A stretch of DNA of 64,000 nt from Amoebidium appalachense (Eukaryota; Protista; Ichthyosporea): positions 14,354,914-14,418,913 of the forward strand of contig CAVNZM010000003.1 in the NCBI GenBank assembly GCA_963693365.1, read 5' to 3'. Position numbers and translations under genes: made by a program. Shown here piece after piece: positions 1 to 64,000 of the stretch (the stretch's first letter is position 1; every line of letters starts with the position of its first letter). Under the pieces are notes generated by a model that was not told the origin of the DNA, made no database searches, and was given only the letters and a program-made list of their open reading frames with translations.

Positions 1-1463
1 GCAGTTGTAGACTGCGGTTTGTACGCCTCCCCTTGTCGGTTTTGCGGTATGCAGTCTGGTTTTTTCGCTTGCGGTAAGCAATCCATGTAGCGCGTTCATA
101 TTCTGAATCATCGCTCACGGCCCACACTAGTGCATGCTCAGCCTTAGGAACGCGATGGGTCTGCAGCAGCATGCCTATTTCGTAGCCAGTGTAATGGCGA
201 ATTGTATCTCGGTGGGCGTCAATAAGGTGTTGAGAGAGAACACGGATGCCCTGTTTATTACACAGGGCGCAGAAGCCCGCGGGGTGCCTAGAACCCTCGT
301 CACATGCCACGTATTCACCATGGTGTTCAACGTAAAAGTTAACGTATGCAGTCACCATTTCTGAGGTAAATGGTGAGCCCTGTGTAACAGCATGTGCGGG
401 TGCATTTACAGCAACGTTTCGGGCCGCCATTTTTGTTCAATCATTGGTGGATAGCAGTATGCCAGGCAGCAAAAAGCTACTGTGCATGTGTGGCCGTGAG
501 CATATGCAAACCTACTGACTGACTGACTGATGATATGGTTTCCACAGTGTGATCGACTCCGCGCGCCGCGCGCCGCTCCGGGCGGTGCGCGGCGTGGAAT
601 GAAAGCCAATGAATATTCACGGATTTGAGAGATAGGATTTCGCGTCATGTGATTGGATCACATAATTTTTCTGGAGGCGTGCAAAGCAGACCACCATCCT
701 TGCCGGGAGACCGCAAAATTGATTTTGATCACGCTTTAATGTGGTAGAACTGGCTCAGGAATTAACAGCTGAAAATTATAAGATTTATAAAAGTAATACT
801 TTGATAAAACACGCCTATATTATTCATTTAAAGGTTGCCAGACAGAGGCGTGCAAATGAAGGGAGCCAGCCATTCCACCCATATGGCTAGTGTAGATAAT
901 TACCAACAACCTTGGTTGTAAAGATATATTTTGATATAATTTATAACAGATAATAATATTGTTGCATAAATGAATGATTCATGAAAGAAGTCGTATCAGA
1001 TATGGCAGAGGAGCAACACCCTTGTGTCACAGACTTGGTGCACGTGCGCGTGCACAAATTCCATCGTCCGAGACATCATAAACCCGCCACTAAGTCGTCA
1101 TTTAGTTGTCCATACGGGCCCATGTGGGCGGGCAGGCTTACGGTAACTGTCAGCATTGTTACTAGATATAGTAATGGCCACAACCCTTTCCGTTATTTGT
1201 TAGCTGATGTGGCCACTACAGGGTCCACAGATACATATAGATGCGGCAACGATTGGCATTATTAAGTGAATCCAAGCCGAAAACAAAAATTATGCACTCG
1301 ATTCAGACATCAACATATTGTCAAACCGATCTCATAAAGATATCCGAAAGGTTCGGATGTGGGGGTGATCGAGATGGGAAAAAAGGAAAATGTAGTCTAC
1401 AAGTCCCCATAAAGGCATCTTTTAAGGGTACGACAATTTGCATAGCCTCACCCATTGCTACCT

Positions 1464-4029
1464 CTACATATTCACGAACCGGTTAACCAGGAACTTCTTC
1501 TGCACCCCGTCTTGTGCATACATGGGGATACAGTGGAAAGTCCCCAGTATGGATTCCACGTCGATGACGTCGTATCTGGGCCTCCTCCGGGCACCCGTCC
1601 CTGTCATTTCCACTTGGAGTTTCTTGCACCCTGTGAGGGGATCCACCTCCACCTCGGTGTAGTACCGTACAAAGGCAAGCTGGTGCAAGACCTTTTCCGA
1701 CGCCCCCGGTTGGCCATCCTCAGAGCATTCCTCCGTCTCGCACGTAAATAGGAGCACCGTCCGTGCGTACCAAACTCCGTCCTGACCCTGGATCACGATG
1801 TCGTCGTACCTGTCACGCCGCCCGTAGAACTGGTCACACGCCACCACTCTATGCCACACCCTCTCATCCGGCACTCCCAGCCTGATGTAGCAGCTGTTGT
1901 ACACCTTCACCTTGCAGCCCAGTGGAACAGGCAGTGTATGACGGTCAACGTTGCGGGCCTGTGCTTCGGACACGGAGGCCAGGTGCAGCTGCGTCTGTAA
2001 TGGCAGATACTTGAGGCACTTGCTGCGGTCCGAGCCCAGGAAGGGGCTTGGCACAAACTCCTGGCCAGGGGGAACAAAGAACTTGTCCAGGGTAGACCAC
2101 AGCAGACCGGTCTTATCGAGGCCCGGGTGGCTCTTGATCTTTATACCTGCAGGGTAGACACAACCTCAAAAACCAATTACTCGCTACGTTTACCATATAT
2201 GGTGCTGGTGTCCCCCTAGACCTTAGGAATTTGCCACGACGTCCCCCTTCCCCTTCTCCCCCCCTACACCACACACACACAAACACACATAATACATACA
2301 CACCCCCACAATTACACAACCAAAACTGACATCGTAATGTCAGTTTTGCTACATTTAAAAAATGAGAATAAAACGATGTATGTAACCATATGGGCGGGGT
2401 TTAGGGGGCTTTAGGGCTGTAGCCCTGGACCTTGGCCCACACCTCCCTAGTACCTATATGCTGCTATTCCCAAAACATGGATGGTCCCAGGCCATTGGTT
2501 CGTGGGTGGCAACAAAAGTGCACCTAGCCATATGAAGGCACATATGGGAAAAACGCACCCGCCGGGTGGGAAAGTGGGGGGGCTTGGTGGGGGTTTGTGG
2601 TGCACGGCTAAAACTCGGTGCACACGTTCCTAGCACCCATATTCTACTTTAAACCAAGTTTCAACTGCTACTTGCACGTGGAACACGTTGTATTTATTAT
2701 CTGGTGGTGCCCTGAGTGGTTGATGTTGCACATGTAGAAAAAAATACCATTTACGGGTGTAAATGTAGGGGGGTTTTTTTGGTATTTTGGCTGCAGCCCT
2801 GTAACTTGGCCCACACCTGCTTAGTACCTATGTGCTGCTATTCCCAAAACATGGATGCTCCCAGGCCATTGGTTCGTGGGTGGCAACAAAAGTGCACCTA
2901 GCCATATGAAGGCACATATGGGAAAAACGCACCCGCCGGGTGGGGAAAGTGGGGGGGCTTGGTGGGGGTTTGTGGTGCACGGCTAAAACTCGGTGCACAC
3001 GTTCCTAGCACCCATATTCTACTTTAAACCAAGTTTCAACTGCTACTTGCACGTGGAACACGTTTTATTCATTATCTGGTGGTGCTCTGAGTGGTTGATG
3101 TTGCACATGTAGAAAAAATACCATTTACGTGTGTAAATGTAGGGGGGGGGTTTTGGTATTTTGGCTGCAGCCCTGGACCTTGGCCCACACCTCCCTAGTA
3201 CCTATATGCTGCTATTCCCAAAGCATGGATGCTCCCAGGCCATTGGTTCGTGGGTGGCAACAAAAGTGCACCTAGCCATATGAAGGCACATATGGGAAAA
3301 ACGCACCCGCCGGGTGGGAAAGTGGGGGGGCTTGGTGGGGGTTTGTGGTGCACTGCTAAAACTCGGTGCACACGTTCCTAGCACCCATATTCTACTTTAA
3401 ACCAAGTTTCAACTGCTACTTGCACGTGGAACACGTTGTATTCATTATCTGGTGGTGCCCTGAGTGGTTGATGTTGCACATGTAGAAAAAATACCATTTA
3501 CGGGTGTAAATGTAGGGGTTTTTTTTTGGTATTTTGGCTGCAGCCCTGTAACTTGGCCCACACCTCCCTAGTACCTATATGCTGCTATTCCCAAAACATG
3601 GATGCTCCCAGGCCATTGGTTCGTGGGTGGCAACAAAAGTGCACCTAGCCATATGAAGGCACATATGGGAAAAACGCACCCGCCGGGTGGGAAAGTGGGG
3701 GGGGGCTTAGTGGGGGTTTGTGGTGCACGGCTAAAACTCGGTGCACACGTTCCTAGCACCCATATTCTACTTTATACCAAGTTTCAACTGCTACTTGCAC
3801 GTGGAACACGTTTTATTCATTATCTGGTGGTGCCCTGAGTGGTTGATGTTGCACATGTAGAAAAAATACCATTTACGGGTGTAAATGTAGGGGGGTTTTT
3901 TTTGGTATTTTGGCTGCAGCCCTGTAACTTGGCCCACACGCAGGGGGGTCTTGATGGGGTTTTAAGCTACATGAGGGCATGTATAGGAAAAACACTCCCA
4001 AAAACACTCCCTCGGGTGGGAATGTTGTT

Positions 4030-4066
<37 letters not shown>

Positions 4067-4362
4067 GGAGAGGGGGGCCGCATACCTGACATTAGGACGG
4101 TGTCTGTGGCATCCGCCTGCTCCAGCACGGTTGCTGCATCTCCCGGTATCTCTGGCTCCAAAACAACGGGAATGTCCTCTGAGCCCTCCTCATCTGCCAG
4201 TTCCTCTTCAGTCAGGTCGGGAAGCACATCCTCAACCTGTGGCTGGAGCCCAGCTGCAATCAACTTCTCCTCTTCCAGGCCTTGAAGAGTTGCCCTACGC
4301 AGGTCCATGCCGTCCCAACGTCGAACCTTTTTTGCCACCTGACCAAAAAAGGTCGTTACCAA

Positions 4363-4393
<31 letters not shown>

Positions 4394-4431
4394 ACCACCA
4401 CCACCACCACCCTTGTTTCACACACACACTG

Positions 4432-4503
<72 letters not shown>

Positions 4504-4591
4504 AACATACACACACATACACACACAACAGACCGTACACACCCCCCCCCCCCCCCACCACCACCACCACCCTTGTTTCACACACACACTG

Positions 4592-4685
<94 letters not shown>

Positions 4686-5156
4686 AACATACACACACAT
4701 ACACACACAACAGACCGTACACACCGTCACATATGCACACACACAAGACACGGGCACGGACACCTATATATCCACTGACCTGCAGCATGAATGTGGAGTT
4801 CTTGTTTGTCGAGCGATACGGTATTTTGCAGTAGTACTTGTGTGCGCGCTCCCAGCTCTCAGCTGTCTCAACAGGGCCGAAGAGACGGTAGTTGTCTGCG
4901 TAATGGCCACCGAAATGAAACTTGGAAGTGCGTAGGCCATTCTTGGAGGAGTCCTTGAAGCAGTCGTATGCATCCTGGGCAAACCTTAAACACGCGTGTT
5001 AGATAACCATCCTCCTCCCCCCTCCCCCCCTTCCCCCCCCCCCACCACCCCAACAAAAAAGAAAAGGGGACAATAAGTAACGGTATCCCGAAAATATAAA
5101 AGCAGTTGTATGTATCCTGTGCAAACCTGTAATGCTCGTGTTACTGATAACCTTAC

Positions 5157-5187
<31 letters not shown>

Positions 5188-6236
5188 AAAAAGGGAAAAA
5201 AGAAAATTACAAAATAAAATGTATTAACGAACTCATAACCATACCTCTTGTACAACTCGGTTATCTTCTCGAGTGCATCATCCGTATATTCCTTCTTGGT
5301 GACGGCCATGTACCATTCATTCCAACCAACGAAAACCTTCTCGGCTTCGATGTTTGCCGAAGCGTCTGGAAGTAGGTCACGGACCACGAAAGGCATGACC
5401 TGCGTTAAGGTGGAATGTGATTAGGGTTCTGCTTTATAACCCTTGCTTGGCTTCAAGGGGGTTAGGGTTTTGGGGGGGGGGGGAGGGGGGGGGGGGTGGC
5501 AGGCGGAGGGGGGGGGGGGGGATATGAAACATGGGGAGGGGGGGGGGGGCTTAGTCTCTGTACCTTCATGATGTCTCTGTACTCGTTGGCACGGAGGAAG
5601 GTCAAGTCAGACACCGATCCGGTGAAGTGTCTGAGTCCGTGAAAACGTGGGATGTCATTGAATTGGCGATCAAACTCCCGGATAAGATCCTTGGCCTCCG
5701 CGTCGGCGGCCTGACAGGCCCCACCATGTCGCTGTTCGCACACGTACTTCACGTATAGTTTGTATTCGACGAGCATCTGCTTGTATACACCACTGTCGGC
5801 TTGGTGCATGCGTTCGACAGGGACACCCCACAGCCATTTGAAGCCAGGGAAACCACGGCATGCATTGTCCGTGAAATCCTGAAGCGAGGCCCGCTTCAGT
5901 AGAGCGGTCGCTACTGCCGATTGCCCGGTTGCGCGCAGCTCAGCGACTTTCTCGTAAATCAGCGCCACCGACTCTTCTGTTTTCAGGTCGGCCGGCTCCC
6001 AAACCCTATACAGGGTTTCGTCACTCTCCCAACACTGATGGCAAGGGCTCGAAGTAGTGGTACCACTCCTGAAAAGGTTACTTGGTATTAGTTACAACGA
6101 AAGAAGTCTATGGTTTTGGTAAAAGTACTGGATTTCTGACAACATTATGTGCCTTCGTGGGGTAGATATGGAGCACATAAAAGCATCAGAAACATATCAT
6201 TTTATTCACTAAATATGTGAGGTAAAAGCACACGTG

Positions 6237-6326
<90 letters not shown>

Positions 6327-6716
6327 ACGTGTACGCGCGTGCGCGCGCGCGTGTGTGTGTGTGAGTGGGAAGAGCACCTGGTACAGGTCACTTTGCGCCC
6401 CTCCGGCCAATCAGTGATGTAGTACGACACTCGTGGGTAGAAAAGCCGCCATCTGTGGTCACTTCCACAGAACATCCACCGACCCCGCTCATTCATCTCC
6501 CGCAGGGGCTCCCCGACGACCATGTCCAGAAAGTGGTGGAACAGCTTCAGCCGGGCCTTGGTTTTGATGCCCTCTGAAGCCTTGTCCTTGAACTCCAGCT
6601 CTGTGATGTATGCAACCGGTAGCCTGCATTAGCATGCATATGCATGCAATCACCAGGTTAGTATTAGTACATACCGTACATACATATGCTCGACATACTT
6701 CATACATTTTTGTGAG

Positions 6717-6756
<40 letters not shown>

Positions 6757-7975
6757 CCCCCCCCCCTCCCCCCCCCCCCCCCCCCCCTTCCCCTCTCCCC
6801 CCGGTCACAGCTGCGCGCTATGCATGCGCACGCGTGATCATGAGTATCTCCATCCCGGAGGTATACATGGGGATGTTATTGCTTCATTTATAGTACATGC
6901 ACGGTGCATGCATAGTAACACGCCAGTACAACGTTGGGGATCTGAGTTGCTTAACATACCTGCACCAATCGCCAGACCTCACGTCCTTGTTGATGTTCCC
7001 CAACGACACGTACACCGGATACGCCTTTTTGCCGGCAAACTGCGTCAGTTGTGTCTGATCTGAGTATATGATCAGAGACATAAGAGTGCCCCCGACCGGT
7101 ATTTGCAATTCTTCCCTCAATGCCCAGTCTCCATCCATGTTGTCCTTGTACACCCGGCGCCCAAGCCCGTCCACTGGGAATTCCGTTTTGTAGGTGATGC
7201 CGCCCTCGCGGCCTAGAGAGGGATGAAGGAGCACGCGTTGGATGCAGTCTCCAATGTCCCTATACATGACGTCGAGGGGTTTCACACCGTGCATGTCAAG
7301 ATCCACGCTCAAGCGCGAGAATTCCTGTGTGCATATTGTGTTAGGTTCGATTTTTAAATTAGGCATGTGCAGAAACCGGGAAGATCGTACGCAGGCACAA
7401 AGTTTTAGGCGTTGAAGTTCCTGCGTGGATCTAATTGGAATGTGGAGGTTAGATAATTGTATAGATCCGCCAATGACATACCTAAATGGATCTGATCTAG
7501 TAGATCGACGAATGGCTAGAGCTTAAACATTACTTTTATAGTATAGCCTGAGCGGATCAAGATCTACCCGATCTACCCACGACCGTGCGCGCGGTTGGCA
7601 TGCAGATGTAAAACAGCTTACCAGGCCGGGGAGTAGATTGTCTATCTTGTCATGAATGTGCTTGACCTTCTTGGGAAGAGGGTTGGGGATGTCACTGGCG
7701 TGCTCTCCCATGATCCCCAGGAGGCGGTCAGCGGCTGCATTCGAGGTCTTGTTCTCGTGGAAGAACTCGGCCAAATCAGCCTGCACATGTACAGACAGTG
7801 TAAACAAGGGGAGAGCACATGGATGTCAAAATGTGCATGTCACGGTGCATCGCTCTAGCTTTCAGTGTGGTTCACACGCATAATACCTTGCGGGTTTCAT
7901 ATGCGGGTTTTCATGGTACAGTCACGGTAGGGAGGGCAGGGGGGGGGGGGGGGGGGGATGGAGGTGTGTGTGTGT

Positions 7976-8006
<31 letters not shown>

Positions 8007-8644
8007 GGGGGGGGGGGCTCGGATCGGGGGGGGGGGGGGGGTTGGAAGGGGGGGGGGGGGGGGGAGCGCCTTGTTCAGCTTACCTCGGGTTTGCTCGCGA
8101 ACGGGTAGTATGGGTCTTTCCGTAGCTCCTCCGTGAGTGCACTGACTTTTTGAATGTATGCCTTCTGCCCCTCAGGAACCCCCCGTAATTTCCCTAAATT
8201 GGAATCGCTACCGGCCTCCACCACAAGCTGCATCTGCTGTCTCTTCAACAGTTTTTCCTTTAGGGCATGATACTCCTCCCCGTCCCTAAGGAAAGTGAGG
8301 TGGTGTGTGCAGCCTGGGAATGGGATATGATTGTGGTGCGCGTGGGGATCTTCCATTTCCGAGTCCTCGAGCTCCCCATGTGCCGCCCCCTCTGGTTCGT
8401 CCGGCTCCCAGGCATCCTCCTCGTTTTCTTCTCCACTAGTGTCCATAGGATCGTTCTCTGACTCAGGCGCCAGGTTCTCGGACCGTGCCGTACGCAGGCC
8501 ACGTGTCAGCCTGTCCTCGCTCTCTTCGTTCGCACGATCGATTTCTGCTTGTGTATACCTATGCCTATGAACAAGGTGGCTAACCATACCGGCACGGTTT
8601 CGAAACGTATCTTGGCATAATGGGCATGGTATAGGACCCGGCAT
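1464..8644 (-). CDS. Plavaka (CMC/EnSpm-related) DNA transposase, 9 exons, ~1043 aa, with N-terminal C2H2 zinc finger and C-terminal BAH-like region
   Basis: GT-AG exons that join in phase: 8644-8084, 7780-7622, 7324-6960, 6623-6378, 6068-5564, 5399-5245, 4984-4780, 4338-4086, 2146-1464 (3132 nt). Motifs: CPLC..HLVHRH; IIYSDQTQLTQFAGKKAYPVYVSLGN; RLFYPRVSYYITDWPE; CHQC; ERMHQADSG; SKFHFGGHY..FG..ESWERAHKYYCKIPYRSTN. These resemble Plavaka-family transposase motifs. Confidence 0.85.
2417..3940. repeat. Tandem array of ~374-bp units (4 full copies plus a short partial) in transposase intron 8
   Basis: Unit start gcagccctg(g/t)a(c/a)cttggcccacac recurs near 2417, 2790, 3164, 3537 and 3912; units are near-identical. 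Confidence 0.95.
4366..4722. repeat. Tandem duplication of a ~180-bp poly-C/(CCA)n/(CA)n block in transposase intron 7
   Basis: ccttgtttcacacacacactgcc...cttaacatac...cagaccgtacac occurs twice in succession. Confidence 0.85.
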
Positions 8645-10059
8645 TTTGACGCGCTTTACCGCACATCACGTGCATACACAAAGTTTATCAAAACAGTGTA
8701 TATACATATATATTTTATAGTACAGATAGATCTCTCGTGTGCGTCCAGCTGGGATGTGGATGGGTTGTGTTGATCATGATGTCCCTTGCCTGATGTCGTG
8801 GAGTCCGCGTTGACCCCCGGGTGGTGTTTCCTACAACATGAAGATGTCCAATAATCCTAATCGTGGTGATTGGACATTTATCACGTACTCGGATAGTTCC
8901 AATGCGGCGATTGGTCTGCTATGGCATAAACTCTATCATGTTGCGTTGCTTCGTCCAACACTGATGCTACTAGGTGCGCATGCCCATATTTCATTGACAT
9001 AAAAAATAACAAACTTAAAAGTAAATATACAAGCTGAATGTGTTATTAGAACAACCGTGGAGATTTCAACGACCTGTATGTTGTTTGGTTTGCGTGCGTT
9101 GCAAATATGATTGGTGATCTGTCATGCATACATGTGGCCACTCTAGGCAGCGCGCGCACTTCGTAAACATGGGAATCCACTGGCATAGCCTACCTAATCG
9201 TTCGGTCCTTATATAAGTGTCAATAAATGTGGACAGTGTAAAAAATACAAAAAAACAATAAAAAATGCAGAAGAGTTCAACTATTAATATTCCAATAGTA
9301 TCATATTAATTGCTCATTCTCCCTGCGGCCACTCGATAAGCTCAATGTCAGGTCCACACCTTCCCATCCGATAGACCCACATACCTGAGCGCGGCAGGGA
9401 AAACAGGTGCAAGTCAAAAGTTGGTTATTTTCTTTCGTAATGGACGTTAGAAATTACTAGAAAATTTGCACTGTAAATTGTCTGGTAATTTAATATTTAT
9501 GTTCATTTCATTGATCTCTTATGCTGAGTTTTCCACGTCTGCTTCTTATAACTTCTGCCTCAGCGCGAGTTAAAACAGGAAAGACGGATGGTGATCCCCA
9601 CATACAACGTACTGTAATAGTGGAATTATGGGTGCTGACAAATTTCAAGCGGATAAAAGATGTCGTCGACACAAAGCAAGAAAAAAAATGCCTCTACTAA
9701 GGCTTTTTATAAACACTTAAAATGTGAGAATATCGGGTTTCTGCAGAATGTTTTGCTGTAATTGTATTGTCATTTTATGGCCAAGAAGTCTTGATGACCA
9801 GGGTCCAACCTCAGCAAATTGCAGGAGGTGTGGGGGGAAAACATATCATATGTTTTCGCCGTCTGTGATTGGGTTACGCGTTTGATTGGCTTCAGCTTAT
9901 GCGATGATCAACCAATTAAAAATTTTTCATGGGCATAGGATTGCAATCCATTTCCCAACCGGAACTGCAACAGAAACCCCACATAACACATCTTTGTGGT
10001 CCATATGACGACATATCGTCATCGCTCTGTCTCGCGCTTACGCCTTCCACGTCTCCACC
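8645..10059. promoter_or_regulatory. Putative bidirectional promoter between the transposase and the JmjC gene
   Basis: AT-rich 1.4 kb with no long ORF between divergent ATGs at 8644 and 10060; GATTGG/CCAAT motifs near 9867-9915. Confidence 0.45.
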
Positions 10060-12976
10060 ATGCCAAAGACCGCGAAAATGGGCGCCACAACGACCAAGCT
10101 TCCCAAGCGCAAAAAGGTTGAGACGCCGTTCGACGACTCGATCTGCAGCGAGCCCGTGGCCGCCAGCAAGGGCGGCAAGGGCGGCAAGGGCGGCAAGGAT
10201 AGCAAGGCCGGGGGTAGGGGCAGGGAGAATCCCAGCAAGGCTGAAAGCCCTACTGGGCAGTCAGTCGGCATTCTCCTCAAAGGCATCACCTCAGTTACGG
10301 CCCCGGCCGCCCTCGCCATGCTGCAGCCGAAGAGGAAAGGTGGGTTGTGTTTGTGTTTTACACCCCCTGCTGCATAAATAGTCGTTACGCGTGTGCTCGT
10401 TGTCAGTTTCACCTAGGCTTTCTCACTGTAACATCAAAAACTTTTAAAATCTTCAAACATAAAAACAACATTGCGCTTCGTCTTTCATGGATAGGGAAAA
10501 GGCTTTAAAGGCACTTCGTGCCCTGCACAGTGCTGAAGAGAAACGGGAGGGCTGTTGTTTATTAGAGGGGTTTGCACCTCCTGTTCCTTTTCGTGATGCG
10601 ATGGAACAGTTTTCGACCAAAGAGATAAAAGAGCAAGCGTGTAGGCAAACAGTAACTCGCGTGTCCGAGTCATGGTGCGAGATAAGCCGGGAGCCTGTCA
10701 GCGTGGACCTTTCCAAGTGTCAAACGTTGCCTCAAGATGTTAGTGGTTTGGGTGAAATGAGCAGTGAGCAGATAGCGCAGTTGTTTGAGGAAAACCTCGA
10801 AGGTGTTGGTGGTGTCTATGCATCCGATGTCGAGGTGGATGGTGATCAAATATTCGACGAACGCGTTTTCAATGTAACTGCAATCAGTGACTTCACGCCG
10901 TTGGGAAGAAATCATTTCGGGGAAACAATGCCAGGAATCAATGTTGCCATGTTGTACGTGCAGTTGTCTGTCTTGGGTTTAACAGTGTTTGGTGCACACA
11001 TTGAAGATGCCGCGCTGGCCTCAGCAAGCCTTCTTTTGTGGGGCATTAAGGTGTGGTTTATCCACCCTCCCTCCCAGTACAAACGGCTCTTACAGCTGGC
11101 CCGCAACGAATTGCCAGGCTCGTGCAGAAACCCACTTCAGCACAAAAATTATATCCCTCGGTCTCCGCGTTACCTTGCATCCATAGGGTTGGCACCTGTC
11201 ATAGTCGTACAGCGCGCCGGCGACTTGGTACAAACCACACCTGGAGCGCTTCACTATGGCTTTCAGGTTGGCCCGAACATTGCGCTAGCAGTGAACACCG
11301 CAACTTTTCTCTGGATCGACCAGCTTGCGCTGTATCCCACGTGCGAGTGTCGGGAACACTTCTTGCCTAGTGTGGAGAACATGATAGCGGGATTCCAGTC
11401 AGTTACACAGGAAAACATACCCGTTGCTATTGGTCAAACCCCCCCCCCCCCCCCCCCCCGCACTCACCCACCCACACTCCCCGTTGTATTTGTACTTTTG
11501 TTCTGTTGACTGCATTCAACCCTCCCCCCCCCCCCCCCCCCCTCCCCCTCCGTTTATATACTCTCCCTTCACCCACTCCACTCTTTTTAAACACACCTGC
11601 TGCTAGTGTGGTTTACTCGCTCCCCCCACTCGCCTGTCCACGTCAACTAGTTCTTTTGTGTTTTCGAAACCTCCGCATTCACCCACGATATGTTGATGGG
11701 GATATCCATACGATAGATCATTTTTGGCGTAGAAATGGTTGGGAAAGGGGGGGATTCGGTGGTGTTTTGGGTCATATGATGACCTCCAATAGTTATCTGG
11801 ATCATGCCGGAAAATACTATCTGTTGCCAGGGTTGCCCTGTTTCCGCACTTCTGTTAGTTTTCTACGATTCCAACAATTGTACTAACATTAGTCCTACTA
11901 TTCTTCAGTCACAGAAGTCCAGGAAGATGACGAGAACAACTTCAACGACGAGGATGAATGCCCCTACAACCGCGAGGATCAGCTCGAGGTCCTTTTTTAC
12001 ACACTGGTGTTGTCGGGCAAGCACCCAACCTACACCTCCCAGAGGATGCGAAAGCTCATCCGCTCCTACAGTCGCGCCGCCATGAGGGAGCAGTTGCGCG
12101 CCCTCCTGGGCAAGGAGGCGAGACTGCCAGTGCTTGATGATCCAGAGCCGCCTCCGTCTCCATCTGGGCCTGGGCTGGGCCGCACCCCTACCACCCCTTC
12201 CCGTCGCCCAACCCCCTCCCCCTCCAAGAAACGCCCCGAGACATTATCCTTTCAGGAGACCACCCAGTTCCTGGTAGGCAACCTATCCCTCCCTTGGTTT
12301 CGTTTTGATTTTGTTTCTCTTACCTATTGTAGTAGTTATGTTTCAAACAACCCTCCCCCCACCAATCTCTGTGATCAAAGCTCATCCTTGTGGAGGAATT
12401 GTTGCCATCCCACCACCTCATGCTGCCACCTCCTAATGCATTCATCCCCCCCTACCCGCACTAAACCCATCCCTACTACATCCACACCCTTATTCTGTCT
12501 AAGTGGATAAACTGAAGGAACTATTCAAACTTGGTCATTTCAAAGCAACTGCTACAGCACGTTTCCAGCATGGAGGATTTATAGCTCCATCAAGATTTAT
12601 TCACATCGTCATTCTTGTTTTCTAACATTTTCCATCACCGTCAGAATGACTATGTGGAAAAGTCCTCCAAGACCCACAACATCTACCAGCACCTTGTGCT
12701 GGAGTCACCCCAGATCAACAACGCCCACGATGGGGACCTGGCTGGAAAGTTCGTTGAGGTTCTTCAGAAAGTCGAGACGTCAAGCGCGAAGCTGAATCAG
12801 GAGGCCGTGGCCAAGTGGGTCCACATCATCCGCAACTGTGTGCGTAGCGATCCCGCACAGAAGTATATCTCCAAAATCCGCACGGGCATCACCTCCATCA
12901 AGTCCAATGTCCACCAGCACGTCCGCAACTTCCTGAGGACTGGGTACGTTGTACCTGGGACCAATCTCGATGTATC

Positions 12977-13010
<34 letters not shown>

Positions 13011-16000
13011 CGCGTCCCCCCGCCTCCGTACTCAACGGACTCCTTCTATGACAATGGGCTTAACTCTTCTCACACGCATCCTAGCACACAGGTTACTTTG
13101 TTCTAATCTACTTGTATGCCATTAACGTCATTTGTACAGGGATGGAGATATGTAGCTGTTTTGTTCTAATCTACTTGTATGCCATTAACGTCATTTGTAC
13201 AGGGATGGAGATATGTAGCTGTTTCAAGTAGTAATGTAGTAATAATACTTTCTTTTCATTGTATTTATATAATATTTTATTGACAGTCTTCTGTAATACA
13301 CAATCATGGACTAACCCCCCCCCCCCCTCCTCCCCCCCCCCCACAACGCCACCGCCACCTGCTTCACCACCACTCGCTTCTGTTTCCTTTCTTTTGCTGC
13401 ATTCAAACACACATTCACAGCTGGTCGCCTACGCCCCAACTGCCGATGAGCGACCAGCGCTGTGGCTGGCCCTCCTGGATGAGGTCAAGCTGAATGGCCA
13501 GCCGTGCGGCCGCGTGTACTCTGTCGACCCTGAAACGGGCAACCCGTTCGGGTACCAGCCGTTTTCCCGCCTGTTCAGCAGCATCTCATTGAAGGCTGTG
13601 CGGCTTGTCCTTGGCAACAAGACTGCCTTGGTATGTAATGTCCCCAACAAATCACTTTCAACACATTCTGAGTCTAGACTACATCAAAGGACCCCCCCCC
13701 CCCCCCCCCCCCCCCTTCCCTCCTGCCCACCACCCACTCACACATACTCGCTCTTCAACCAACACACGTGTGTACACACACATACACACACACACACTCC
13801 CTTTCACCCTTCCACGTTCTCCTCTGATCACCGGTTTAACTTCCCAAATAACTTGCTTTCATCGTATATATTTACTTGCATAACGCTTTCTTTCCCCCCC
13901 CCCCCCTGTTGGACATTGTGTTCATAGAAGCTAGTTCTAGTGCACGTTGTTCCTTCTGTAAGTCAGAAATGATTGCATCTTGTGAGGCCAACCTCTGCTC
14001 CAGTAGTTGGACTAGTTGCTGCAACTGTAAGTTGTCAGACATAGTGTCGTGTATGATGGGTAACTAGTCTATGTGTTTTGTGCACTGGAAACGACAGTAG
14101 AAAAGTGTAAATCAAACGTTCTGCTTCCCATGTTTGTGACATGGGAGGCACTGCTTTATATAGTCGTTGGCCACCTCATGGTGGCCTCGTGTGCACCCTG
14201 GTGGTGGGCCATGTACAGCATGGCCGAAAAGAGAGCACAATGAAAACAAGTCGTTAAAGATATAAAAGTTAACTGTGCACGTTGAGTGGCTAGTTAACTT
14301 GCACTAAAGCACACAAATAAACGTGTTTAACACACCAATTGCAGTTAAACGTAAATCTTGCTTCACACAACTAAAAATATTCTGAGAATATCCGGGAATA
14401 AAGCACACTACCACTCTAAGAATAGAATCCTGTGGCAAATATAGACATGACATCATCTGAACCGGGAATATTAATTAATGAGCACAATTAGCACGTTGCT
14501 AGTGAAGCTCGTCATTGGTACAGTTTTGGCTCAAACATATAACTACCATATATGAATATGACCGTAAACAAAAGCTCTATGCACTCGAGTGAGTGTTGAA
14601 ACAGTTATTCAATTGCTCAGAAACTTTCTCTAACAGACATTGCTAGCCGGGAGTACCAGTGTACTCCAACACCCCTACTCAATTGGATAATTGTGGTATG
14701 AATTAATGCAACTGAGCTCGAGTGCTTCAGGTGCACAAAATACAGACAATAAAGATTCCCCTACTCAATTTTAGTATGGTACACGTAGTTGCACAGTCGG
14801 ATGCAACTCTCTCCCCCCCCCTGAAGTATGAGGGCGCAGTTGGTTGATGACGGGTGCTCAGCACATGTTGAGCATCCCCACGGCCTTGGTGAAGAAAGAG
14901 GCAGACAGGGCCTTGGTGAACATGTCGGCCTTGTTGTCAGCAGAAGCCACCGGGACCACAGTGATGTTGCCCAGCAGGTGATGTTCCTTGACGGAGCAGT
15001 AGCGGACGTCGATGTGCTTGGTCTTGGGCTTAACCCCCAGGGTGTCCAGCAGGGCCCGGGCAGACTCATTGTCCCCATGGATGGGCACCGGGGTGGGCTC
15101 ATTGATAGGATTAAGGCCCAGGTCGTCCATCACATAGTTGAGCCATAGGGCCTCGTTCGTAGCAGCAGACATGGCCACAAATTCAGCCTCAGTGGAGCTG
15201 TGGGTGGTGATGGACTGGAGCCGAGACACCCAGGACACAGGGGAGGAGTTTATGAAGAAGACATAGCCCGTGGTGGAGCGCCGGGTGTCGCGGTCCTCGG
15301 CGTAGTCGGAGTCGGAGTAGCCAACAAGGTTGGGGGGGCCGGGACGGTAGACAATACCCAGGTCGATGGTGGCCAGCAGGTAGCTTACAACTCTGGTAGC
15401 CATAGTCCAGTGGGTGACGGTGGGCGCATGAATGTGTCGAGTAAGGACTCCCAGAGCCTGGGAAATGTCGGGGCGGGTGGTACGCGCAATCCACAGCAGG
15501 GCACCGACCAGGCTGGCATAGTCCTCCTTCTTGCTGTAGGCTGGGGTCTTGTTGCTTTCACTGGCCTGGCCCGGGACGATGGGGGTCTTGGTGCCGGACA
15601 TGTGGGTGAGACGAAAACGGGCAGCCAAGTCGATGATGTGTTGACGATGGCCCAGACGCAGAGACCCGTCCTCCAGCCAGGTAAGAGTGTGCCCGATGAG
15701 CAGGGTAGGACGACCCAGGTCCTTGGCAGAGAAACGAGCATCCAGCTTGGTGAAAAAATCGTCGATGAGCGCATCAGTGGCGGCCGTCACGGTGAAGTCA
15801 TCCACGTAGGCAGCAAGGGCAATAAATGTTGGGGTCCCGGCATTCTTGATGAACAGGCACGGGTCAGCAGCACTCACAATGAAGCCTTGGTCGAGGAGAT
15901 GGTCACGGAGGGCCTCATACCACTGGCGCGGTGCCTGTTTTAGGCCGTAGAGCGCCTTGTGGAGCAAGCCGACAGCATGGGGGGCCGAGGGGTTGACGAA

Positions 16001-19000
16001 GCCAGGGGGCTGCTCAATGTAGATGGTCTCGTTGACGGTGCCGTTGAGGAATGCTGTGTTGACGTCGATGTGGCGCAGAGGCAGACCTTGGGCCACGGAG
16101 GTAGCCAAAACCAGCCGGATGGTAGCCAGCGCAGCCACAGGTGACTCGGTGACGAAATAGTCCTGGCCAGGCTGCTGGTAGTTGCCCCGGGCCACAAGCC
16201 GGGCCTTGAAAGCAGTGACGTTGCCGACGTTGTCCTGCTTGACCGTAAAGACCCAGCCGACCGGAATGACAGTGGAGCCATCCTCTGGACGGGGCACAAG
16301 GGTGAAGGTGCCGTTGTCTTCCAGGGCCTTGAGCTCACGGTGTGCAGCCTCCTCCCATTTCAGACGCTGGGGACTCTTGAGTGCAGCCCGGACAGTCTTG
16401 GGGACAACAATGGTGGAAGCCTTGATGGGTGTTGATGCAGGAGCCGTAGCCTGGGGGGCAAGGGGGGCCGTAGCAGCAGCCACGTTGGCAGTCGGGCCTC
16501 GACGTTGGTCGTTGTACACAGCGCCACTACGGGTCGTCCGGGGGAGCCGATGTGCAGGCTCGGGCAGGATCGGAATGTCCAATTGATCACTCGGCGCTGT
16601 CCCATTGGCTGACAGACGAGACGAATCAGATTGCTGATCATTCCGGACGATGTGATTGGCTGGCTGATTTGACGAATCAGATGACTCCAAAAAATGATGA
16701 ATTGCCGGTGCGGTCGACCAATCAGATGGGACATCACGGAGGGGGTGCAGAATAGCAGCCTCGTCGAACTGCACGTCACGGCTGACGGTCATCTTGTGTG
16801 CTGCTGGAATCCAGACCTTGTAGCCCTTGATGTTAGGAGGGTAGCCCACGAAGATGCCCTTGACGGCACGAGGCGCCAGTTTCGGTGTATCCTGTTGATG
16901 GACGTAGCAGGGAGAGCCCCAGACACGGAGCCGGCTGTAGTCGGGAGGAATGCCGGTCCACAGCAGGGCGGGAGACGATTGGCTGCCGGTGGCTCGCGAC
17001 GGGAGCATGTTGCGTATAAAAGCCGCGGTCACAGCTGCCTCGGCCCAGAATCCCACCGGAAGGCCGGACTGCTGCAGGAGTGCCCGAACCATGTCGAGGA
17101 GGGTCCGGTTCAGTCGTTCGGCAGTCCCATTCTGTTGAGGAGAGCCGGTGGTAGTGATCTGATGGCGAATGCCATGCTCACGGTTGTAGTCCCCGAAGGC
17201 CGTGCCCATGTACTCGCCCCCCCGTCGGACTGAAACACCTGCATGGGAACACCGTGTTGGGTAACCGCCGCCTTGTGGTACGTCACATATGCAGCCAGTG
17301 TGTCCGACTTCTTGACGAGGGGCACGGCCGTGGTGTGGCCGGTGAATTCGTCGTGGAACGTCGCCAAGTACTGAGCACCACCGATCGCGGGAGGGAAGGG
17401 GCCGCTGATGTCGCTGTGAACCTTGGCTAGGACCCGGGGAGCTTGGCTAGTTGATTCGGAGAAGGCAACACGGTGGGCTTTGCCGAGGGCACAGGGCTCA
17501 CACACACCCGGAGACTTGGCACCGCCACCCACCAACAGGCCTGCAGACTTGATGACCGAGCGTACAGCGTCAATGCCAGCATGGCCCAGACGGTAGTGCC
17601 ACGTGTTGAGGTCGGCAGTAACCTTGAGGATACGCGGAGCAGTGGTGGTTTGGGCGTCCGGGGTTGTGTCCGCGCGCAGAAGAGACACCGCCATGTGGTA
17701 CAGCTTGGTGCCGACAGCCGAGCCGGTGGCCAGAATTTGATCGCCGTAGCACAACTTAACGCCGCCGCGGGTGTCAAAGCGGGGTAAAACACCGTTGGTA
17801 GTTGCCGTGAACACACTGATGAGAGTGTCGGGGATGGAGGGCACGTAGAGTACATCCGTCAGCTGATGCACCGCAGTAACGCCGTCGATGGTGCTGGAAA
17901 AGAACACGTCGCCCACCCCAAGCACTGCACATGCACCCTTGTCGGCTACTTGGACCGTGGAGTAAGGCGCCGCACGCATGTTGATGAACACATCGGGCCG
18001 GGGGCACACATGGTCAGTGGCTCCAGAGTCGAGGAGCACCTTGTTGGTGCCACAGTCGTTGCTAGACATGAGGAAAGCCCGGGGAGCGGCAGCCCCCCTT
18101 GCACTGTGCCGTAGTGTGGGTAGTAGAGGCAGGGTGGTTGATGCAGGACCCAGGCGGGAGGGGACCACCCTTAGGTTTGCGGCCGTTGGCACGGTTGCCC
18201 CCCTTGCACATGGCGGTAGTGTGACTGGTAGACAGTGGGTGGTTGACGCAGGAACCCTTGGGGTAGGTGCTGGCACGGTTGTTGCCAGAGTTGCTGTGTT
18301 GGCCGTTGCCGTTGGGGCACTGAGACTTGATGTGGCCTGGTTTGCCGCAGCCGTGGCAGATGACAGGTTGAGGAGCCCGTGTGGTGAAGGCGGCCGGCCC
18401 GGAGCTGGTAGTCACACGTGCACGTGAGTGGCTGGTCTCATATGCCCGTAGCTGTTGGAGGAGGCCCATCACGGTAGGCTTGGGTGTCATCTTGTAGGCA
18501 ATTACAGGCATTTCGTAGTAAGGCACCTTGCCGAGGTCGTTGGTGAGCTTGGTCAGCACTTGAGCATCACCAATTTGTGTGCCGTAATCGGCCAGGCGCC
18601 GCACGTAGCCGCGGAGTTTCATGGCGTATTTCGTCGCGGTGTCCGTAGGTTCAGGCGTAGAATTCATGTACAGCCCGATAAGGTCGTACTGATTGGCCTC
18701 AGATTGCTCCAGGTAGTGGGCAGATAGGGCCGACCATATCTCCGCAGGTGTGGTGGTGCGTGTTAACCCTAGGATACAACGCACGTCAACCGAGAGTGCT
18801 TGCCACAGGTAGGAACGGGCAGTGTCGACCTGTTCACGGGTAGCCGGGTGCTCCGTACTGGGCGCGATGGTGTGGAGAAGACCAGCACCAGAAAGCTGGA
18901 CATACATGGTTTCGGCCCATGTGTGGTAGTCCGTGCCTGAATCATTATCAATGCCAGTGAAGAGAGGGATGTCGACCTTGAACTTGATGGAATCATTACG

Positions 19001-19781
19001 TGAGGGGCCCATAACCCTGTTGGACATTGTGTTCATAGAAGCTAGTTCTAGTGCACGTTGTTCCTTCTGTAAGTCAGAAATGATTGCATCTTGTGAGGCC
19101 AACCTCTGCTCCAGTAGTTGGACTAGTTGCTGCAACTGTAAGTTGTCAGACATAGTGTCGTGTATGATGGGTAACTAGTCTATGTGTTTTGTGCACTGGA
19201 AACGACAGTAGAAAAGTGTAAATCAAACGTTCTGCTTCCCATGTTTGTGACATGGGAGGCACTGCTTTATATAGTCGTTGGCCACCTCATGGTGGCCTCG
19301 TGTGCACCCTGGTGGTGGGCCATGTACAGCATGGCCGAAAAGAGAGCACAATGAAAACAAGTCGTTAAAGATATAAAAGTTAACTGTGCACGTTGAGTGG
19401 CTAGTTAACTTGCACTAAAGCACACAAATAAACGTGTTTAACACACCAATTGCAGTTAAACGTAAATCTTGCTTCACACAACTAAAAATATTCTGAGAAT
19501 ATCCGGGAATAAAGCACACTACCACTCTAAGAATAGAATCCTGTGGCAAATATAGACATGACATCATCTGAACCGGGAATATTAATTAATGAGCACAATT
19601 AGCACGTTGCTAGTGAAGCTCGTCATTGGTACAGTTTTGGCTCAAACATATAACTACCATATATGAATATGACCGTAAACAAAAGCTCTATGCACTCGAG
19701 TGAGTGTTGAAACAGTTATTCAATTGCTCAGAAACTTTCTCTAACAGACATTGCTAGCCGGGAGTACCAGTGTACTCCAAC

Positions 19782-19814
<33 letters not shown>

Positions 19815-20294
19815 CTCCCCTCCACCATGAACATTCCACGAATCGAATCGAAAAAAAATTGATGCATATTCCTAGGTCTGCAAATGCTTGGAATATTTCA
19901 AGAATAAAGACAGTTTTAAGCATCATCATAGAGAATTACGGTCACATTCTTACATCATGAAGGGCCATAATGTTGTCGTCATATGATCCTAATGACATCC
20001 ATTGGATGTCAGTAAGACCATATGACGACAACATTATCTGTCTCTTCTCTTCTCTTCCTTATGTGTATTCCTTCCGAACTTTACCTCTTTTGAAAACAGA
20101 TCACTAAAAAAGCACTGGGCAGGATATCGCCAGAGACCACAGGGCATTCTTCCGGCTGGTCGTCAACTGCTTCGAGGTGTCGCTGCGAGACCCCAACCAA
20201 CACAAGCTCATCAACAAGTGGACCCCCGTGAAATTCGAATGTGACGACCCCAACTATGACGGTGCTGTGGCCGAAGGCAACATCAAGTTGGTGG

Positions 20295-20332
<38 letters not shown>

Positions 20333-21130
20333 CTTTTTGGCTAGGCAATAGGATGCTGACACTTGAGCTGTGGGGTGTTTCATCATGGCTCACGAGACTT
20401 ACGCTAAGTTCATTATAATTCCTACCCCCCCCCCCCCCCCCTTATGGTGTGATTATGGCTGACTACACTATAGCGTGCCGACACTCGAGCTAGTTAGCAT
20501 TTAGTCTGTTCTGTTTTATAAAAGACTTCTTTGTTCACATCTGCAAACCCCCCCCCCCCCCCCCCCCCCCCCCCATAAAAAAAAAAACACAAACAACACA
20601 ATCACATTGTTGGAAAAAGTTTTCTAGACTGACTTCTGTAAAGCATCTGACTCTGTGCCCGCCATTACCTGCAGTACATCTCAAACTACGACAACTACGT
20701 GAAGGACCAGATGGTGACAGCCGAGCGGGAGGCCGGGGAGGAGTTGCGCAGGCAGCAGGAGGAGGCCGATGCGGAGAGGGAGGCAGAGGCACTGGCGGAG
20801 CGGGAGCGGGAGGAGCAGGCCGCTAAGGAGGCCGCGTCTCTGCACAAGGAGGCCCCAGACCCCAAGGTGGACCAACGTGAAAACGAAACGGACGCGGCCA
20901 AGGTCGGCAAGGAGGGCGAGGATGTCGCTGTGGGCGGCACGGAGGGTGACAGCGAGGCCGTGCAGCAGGTGGAGGGGGTGGAGGAGGAGGCGGCTGAGTT
21001 TCAAGGTGAGGACTCTCCGGCTGAGTTCAACGAGGCTGAGGGAGAGACCCCCCTTACCAGGTCGGCGATGAAGAGAAGGCGCCAACAGGGTCATGCCAGC
21101 CCCCACAAAAAGCCCAAATTCACCCCTTAG
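10060..21130 (+). CDS. Multi-exon gene: basic N-terminus, KDM4-like JmjC domain, unknown central domain, acidic C-terminus
   Basis: Exons 10060-10339, 10566-11432 (JmjC, phase 1-1), 11909-12273 (TACTAAC branch point at 11881), 12645-12971, 13421-13630, 20100-20290 (needs one extra A in an A6 run) and 20675-21130. All are GT-AG and phase-compatible; the JmjC donor (GTCAAA) is weak. Confidence 0.7.
10487..11432 (+). CDS. JmjC histone lysine demethylase domain, KDM4/JMJD2-like
   Basis: PGINVAMLY..FGAHIED..KVWF..CRNPLQHK..VQRAGD....PGALHYGF..N...AVN..W..CEC aligns by eye to KDM4. The Fe ligands (HxE...H) and the Zn ligands (C..H..CxC) are present. No JmjN domain is evident. Confidence 0.9.
13097..13222. 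repeat. ~64-bp tandem duplication in an intron
   Basis: ttgttctaatctacttgtatgcc...gatatgtagctgt occurs twice back to back. Confidence 0.9.
13907..19782 (-). mobile_element. Full-length Ty1/Copia LTR retrotransposon (family A) inserted in an intronic poly-C tract
   Basis: 765-bp LTRs at 13907-14671 and 19018-19782 with TGTTG...CAACA ends, identical on inspection. PBS GGTTATGGGCCC at 19016-19005; PPT GAGTAGGGG next to the 3' LTR; domain order gag-PR-IN-RT-RH; both flanks are CCCCC. Confidence 0.97.
14858..19153 (-). CDS. Copia-A gag-pol polyprotein; two 1-nt frameshifts in G runs (~18095 and ~17220)
   Basis: Zinc knuckle CHGCGKPGHIKSQC, protease LDSGAT, integrase WHYRLGH..CEPC / HSD / SDGG(G)EY / NGTAER, RT FKARLVARG and YVDD, RNase H YSDSD and ADMFTK. 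Confidence 0.93.
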
Positions 21131-21299
21131 CCCCCCACCTCCCCCCCCCCCTCCCCCTCCCCCCAAGAAATGTACTGCCCCTTTTTTGTAGGGGATTATT
21201 TTGGATTTTATTTTGCAAGTTTGTTTACTTTGTTTAGTTTGTTTTTTTCTCATAAATTTATAGTGTTTCTTTTCTTGAATTTTAATGTTTTGAATAGTT

Positions 21300-22260
21300 G
21301 AGACAGTAGAGGGGTGTCCCAGTGGGACATCCCGTAGATGTAAAGAGTGGAGACACGTCCCAGTGGGACGTGTCATAAGAAATTAAAGATTGTCCAGCAC
21401 GGTCAACGACACTTCACTGTGCAGCCACGGGGAGGAAAGGGAAGGGGAGGGGGGGGGGGGGGGGGGGGACTGGGGGGAACTGACATCATCTTGGCATCAA
21501 CCGGGGCACAAAATGATGCTTTAATATAGATTTTTGGACGATTAGAATACAGTATAATGATCATATTAAATTGCTTGTAGTGATCGTTTTGTCGACTTAT
21601 TATGCTGCACAAGTTGTCACAAAGTAAACATAAAGGTGACATGTGTATGTCGTGAATCGGTGTGCATGAAATAAAGATCATGTAGAGTGATCCAAAAGGT
21701 ATCTTTGTATGGTCGGCAACAGATCCGTTTGATGACATAAAGGCATCGTGAAATAAGGATTCCGATGCCCCGAGATACTGTAAAGGCAACATTTAGTTCT
21801 CCTTATGTGCCTGTTTAGATGCAGAAAAGTCAACATGAAGACCTCTAAATCACCTCTCGTTGCAATAAGGTAATGTACATGATGTCCCTTTAACGATATC
21901 GTTTAGATGTCTGTTTGTTGCCTTAATTTCTTATTTAAGCTCTTTAAAGTGGCCTTAAAGATGACATAAAAGGGTCTTGATGTGCAGGATCTTACGATAC
22001 CTATATTTTAGGGGTAGAAAAGGTGGGGATTGGGGGGGGTTACGGATGGGTAGTGGTTAGGTTTAGGTGTAGAAAACGATGTCAGGAAAAATGTATATAA
22101 AGATGTCAGGAAATTTCCAGACATCTTTATGATAACTTGAAAGTCGTCTTTAAATGGTCCGAAAATATCCTGACATCTTTTCGATGGGATATGGGGTAGA
22201 TAGGGTTAAAGGGTGGGATGTAGATGACTTTGATTAGATGCTGACGTCTTAGATGGCTTA
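21300..22260. repeat. Cluster of short GATGTC/GACATC-type motifs and palindromes, possibly a transposon subterminal region
   Basis: Repeated gatgtc, gacatc and gatgac motifs; palindrome gacacgtccca-g-tgggacgtgtc at 21352-21374. Confidence 0.45.
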
Positions 22261-23169
22261 TGGATGGATTCGACAAGATTGCTGATGAGCATAAGGCATG
22301 GCTACACAAGATTATACGAACTACAGTGTCCAGCGTATTCCAGCACAAATGTAAGCTACGTATACCTAGCAAAAAATAACGAAATAGCACTACTGACTAA
22401 GCTGCCTTTTCGTTGCTAACAAGAAGCACAGTCCGAAGCAACACCCTCGTTAAGCCACGGGAGAGCTGAGCCCACCCCCCGAACGTTGCCGTGGTTGTCA
22501 TCTTCATGGTTGCGCATCCGCTGGCGCTCGCGAACATCCTTATCTGTAAAACCTGACTGAGCCACAACGAAAATGCCTGAATTCTATCCCCCCCCCCCCC
22601 CCCTCAAACATCCCCCCCCCCCCCCCCCCTTTTCCTCCCCATCCCCGGCGCCCTTTTATACCTTTCCCATACTCCTTACTACCCCCCCCTGCCCCCCCCC
22701 CCCCCCCCCCCCACCCCTCTCTCCATCTTCCTCCTTCCCTCCCCTCACCCCCTCCCCCCCCCCCCCCCCCCCCCTTCCTCTTCCCAAGTCTCTCTAAGCA
22801 CATATGACATGAATCCTTCTCCCCCCATCCTTCACACCCACCTCCCCCCTCCCTTGGCCTCCCGCACTCTCCACCCATGCTTTGCCCCTCAACCTCCCCC
22901 CCCCCCCCCCCACACACACACATGACACGAGAAGAGGCATGCCCCTCCCCCCCCTCCCCCCCCCCCCGAGGGCCTCCTTTTACGCATTTCCCACTCTTCT
23001 TATCTTACTCATCCCCCTCCCCCCCCCCCCCCCCCTCCCCCCCCCCACCTTTCACCCCCTCTCATCTTTCTCGCTCCCTACCTCACACTGGTCTCTCCCC
23101 CTCGTCCCTTTTTCCCACCACCCTCTCGAGGCACATAAGACACGAAACCTTATTTCCCCCCCCCCCCAT

Positions 23170-23203
<34 letters not shown>

Positions 23204-23260
23204 GACATGTACAAATAAGACACAAACACACACACACACACACTAACTTAATGCCTGCAG

Positions 23261-23735
23261 GTATTGAGTGGCAGATCGTCATGCGAGCCCTATACCAAGG
23301 TTTCTATCGTGACCCAGAGCTACTCGCCCAACTTCCTCCCGCGCTTCAAGAGCTACTGCCAAAAGACACAGAGGATGCTACAGGCATTTTGCGCAGAAAA
23401 ACAATAACGGGTACTTACGGGCCAGCAGCCGCAGCTCCAGCACAGAAGAAGCGCAGGGGCAAGACCATTAGCGTTGAGAGCAGTCCTTATCCTGACCTAA
23501 AACAGCAAATCATTCAGTACATTCGTGCAGCTTACTTCCGGGACAAACCAAACGGTCTAGAGCTTGCACAGGCAGCATGCCCCATATAGTGACAGACGCA
23601 ATCTATCATGCAGAGAGTTGGGCACAGAAAGTGGTGAATCCATTAGCTTTTGAGAGACTATGTGCAATTTTGCCTTGGAAGGAAAGCCAAAACAATCACC
23701 AGTATGCAGTCATTCCTCTCAGGCCAGGGCTCTAG
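23261..23735 (+). pseudogene. Orphan coding exon of an unknown protein, frameshifted near 23585
   Basis: CACTAAC branch point plus TGCAG acceptor at 23260, then a ~110-aa protein-like reading (IEWQIVMRALYQGFYRDPELL...) that continues in another frame. Confidence 0.35.
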
Positions 23736-24137
23736 TCTAGCAGCACGATTAAGCCTATGATAATGATAGATGTGTAAAATGTAAAAAGTAAGATAGAAAT
23801 GTAAATATGGCTAGTTAAGATTGTGTGCCTTAACAACGTATACTGCCTCGTTATATGCATAGAATAAAAGGAAAATTCTTATAAAGGGCTAAAAGCAAAA
23901 CGGAACACGCTGATGTTAACCAAGGCAACAAAATGATGCAGTCGTTAAAGAAAAAGGTGAAATGTTCTAAGAAAACTGTGTTCCTGTTTTAAAGAAACTT
24001 CTATCACACCCGTGGTTTATGTATGTAAACTATCCGACGAGGGGAGGGTTTGAGTGTGCAAAAAAGGGGAGGGTGGATGCGTGGCAACAGGTGTATGTAT
24101 TTTTGTTTCTGTGTGTGCGCGCGCATGTGCGGGCCGG

Positions 24138-24211
<74 letters not shown>

Positions 24212-24283
24212 ATGCGTGCGTGCATGTGTGCGTGCTTGCGTGCGTGCGTGTGTGTGTGCGTGCGCACCCGCGCGTGTGTGTGC

Positions 24284-24336
<53 letters not shown>

Positions 24337-27300
24337 ATTTGTGTGTGCACGCGCACGCGCGAGTGTTGTGACATAAACTTTCACCAAGTTTAGGGGTGTG
24401 TGTGTAAGCATGAAGTGTGTACTTGTGTGTGTGGGTGGCAGGGCAGGGAAGGCGAGAATGAGGGGCATGGCGAAGAAAGCCCAGCACTCACAAAGGCTAC
24501 AAGTAAGCACCCACCTCGGAGCGTGGATTCTATAAACAGTCCGCTCCATGCAGCCTGTCAACGATTCACCGTTATAATGTCCATCCGAATGACAAGCAAA
24601 CAACATGAAAATGGACACAACAAGCTGAGGGCTGACATTGTTCCATTGACACTAACAGAGAGAAACAAATAAAAGAGAATACAAAAGTTATCATTGTGAT
24701 AAAACCAAAACTCACAAGACTATTCACTGAAGAGAGGTAGAGAACCTGACACATGTGCAAGGCCATCGAGAAAACTCTACGTGACTCCATTCCGTCACAC
24801 TTTGCAAGTGCAGGTACACGAACAATGTGTGCCAAAGTTTCAAACGCGAACATTCATCTGTATGGAATGTAATGATGCGCCTAGCGCCAATGGGAGAGCG
24901 CCACTAAGAGATTCACGGCATCCCGCTTATTGGTTCCAGGGATGCGGATTGATACGGCGGGAAATACCTCGCCCAATACGCTCACGAACACCGTTTTATT
25001 ACAAATTCGGCGCCGACCGTACGGCGCCTATTCGGCACGACCAGTCGCGTGAGCAAGCAGCATACAAAATTATGAAATTCCTCAAAAAAGTCGTGGCTCA
25101 TCTGCAATCGGTCGGGCCGATTTCGCGCACCTCGACTATAATAGAAAATAGTCGCCACTACACGGTACCAATCGTCTAACTGCTGGTTTTATAGTGAGTG
25201 ACTAGATGTATAATTACTTAATTTATTTAAGTAAGAGTTTCTACGCTTTAGTTTAATCGGAAGTTGGAATGTGTATGCTCTGTCGGAATGTGTTTTTCTA
25301 TCTTCTGATAGAACCGATTGGTTCTCCCTCTTTAGTTGTGATAAGGTGATAAGTCGCAAGTACAAAAGGAACCGAGAGCACAATAAAGAATCAGTTGTTG
25401 TTTGAATCTTTCAATGTCTCGTGAACAACTCCGATTGCCCTCTCATTAATGTGTTAGTCGTGTTTTACATGACACCTCTGTGCACTCTGCTCCCTTAGAC
25501 CCGTACAAAACAATAGGTTAAAGGCCCATTTTCGCACGCTCTCGCAACACATACTCTCGCTGCAATCGAAAATATTCAAATTTGAATACCGATCTGATTC
25601 CTCTCTCACGCATCATCTGACTGATTGATCACCATGTCGGAGAAACCTGCGTATCTCAACCTCACCCCCTGGAAAGGGGATGACACCACGGACAAGAAGT
25701 CCGGCAAACGTCTCACCTATTATGAGTGGGAACCCGTCATCTTCAGGTACCTACGTACCACCACCGCGGCCAAGTTAGTGCCCGTCATCAAGGCCCCCGA
25801 GTGGGTCGACCCTTCCGACGAGAACGAGTGGCACGGCTATGACACTGAGGAGGCCTACACCGAGGCTTCCAACTTCCTTGAACAGATGTTTACTCAACTC
25901 GTCTCCAATTATGAGCTGTATAACTCTGGTCAAATCCACGATGATGTGTCACCTGCCCAAGCTTTCCACAACCTCCGTATGACCTATGCGGCTGAACGTG
26001 AAGATCGTGCTCGTCAAATCCTCCTCGACTACCATGAGCTTGAACTCAAGGACTTCAAGACCGTCACGGCCTACCTCACCATGGCACGCCGTCTGTGCAC
26101 TACCCTGCACATCCTCGAAGAGCCCATTCCTCACAAGACTATGGTTGATAACTTCTTCATCCACCTCAAGAAGAACCGTAAGTTAGTTTGTACCGACATC
26201 CAGGCCATGATTGCCGACTACTTCCGTCGTACCATCAACTACGAGACCTACAACCGTCTAATCAGTGACATCCGAGCTGCAGAGATCCGTGAAGGTCTCA
26301 TCGACTCTGGGTCCGGGTCCTCCTCCACCGTCCGAATAGCACGTGCCCTGCAAAGCCGTGTCCTCACCAAGGACGACCTCAGACACCGGATCCCCCGACG
26401 TGACAGCTCCGTCTCCCGTCACCCCCGTGGTCGTCCCACCGATCGATCCCCCTCAGTTGACCGTGATTACTCCCGGTCCCGTTCCCCCGGCTATCGTTCC
26501 CGGTCACCCTACCCCCCACGTAAAGGGGGTAACCGTCATTCCCAGCCACCCCGAGCCAAGACCACTGGCTCCCTCGACTGTGCCTACTGTCACGAAGACC
26601 ATCATGTCACACAGTGTGACCAACCTGGCTGCTCAATTGCCCGTCGTCACCGTGCCAGCACCAAGTCTGGAAAAGATGTGCATTTTGCCCTCGTGTCCAC
26701 CACGGCCTCCCTACCCATGGACCCCTGCTGGGACTCGGCTTCCAACGTGCACGTGTGCCCAGTAAAGGAGTACTTCTCTACTCTTGAGCCATGCCCCCCA
26801 ACTGACGTCCACGGCCTCGGCATCGTCACTGCACATCACCGTGGTGTCATCAACCTGGCCGTCACCTACAACGGAGTAACATCAGTACTGAGCCTCAACA
26901 CCCTCTATGTACCCGACTCCCCAGCCTTCCTGATATCACCCTCAATGGCCTCCAAGTCGGGTCTCCTTGCCCACCTAGATGATGAGGATGAATTCCCATC
27001 CTACCTCTACACTCGTGGTGGCAACATCGTGTGTTCCCTCACAGGCACAGATGGATTGTACTTCATCACTGACTATGAGATACGTCCCTCCATCCCTCGG
27101 ACCGTCACTGCTCTGGTAGCCAAGGAGCAACCTCCTGGTTTTATCCTCCCTGGCAATGAACACAAAGTCTAGAAACTCAAGAAGGCCATCTACGGACTCA
27201 AGCAGGCATCCCTGGCATGGTACGAGTTCTTCAACTCAATTCTCATTGCCCACGGCCTCACCCGTCTCCGTTCCGATCCGTGTGTCTACTTCCGTCAGTT

Positions 27301-29317
27301 CCCCAACGGGCACATCATCCGTTCGGGCAACTACGTTGATGATGCCATCATCACCTGCACACGGCACTCCACCATCATGCAGGGGCTTGTTCGTCACATC
27401 ACGAAGTCTGCCGAGTGCAAGGTCGGTCTGCCAGACATCTTCCTCGGCACCCAACTGCTGTACACCCGTGACTCCCTCAAGCTGCTGCAGTCCTCCTACA
27501 TCAAGGACATCATCACCGACTTCAACCTAGTCGATGCCAAGCCTAAGGCCACCCCTATTCCCGTGGGCACCATCATCAACGAGACCTCCCTCTCATCCCT
27601 GCCCACCACCGTCCCCTACCGTGAACTCCTCGGCCGTCTGCTGTGGGTTGCTCGGTGCTCCCGGCCTGACATCTCGTATGCCATTGGCTACCTCGGCCGA
27701 TTCAGCTCCAAGCCCACCAAGACTGCCTGGGAGCTTCTCCTCCGTGTCGTTCGTTACCTGCTCGGCACCATCAACCTCGGCCTCTACTACAAGCAGAAGG
27801 CCCCCAACAGCAAGGTGCCCATCCTTGAGTGCTACTTGGATTCTGACTTTGCTGGTTGCCCCACCACCCGTCGTTCCACGTCTGGGTACGTCATCCTCCT
27901 CGAAGGCACCCCCGTCACCTACCACTCCAAGCTGCAGACGATCACTGCAACTTCCACCTGTGAGGCCGAGCTCCTGGCCCTCAATGCTGCCGTGCAAGAT
28001 GTTGTCTGGCACCGTGATCTACTAAAGGAGCTGGGCTACCCCATGACCGAGCCCACCCCCGTGTACTGTGACAATCAGTCCACCATTGCTCTGGTCCACT
28101 CCAACACCATCAAGCACCGGACCAAGCACATTGCCGTTCGTTACTTCAACACCAAGGACTACATCAACAGTGGGGACGTCACTGTCACCTACATCGACAC
28201 CAAGAAGAACCTGGCCGACATCTTCACCAAGCCTCTGGCTGGTCCGGCCCACGACACACACCGTGCCAACCTCAGTCTCCGTGACTGACCCGTGCACTGG
28301 TGTTCATCATCGAGTGGTTTCTGAGTAGGTTGGGGCCCTGGACAGCAGTTGACACACCTACGGTGATCAAGATGCCTCCCAACGAAAGTCTACTACTCCT
28401 CATCGTTTCTCTTCATCAGTGGGGACTTAGTCTTACATCGTCATATGTGTGCATCTTCAGTGGGGATTATTCTCCACCATCCGTCGTTTATTTATATTCA
28501 TATCCCACCATATATATTGGTTTTCTTCTATATTCGACTTTATATATATGTCGAACTGGGATGGCGTCTGTTGTTTTGTACGGGTCTAAGGGAGCAGAGT
28601 GCACAGAGGTGTCATGTAAAAACACGACTAACACATTAATGAGAGGGCAATCGGAGTTGTTCACGAGACATTGAAAGATTTCAAACAACAACTGAATCTT
28701 TATTGTGCTCTCGTTTCCTTTTGTACTTGCGACTTATCACCTTATCACAACTAAAGAGGGAGAACCAATCGGTTCTATCAGAAGATAGAAAAACACATTC
28801 CGACAGAGCATACGCATTCCAACTTCCGATTAAACTAAAGTGTAGAAACTCTTACTTAAATAAATTAAGTAATTATACATCTAGTCACTATTAACTCACA
28901 TATATATTTATGTTCGTCTCTATAAAGAAACTTATTTAAATACATATATTTCCTAACAGTCGACACTCTCAAAGTGAAGACACTTTGCAATAAACCGAAT
29001 TCCATATATATCTATTGTCCAATCACAACACACATATATTAACAGACAGGAATGCACAACACAATCTACAGATGTACTCGCTCGCGACTATTGGCGAGCC
29101 ATCCTTTTGAGAACAAACTAGGCCATTTTGAAATAAAGGAAAGACAACGAGTGAGGCTAGCCAATCACGCTACCTCTCAGATAAACAGAGGAGAGCAAAT
29201 AGAAATAAAACACAATAAGTTCTTATCAGGCAAGAGAGCCAGGTGTGCACAGATCTACAGATATCTGTGCCCACAGAAACAAGGGAGAGAGAGATACGGG
29301 GGGGGGGGGGGGGGGGG

Positions 29318-29394
<77 letters not shown>

Positions 29395-30219
29395 GGAGAG
29401 AGAGAGAGCACAAAGGAGGAAAGCAGACACGAATACAAACAAGCTAGGACACATACATACTTCAAGGCTCTTGCTGTCATACATGGTGACGTATTCCAAC
29501 ATCCCCACTCAAGGGGTTGAAGTTTGTGTTCTCGTGTCTGTTGATGTGACGGTAGATGGGGTCCAAACACAGGAGGGGCCGTCACACTCAAGTTTCCCCA
29601 CTCGAGGATGCAAACCGAAGATCCTTGAGGTGGGAAGGAGAGAATCAAAACTGAAGAGGCACACAACGACGGTTGCCTCTGAAGACTCGAAATAAGAAAT
29701 CATGGTGGTTATCGGCGATATATATATATAGATAGGAAACACTAGTGTATGTGTGACGTGTTGGTGGCTAATGGTTTATACTGGGGACCACCCAGGTAAA
29801 CACAAGACATGAACATCTTGTGGACTGATTTATAGACTGGTGGTCAACCAGTTAAGACACGGGGAAGGTGCATCCCGTGGACTAGGTTTAGACTGGCAGT
29901 CAACCAGCACGTCATGGCTATAGATAATTATTTATACTGGGACGCCATCCCAGTTCGACATATATATAAGTCGAATATAGAAGAAAACCAATATATATGA
30001 TGGGATATGAATATAAATAAACGACGGATGGTGGAGAATAATCCCCACTGAAGATGCACACATATGACGATGGAAGACTGAGTCCCCACTGATGAAGAGA
30101 AACGATGAGGAGTAGTAGACTTTCGTTGGGAGGCATCTTGATCACCGTAGGTGTGTCAACTGCTGTCCAGGGCCCCAACCTACTCAGAAACCACTCGATG
30201 ATGAACACCAGTGCACGGG

Positions 30220-33200
30220 TCAGTCACGGAGACTGAGGTTGGCACGGTGTGTGTCGTGGGCCGTACCAGCCAGAGGCTTGGTGAAGATGTCGGCCAGGTT
30301 CTTCTTGGTGTCGATGTAGGTGACAGTGACGTCCCCACTGTTGATGTAGTCCTTTGTGTTGAAGTAACGAACGGCAATGTGCTTGGTCCGGTGCTTGATG
30401 GTGTTGGAGTGGACCAGAGCAATGGTGGACTGATTGTCACAGTACACGGGGGTGGGCTCGGTCATGGGGTAGCCCAGCTCCTTTAGTAGATCACGGTGCC
30501 AGACAACATCTTGCACGGCAGCATTGAGGGCCAGGAGCTCGGCCTCACACGTGGAGGTTGCAGTGATCGTCTGCAGCTTGGAGTGGTAGGTGACGGGGGA
30601 GCCTTCGAGGAGGATGACGTACCCAGACGTGGAACGACGGGTGGTGGGGCAACCAGCAAAGTCAGAATCCGAGTAGCACTCAAGGATGGGCACCTTGCTG
30701 TTGGGGGCCTTCTTCTTGTAGTAGAGGCCGAGGTTGATGGTGCCGAGCAGGTAACGAACGACACGGAGGAGAAGCTCCCAGGCAGTCTTGGTGGGCTTGG
30801 AGCTGAATCGGCCGAGGTAGCCAATGGCATACGAGATGTCAGGCCGGGAGCACCGAGCAACCCACAGCAGACGGCCGAGGAGTTCACGGTAGGGGACGGT
30901 GGTGGGCAGGGATGAGTGGGAGGTCTCGTTGATGATGGTGCCCACGGGAATAGGGGTGGCCTTAGGCTTGGCATCGACCAGGTTGAAGTCGGTGATGATG
31001 TCCTTGATGTAGGAGGACTGCAGCAGCTTGAGGGAGTCACGGGTGTACAGCAGTTGGGTGCCGAGGAAGATGTCTGGCAGACCGACCTTGCACTCGGCAG
31101 ACTTCGTGATGTGACGAACAAGCCCCTGCATGATGGTGGAGTTCCGTGTGCAGGTGATGATGGCATCATCAACGTAGTTGCCCGAACGGATGATGTGCCC
31201 GTTGGGGAACTGACGGAAGTAGACACACGGATCGGAACGGAGACGGGTGAGGCCGTGGGCAATGAGAATGGAGTTGAAGAACTCGTACCATGCCAGGGAT
31301 GCCTGCTTGAGTCCGTAGATGGCCTTCTTGAGTTTCCAGACTTTGTGTTCATTGCCAGGGAGGATAAAACCAGGAGGTTGCTCCATGTACAAAGTCTCGT
31401 CGAGGGGGCTGTTGAGGAAGGCCGTGCTGATGTCGAGTTGATGGATCTCGTGGTCCTGTTGCACACCGAGGGCAAGCAGGGCACGGACGGAGGAGGACAT
31501 GACGACGGGGGAAGAGTTTTCACCGTAGTCAACACCGTAGACTTGGGTGAAACCCTTGGCCACACCACGACCCTTGATCTTGGTGTCACCAGCAGAGTTG
31601 AGGACCTTCTCCGTGACAATCCACTTGAATCGGATGATGTTGGCATCGGAGGGGGGCTCAACTACGTCGAAGATGTCCTTGTCGATGAAAGCCTTGTACT
31701 CGGCAGTGAGGGCAGTCACCACTTCATCACCCTTGGTGCCAGAGCACAGCTTCTGAATTGACCGGGGCAGCTGAGACACATCAAGGCTGGGTCGGGAGAT
31801 GCTCACCATAGCCATAGCAGGCCGGGAGGAGAGACGGGAGGAACGACGGGGAACGGTACGGAGGGGCTCAGGGGCCGGGGGGTTGTCTGTGACAGACACT
31901 CGGTGGTCGGGGATGGGGGCCTGGAAGCCAGGGATGGGTGCCGTGTTGAGGGGGGAGTCGGATAACACGGGGCTGGACGGGGCCGAGTGGAACTCCGGAG
32001 ACCCAGGACGAACCGGGGTGAGATGACCAGGTACGTGGTCATTGACGGCAGGGGCCGGCAGCAGGGGTTGCTGACCGGTGGGGGGGGGGGTGGGTGGAGC
32101 CACGGGGGCAGGTACACGACGGGGGGAACGACGGATAATCACCCACGGAATTTCATCGTCATCGGAATTGGAATTTCCGGAATGCAGGGATGAATCGATT
32201 GAGGTCGTCTGATTGGTGGCCTGCACAGAAATCTGATTGGATGCCGTGGTGAATTGTGATTCGTCGAAGACGACATCGCGGTAGAGGTTGACCGTGTTGC
32301 CACGTAGATTCATGATCTTGTGGGCTTTGTTGGTGATATCCCAGCCCACGTAGGTGCCGAGTTTGACGGTAGAGGCCAACTTGTCTCGTTTGGATGCAGG
32401 GACGTGTACATAGGCTGGGCAGCCGAACACGTGCAGGTGGGAGATGTCAGGCTTGACACCGTAGAAAATTTCAAACGGTGTACGGCCATTGGCAGCTCTG
32501 GCCGGGGTCACGTTGATGATGTAGGCAGCATGCTTGAGAGCAGCTCCCCACAGTTTGGGGGAAAGGGAGTCGGCCTTGTCCTGATGAAGGAAGCACCGAA
32601 CGATCTCCTGCAGATCCCTCATCTTACGTTCAACGAAGCCGTTGAGTTGGGGGCAGTCAACCGGGGCAAATTCTTGAATGATGCCCTTGGACTGGCAGTA
32701 CTGCTCCATAGCGTGGGAGGTGAACTCGGACCCAGAGTCTGAACGGAAGTGGGTCACCACCTTGTCGGGTTGCTTGTCAGTAGTCTCAACCAGGGCCTTG
32801 ACGTATTCGAGAGTTTCGGATCGATCACGGAGGAGGTACACGATGGTGTAGCCAGAGGCATCACAGGTACACACGAGGGCCACCTTGTAGCCACCATAGG
32901 AGGCACAGGGAGGCTCGAAGAAGTCCATGTGCCACTTGGCACCGGGGAAGGGGCACTGGGTTCTGGTGCCGGAGAATGGGGCCTTGGTGGTCTTGCCGGA
33001 GACACAACCGAAGCAGTCAGTGGTGTCAGCCACTGAGAGGGATGAGGGGAGGCCTGTCACGAGGTCACCTCTCACCATCTTGGTGAGGGTGGACAGGGCA
33101 CGATGGCCGAGACGGTGGTGCCAGAGCTGAGGATCATTGTTGACCTTGACGTTGGCTACCAGAGCAGTGACGGTCCGAGGGATGGAGGGACGTATCTCAT

Positions 33201-34642
33201 AGTCAGTGATGAAGTACAGTCCATCTGTGCCTGTGAGGGAACACACGATGTTGCCACCACGAGTGTAGAGGTATGATGGGAATGCATCCTCATCATAGAG
33301 GTGGGCAAGGAGACCCGACTTGGAGGCCATTGAGGGTGATATCAGGAAGGCTGGGGAGTCAGGTACATAGAGGGTGTTGAGGCTCAGTACTGATGTTACT
33401 CCGTTGTAGGTGACGGCCAGGTTGATGACACCACGGTGATGTGCAGTGACGATGCCGAGGCCGTGGACGTCAGTCGGGGGGCATGGCTCAAGAGTAGAGA
33501 AGTACTCCTTTACTGGGCACACGTGGACGTCTGAAGCCGAGTCCCAGCAGGGGTCCATGGGTAGGGAGGCCGTGGTGGACACGAGGGCAAAATGCACCTC
33601 TTTTCCAGACTTGGTGTTGGCACGGTGACGACGGGCAATTGAGCAGCCAGGTTTGTCACACTGTGTGACATGATGGTCTTCGTGACAGTAGGCACAGTCG
33701 AGGGAGCCAGTGGTCTTGGCTCGGGGTGGCTGGGAATGACGGTTACCCCCCTTTACGTGGGGGGTAGGGTGACCGGGAACGATAGCCGGGGGAACGGGAC
33801 CGTGAGTAATCACGGTCAACTGAGGGGGATCGATCGGTGGGACGACCGCGGGGGTGACGGGAGACGGAGCTGTCACGTCGGGGGATCCGGTGTCTGAGGT
33901 CGTCCTTGGTGAGTACACGGCTTTGCAGGGCACGTGCTGTTCGGACGGTGGAGGAGGACCCGGACCCAGAGTCGATGAGACCTTCACGGATCTCTGCAGC
34001 TCTGATGTCACTGATTAGACGGTTGTAGGTCTCGTAGTTAATGGTACGACGGAAGTAGTCGGCAATCATGGCCTGGATGTCGGTACAAACTAACTTACGG
34101 TTCTTCTTGAGGTGGATGAAGAAGTTATCAACCATAGTCTTGTGAGGAATGGGCTCTTCGAGGATGTGCAGGGTAGTGCACAGACGGCGTGCCATGGTGA
34201 GGTAGGCCGTGACGGTCTTGAAGTCTTTGAGTTCAAGCTCATGGTAGTCGAGGAGGATTTGACGAGCACGATCTTCACGTTCAGCCGCATAGGTCATACG
34301 GAGGTTGTGGAAAGCTTGGGCAGGTGACACATCATCGTGGATTTGACCAGAGTTATACAGCTCATCATTGGAGACGAGTTGAGTAAACATCTGTTCAAGG
34401 AGGTTGGAAGCCTCGGTGTAGGCCTCCTCAGTGTCGTAGCCGTGCCACTCATTCTCGTCGGAAGGGTCGACCCACTCGGGGGCCTTGATGACGGGCACTA
34501 ACTTGGCCGCGGTGGTGGTACGTAGGTACCGGAAGATGACGGGTTCCCACTCATAATAGGTGAGACGTTTGCCGGACTTCTTGTCCGTGGTGTCATCCCC
34601 TTTCCAGGGGGTGAGGTTGAGATACGCAGGTTTCTCCGACAT
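30220..34642 (-). CDS. Copia-B gag-pol polyprotein; one extra G at ~33750 relative to copy A
   Basis: RS-rich gag, knuckle CAYCHEDHHVTQC, protease WDSAS, integrase WHHRLGH..CFGC / SDSGSEF / ERKMR, RT YVDD, RNase H YSDSD and ADIFTK. Copy A has G5 in frame where this copy has G6. Confidence 0.93.
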
Positions 34643-35052
34643 GGTGATCAATCAGTCAGATGATGCGTGAGAGAGGAATCAGATCGGTATTCAAATTTGA
34701 ATATTTTTGATTGCAGCGAGAGTATGTGTTTGCGAGAGCGTGCGAAAATGGGCCTTTAACCTGTTGTTTTGTACGGGTCTAAGGGAGCAGAGTGCACAGA
34801 GGTGTCATGTAAAAACACGACTAACACATTAATGAGAGGGCAATCGGAGTTGTTCACGAGACATTGAAAGACGGATTTCAAACAACAACTGAATCTTTAT
34901 TGTGCTCTCGGTTCCTTTTAGATTTTGTCCTGGTGCAGAGACTAGCGATCTTGCTAGCCTTGAGATCACAACCTAACCACTGCCGATGGTTGTGATGACG
35001 CCAATAAAGGCGTGCTGGCTTTTACCCCAGCGAGAAGAGGATGAGAAAAAGA

Positions 35053-35125
35053 TGATCCCGACGGGATTTGAACCCGCGACCCCTCTATCTCCGGTCGAGT
35101 GCTCTACCAACTGAGCTACGAGATC
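35053..35125 (-). tRNA. tRNA-like cloverleaf in the TRIM 3' LTR (anticodon loop CC-GGA-GA, probably Phe-derived; function unproven)
   Basis: GATCTCG-TA-GCTC-AGTTGGTA-GAGC-A-CTCGA-CCGGAGA-TAGAG-GGGTC-GCGGG-TTCAAAT-CCCGT-CGGGATC-A followed by TCTTTTT. All four stems pair, with one anticodon-stem mismatch; A and B boxes are intact. Confidence 0.8.
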
Positions 35126-35422
35126 GGTTAAGATCTCGCAGGCCACCAGCCGATCATGATCTGATTCATGCGATCGGACTGGATAACGATACCATCTTCC
35201 AACATCCCCACTCAGGACGAATCGCAGAATCAGGTTAGGGTGGACTGCCCCCTCAGTCCCCACTGAACCTCTGTTCATGCTACCATTTTAGATTTTGTCC
35301 TGGTGCAGAGACTAGCGATCTTGCTAGCCTTGAGATCACAACCTAACCACTGCCGATGGTTGTGATGACGCCAATAAAGGCGTGCTGGCTTTTACCCCAG
35401 CGAGAAGAGGATGAGAAAAAGA

Positions 35423-35495
35423 TGATCCCGACGGGATTTGAACCCGCGACCCCTCTATCTCCGGTCGAGTGCTCTACCAACTGAGCTACGAGATC
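35423..35495 (-). tRNA. tRNA-like cloverleaf in the TRIM 5' LTR (identical copy)
   Basis: Same 73-nt sequence, 370 bp away, in the other LTR. Confidence 0.8.
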
Positions 35496-36178
35496 GGTTA
35501 AGATCTCGCAGGCCACCAGCCGATCATGATCTGATTCATGCGATCGGACTGGATAACGATACCATCTTCCAACAGTTCCTTTTGTACTTGCGACTTATCA
35601 CCTTATCACAACTAAAGAGGGAGAACCAATCGGTTCTATCAGAAGATAGAAAAACACATTCCGACAGAGCATACACATTCCAACTTCCGATTAAACTAAA
35701 GTGTAGAAACTCTTACTTAAATAAATTAAGTAATTATACATCTAGTCACTATTAACTCACATATATATTTATGTTCGTCTCTATAAAGAAACTTATTTAA
35801 ATACATATATTTCCTAACAGTCGACACTCTCAAAGTGAAGACACTTTGCAATAAACCGAATTCCATATATATCTATTGTCCAATCACAACACACATATAT
35901 TAACAGACAGGAATGCACAACACAATCTACAGATGTACTCGCTCGCGACTATTGGCGAGCCATCCTTTTGAGAACAAACTAGGCCATTTTGAAATAAAGG
36001 AAAGACAACGAGTGAGGCTAGCCAATCACGCTACCTCTCAGATAAACAGAGGAGAGCAAATAGAAATAAAACACAATAAGTTCTTATCAGGCAAGAGAGC
36101 CAGGTGTGCACAGATCTACAGATATCTGTGCCCACAGAAACAAGGGAGAGAGAGATACGGGGGGGGGGGGGGGGGGGG

Positions 36179-36244
<66 letters not shown>

Positions 36245-36800
36245 GAGAGAGGGAGAGAGAGAGAGCACAAAGGAGGAAAGCAGACACGAATACAAACAAG
36301 CTAGGACACATACATACTTCAAGGCTCTTGCTGTCATACATGGTGACGTATTCCAACAGCGTCCCAGTATAAATAATTATCTATAGCCATGGCGTGCTGG
36401 TTGACTGCCAGTCTAAACCTAGTCCCCGGGATGCACCTTCCCCGTGTCTTAACTGGTTGACAACCAGTCTATAAATCAGTCCACAAGATGTTCATGCCTT
36501 GTGTTTACCTGGGTGGTCCCCAGTATAAACCATTAGCCACCAACACGTCACACATACACTAGTGTTTCCTCTATATATATATATCGCCGATAACCACCAT
36601 GCTTTATTGTTTCAAGTCTTCAGAGGCAACCGTCGTTGTATGCCTCTTCAGTTTTGATTCTCTCCTTCGCACCTCAAGGATCTTCTGTTTGCATCCTCGA
36701 GTGGGGAAACTTGAGTGTGACGGCCCCTCCTGTGTTTGGACCTCATCTACCGTCACATCAACAGACACGAGAACACAAACTTCAACCCCTTGAGTGGGGA

Positions 36801-36892
36801 TGTTGGAATACGTCACCATGTATGACAGCAAGAGCCTTGAAGTATGTATGTGTCCTAGCTTGTTTGTATTCGTGTCTGCTTTCCTTCTTTGT

Positions 36893-36966
<74 letters not shown>

Positions 36967-39900
36967 CCTCTCTCTCTCTCCCCCCCCCCCCCCCCCCCCC
37001 CCCCCGTATCTCTCTCTCCCTTGTTTCTGTGGGCACAGATATCTGTAGATCTGTGCACACCTGGCTCTCTTGCCTGATAAGAACTTATTGTATTTTATTT
37101 CTGTTTGCTCTCCTCTGTTTATCTGAGAGGTAGCGTGATTGGCTAGCCTCACTCGTTGTCTTTCCTTTATTTCAAAATGGCTTAGTTTTGTTCTCAATAG
37201 GATGGCTCGCCAATAGTCGCGAGCGAGTACATCTGTAGATCGTGTTGTGCATTCCTGTCTGTTAATATATGTGTGTTGTGATTGGACAATAGATATATAT
37301 GGAATTCGGTTTATTACAAAGTGTCTTCACTTTGAGAGTGTCGACTATTAGGAAATATATGTATTTAAATAAGTTTCTTTATAGAGACGAACATAAATAT
37401 ATATGTGAGTTAATAGTGACTAGATGTATAATTACTTAATTTATTTAAGTAAGAGTTTCTACGCTTTAGTTTAATCGGAAGTTGGAATGCGTATGCTCTG
37501 TCGGAATGTGTTTTTCTATCTTCTGATAGAACCGATTGGTTCTCCCTCTTTAGTTGTGATAAGGTGATAAGTCGCAAGTACAAAAGGAACCGAGAGCACA
37601 ATAAAGAATCAGTTGTTGTTTGAATCTTTCAATGTCTCGTGAACAACTCCGATTGCCCTCTCATTAATGTGTTAGTCGTGTTTTACATGACACCTCTGTG
37701 CACTCTGCTCCCTTAGACCCGTACAAAACAATAGGCACCAAGGGTGATGAAGTGGTGACTGCCCTCACTGCCGAGTACAAGGCTTTCATCGACAAGGACA
37801 TCTTCGACGTAGTTGAGCCCCCCTCCGATGCCAACATCATCCGATTCAAGTGGATTGTCACGGAGAAGGTCCTCAACTCTGCTGGTGACACCAAGATCAA
37901 GGGTCGTGGTGTGGCCAAGGGTTTCACCCAAGTCTACGGTGTTGACTACGGTGAAAACTCTTCCCCCGTCGTCATGTCCTCCTCCGTCCGTGCCCTGCTT
38001 GCCCTCGGTGTGCAACAGGACCACGAGATCCATCAACTCGACATCAGCACGGCCTTCCTCAACAGCCCCCTCGACGAGACTTTGTACATGGAGCAACCTC
38101 CTGGTTTTATCCTCCCTGGCAATGAACACAAAGTCTGGAAACTCAAGAAGGGCATCTACGGACTCAAGCAGGCATCCCTGGCATGGTACGAGTTCTTCAA
38201 CTCCATTCTCATTGCCCACGGCCTCACCCGTCTCCGTTCCGATCCGTGTGTCTACTTCCGTCAGTTCCCCAACGGGCACATCATCCGTTCGGGCAACTAC
38301 GTTGATGATGCCATCATCACCTGCACACGGAACTCCACCATCATGCAGGGGCTTGTTCGTCACATCACCAAGTCTGCCGAGTGCAAGGTCGGTCTGCCAG
38401 ACATCTTCCTCGGCACCCAACTGCTGTACACCCGTGACTCCCTCAAGCTGCTGCAGTTCTCCTACATCAAGGACATCATCACCGACTTCAACCTGGTCGA
38501 TGCCAAGCCTAAGGCCACCCCTATTCCCGTGGGCACCATCATCAACGAGACCTCCCTCTCATCCCTGCCCACCACCGTCCCCTACCGTGAACTCCTCGGC
38601 CGTCTGCTGTGGGTTGCTCGGTGCTCCCGGCCTGACATCTCGTATGCCATTGGCTACCTCGGCCGATTCAGCTCCAAGCCCACCAAGACTGCCTGGGAGC
38701 TTCTCCTCCGTGTCGTTCGTTACCTGCTCGGCACCATCAACCTCGGCCTCTACTACAAGAAGACGGCCCCCAACAGCAAGGTGCCCATCCTTGAGTGCTA
38801 CTCGGATTCTGACTTTGCTGGTTGCCCCACCACCCGGCGTTCCACGTCTGGGTACGTCATCCTCCTCGAAGGCTCCCCCGTCACCTACCACTCCAAGCTG
38901 CAGACGATCACTGCAACTTCCACCTGTGAGGCCGAGCTCCTGGCCCTCAATGCTGCCGTGCAAGATGTTGTCTGGCACCGTGATCTACTAAAGGAGCTGG
39001 GCTACCCCATGACCGAGCCCACCCCAGTGTACTGTGACAATCAGTCCACCATTGCTCTGGTCCACTCCAACACCATCAAGCACCGGACCAAGCACATTGC
39101 CGTTCGTTACTTCAACACCAAGGACTACATCAACAGTGGGGACGTCACTGTCACCTACATCGACACCAAGAAGAACCTGGCCGACATCTTCACCAAGCCT
39201 CTGGCTGGTCCGGCCCACGACACACACCGTGCCAACCTCAGTCTCCGTGACTGACCCGTGCACTGGTGTTCATCATCGAGTGGTTTCTGAGTAGGTTGGG
39301 GCCCTGGACAGCAGTTGACACACCTACGGTGATCAAGATGCCTCCCAACGAAAGTCTACTACTCCTCATCGTTTCTCTTCATCAGTGGGGACTCAGTCTT
39401 ACATCGTCATATGTGTGCATCTTCAGTGGGGATTATTCTCCACCATCCGTCGTTTATTTATATTCATATCCCACCATATATATTGGTTTTCTTCTATATT
39501 CGACTTTATATATATGTCGAACTGGGATGGCGTCCCAGTATAATTAATTATCTATAGCCATGGCGTGCTGGTTGACTGCCAGTCTAAACCTAGTCCACGG
39601 GATGCACCTTCCCCGTGTCTTAACTGGTTGACCACCAGTCTATAAATCAGTCCACAAGATGTTCATACCTTGTGTTTACCTGGGTGGTCCCCAGTATAAA
39701 CCATTAGCCACCAAAACGTCACACATACACTAGTGTTTCCTCTATATATGTATATCGACGATAACCACCATGATTTATTGTTCCGAGTCTACAGAGGCAA
39801 CCGTCGTTGTGTGCCTCTTCAGTTTTGATTTTCTCCTTCCCACCTCAAGGATCTTCGGTTTGCATCCTCGAGTGGGGAAACTTGAGTGTGACGACCCCTC

Positions 39901-40854
39901 CTGTGTTTGGACCTCATCTACCGTCACATCAACAGACACGAGGACACAAACTTCAACCCCTTGAGTGGGGATGTTGGAATACGTCACCATGTATGACAGC
40001 AAGAGCCTTGAAGTATGTATGTGTCCTAGCTTGTTTGTATTCGTGTCTGCTTTCCTTCTTTGTGCTCTCTCTCTCTCTCTCTCTCTCTCCCCCTCTCTCT
40101 CCTCCCCCCCCCCCCCCCCCCCCCGTATCTCTCTCTCCCTTGTTTCTGTCGGCACAGATATCTGTAGATCTGTGCACACCTGGCTCTCTTGCCTGATAAG
40201 AACTTATTGTGTTTTTATTTCTGTTTGCTCTCCTCTGTTTATCTGAGAGGTAGCGTGATTGGCTAGCCTCACTCGTTGGCTTTCCTTTATTTCAAAATGG
40301 CCTAGTTTGTTCTTAAAAGGATGGCTCGCCAATAGTCGCGAGCGAGTACATCTGTAGATTGTGTTGTGCATTCCTGTCTGTTAATATATGTGTGTTGTGA
40401 TTGGACAATAGATATATATGGAATTCGGTTTATTGCAAAGTGTCTTCACTTTGAGAGTGTCGACTATTAGGAAATATATGTATTTAAATAAGTTTCTTTA
40501 TAGAGACGAACATAAATATATATGTGAGTTAATAGTGACTAGATGTATAATTACTTAATTTATTTAAGTAAGAGTTTCTAAACTTTAGTTTAATCGGAAG
40601 TTGGAATGCGTATGCTCTGTTGGATTGTGTTTTTCTATCTTCTGATAGAACCGATTGGTTCTCCCTCTTTAGTTGTGATAAGGTGATAAGTCGCAAGTAC
40701 AAAAGGAACCGAGAGCACAATAAAGAATCAGTTGTTGTTTGAAATCTTTCAATGTCTCGTGAACAACTCCGATTGCCCTCTCATTAATGTGTTAGTCGTG
40801 TTTTACATGACACCTCTGTGCACTCTGCTCCCTTAGACCCGTACAAAAACAACA
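36801..40854 (+). mobile_element. Copia family B copy C: shares LTR 36801-37733 with copy A and retains only RT-RNase H
   Basis: LTR end AACAATA plus GG is joined directly to GCACCAAGG of the RT region; RT-RH is open to 39254; PPT at 39963-39971; 3' LTR 39972-40854. Confidence 0.9.
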
Positions 40855-40898
40855 AAAATCTACGGTGTGTGTCGATTGCGGAGGGGCCCCGGGAACTG

Positions 40899-41052
<154 letters not shown>

Positions 41053-41532
41053 CACCCTTCCCTCCACCCCCTGCCCCCCCCCCCCCCCCCCCCCCGCCGC
41101 GCCGCGCCCTTCCCACCCCTCTCTTACCCAGGACCCCCCGTGCTCAAGTAAAATAGTGCTCGACCTGCTCCGCCCAACCACCGTTACTTCTTAACAAGAC
41201 CACCAACTCGACTGTGCCCACCCATGAACCACCACCCCCTCCAGATCTAAGTATTGCTGTTAATTTATTATGTTTGGCGGTATGTATTCGTATAGCGTAC
41301 AAGGATTTTAGTTGGATGACCCCCCGCAGTGCGGCCCGCTCTTCTCAATCTCCGAGTCAGTCAGCGAGCATGAGTTAGGATGTGCTACCTCGCGCATGCA
41401 CATAGGTTGTTCGACATGGCCTCAATTGAACGAACCTGGCCATGATGTCCGCATGGGGACCAGCTAGAGATGCCACATGCATACCAAATAGGCACAGGAA
41501 CACATAAGCGACTATTGCGTGCACATGCACTC

Positions 41533-41732
41533 GTGTGTTTTACATTTGTATGCATATTTGGCGCACTTTTGCCACAATTGTGTGTGTGTTTTACATTTGT
41601 ATGCATATTTGGCGTACATTTGCCACATTGTGTGTGTGTTTTACATTTGTATGCATATTTGGCGTACTTTTGCCACATTGTGTGTGTGTTTTACATTTGT
41701 ATGCATATTTGGCGTACTTTTGCCACATTGTG
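41533..41732. repeat. Minisatellite, ~52-bp unit, 4 copies
   Basis: gtgtgttttacatttgtatgcatatttggcg(c/t)ac(t/a)tttgccacattg repeated four times. Confidence 0.92.
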
Positions 41733-41996
41733 CACGTGTGAACATATAAAACTCACGTGGCGAAAACTTTGAGGGTGCAGGTAACGTTATTTAGATATCT
41801 TGTTGCTTTCGATTTGCTTATTGGCTCGGCTCAGCCAAGTGCCCCTGGGCACGATCATCAGAAACGTACACATACCATGGCATGCACTGCCTCTCTACGA
41901 ACAAAATCCAAATAAACACACCGCACGAAGAAAACCCCTCTACCCTATCCTCCCCCTCCACTACCTAGGCCTCAATGCGTGGGCGTGTGTTTGTGT

Positions 41997-42067
<71 letters not shown>

Positions 42068-42947
42068 TGTGTGTGTGTGTGTGTATGTGTGTGTGTACAT
42101 GTATGTGTGCATGTGTGGGTGTGTGTCTGTGTGTGTGTGTGTGCCGTAGCCAATCAGAGACTAGCTCTGCGAAAAACTACCCCCCGTACCCGCAGATAAT
42201 CCGACACACCTTGTTGCGAAATCGGGGGGTAATCGGCAGGTAAACTGCGCAGCACTTTTCGATCCGCAGGTTATCGGCGGTAGGGTAAAAACTAGACTGC
42301 CTCACGCGACACATTGGCAGCCACCTGCGATTATCGTGCGATAAAGGGCGGCCTCGTGCGCCACGCGACAGGCTTATGGCCCCATTATGCTCGGAATCGG
42401 ACGATGGAATGTTGTGGAAATTAGCCGACCAATCGAATATGGATATTGTACAAAACGGGGGTTATGCCGAGGGCTGACCTTGCCGACGATGGCTGGTGTG
42501 CGTGTTTACGGTAGGGTAGGTCCTGGACGGTAGTGAAGGCACAAGTAAGGGTGTCTGATGTAAGACTATCGGTGCACTCTATATTGGAGTACAGTGAGCG
42601 TCGGTTGATAGGAAAGGTCGCATGTTGTTAGACTTGGTGTGCGGATAGCAGAGTATTGGTTCACCATGGTGGATGAGGGGTGCGGCATGGATTTAGAAAA
42701 AGGGCAGATAGCTGCGTTTTCTGGGCTGCACGGGGTAGAATTGAAAGTGATAATTGGTCTTTCTAGAAGTAGAGAGAAAGAGGGAGACCAAGATGTGAGT
42801 GCTTATGGTCATCACGCGTTCTTACTCACACCGTCTAGGAAGGTATCGAACATACAAAAACACGTTCCCCCTTCTCTGCTTAGTTACAAAATCACGTATA
42901 GTCTGCCTGCGGAGGGTAACGAAAAGGGACACATGATACGCACGCAC

Positions 42948-43029
<82 letters not shown>

Positions 43030-43251
43030 AGTCACACGCGCGCGCGCGCGCGCGCACACGCACGCACGGAGTGTGAGAGCGCAGATTAGTACACACTCAT
43101 GTTGCGCCGTGCGCTTACACATTCATACACTTCAAATACATTCACGTAAACACCCCCACACACAAACACACGTACACACACAACCGTGGCGAACACCCAC
43201 ACCCATTCCCAACACACAGACACACACCTGCGCGGGCCCAAAGACACAACC

Positions 43252-43282
<31 letters not shown>

Positions 43283-43585
43283 GCTCTCACACACACGTGT
43301 TGGAACCAAAACAGCTACAGGCACCCACTTCGGCGCTTTCCGCATTATGCTGGCTTTCAGCACGCACACGTGACGGTCTAGGCAGGCACACCCGTACAGG
43401 CAGACATGCATGCACTTGTTTTCACACGTGCTTGCAGGGCCACATTTGCAGGCCATATGTTTTTGCAGGCTAGCATCTGACCACAAAGTCGTGCAGGTAT
43501 ACACACACGTCAAAGGATGCACACAAAGACATACGTACACCATGCCTTGCGGACAATGCAGGAAAACACGCACGCACACGAAAAC

Positions 43586-43724
<139 letters not shown>

Positions 43725-43973
43725 AACACATGCACACCCACCCACCCACACGCACACACAGGCCTGCATACACACGGACACGGTCAGGCAGGTACGCGTG
43801 CGCACACCATGCATTGACCCACATGTGTTGGCCTAGACATGCTTGCTAAACACCTTGATTTTTTTTTTTCTATACCCGTAGAGAGTCCCCCTCCTTGGCC
43901 CCCACACACGAACCTTACACACGAATCCCCTCCCCCGCCCCCTCCCCCCCCTCCCCCCCCCACACACACTGTG

Positions 43974-44025
<52 letters not shown>

Positions 44026-44027
44026 GC

Positions 44028-44076
<49 letters not shown>

Positions 44077-44573
44077 CACACACACACACAATATCAGACT
44101 TGACAGGCACGCGGAGATGGTGCCGTTAGCCCAGTTCATCAGGAGGACCACCTCCTACCTTCAGGTGCCCCCCCTCCCCCCCGCGCGGCTGATGTGACCC
44201 CCCCCCCCCCCCCCCCTTCCTCCCCTTCTCTCCAGACCTGTCTTCTCCTCTCCCTTCACCCCCCCACCGCCCACCCACTCACCGGGACCTTGGCCCATGC
44301 ATTCATAAGGTTTTGGTTCCCATATCCCTTCTCCGTCCTTTTCCCTCTTAAACCTCAAATGCCTTGAGGCTCGCCTCCTCCCCCCCCCCCCCCCCCCCCC
44401 TCCCCCCCCCCCCTCCGGTTTCCCGCGTTGCTTTTGTTTTCTGGGCCTACCCTTTATCTATTCGCTTTCTCATGACAAGCAGGTACCCATTCAAACACAC
44501 ACATGCCAGCACACACATACTTGTCACGGCTTTGTGTATATATACTCATAGGCACCCATCCATCTAACTATCT

Positions 44574-44610
<37 letters not shown>

Positions 44611-44716
44611 ACCACCAGCCCACCTACCCACACATAACACACGGGCGTACACGGCACACACACATGGACACACACGCGTGGGCGAAGACACACCGAACAG
44701 ACACGACACACGAATC

Positions 44717-44747
<31 letters not shown>

Positions 44748-44870
44748 CGCGACACACAGGTACGCACCCCTTTCCCACACACACACACTCATGTACACAC
44801 ACACGCACACACACACATACACACACACGTACACTCACACACACACACATGCACACACACAAACAACACA

Positions 44871-44907
<37 letters not shown>

Positions 44908-46130
44908 CCTCCATCTCCTTCTCTCCTCCTCCCCCCTCCTCCCCCCTCCCCCCTCTGTCCCTCCCTCACTCCCTCCCTCGCTCTCCCCCCCCCCCCCCCC
45001 CCCTCCGCCCCCCTCTCTCTCCCTCCTCCCCCCCTCCCCCCTCGAGGCTCTGTCTCTCTCGCTCTCTTTCCTTTTCTCTCTCTCTCCTTATACACGGCGC
45101 AGGAACGGTGGAATGGTTATGTGGATAGAGCTCGCCAAGGCGGATTTGTGCTTCCCTGAGGTGACCCCCCCCCCCCCCCCCCCCTTCCCGTGTCCCATCT
45201 TCTTTTCTTGCCACCCCTACCTCCCCCGACCACCTCTTGTTACTTTCCCCACTAACCCCTCTACAAATCCGTCACCTCCCTCCCGCCCCCTATAGCAAGC
45301 TGCACGTGCAAAGTGTTGTGTAGAAATAGTCGATGTTCTTCCTCTTTTAGAGACACTCGGGTACCTGCATTATTTTGCCCATTAAGGCGTGCCTCCCTTC
45401 GTAGTTTCTTCCCTCCCTATTGCCCCCCTGATTCATGCACTCCCCCCCCCCCCCCCTCCCCCCCCCCCCCCCCCCCAATAAGAACAACCACCCATTCACC
45501 ACCCCTCTCCCCTCCCTCCCCAAAACCTCCTCTTTTTTGATATGCACCCCCCCCCCCCCCCTCCCCCCTCCCCTTCCCATCTCCTATCTTAATTTGCTCT
45601 TTTTTCTACGATAACTGCATACAGACCCTCTTTTCCTTTCGTCCCTCTGTCACTCCCTTCGGACTTTCTCCCTGCGAGTTTTTTTTTGTGTTTTTGCTTG
45701 CTACCGCCTTGCTTCTTGTTGTGTTCCTTCTTCTGCTCGAGGGCTTAAATGCTCGGTGAAGCACACATATGCTTGCCACCCATACTGATCCCACAACCGG
45801 CCTTGCATTCCTATACCTTGTATGTGTGCCTGTGTGCCTGTGTGCCCATGCCTGTGTGCTTTTAAGAATGCATACCACCCCTGTACATCTGTGTGTTTAC
45901 GGTTGCTTGAACATACTCAAACTCCGAAAACTTGAAGTCGAGGGGAAGGGCGTGGGGGGGGGGGGGGGGGGGGGAGGGGGGGGGGGGGGTTGAGGTTGAA
46001 GGGTGTGTGTGTGTGTGTGCACGGTGTGTGTGCATGTGTACGTGTGTGTTCTCGTTATGATCGAAAAAACAATTTGTTTTGCCACGTAGTCACCAATTCT
46101 GCATACAACTTGAGATGCACACACAAACAT

Positions 46131-46208
<78 letters not shown>

Positions 46209-46666
46209 AGACACAGACACAGACAGACAGACAGACACACGGACAACCGACACAAAATGCTCACATACACTTTGCAGGCACGGCATGAATGCTGTTGGAA
46301 TCACCATCAACATGCCAGCTTGCACGGCGGCCCTGAGGTCCTCCCCCCCCCCCCCCTCCTCCTCCTCCGCCGCCACCTTCCTCCCTCGGTGGTTTTTTTT
46401 CTTTCTGATTTTGTTTTTCTGATTACACGTTTCCTGGTTTTGCTTGCCACCGGTTTGGTTCAGGTAGTGAAGTTTCTCTGTTGCTTAAGGCTTCTGCTTT
46501 CCTTCAATGTTTGCAATTTCATGATGCACACACAAAAGCAAATGTGCAGGCATACACAAACACACGCCGGCCATACTCACACTTGCCACACCCGGCCTTG
46601 CCTATCGATCCAGCCCACCTACCCCACCCTCCCTCCCACACATCACACACGAACACACATACATAC

Positions 46667-46738
<72 letters not shown>

Positions 46739-47032
46739 CCACACACGCACCGTGCATGTGTTCGTGTGCCTGTTTACTGAAGCATGTTTTTTGCCTGCAT
46801 GTGTTCCCTTTGTTGTTTTACTTGCGGGACAGGGGCGTTTAACTTTTTACATTTTCTTTGACTAACTTGTGTTGTGCTTGCCTTGCTTCGTTTCCTGTTG
46901 CGTTGTGCACACGTGTTTGCAAAGAAGACTGAGTGCACATGTATAGGTGAGTTCGTTGGAATACCACCACTCTCTCACACACACACACAAAATACGGACA
47001 GCACAGCAACACAAGTACACACCTACACACAC

Positions 47033-47097
<65 letters not shown>

Positions 47098-47100
47098 AAC

Positions 47101-47133
<33 letters not shown>

Positions 47134-48338
47134 TAGATACACACACACGTGCGCGCGCGCATGCACGCACGCACGCACACGTGTATTTGTGTGCACGTGC
47201 CCCAGGCTTATGGCACACGTGTTTTGCCCGCAAGTGCTAAATTTATTGTTTCGCATGCAGGACAGATCGAACGTGATTGTTGTCTTGACCTTATACTTGC
47301 ATGCAGCAGGACAGATTGAACGTGGTTGTTGTCTTGACACTATACTTGTGGGTTGCCTTGCTTCGTTCTCTGTGTTACGTGATGCACAGATGTGTTTGCA
47401 AAGATGACTGAGTGCACATGTGTACGTGTGTTTGTTGTGCTTTTGTGTGCTTAAGCCCACAGGGTGGACAGTCACACCGCCCACCTACTGCATTTCTTGC
47501 TCGCATTTGCTAAACTATGCTGGGACACCCCCACAGGCACAGTTGGCACAGCCAGGGTCAACGGTGCTGCTGGGTACTTGTTTCGCCAGCCAGCCTTTTA
47601 GATTGACAACATGTTCGAGCAGTAACTTGTTTGTAGGATACGTTTGTTATCGGGGTATTGTGTATATTTGTGTAGAAGTTCGAAAGATTAGGCTGGTCCT
47701 GATCACTGCAATAGCATGTACCTGCAGAGATCAAACAACATAGATTAGGGTGATGTGATGATTACAAAGTAGACAAAATAAAACGTGAATAATTATATAA
47801 ACCAGCTGCGCTGGGGTAAGCATCAATAAACGTTTCCATCATGCACGTGAATTGAAGGCCGATCTTTTTTTTTTTTTTTTTTTTTTTTTGGCCCCAGCCC
47901 CGCCTGCGCCTAGCAGTCGTGCACGCGTGCGCGGCTCGGGCCCGATCGTGCCTATGGTATGTGTTACGTCACTGATAGTCAAATTCCAATGACTCATCTC
48001 AAGGAATTTGAGGTCGAGCGCACTTTTTTGAGCTCCGAATATCTGCCGATAGGCTGCCTGCCGCTGGATTCTACATCTTCCGATAACCTGAGATCGCCGC
48101 GAGCCACCGCGGCGGCAACCCCAAGATAATCCCCGATAAAAATCGAAACCAGCCAATCACGAATTTTGCCTACTAACCATGGGATAATCGCGGATCGGCT
48201 TTCGGCACAGAATCTGCAGATTATCGGGGCTAAATGAGCCAAAAACCGCTACGATTAACTGCAGATACGGGGGGGTAAGTTTCCGCAGAGTAGCTAAAGA
48301 CGGGGAAATGCAACACAGCTCGGGCGGGTGGGTGGGGC

Positions 48339-49698
48339 TAAGTAGGGGCCGACGGGGAAACAAAGCTAAGACGAGTAGAACGAGTCGCCGCCTATATACC
48401 ATAGTCGGCTCCCTAGTGGCCACTGATTGTTGGAACCCTATTCCAACCAATCAGTTGGCCTAAATACATCTCTAAATAGAGCTTGATGAATCAAGCGAAG
48501 TATATATATTAGATATGTTGTTGCTATCTGCGACCACATTCATATTTTACAGAAATAATACACAAAGCTGGATGGCAGGAGCGGCGCGGCGAGTGATTTT
48601 CATCCAATCATGAAGGGGGGCGGGACGCTGCCGTCCAAGGAAGGCACGCATTCGCCAAGACCGGACACCGACCGGAAACACCACTTCTTCGGGGGCTAGG
48701 TCCGTGTGGGCCTGTGCCATCCCTTGCACCACCGGCCACCATAAGGCGGTGTCCCACACCGGGACCACTAATATTCCCTGTGCACATTCCCGCTGAATCT
48801 CCGCCACTGTCCGCTTGATCAACGGAAACGGTGGTGCCCACCAGCTGGGGGCCTGCCATGCGGCGGCAAGCCCATCCTGCCCACCGCTCATGGGGACCAC
48901 CGCGGTCCATGTGTGAAACGTGGGTTTGACTGCTGTCACGGGTGTAGCAAACCGATCCACCGCCGTGTGCAATCCGAGTGTCTGCTCGATACGCTCGACC
49001 CCCGCAGGGGTAACCGACCACTCGTGGCGGGGATCAATCCGCGACAATCAATCCGCACGGTCGTTCACTTCGCCCGGAATGTATGACAGCTCTTGGGGCC
49101 AGGGGAGCCCCTTTCCAAACACAACTGCAGCAGTTGCCATAACACTCGCTGCATGGCGGGGCTGCTGCTGCCCTTTTTGCGCACCGCGCCCAACGCGGCC
49201 TGGGCGTCTCACTGCCAGCGTACGCGCTGACGTTGGATTAGGGCCTGCATTTCGGGCCTGCGGTAGGCCTCGAGTAGGCCCTCGCACTCCGCCACTGCAG
49301 CCGCCCGCGGTGCATCGCTCTCCGCCCAACGACCGAAAGCCTCCACAACCTGCGGAGTTGGTAGGCCCAACTGTAGTACAGTAACTGCCCCCCACCCGTG
49401 TGAGGTGGCAGCATCTGTGATGAGAGTGGCCGTGATAGGCTCAGGCCAGATTTCCGTGCGGGGAAGCCGACCTATTATACCCATGGTTTTACCGATAATG
49501 CGTAGCTGCCGACCCGTTAACCGCACAAAGCTACGCCAGTTCCCGCCGCGTAGAGCACCATACACCGGCCGGACAACCGTGAGTACATGAGGCACCGCCG
49601 CACGCAAACTAACAACCAACCCTAGCCATCTAGTAGCCACCTGCTTCTTTTCCACCCACCGCCGTCCTTTGCTCGCCTTAGCCATTAAAGAACGTGTT
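48339..49698 (-). mobile_element. 3' half of a DIRS-like retroelement: RNase H, methyltransferase-like domain (degenerate) and terminal repeat
   Basis: RNase H motifs LITDAATSHGWG and YIPGEVNDRAD; methyltransferase-like motifs VDRFAT..WWAPPFPLI..GILVVPVW..WWP; in-frame stops and a frameshift. Repeat 48339-48503 is the reverse complement of 60228-60392. Confidence 0.85.
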
Positions 49699-49933
49699 TG
49701 TCGTATCCTATTGTGTATGTACTAGAGACGCGGCACTCTACTAAGTGTACACACACGAAAAGGAACGAACGTGTACGGAAAAACGGTAAAGTTTATTCAG
49801 ACCAGGCTCCGACGGGCAAACTTAGATCCGTACGGAATGAGACTAAGTTACAACTGAGGCCATCAAGGCCGTGCCCTCAAAGATCATCATCACCTGGCCC
49901 CCCTACGATGCCACATTCCAAACATTCCGATCT
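49699..49933 (-). mobile_element. 3'-terminal 235-bp fragment of the LTR found at 61514-62241
   Basis: Reverse complement of ~62007-62241; ends ...GGATACGACA and is followed by AACAC on the minus strand. Confidence 0.93.
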
Positions 49934-50548
49934 CCCCCCGGGCCAGGCCCGGCCAGTCACGCGCATGATGTGAACCGATGGCATTGTTCTTTACGCAAAA
50001 AGGTTAATATTTTTATAATGTGTAGTAGTATAAGTTCCTGAAAAATTAGAGGTCCTGAAGTTATTAATTAGTACAGTAACTGAGAAGGTTATTTATTATA
50101 TTTGAATGAATAACTAAGATACTTCGAAGCAAAGAGAGTGCGCGTTGCGCTCCCCCGTGCGCCTACGAAATATCTTGTCTCTAAGGTATGTCTATTCTAT
50201 AATTAGGGTATTATGATTGGCGCGATTTGAGATTTAGAGCTGTAACCAATCAGACAAGTTCTAAAGTCAATAATTATTGGATACATGTCACGACAGATTG
50301 ATGCCGGTATGGAATGACATACCGGCACATGTGCGGCCACGTGATTCATCACTTATTGTAGGCTGTGTTTCTTTTGAAAGTTTCTAAATGGCGGTCGTTG
50401 TGACAAACATCTATAATCAAGGAATTCTGAAATTAATTGGACGTTGAACGCAAAAACGCTCCTTAAAAATATAATTAACACCAAATACTTCAATATTGGG
50501 CTGCATACTTCCGGAGATCTATGTAGATCCAGTTCGGCGGCACCACGT

Positions 50549-51841
50549 GTGCACGTGGCACGGCCACCGACCGGCGCCGGCTGCGCAGTAGACTACACCC
50601 CCCCCCCCCCCCCCCCCCCGGGAGACACCCCTCTTCCCCTCAAAAGTTGCCCCTCCGCAGTGCAACATTTTCGTCACGCCCCTCTGCTCACCCCTCTGCA
50701 AGGTCTTTTTTGGCACACGCAGAGGGGTGTGCGGAGGGGTTTTTATAGCTTTGCAGAGGGGTGGGCGGAGGGGACACCCACCCCTCCGCCCACCCCTCCG
50801 CAAAGCTATAAAAACCCCTCCGCACCGGCTCCGCGAAGTCATAAAACCCCTCCACAATGTCGTTTTTTTTTTCTTCTTTTGACTCGGTTTTATTGATCCG
50901 TTGATGAAGGCAACGTGCAGCCACAGGCTACATAACCACCAATAGAACTGAAAAAGCCAAAGCTACGAAATAAAAATAAAGCGACAAGTGACAAAGGACA
51001 CCAGCGGGCAAAAGCTTTATTGTACGTGTACATATGCGTGAAACTAGTTTGCTCCAACTAGTCATATGCATCGATGTTGACCAGACCGTGACCACACTCC
51101 GCAAGAAGACATCATTACTGCTGCTTCCCAACAGGCCCCCCTCAAAACCTACCGAGGCACAGCAAGCAAGTCAGCCTCTGAAAGAGCAATGCAGACCAAA
51201 TCTGAGCTAAAAACAATCCCAACGGGCCCGGCACCTAGATAACCCGGAGAAACTGCATCTAGCTCTCTGATAAGGTGGCCTAGTTGTGGCAGGACACACA
51301 GAAAAACACAATTACAGAATGCATGCAAGCAAACCCGGTCATTGCCATACGAATGGAGGCTAAGGACTGGCAGTCACTTGGAAAGCTCCCCGACGACCAA
51401 GTAGCCGCCCCTCCACTCACGCAGCGCAGAAGTAGTTGAAGAAGTTGCAGCAGCCCACCGCCAATAGGTCGCGTAGAAGCGTAGACAGCGTGTGGAAGTT
51501 ACCATAGGTTGCAGTGGACCACCAGGCGTTGAAGAAACCACTTTTCAAGCGAGAAACTCCGCGAAAGGGAGATGCCCCCACACTCTCACAGCAGTAGGAA
51601 TACACCAGGCCACACCACACACACGCTGCAGTCACGTTCCCCTGAGTGGGACTCCCTCCCACCACAAATAGAAGAAACGAAATTTCAGCCTTTATATACC
51701 TGCCATGGTGAAGAATCGGGAAAAGAAAGTTGACGTGACAGCTAAGAGATCGAAGTGAAAGTGAAGTCGTTTTTTTTCGGCACGGAGGGGTGACTTTGCG
51801 GAGGGGTGAATTTGACCCCTCCGCAGACATCCCACCACAAA

Positions 51842-51885
<44 letters not shown>

Positions 51886-51930
51886 CGGCCCCCCGCCCCT
51901 CCCTCCCTCCCCCTTCCTTTCCACGTGCAC
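50549..51930. mobile_element. Possible non-autonomous DNA transposon with CCCCTCCGCA subterminal repeats and a 97-bp hairpin
   Basis: Candidate 10-bp TIR GTGCACGTGG/CCACGTGCAC; motif clusters at 50650-50860 and 51780-51830; no TSD found. Confidence 0.35.
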
Positions 51931-52644
51931 CAACACCAATGCCGGCTCAACCCTCCACTCTCTCCAGGCAATACAAACCGTAAACCTTAACCCCTAGCCG
52001 TTCGCCGATGCATTTTTGCATCATTTTCAAAATAAAATGCATCCGCAACCTTCAAAACGCGCCTGATGCGTTGAGTCATGACGCTAGGAATTTCTGCCTA
52101 ACTTAGTATTTGCTGAGATCTTTACGGGGGTTCATATTACGTAACTAGGGCCTGAAAGAAACCCCGCCGCGGTGGCAAAATCGACACAAATCACGTGTTC
52201 ACAACACGTGCGGATACATAGGAACACGCCGTTTTTTTCTATAGGACACAAAGAAAGATATATGTACATGTGCTTGGTGCATTTTTGTCCACTTTGGCCG
52301 CCTTTAATGATTTTTCTCTTTTTTTTTCAAAGCTGGTCGATTTTGGCCTCCGTTCGGGGTTAATGAGTGTGGTGTTCTCCTCCCCCCCCCCCCTCCCCCC
52401 CCCCCCCCCCCCCCCCCACACACACACACCCACACCCACACAGAAAAAGAGAAAAAGAAAAAAAACACACGCACACGCACACGCACACGCACACACGCGT
52501 GCGCGCACACACACACACACACGCACGCACACACATACACACACACACACATACACACACACGCGCGTGCGCGCGCGTGCGTGCGCGCGCACGCACGCAC
52601 ACACACACACACACACAGAGAGAGACTCTCGGAGAGACTCACAT

Positions 52645-52680
<36 letters not shown>

Positions 52681-52701
52681 GGAGAGATTCACACACACAC
52701 G

Positions 52702-52733
<32 letters not shown>

Positions 52734-52735
52734 CT

Positions 52736-52779
<44 letters not shown>

Positions 52780-52837
52780 CTCACACACACACACACACAC
52801 AGAGAGAGAGAGGGGGACTCACACACACATGCACACG

Positions 52838-52874
<37 letters not shown>

Positions 52875-52885
52875 GGACATACACA

Positions 52886-53019
<134 letters not shown>

Positions 53020-53234
53020 CACACAAACACACACACCGCTGCCGCCTCCACCACAACCACCACCACCGGCACCACACGAACACACACTCAGTCTGGGAGA
53101 GATGTACAACTTGGCGCTAAAACTTAACCTGCGCCCAAACAGAGGATCATACACATGTGTCCCCTATTTAGCAGCCCCCCCCCCCCCCCCCCCCCCCGCC
53201 CAATTCCTCTTCCCGCGGAAACAAACATTTGTTG

Positions 53235-53272
<38 letters not shown>

Positions 53273-53964
53273 CCGCCGCCCTCCCCTCAATAAATCCCCG
53301 CAACGGTTCGGCCCTTTCTGTATTTCCCATGTACATATTCCGGCCTTTGCCTGGCTCCTCTGGTTCGTGTGGCCTTATAATTAGTTCTTTCGTTAAATTT
53401 CTACACCAATCGGCACAAGGTTGGTCTTGCACGATGTGTGCGGTCACGACTGAACTTCATAAACTTTGAAATCTAAGTTAAACTATAATACTAAAATATA
53501 CTAAGCACCGGGACGTTCTATAAAACATGCCCCCCCTAAAGCTGTAGGGCAGGCAATGGCATGTTTTTTTTGCACTAAGTTCATCTGCCAATCAGAAAAG
53601 GGGTGGCACCGTGGTGGGCAGGCAACCAATCGGAAGCAAGTAAGGGTACATGTGTTAATCTGAGCATTTCCCGATAAAACAAGTCATACTACGGTCACGT
53701 GTATGCACAAGAGAAACTTCGCATAAAAAGATAGATGTTTGTGGGGCAAACAAAAAGAAGAAAAAATGTTGGGATTAAAAACAGACCGAATGCCAATTAA
53801 TCTCTTTCCCGCGCGCCTGCCTGTTAATCGAAACTGCTTGCTTTTTGTTGGTGTTCATGCCCAACCCCCCCCCCCCCCCCCCCCCCCCAAACGAACACAC
53901 ACACACCACCCCCTCCCCTTCCCCCACCTCCCCCCTCACCTCTTTCGCCCCCCGCCCCCTCCCC

Positions 53965-54006
<42 letters not shown>

Positions 54007-55099
54007 ATATGATGTGTTTCTTGTAATGTCGTTTTTAACATGTGTATCTATAGTCGGGCCTAGTGTAAGTATTTTAGTAGCCTGGTGCCGGCACCTCATC
54101 ACAACTCACCTACATGTCGACAACAAACAGCAATGATTCTTCCCCCCCCCTCCCTCCCCCCCCCCCCCCCCCTCCCCCTCTCCGCCCCTCTCCCTCCCCC
54201 TGCCCTTCCCCCCCAGTACCACCCCCGTTCCCCCCGGTCCAACTTTGTACAAAAGCCAAATTCCAATTTCTAGGAGGCAGCTGCAGCCATGGCATACAGA
54301 AATGAAATTAATACGGTGGATGTGCTGATTTAATGATCCCTCACTCACGGAAGTCGTTACTAAACTGAATGTAGACCTTTTCTTTTCTGTTCGTTCAATA
54401 TAGTTAGTCCAGCGCGCTTAAAAGAATTCACCAAATCGGGTATACCGTGCCGGCTATATGATCATAGGGTAGATTGTTGCAGGCAATTAGATGGGTAAGG
54501 AGAGTTGATAACTGTTCGGCATTCGTGTTGTAAATTCAACAATAACGTGAGCGGGAGGCCCCGGAGGAAGGGGGGGGGGGGGGGGGGGAGGGGGAGGGGA
54601 GGGGGAAGGGGGAAGCCTCAGGGGGAGGGAGCTATGGGGGTGGGGTGGGGGGGGGGGGGGGGGGGGGGGGGGCACCCTGGGGTGGGTGGGAGGGTGGGTG
54701 GGAGGGGGGGGGGGGGACCCCGAGGGGGGGGGGGGGGGTCAAGCTGTGAGATGGCACGTTGATAAGTATATTACCAATATGTTGAGCGACGCCACCCACT
54801 GCCCAGCCAAGGATGTGGAGATTGATCGTTCGCATGTGGGTGTGCGTGCACGTGCGCATATGCATGTGCGTGGGTGTACGTGTTTAAATTGTGTGTTTGT
54901 GGGGATGCACGTGGGTAATACCGGCGGCGGTACTACATGTGTGAGTACTTCCTCGTGTGTGGGTGGCACTGTGTGGGGGCCTCGATGTTTTGGTGTTTAC
55001 TGGTAAGTTGAACGTGTACATCACTGAATACACGTGAGTCTGGATGTACTTAAGGTTATCAAGTTTTTTTCTTGTTTGCATGCCTGGGTGTGTACCTGT

Positions 55100-55153
<54 letters not shown>

Positions 55154-55790
55154 ATGTAGTGTTTATGTACGTGGTACTTGCATGCACAAATATTACACAT
55201 ACAGCCAGGGGTGTTCTGTCCTACTTTTTATTCCTCTACTTCCATTGCATGAAGTAGCTCATCATATTCAGGTGTAGTCTGTCACACGATACTCAATATT
55301 CATTATACTGGATTGGGTAAACGAGGCAACTTGCCATAAAAGCGTCATATAAAACATAGCTAAAGAAAAGAAAAACGAAGGCAAAAATATTCAGACACGC
55401 GAAGTACACATTATCCGTTTGTTTATAGGCTACTGCTTACACCCCCCCCCCCGACCTCTTGCTCTTAACCACAACATGAAAGGGGATGTATTCCGAATAT
55501 ACCAGGAAATTTCATATTTTCGTTGTCCCGTGGCATCCCTGTACATACACACAAACTAATCTCTCAAGTGAAATTTCACCTGTATTTCACTTGTCGAGCT
55601 ATCATTGCACATTTATCTCGACCACCATCAAATTCCGTTAGCACAACTCTGCCAATAACGAGTCACATGGGAGAATTACATGATAATTAATTAACACCCT
55701 CCCCTTCCCCCCCCCCCCTCCCCCCCCCCCCCCCAACACACACAAACCCCCTTCCCCCCTCCCCCCGCCCCCGCCCCCTTCCCTCCCCTC

Positions 55791-55821
<31 letters not shown>

Positions 55822-58005
55822 ACCTCCCCCCCAATCTCTCTCTAAGGGCACCCAAACCACAGCCTCCCCTCACACGCCCCAATACATTCTCTTTGTGCAC
55901 AAACACTGACTCGTCTGGAGGCGGATTGCACAACGTTATAGCTCGAATGCTCCCCTTCTCCCCTCCCCCCCCCCCCCCCCCCCCTCCCCCCCCCCCCCCC
56001 CCTCCGCGCCCTAAAAATGATTTAAAAATGATAACAACAATAATAAGAATAATGATGACGGTAATAATCACAATAATAAAATAATAAAACACTTGTGGAA
56101 AGAAAGCAAACATATCCGGCTACTGGAAAAAAAAATAGAAAAGCTTGGCTCGGCACGTAGAAACCCTTCTTGGCCCGAGATATCACGTTACCAATGACGT
56201 CACCAATCTGTCATTGGAGAAACCATGTTAGTTCACCGCCTGTTGTAAAACATGTCACACATAGTAGGGAGGGCAAAAGAACAGAAACCCCATAAAAATA
56301 GGAAACAAAAAATCTAAGTAAACAGTTATGCCATAGGGCTTTCATGCCGACCCACACCCTCCCCCATTCCCCCTCCCACCCCACTACACCATCCCTTCAC
56401 CTCCCCCACCCATCCCCCCTCCCCTTGCATCTCTGTCTCCCCCCATACTTCAATGTAAAGAAATGTAAAGATTTCCCTGCTTCCACACACGAAACACAAA
56501 TCCGGATCAATCTGAAATTAACGAGCCCCCCTCCCCCTTCCCCCCCCCCCCCCCCCCCCCCCCGGGGGCCCCCGCAACAACACACACACACACACACACA
56601 CACACCTGCCTACCAAACCAACAGCACAGCCAAAGCTTCTTACTAGATACACACATACAAGCACACCCAAATCATCACGGAAAAAAAGGTGTGTGTGTGT
56701 GTGTGTGTGTGCAGGAGGGGGGGGCGGGGGGAGTAAGAGAAGAAAGCAGCAGAGAAAAAGCAAATAACCTTCCAAGCGCAAAAAAGGTCACTCCCTCCCC
56801 TTCCCGAACAAAAACCCAACACACACACACACACAGGAACACACGCACGCACGCACGCACACACGCACACACACACGCACACAACACACACACACACACC
56901 AACCCACGCTCCTCCCTCCCTCCCCCCCACCCCCCTCACCTCCCCACACACCCATGGGTTCTCCATATACCCCCCCCAAACCCTCCAACCCCCTTAAACC
57001 CACCAACCGGCAAACCCCCCTTATTTATCCCACACGTCGATCCTAACCCTCGCACACCCTCAAACCCAAAGCCAAAACCAAAGACCCGAATCCCGCCCAT
57101 CCCCCCCCTTCCCCCCCCCGCCCCTTTGGCTCACTCGCCCCCTTCCCACTATCTTCCTCCCACCCTTTCCCATTCTCTTATCCCCCCCCCCCCCCCCCTT
57201 TTACCCCCCCCCCCCCCCCCCTAATTTAACACTTCTCTAACCACCGTTTCAACCTTGCCACTCTTCCCCCCCCCCCCCAAAAAAAAAACAAAAAAAACAA
57301 ACAAAAAAAACTCCACAGAATCTCATCCCTCCCCCCTCCCACAAAACACACACATACACCCACACCCACAAGCACACACACAACCACCACCACCACCACC
57401 ACCAACAGGCACACACAATCAAGCCCATCATCTCTGTCTAAAATCACCACAATAACTCGAAGGAACCCCTTTCCCCCCCCCCCCCCCTCCCCCCCCCCCC
57501 CCCCCCTCCACTCCAACCCCCTCTTAAAACCACTCTTCTGCTTCTCTCCTACTCCCACCTCAAAACCACCCGTGCTCTTGTTTCCTATTTCTCCCCCCCC
57601 CCCCCCCCCCCCTTTTCCCTTTGCTTGTTCACAAAGCAAAGCATACAATAACATTTACAACCCCCCCCCCCCCCCCCCCCACGCCTACACCCACCCGTTC
57701 TCTTAACCCTCTCCCTTTGCTCTCTACCCCCCATATTCCTTTCTTCTTAGAAAAATAACCACAATATCCTCAGCAATACATCGATTCAGTTACACACATC
57801 ATTACTCGTCGACCCAAAGTCACCACCTAAAAACCCCCCTCCCCCCCCCCAACAACACACACACACACACACCCAAGTTCTCAACCTATACAAACCCTTG
57901 CCCAACAAACGCCCCCTTAACCTTCCCACCCACCCACCCCCGCTCCCCTTCCCACCCTCCCACCCAACCCCCCCCCCCCCCCACACACAAACATTCTCTC
58001 ACCTT

Positions 58006-59777
58006 CTAGAAGATCACCACCCCGTTTAGATCCGTATCCGTGACGTACACCCGATCCTCCGCATCCACAGCCACCGCGTGCGGTTTTCCCACCACATCCA
58101 CACCGAGCACGGCTATTGGTGCAGAGTCAGGCCCGAAAACAGACACCCTCTGATTCTCCGATTCCACAACAATGACATTATCTCTTGAATCCACAGCGAC
58201 GCCCGTAGGCGTTCCCAGATTCCCCGGGGAGCCAAAACTGCGATGAACATTCCCGGAGAGATGATCAACCTCCACCACGCGATGTTCGCTCAGCAACGAA
58301 ACGATGAGATTCCCACGGGAATTGAACGCGACACCCCACGGGCGCGCCCCCACCGCATACTGCCTTAAACACGCTCCCTCGGGACTCAACACCTGAACCC
58401 TGTCATTGTGATTGTCCGCCACGTAAATGTTTCCCATCTTGTCCACCGCCAATCCCCTCGGGCAGTGGAGCTGGCCCGGCCCGGAACCCTTCGACCCGAA
58501 TTGCCTAATTAAGCTACCCGCACCGCTGAAAGCGCGCACCGTGTCGTCATAGCAACTTACGTAAGTGGTTCCGTCGCTAGCAACCGCCACCCCCAACGGT
58601 ACACTCCCAACAACGACCCCACTCACCCACCCCCCATCCGGCCGTAAAACCGCCACGCGCTGGTTGTCGCAATCGGCAACGTACAACAGTCCCCCCATGG
58701 GTGGTAATTCCGTACGGATATTCGAATTGTCCATCTCTGCTCCCCGCCGTGCCAATTTTCCGTGCCGTGGCTGCTACCTTTGTGTAGTCCCTCCCCTGTA
58801 AAGGATAACCAACGGGTGACCCCTGCGTCAAAGGACCCCCTGAAATTTCCGCGCCGTCCGATTCCATCACCGGCCCCCAGTTGAACATTCCAGCCGATAT
58901 TTTCCGTGGGGGGACCTGCGGGTTTCCCTTTGCTGCTCCGCTCAAAATTCCGGGAACCCCAGGACTCTGAGACTGCGAAAGTGGGGTGGTGGTGGAGGCG
59001 GGTGTAGGGGGAGTGGACCCTAGACCGGAGACGGGGGGTGGGGGAAATGCCCGGGATACCGTTTGCACCTATCCTCGGCTGGCTGGCGGTGGTTGCCAGG
59101 GTGCGTGGTCCCTGCCTGGGAATGTGTTGTTGTTGTGGTTGTTGCTGAGAACTGACGGGTGCAGAGTGTAACGCGTGCAACTCATTCCCCTTCCTTCCTA
59201 TTTGCGGTGCACGCAGGCCCGCGGGGACATCAACGGGCGGGCCGGCTTGTATGTTTACATGGGGTAGACCGAGTGCAAGACGTAGGGAGCGTGCTAGAGG
59301 CTCGATGCCAAAATATTCCGCCTCTTTGAGCAAAAGTCGTTTTTTGGTCGCGCTGGCGGGAAAACCCGTGTCGTCATGGTCACGCAAATACGACAGAATG
59401 TAGCGGAAAAGCGCGCCATCTCTATCGATGAAAACGCACCCAGTCTGATCTACGTTAGGTGGGTTTTCCCCCGTGAATAGCGCCTCTAGAAATGTACCGT
59501 TTATGCTACAAATCGTCTGCCTGGTGGTGCGGTATTTCACCCCTCCCACGTCCAAGTCAATCGGCTCATCCTCCCTCCCCGACGCTAGTGCGCGCACACG
59601 CCGTTTCTCCTCTTCCAATGTTGCCCTTTCTGCTTGTAGATGTCTTTCTTGCTCGAGAATTTCTTTTTCCAACGCTTCTGCTGCAAGATTAAACTCCGCT
59701 GCTAGGGATTTCAAGTGGGCTAGTTGCTCGGATATGGAGGGCCCCACATCCCCGTTTCGTTCTTCCGTTTCCACCAT
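58006..59777 (-). CDS. Intronless KCTD-type BTB/POZ (T1) plus NHL-repeat beta-propeller protein; two frameshifts in homopolymers (~59040 and ~58693)
   Basis: IDLDVGGVKYRTTRQTI...FIDRDGALFRYILSYLRD...EAEYFGI is a KCTD-type BTB. Repeats GQFEYPYGI, GQLHCPRGLAVD..IYVAD..NDRVQV and PTGVAVD are NHL-type. Three overlapping ORFs join at C/G runs. Confidence 0.85.
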
Positions 59778-60227
59778 TTTTCTAGTTTACAGCGCCAAAA
59801 AAAAGAAGGAACTCCTTTAGGATAGATATATATGTGCGTGCTAGTGTGAAAATACTTTACATATTATGTGCATGCACACATGTATAAACTACATAAACAT
59901 CGCCCCATATAGGCACTCTACACTTATGACTAACGCACACGACCCCGGGACCGTCTAAAAAACAAAAACGAAAACGCCATCGCGTTTTATGAAGTTGTTT
60001 TATGCGGCTCGGACCAGTGCTGGTAAAGGGCCTATAATTTCACTACTTATTTAGGTTAAAGCCGCTAATTTACAGAATGTCCGTTTAGAGGGGTTTAAAG
60101 TCATTTTTCATATGGTATAGTTTAATGAATATGCACATTGTACATTTCGAGAAGTTTTCTTTATCGTATTTACCGTTTCCCGTATTCTTTTTATGAGCCA
60201 CTTTCCCATATATAGGGCACACGGATA

Positions 60228-61513
60228 ATACTTCGCTTGTTTCATCAAGCTCTATTTAGAGATGTATTTAGGCCAACTGATTGGTTGGAATAGGGTTCCA
60301 ACAATCAGTGGCCGCTAGGGAGCCGACTATGGTATATAGGCGGCGACTCGTTCTACTCGTCTTAGCTTTGTTTCCCCGTCGGCCCCTACTTACATAGCTG
60401 TAGAGGGCCGACAGACGGCAGGAGGCTCGGCTTAGCTCGGTAGAACGGCGGCGTGGCGCCCGGGTAGCAGTTGTGAAGCGTAATTAGCAGTGGTGGGTAA
60501 ATCTAAATAGATAGCTATTTGCGTAGGGGTGAGCTGCACCCACGGCCTGAGGGCAACTGGGCTGCGGCCCTTTCTAGTTAGGTTCTACGAGCGCGCGTAG
60601 TGTTGTAGATAAACTGTTTGCGAGCGCGCGTAGTGCTGCAGACAGGTGTAGTGTCTCAATTTCTTCGAAGGCAGGATGGGAGATGCATGCATCCCAACTG
60701 CCATTGTATCAGAGAGTTCGTGCCTGTGTAGATGAGTGGGAGCGTGGGGGTGCGTCTAAAGAAGTTTTGTTCTGGATTAAGTACGGCATCACACCAGAAT
60801 GGAAGATTGCGCGCCCTGCCCCTTTTGATGCAGGTGGCTATCTGTATATCGGCGAAGTTTCAGAGGCAGAAGCGGCAGTGGAAGTTGAACGGTTAGTGAG
60901 TAAGGGGGCCCTCGAGACAGTGCCTGAAAGCGCAAAATGGTGTGTTTCGAAGTCTTTTGGGCTGCGGAAGCCCAACGGAAACGTCCGGCTCATTATTGAT
61001 ATGCGTCCTGTGAATGAATACGCCGTCGCACGTGGTATCAAGTACGAAACCCTCAGCGATTTGACGGCGCTCGCGCAGCCGGGTGACCACGCTTTCAGTT
61101 TCGACCTCGAAGACGGATATTTTGCACTAGCCATTCAACCCCGGTTCCGCAAGTATTTCCAACTTGTGTGGGGGGACAACTCTTCCAGTACACGGTGCTT
61201 CCCTTCGGTTACTCCCTCAGTCCCTACTTTTTCATGCGCCTTATGTGCGAGTTCGCGCGTCGGTTACGTGCACGCGGCATCCGTTCGTTGGTTTTCCTCG
61301 ATGACTGGGCCATCTTCGAACAGGCGGCACGGGCACTCGACACATGCGGGGTGGTGGAGCAGGAATTGAAAGTCACCGGCCTTACGAAGCATCCGAATAA
61401 GGCTCATTGGGACCCAGTGAGTGCTCTCAACCATTTAGGCATCCACATAAATTTGGAGGAAGGGTATTTGTCTCCCACATTGGCGTCTTTGGAAAAATTA
61501 TCGGGGGAAACAC
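60228..61513 (+). mobile_element. 5' half of the DIRS-like retroelement: terminal repeat and reverse transcriptase
   Basis: W..GASKEVLFWIKYG, VRLIIDMRPVN, FDLEDGYF, LPFGYSLSP and FLDDW are typical of DIRS/Ngaro-type RT; frameshift in a G run at ~61170. Confidence 0.88.
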
Positions 61514-61564
61514 TGACATATACTAATCCGTCTTAGCAGATCAGCCTAAGTCTATGATCGAGAT

Positions 61565-61605
<41 letters not shown>

Positions 61606-63627
61606 GGCCCGGGTCCACAGATCATCAAGATCAAGTCCGGGGCCTCAAGATAGCTGTACAGCTGCGTGCATCTTGCCTCTGCCGGCGCAGGGCAGGACCA
61701 CGTCAGCCGGGGCAGCCGACCAATAGAATTCTAATTAGTGTGTAGGATAGATCGTAGGAGGACTTAGGAATGTGATTGTTCGGGCAGAAGCCCTTTTGTA
61801 AGTATTGGCAGGGTTTGATAGTGTATGTTACCAAACGTATTTATATATTTCGATGTAGAGGAAAGGGGGGAGGGAGGGGGGGGGAGGATAGTATGAAATG
61901 TAGATTTAGACTCTGCGGTGCCACTAGGGGGAGGGTGAGGGGTGAGACATGGATAAATATATTAGTTGAGTAGATCGACTTAGCTCGTGCAGGCGCACGA
62001 TAAAGTAGATCGGAATGTTTGGAATGTGGCATCGTAGGGGGGCCAGGTGATGATGATCTTTGAGGGCACGGCCTTGATGGCCTCAGTTGTAACTTAGTCT
62101 CATTCCGTACGGATCTAAGTTTGCCCGTCGGAGCCTGGTCTGAATAAACTTTATCGTTTTTCCGTACACGTTCGTTCCTTTTCGTGTGTGTACACTTAGT
62201 AGAGTGCCGCGTCTCTAGTACATACACAATAGGATACGACAAGCTACACCTTTCTTTTAGTGCGGTTTTTCGCGCTAGGGTAACGCGGTGACAGTTCCTT
62301 CTGGGCTGTTGCTACACCTCAAACACACAACAAAAAAAAAAAAAAAAAAAAAAAAAAACAACCATAAACACAACCACACGAGTTCGGGCACACACCACAC
62401 AATGGCTAAGTTCAACGTAGATATGTTCTACGCATTGGCAGCGGAGGATAGCTCCCTGCACACACAGGTACCACAGGTTCATACACTAGACGTTAGACAG
62501 ACCACAGCTTTCAGTTTTACACTCAAACATGACTCGGAAATACCTAGGTGGCTTAGGACACTCCTAGCTAACACACCCACACTAGTGTTAGACACTAAGA
62601 AGGCCCCCACTGTGGCGGCCTCGTGCCTAATGAACAAGCAGTGCATCGACCACAAGACTATGGCCGACTTATGCACCCTTATGGAGGAGCACCCGTACCG
62701 GGCCGAGCAGGCCCCCCAGGTGACGGCTCGTATATACGAGCAGCAGTACGACGAGGGGAGGGACGAGATGGTGTCCCGGACGCTCGGCCAGAAACGTCTG
62801 GCCGCACGGTTCATCCCCGACGACGAGGACGAGAACAGCACCGACGACGTGGACGGGGAGCTCGAGGCCTTCACACGGCCGGAAAACGAGCTCGAGTATA
62901 CGGCCCGGCTCGTCGGCCGATACCTGACGGCCGACCGGCGCCGTACCTTCCGGGCCCAGCTACGAGAATGGAAGTATACCTTTCCCACTTTAGATATGTC
63001 CCCCGTAGAAGCTCGTGCATTCTTTGAGAGGGAATATCGGGTCTTTGAAGACCTTTGTGAGTTAGCTGGTGACGTGAGTGATAGGGAAAAGTTCGAGTTT
63101 GCTCGTAAGGCTCTCTCTGTAAACACAGACACTGCACGCATGTTTGGGGAGCATGATGATGTAGATGAGGTGGTGTTGCATGTTAAACGTCACTTGCTTG
63201 CCATGCACGAGGTGAAGTTCAATAAGAGGGATAAAAAGGAGGTGATGGAAGTAGACAAGAAAAAGAAGGAGAGTGGACAGAAGGGGGAAAAAGAGAAAAA
63301 AGAGGGTGAACAGCCAGATGCACTCACCATGTTGGTCAAGCAGGTTGCCGAGCTCTCCCAGGCCGTCTTCTCTGGCCGAGGAGGCTTCGGCTTCCGGGGT
63401 GGCCGTGGCGGCGACCGGGGTGGACACGGCGGTCGTGGGCGCGGTGGACGTGGAGGACAACAGCAGCAGTTCACCGAGAGGTTTGCCCCTTATCTTGCTC
63501 GTGGTGGTGGGCAGGGTAGAGGGAGGGGTGGAAATGGTGGTGAGAGAGGCCGAGGGGGGCAGGGGGGAAGGGGGGGCCGTGGTGCACACGGTGGGCCCCC
63601 CCAGCGTGACCGGGCTCCCGGTTATGC
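61514..63627 (+). mobile_element. LTR retrotransposon (superfamily uncertain, probably Gypsy-like): 5' LTR 61514-62241 plus gag
   Basis: TG...CA LTR of 728 bp, preceded by AACAC that matches the flank of the LTR fragment at 49698-49694. Confidence 0.8.
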
Positions 63628-63736
63628 ATCAGCAAACTTCCCGGAAGTATTGCCAACGTATTTTTTGCTATTGGCGCTATTGGCAATATTGGCAATAGAA
63701 CCCCTTGCCGCCAATAGGAACGCCATATTGCAATAA
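62402..63736 (+). CDS. Gag-like protein with an RGG/GR-rich C-terminus, apparently disrupted near 63627
   Basis: Long ORF directly after the LTR; helical capsid-like region followed by RGG repeats; sequence character changes abruptly near 63627. Confidence 0.6.
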   Translation: MAKFNVDMFYALAAEDSSLHTQVPQVHTLDVRQTTAFSFTLKHDSEIPRWLRTLLANTPTLVLDTKKAPTVAASCLMNKQCIDHKTMADLCTLMEEHPYRAEQAPQVTARIYEQQYDEGRDEMVSRTLGQKRLAARFIPDDEDENSTDDVDGELEAFTRPENELEYTARLVGRYLTADRRRTFRAQLREWKYTFPTLDMSPVEARAFFEREYRVFEDLCELAGDVSDREKFEFARKALSVNTDTARMFGEHDDVDEVVLHVKRHLLAMHEVKFNKRDKKEVMEVDKKKKESGQKGEKEKKEGEQPDALTMLVKQVAELSQAVFSGRGGFGFRGGRGGDRGGHGGRGRGGRGGQQQQFTERFAPYLARGGGQGRGRGGNGGERGRGGQGGRGGRGAHGGPPQRDRAPGYASANFPEVLPTYFLLLALLAILAIEPLAANRNAILQ

Positions 63737-64000
63737 TATTGCTTTGGTATTGTCAATGGTAATACAGTACCAATACCCTCTATTGTCGATCATCAGCAAT
63801 CTTCACCCCCCATCGGAAACCCCTCTTCGACGTCGACGACGGGGTCGGAGTAGTTTACGATACCTGAGTGGCTGCGTTTGGTACCCTCGACATTTTAATG
63901 GATGGAAAAGCTGAAAACCCATCGCCGACGTCGACAAGCATATTACAGGGTAATAAAGAGGTCCACTGATTTTTCGACCCTCATGTGTATATGCCAACGT

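Follow-up and report, generated by a model that had tools for sequence, protein, structure and literature searches.

A Helenus-type miniature LTR element with a tRNA-like sequence in each LTR, nested in a Copia LTR of Amoebidium appalachense

TRIMs that carry a tRNA-derived sequence in their LTRs, together with both a PBS (primer-binding site) and a polypurine tract (PPT), have been described under the name Helenus (Kojima, 2024, Biology 13:119; PMC10886601) and form, with Cassandra and Ajax, the group TRIMp3. Helenus elements are 311-1263 bp long and are known from six phyla of animals, from fungi and from Selaginella. Animal families make a target-site duplication of 4 bp, those of fungi and Selaginella one of 5 bp, and the helpers indicated are of Copia type in fungi and of Gypsy type in animals; in fungal Helenus the internal part resembles Copia, while the LTRs do not (PMC10886601). 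In Cassandra, transcription starts in the module of the 5' LTR and ends in the module of the 3' LTR, with a terminal repeat of 18 bp. The passages of the same paper used here name terminators for Cassandra only and describe the use of Pol III by Helenus as unvalidated. In every Helenus LTR that we compared from the supplement, a run of four to six T lies shortly 3' of the tRNA-like part (PMC10886601).

Here, we analyzed a window of 64,000 nucleotides of Amoebidium appalachense, and all positions given below are counted from its first letter. Amoebidium belongs to the Ichthyosporea, within the Opisthokonta. We found no report of an element of this kind in Amoebidium in the literature, and the passages of the Amoebidium genome paper that were searched (PMC11244446) mention neither Copia nor tRNA nor SINE. 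In a separate region of the window, an ORF on the minus strand (58626-59786) encodes a BTB_2 domain followed by NHL repeats; its one match in a large protein collection was EP00123_Amoebidium_parasiticum_P006988, with which it agrees in every one of the first 248 aligned residues. A lead from the nearest sequence clusters towards Oomycota, Haptophyta or Bacillariophyta was given up in view of this Amoebidium record.

Structure of the element and of its tRNA-like module

A 659-bp non-coding LTR element occupies positions 34916-35574, and all of its functional features are read on the minus strand. It is delimited by two direct repeats of 289 nt each (34916-35204 and 35286-35574) that are 100% identical, and no third copy of this repeat is present elsewhere in the 64-kb window. 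The features of the element and of the Copia element that surrounds it are the following.

28569-36358, minus strand: host Copia element, with LTRs at 28569-29501 and 34762-36358, target-site duplication GCGTC and a pol ORF at 30220-34014
34911-34915, unstranded: left target-site duplication GTTCC, matching the right copy; the empty paralogous site is at 28714-28718
34916-35204, minus strand: 3' LTR of 289 bp, sense 5'-TGTTGG...TCTAAAA-3', 100% identical to 35286-35574
35046-35050, minus strand: T5 run of the 3' LTR, predicted Pol III terminator and predicted 3' end of the genomic RNA
35053-35125, minus strand: tRNA-like sequence of the 3' LTR, found by ARAGORN and by Rfam RF00005 (57.4 bits)
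35107-35118 and 35064-35074, minus strand: A box and B box, respectively, of the 3' LTR, located by sequence
35205-35214, minus strand: PPT TGAGTGGGGA, which, extended by the initial 8 nt of the LTR, equals the Copia junction
35205-35285, minus strand: internal region of 81 bp, non-coding
35273-35285, minus strand: PBS TGGTAGCATGAAC of the TGG type (by sequence, the type that matches the 3' end of a tRNA)
35286-35574, minus strand: 5' LTR of 289 bp, recognized by repeat identity
35416-35420, minus strand: T5 run of the 5' LTR, which a full-length RNA would have to read through
35423-35495, minus strand: tRNA-like sequence of the 5' LTR, found by ARAGORN and Rfam, with a predicted Pol III start at ~35495
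35477-35488 and 35434-35444, minus strand: A box and B box, respectively, of the 5' LTR, located by sequence
35575-35579, unstranded: right target-site duplication GTTCC, matching the left copy

The PBS directly adjoins the 5' LTR, and the PPT closes the 81-nt internal part immediately before the 3' LTR. The longest open frame has 104 codons and crosses the PBS and the tRNA-like part, and a Pfam search of this frame gave 0 matches. An initial annotation of this DNA had proposed a 659-bp element with identical 289-bp LTRs, a PBS, a PPT, a GTTCC duplication and no coding capacity, all of which was confirmed. An earlier reading of the LTR ends as TG...CA had to be corrected: the termini are TG...AA and deviate from the canonical TG...CA pattern. 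The outer U5 junction is represented by the window copy only, and the TTTT of the target blurs its position by up to 4 nt.

The tRNA-like sequence of each LTR is 73 nt long (35495..35423 and 35125..35053). ARAGORN reports it as a 73-nt tRNA with the anticodon GGA, and in a search of the whole window it reached 57.4 bits against Rfam RF00005 (gathering score 29; E 9.3e-10). No other Rfam family was detected in 34850-35650 at E<=1, including 5S rRNA and hammerhead ribozymes. The A box TAGCTCAGTTGG and the B box GGTTCAAATCC are intact in both LTRs. Starting 2 nt past the 3' end of the tRNA-like part there is a T5 run, the sole run of at least four T on the sense strand of the element; since 71% of shuffles of the 370-nt unit contained at most one such run, its being alone is not unusual. 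The Rfam score, the ARAGORN prediction and the located boxes bear out the description of the module as a 73-nt cloverleaf whose A and B boxes are intact and which has a T5 run nearby, and the Rfam alignment shows paired acceptor, D and T stems. The assertion that the stems are paired holds for these three, but the anticodon stem contains one G-A mismatch. The minimum-energy fold resembles a cloverleaf, but its stability is not significant (z = -1.63), with 14 of 200 shuffles folding equally well. We therefore discarded the thermodynamic fold as evidence for a tRNA shape, and it is the covariance-model score that speaks for the shape and the origin of the module.

The ability of the module to decode is a separate matter. 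Cytosolic tRNA-Ser has a long variable arm, whereas here the serine anticodon GGA is carried by a 73-nt body with a short variable arm. The anticodon loop reads CCGGAGA, with a C at position 33, and is closed by the mismatched stem. Judged by these three features, the tRNA-like part is unlikely to decode, which agrees with the earlier remark that U33 is missing and that decoding appears to be lost. It could still be argued that the element, as a retrotransposon, disperses a functional tRNA gene and raises the copy number of a decoding tRNA. The 57.4 bits and the nearly intact state of the four stems would fit such a role, as would the published remark that tRNA-Thr or tRNA-His may be encoded by a few Helenus families of fungi and bivalves (PMC10886601). 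With C33, the G-A mismatch and the serine anticodon on a short-armed body standing against it, we regard this explanation as scarcely credible.

As to the relatives of the module, its 5' 27 nt recur unchanged in many tRNA-Lys(UUU) genes of metagenome contigs, with at least 119 loci matched in a search that is biased by the word chosen. The common locus types among the matches listed are all tRNA-Lys(UUU) and resemble the module in 54-59 of 76 letters. The loci left out of this range agree in 36-48 of 76 letters and are incomplete records or run into unrelated sequence past the anticodon loop. No copy of the element was present among the listed 27-mer loci, and a 24-mer taken from the anticodon arm had no match in the metagenome scan.

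Insertion site, further copies and integrity of the module

The small element interrupts the LTR 34762-36358 of the host Copia element, which is the 5' LTR of the latter, and both elements lie on the same strand. The pol ORF of the Copia element (30220-34014) encodes the domains RVT_2, rve and gag_pre-integrs, and a search with its polyprotein retrieved relatives of at most 38% identity. Its two LTRs are identical at 928 of 930 aligned bases, with 8 gap columns in addition. The LTRs of the small element are without any difference, which is expected for a younger, nested insertion when compared with the Copia LTR pair.

The empty form of the insertion site was found both within the window and outside it. 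In the other LTR of the Copia element, the sequence CTCTCG-TTTCC-TTTTGTAC at 28708-28726 represents the empty site with one base different. The exact empty form, ...CTCTCG-GTTCC followed by TTTTGTAC, was present in contigs of public sequencing runs, in 3 of the 4 runs of one set and in all 4 of another. In the first set this form appeared as a loose end ...CTCTCG before 35575, and in the second as GTACTTGC... after 34919. These paralogous and public-run empty sites show that the insertion with its 5-bp duplication is real and precise. Together with the identical LTRs of the small element, they also uphold the initial view of a recent insertion into the Copia LTR.

Other copies of the element were sought in the public runs (designated X and a number). 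Of the 24 runs listed, 19 contained at least 0.68 of the sampled words; they bear four coded organism labels, and the best-matching runs may include the source sample of the window itself. A closed contig of 370 bp, consisting of LTR and internal part, was recovered in all four runs of the first set. In the second set, the closed joint between LTR and internal part was found in three of four runs, and a variant joint in X2 and X5. Compared with the copies in X1, X2, X3 and X11, the window has two differences in the LTR, at 35290 and 35374, where it has A and the runs have G. The A letters are present in both LTRs of the window copy, which is consistent with a single template for both. In X5, the window letter at 35004 accounts for ~4% of the depth (724.8 of 16808.3), so that more than one variant of the element coexists in this run. 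The metatranscriptome X20 contained a share of 0.05 of the sampled words and was left out of the analysis. Run X1 was rejected as evidence of expression because its label 'RNA?' is a guess and its contigs show no transcript starts or ends. Within the window, a 373-bp tandem array at 2415-3939 was considered as an array of TRIMs and dismissed, as it has no LTR start and no B-box motif.

The runs also contain the element next to other sequences. In a contig of X3 the end of the LTR runs into GTGATATATAAA..., and in one of X2 into GTCCTCCTCC..., two flanks that are absent from the window. This makes three different right-hand flanks in all (window, X3 and X2), the insertions in X3 and X2 being represented by their right junctions. 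The sole contig of X2 that covers the Copia site of the window has the empty form. The depths in X3 (element 6.6, a junction contig 2.1, Copia flank 9.9) point to only one to a few copies of the element, depth not being the same as copy number. The identical LTRs and the three flanks indicate that the element probably belongs to a young family that is still mobile. All three right-hand flanks start with GT, which may reflect a target preference or, with n = 3, chance.

Since the proposed origin of Helenus is the insertion of a SINE2 into an LTR (PMC10886601), we also considered that a SINE or tRNA retro-copy had recently entered one LTR of an ordinary TRIM, and that the module is not integral to the family. 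One contig of X5 that ends at 35091, within the tRNA-like part, could be read in this sense. The other observations argue against it. The tRNA-like part sits within both LTRs and is identical in the two, which is not the arrangement of a tRNA-derived SINE, and inspection of the sequence revealed no direct repeat around it within the LTR. In 5/5 runs examined the module lies within the LTR, and no joint omitting it was listed. In X5 the depth is 29.8k-49.5k over the tRNA-like part and 29.0k-41.0k over the rest of the LTR, so no large excess over the module is evident; the internal part has a depth of 13.5k-16.0k, about half that of the LTR, as intact elements predict. Very deep contigs of 31-44 nt in X3 cover the D-arm region only, with 2-4 mismatches, and are most simply explained as other tRNAs or tRNA-like sequences in the sample. 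The check for an independent SINE that had been suggested for this locus, made on the even depth in X5 and the joints of the five runs, gave no sign of one. We consider a late arrival of the module in one LTR very unlikely and treat it as part of the element in what follows.

Relation to Copia, Helenus and other non-coding elements

An element without coding capacity depends on a helper, and the resident Copia family is a candidate for this role. The 18 nt formed by the PPT and the start of the LTR (TGAGTGGGGA of 10 nt followed by TGTTGGAA of 8 nt) are identical at the Copia-family junctions 29496, 36791 and 39962. A duplication of 5 bp is common to the small element and to the resident Copia element, which is flanked by GCGTC. 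In other respects the two differ. The PBSs of the two Copia families in the window, GGTTAAAGGCCC and GGGTTATGGGCCC, both lack TGG, unlike the PBS of the small element, and the U5 ends read ...TCTAAAA in the small element and ...CAACA in Copia. No further similarity between the two was detected in LTRs or internal parts in the comparison within the window. It is likely, judging from the shared junction and duplication length, that the resident Copia family copies the element in trans. The same pattern, with likeness to Copia in the internal part and none in the LTRs, has been reported for Helenus of fungi (PMC10886601). We also observed that GGGTTATGGGCCC looks like a primer site of the anticodon-loop type, while that of the small element is of the 3'-end type.

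The locus had initially been presented as an undescribed tRNA analogue of Cassandra. This claim of novelty does not stand, because the same architecture has been published as Helenus (Kojima, 2024; PMC10886601), an outcome that the annotation itself had named as refuting. The structural part of the claim, a miniature LTR retrotransposon with a tRNA-derived Pol III module in each LTR, is well founded on the repeats, Rfam, ARAGORN and the PBS and PPT. With 659 bp of non-coding sequence, two LTRs, a PBS and a PPT, tRNA-derived A and B boxes in the LTR and a 5-bp duplication, within the range of 4-6 bp, the element fits every structural criterion of Helenus, and its architecture is therefore not new. 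It shares with the published elements the format of a non-coding TRIM of less than 1 kb, the decayed anticodon region, the A and B boxes and the T run after the module; its 5-bp duplication is that of the fungal and Selaginella families, and its candidate helper is of Copia type, as in fungi (PMC10886601).

Differences from the published families concern the termini, the tail of the LTR and the PBS. The LTRs compared from the paper all end in ...CA, whereas those of the element are TG...AA; ~6-60 nt of LTR lie past the T run in the published passages, compared with 130 nt in the element; and most fungal families have a PBS of the anticodon-loop type, whereas that of the element is of the 3'-end type (PMC10886601). 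When eight words of the element (13-19 nt) were compared with the supplementary consensus sequences, the single match was a generic A-box 19-mer, which recurs in a family from bivalves; a PPT 9-mer also had one match in the Helenus supplement (PMC10886601). By this comparison of eight words, in which apart from the generic A-box 19-mer no long word is shared with the published consensus sequences, the element is assigned to a new Helenus family. Table 1, the text and the supplement of the Helenus paper name no ichthyosporean or other unicellular holozoan (PMC10886601), and Amoebidium, as a member of the Ichthyosporea, is probably a new host lineage for Helenus.

Other non-coding elements share individual traits with the locus. 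Like the element, Cassandra is a TRIM with a small-RNA-derived Pol III promoter and terminator in each LTR, but its module is derived from 5S rRNA, of which Rfam gives no match here, either at the gathering threshold or at E<=1, whereas that of the element is tRNA-like (type 2 promoter). The 18-bp terminal repeat of Cassandra (PMC10886601) also contrasts with the R of ~80 nt that would apply to the element and would need read-through.

The tRNA-derived SINEs (SINE2) share with the element a head of tRNA origin that contains A and B boxes, the lack of coding capacity and the dependence on a helper. They stand alone, with a duplication of variable length and a LINE-type tail, are copied by LINE machinery and lack LTRs, PBS and PPT, whereas the element has all LTR parts and a fixed 5-bp duplication. 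Retrozymes are LTR elements of a non-autonomous kind whose LTRs contain hammerhead ribozymes. They are likewise small and non-coding and have a structured RNA module in each LTR, but this module is a hammerhead, none of which was detected in the Rfam search of the element described above.

Predicted transcription and implications

In our opinion the locus is best explained, with good probability, as a 659-bp non-coding TRIM of the published Helenus type that is likely copied in trans by Copia and for which transcription by Pol III from the tRNA-like promoter is predicted. According to this model, TFIIIC would bind the A and B boxes, and Pol III would start at the tRNA +1 of the 5' LTR, at ~35495. 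For the majority of transcripts, the T5 run of the 5' LTR would be the end point and the length ~80 nt; a fraction would pass 35416-35420, terminate in the 3' LTR, at its T5 run (35046-35050), and yield an RNA of ~450 nt. The terminal repeat R would then correspond to the tRNA-like part, dividing the LTR into a U3 of 79 nt, an R of ~80 nt and a U5 of 130 nt. The Gag, reverse transcriptase and integrase of Copia would package this RNA, prime its reverse transcription at the TGG-type PBS, make use of the shared PPT and integrate the product, giving rise to the 5-bp duplication. Priming by the element's own tRNA-like part was rejected, since neither the 3' end nor the anticodon region of the latter is complementary to the PBS. 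Since most Pol III transcripts would end at a T5 run placed right behind the promoter, a replication-competent RNA would need read-through. Short T runs terminate Pol III incompletely. Transcription by Pol III with read-through of the terminator in the 5' LTR is what we infer from these features of the sequence.

The main rival of this model is that the element is an ordinary TRIM transcribed by Pol II, with the full-length RNA coming from a start in U3 or from read-through out of neighboring elements. The tRNA-like piece would then be a passenger, a TFIIIC insulator, a source of small RNAs or a structure of the genomic RNA. The T5 run, which would end Pol III transcripts after ~80 nt, can be cited in favor of such a reading, and so can the orientation of the copy, which is the same as that of the Copia 5' LTR in which it sits. 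The 130 nt of LTR past the T run point in the same direction, as they exceed the corresponding part of any published Helenus LTR compared (PMC10886601). On the other hand, inspection of the LTR's sense strand reveals no TATA-like and no polyadenylation signal. The combination of intact A and B boxes with a decayed anticodon loop is the pattern expected if the promoter is kept, and the module and the T run recur in independent Helenus lineages (PMC10886601). Weighing these points, we hold transcription by Pol II to be improbable, and we retain the Helenus reading with predicted Pol III transcription.

A more far-reaching proposal, which we advance tentatively and with somewhat less than even confidence, is that the locus represents an active Helenus/TRIMp3 in a unicellular relative of animals, with a Copia helper, 5-bp duplications, an R that consists of the tRNA-like unit, leaky Pol III termination and TG...AA ends. 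If this is true, the element would run counter to the published division, in which animals have a Gypsy helper and duplications of 4 bp and fungi a Copia helper and duplications of 5 bp. With R formed by the tRNA-like unit, its replication would rely on leaky Pol III termination at the 5' LTR. Retroviruses must ignore a polyadenylation signal at their 5' end, and the leaky T5 run of the 5' LTR would be the Pol III counterpart of this situation.

For genome annotation, elements of this kind inflate the number of predicted tRNA genes. For the element class itself, which was named only in 2024, the locus adds the Ichthyosporea, near the root of animals, and a young family. The use of Pol III by Helenus has never been shown experimentally, and with its identical LTRs, a Copia family in the window as its candidate helper and a single T5 run between promoter and body, the element offers a test case. 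It lets one ask whether a Pol III transcript can serve as the genome of an LTR retrotransposon and how the terminator in the 5' LTR would be bypassed.

Elements surrounding the small element

The small TRIM lies in the 5' LTR of a Copia host element (28569-36358, minus strand), and the following features were found around the latter:

2415-3939, tandem array (unit 373 bp, 4.1 copies, 96% matches)
6887-7522, minus strand, Plavaka transposase ORF (domain E 8.8e-21)
10463-11506, plus strand, ORF with a JmjC domain, near the Plavaka ORF (E 3.2e-14)
13904-19786, minus strand, second Copia element (LTRs of 772 bp, 100% identical to each other)
25197-28568 and 36359-40854, both orientations, further pieces of the host element's Copia family (95-99% identity)
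58009-59786, minus strand, BTB_2 and NHL-repeat gene (two frames in the DNA)
61087-61533, plus strand, reverse transcriptase ORF (RVT_1 domain, E 1.8e-11)

The further Copia pieces are nested around the host element and form a Copia nest with it. A long poly-C/G tract surrounds the second Copia element, whose PBS, GGGTTATGGGCCC, resembles a site of the anticodon-loop type (3'-truncated initiator tRNA). The Plavaka and JmjC ORFs may be parts of one large DNA transposon. The RVT_1 ORF is probably a retroelement fragment, of the non-LTR or another kind. In the tandem array, neither a tRNA nor an LTR-start or B-box motif was found. The first 248 residues of the BTB_2/NHL gene product are identical to an Amoebidium parasiticum transcript protein in EukProt (589 aa), and the frame split of this gene is an intron or a frameshift.

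Flanks and a possible variant end of the small element

To the right of the small element, the flank starts with GTTCC in the window (35575 onward) and with GTGAT and GTCCT in the public sequencing runs X3 and X2, respectively. The GT shared by all three known flanks may reflect an integration-site preference (n = 3). One contig of 62 nt from run X11 (depth 38.9) carries LTR sequence from position 20 on (34935 / 35305), joined to the unrelated sequence ...CAACGGGGTG; its source could be either a truncated copy or a relative whose U5 end is different.

The tRNA-like part and its acceptor stem

The first 27 nt and the acceptor 3' strand of the tRNA-like part are identical to those of tRNA-Lys(UUU) genes on many uncultured, apparently bacterial contigs (among at least 119 metagenome loci). 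In a few of these loci unrelated sequence, possibly an intron, follows 3' of the anticodon loop. The 5' acceptor strand also takes part in a second structure, present once per LTR:

35489-35508 and 35119-35138, minus strand, 7-bp hairpin CGAGATC-TTAACC-GATCTCG

This strand doubles as the 3' arm of the hairpin. Within a longer transcript, the hairpin would compete with the acceptor stem.
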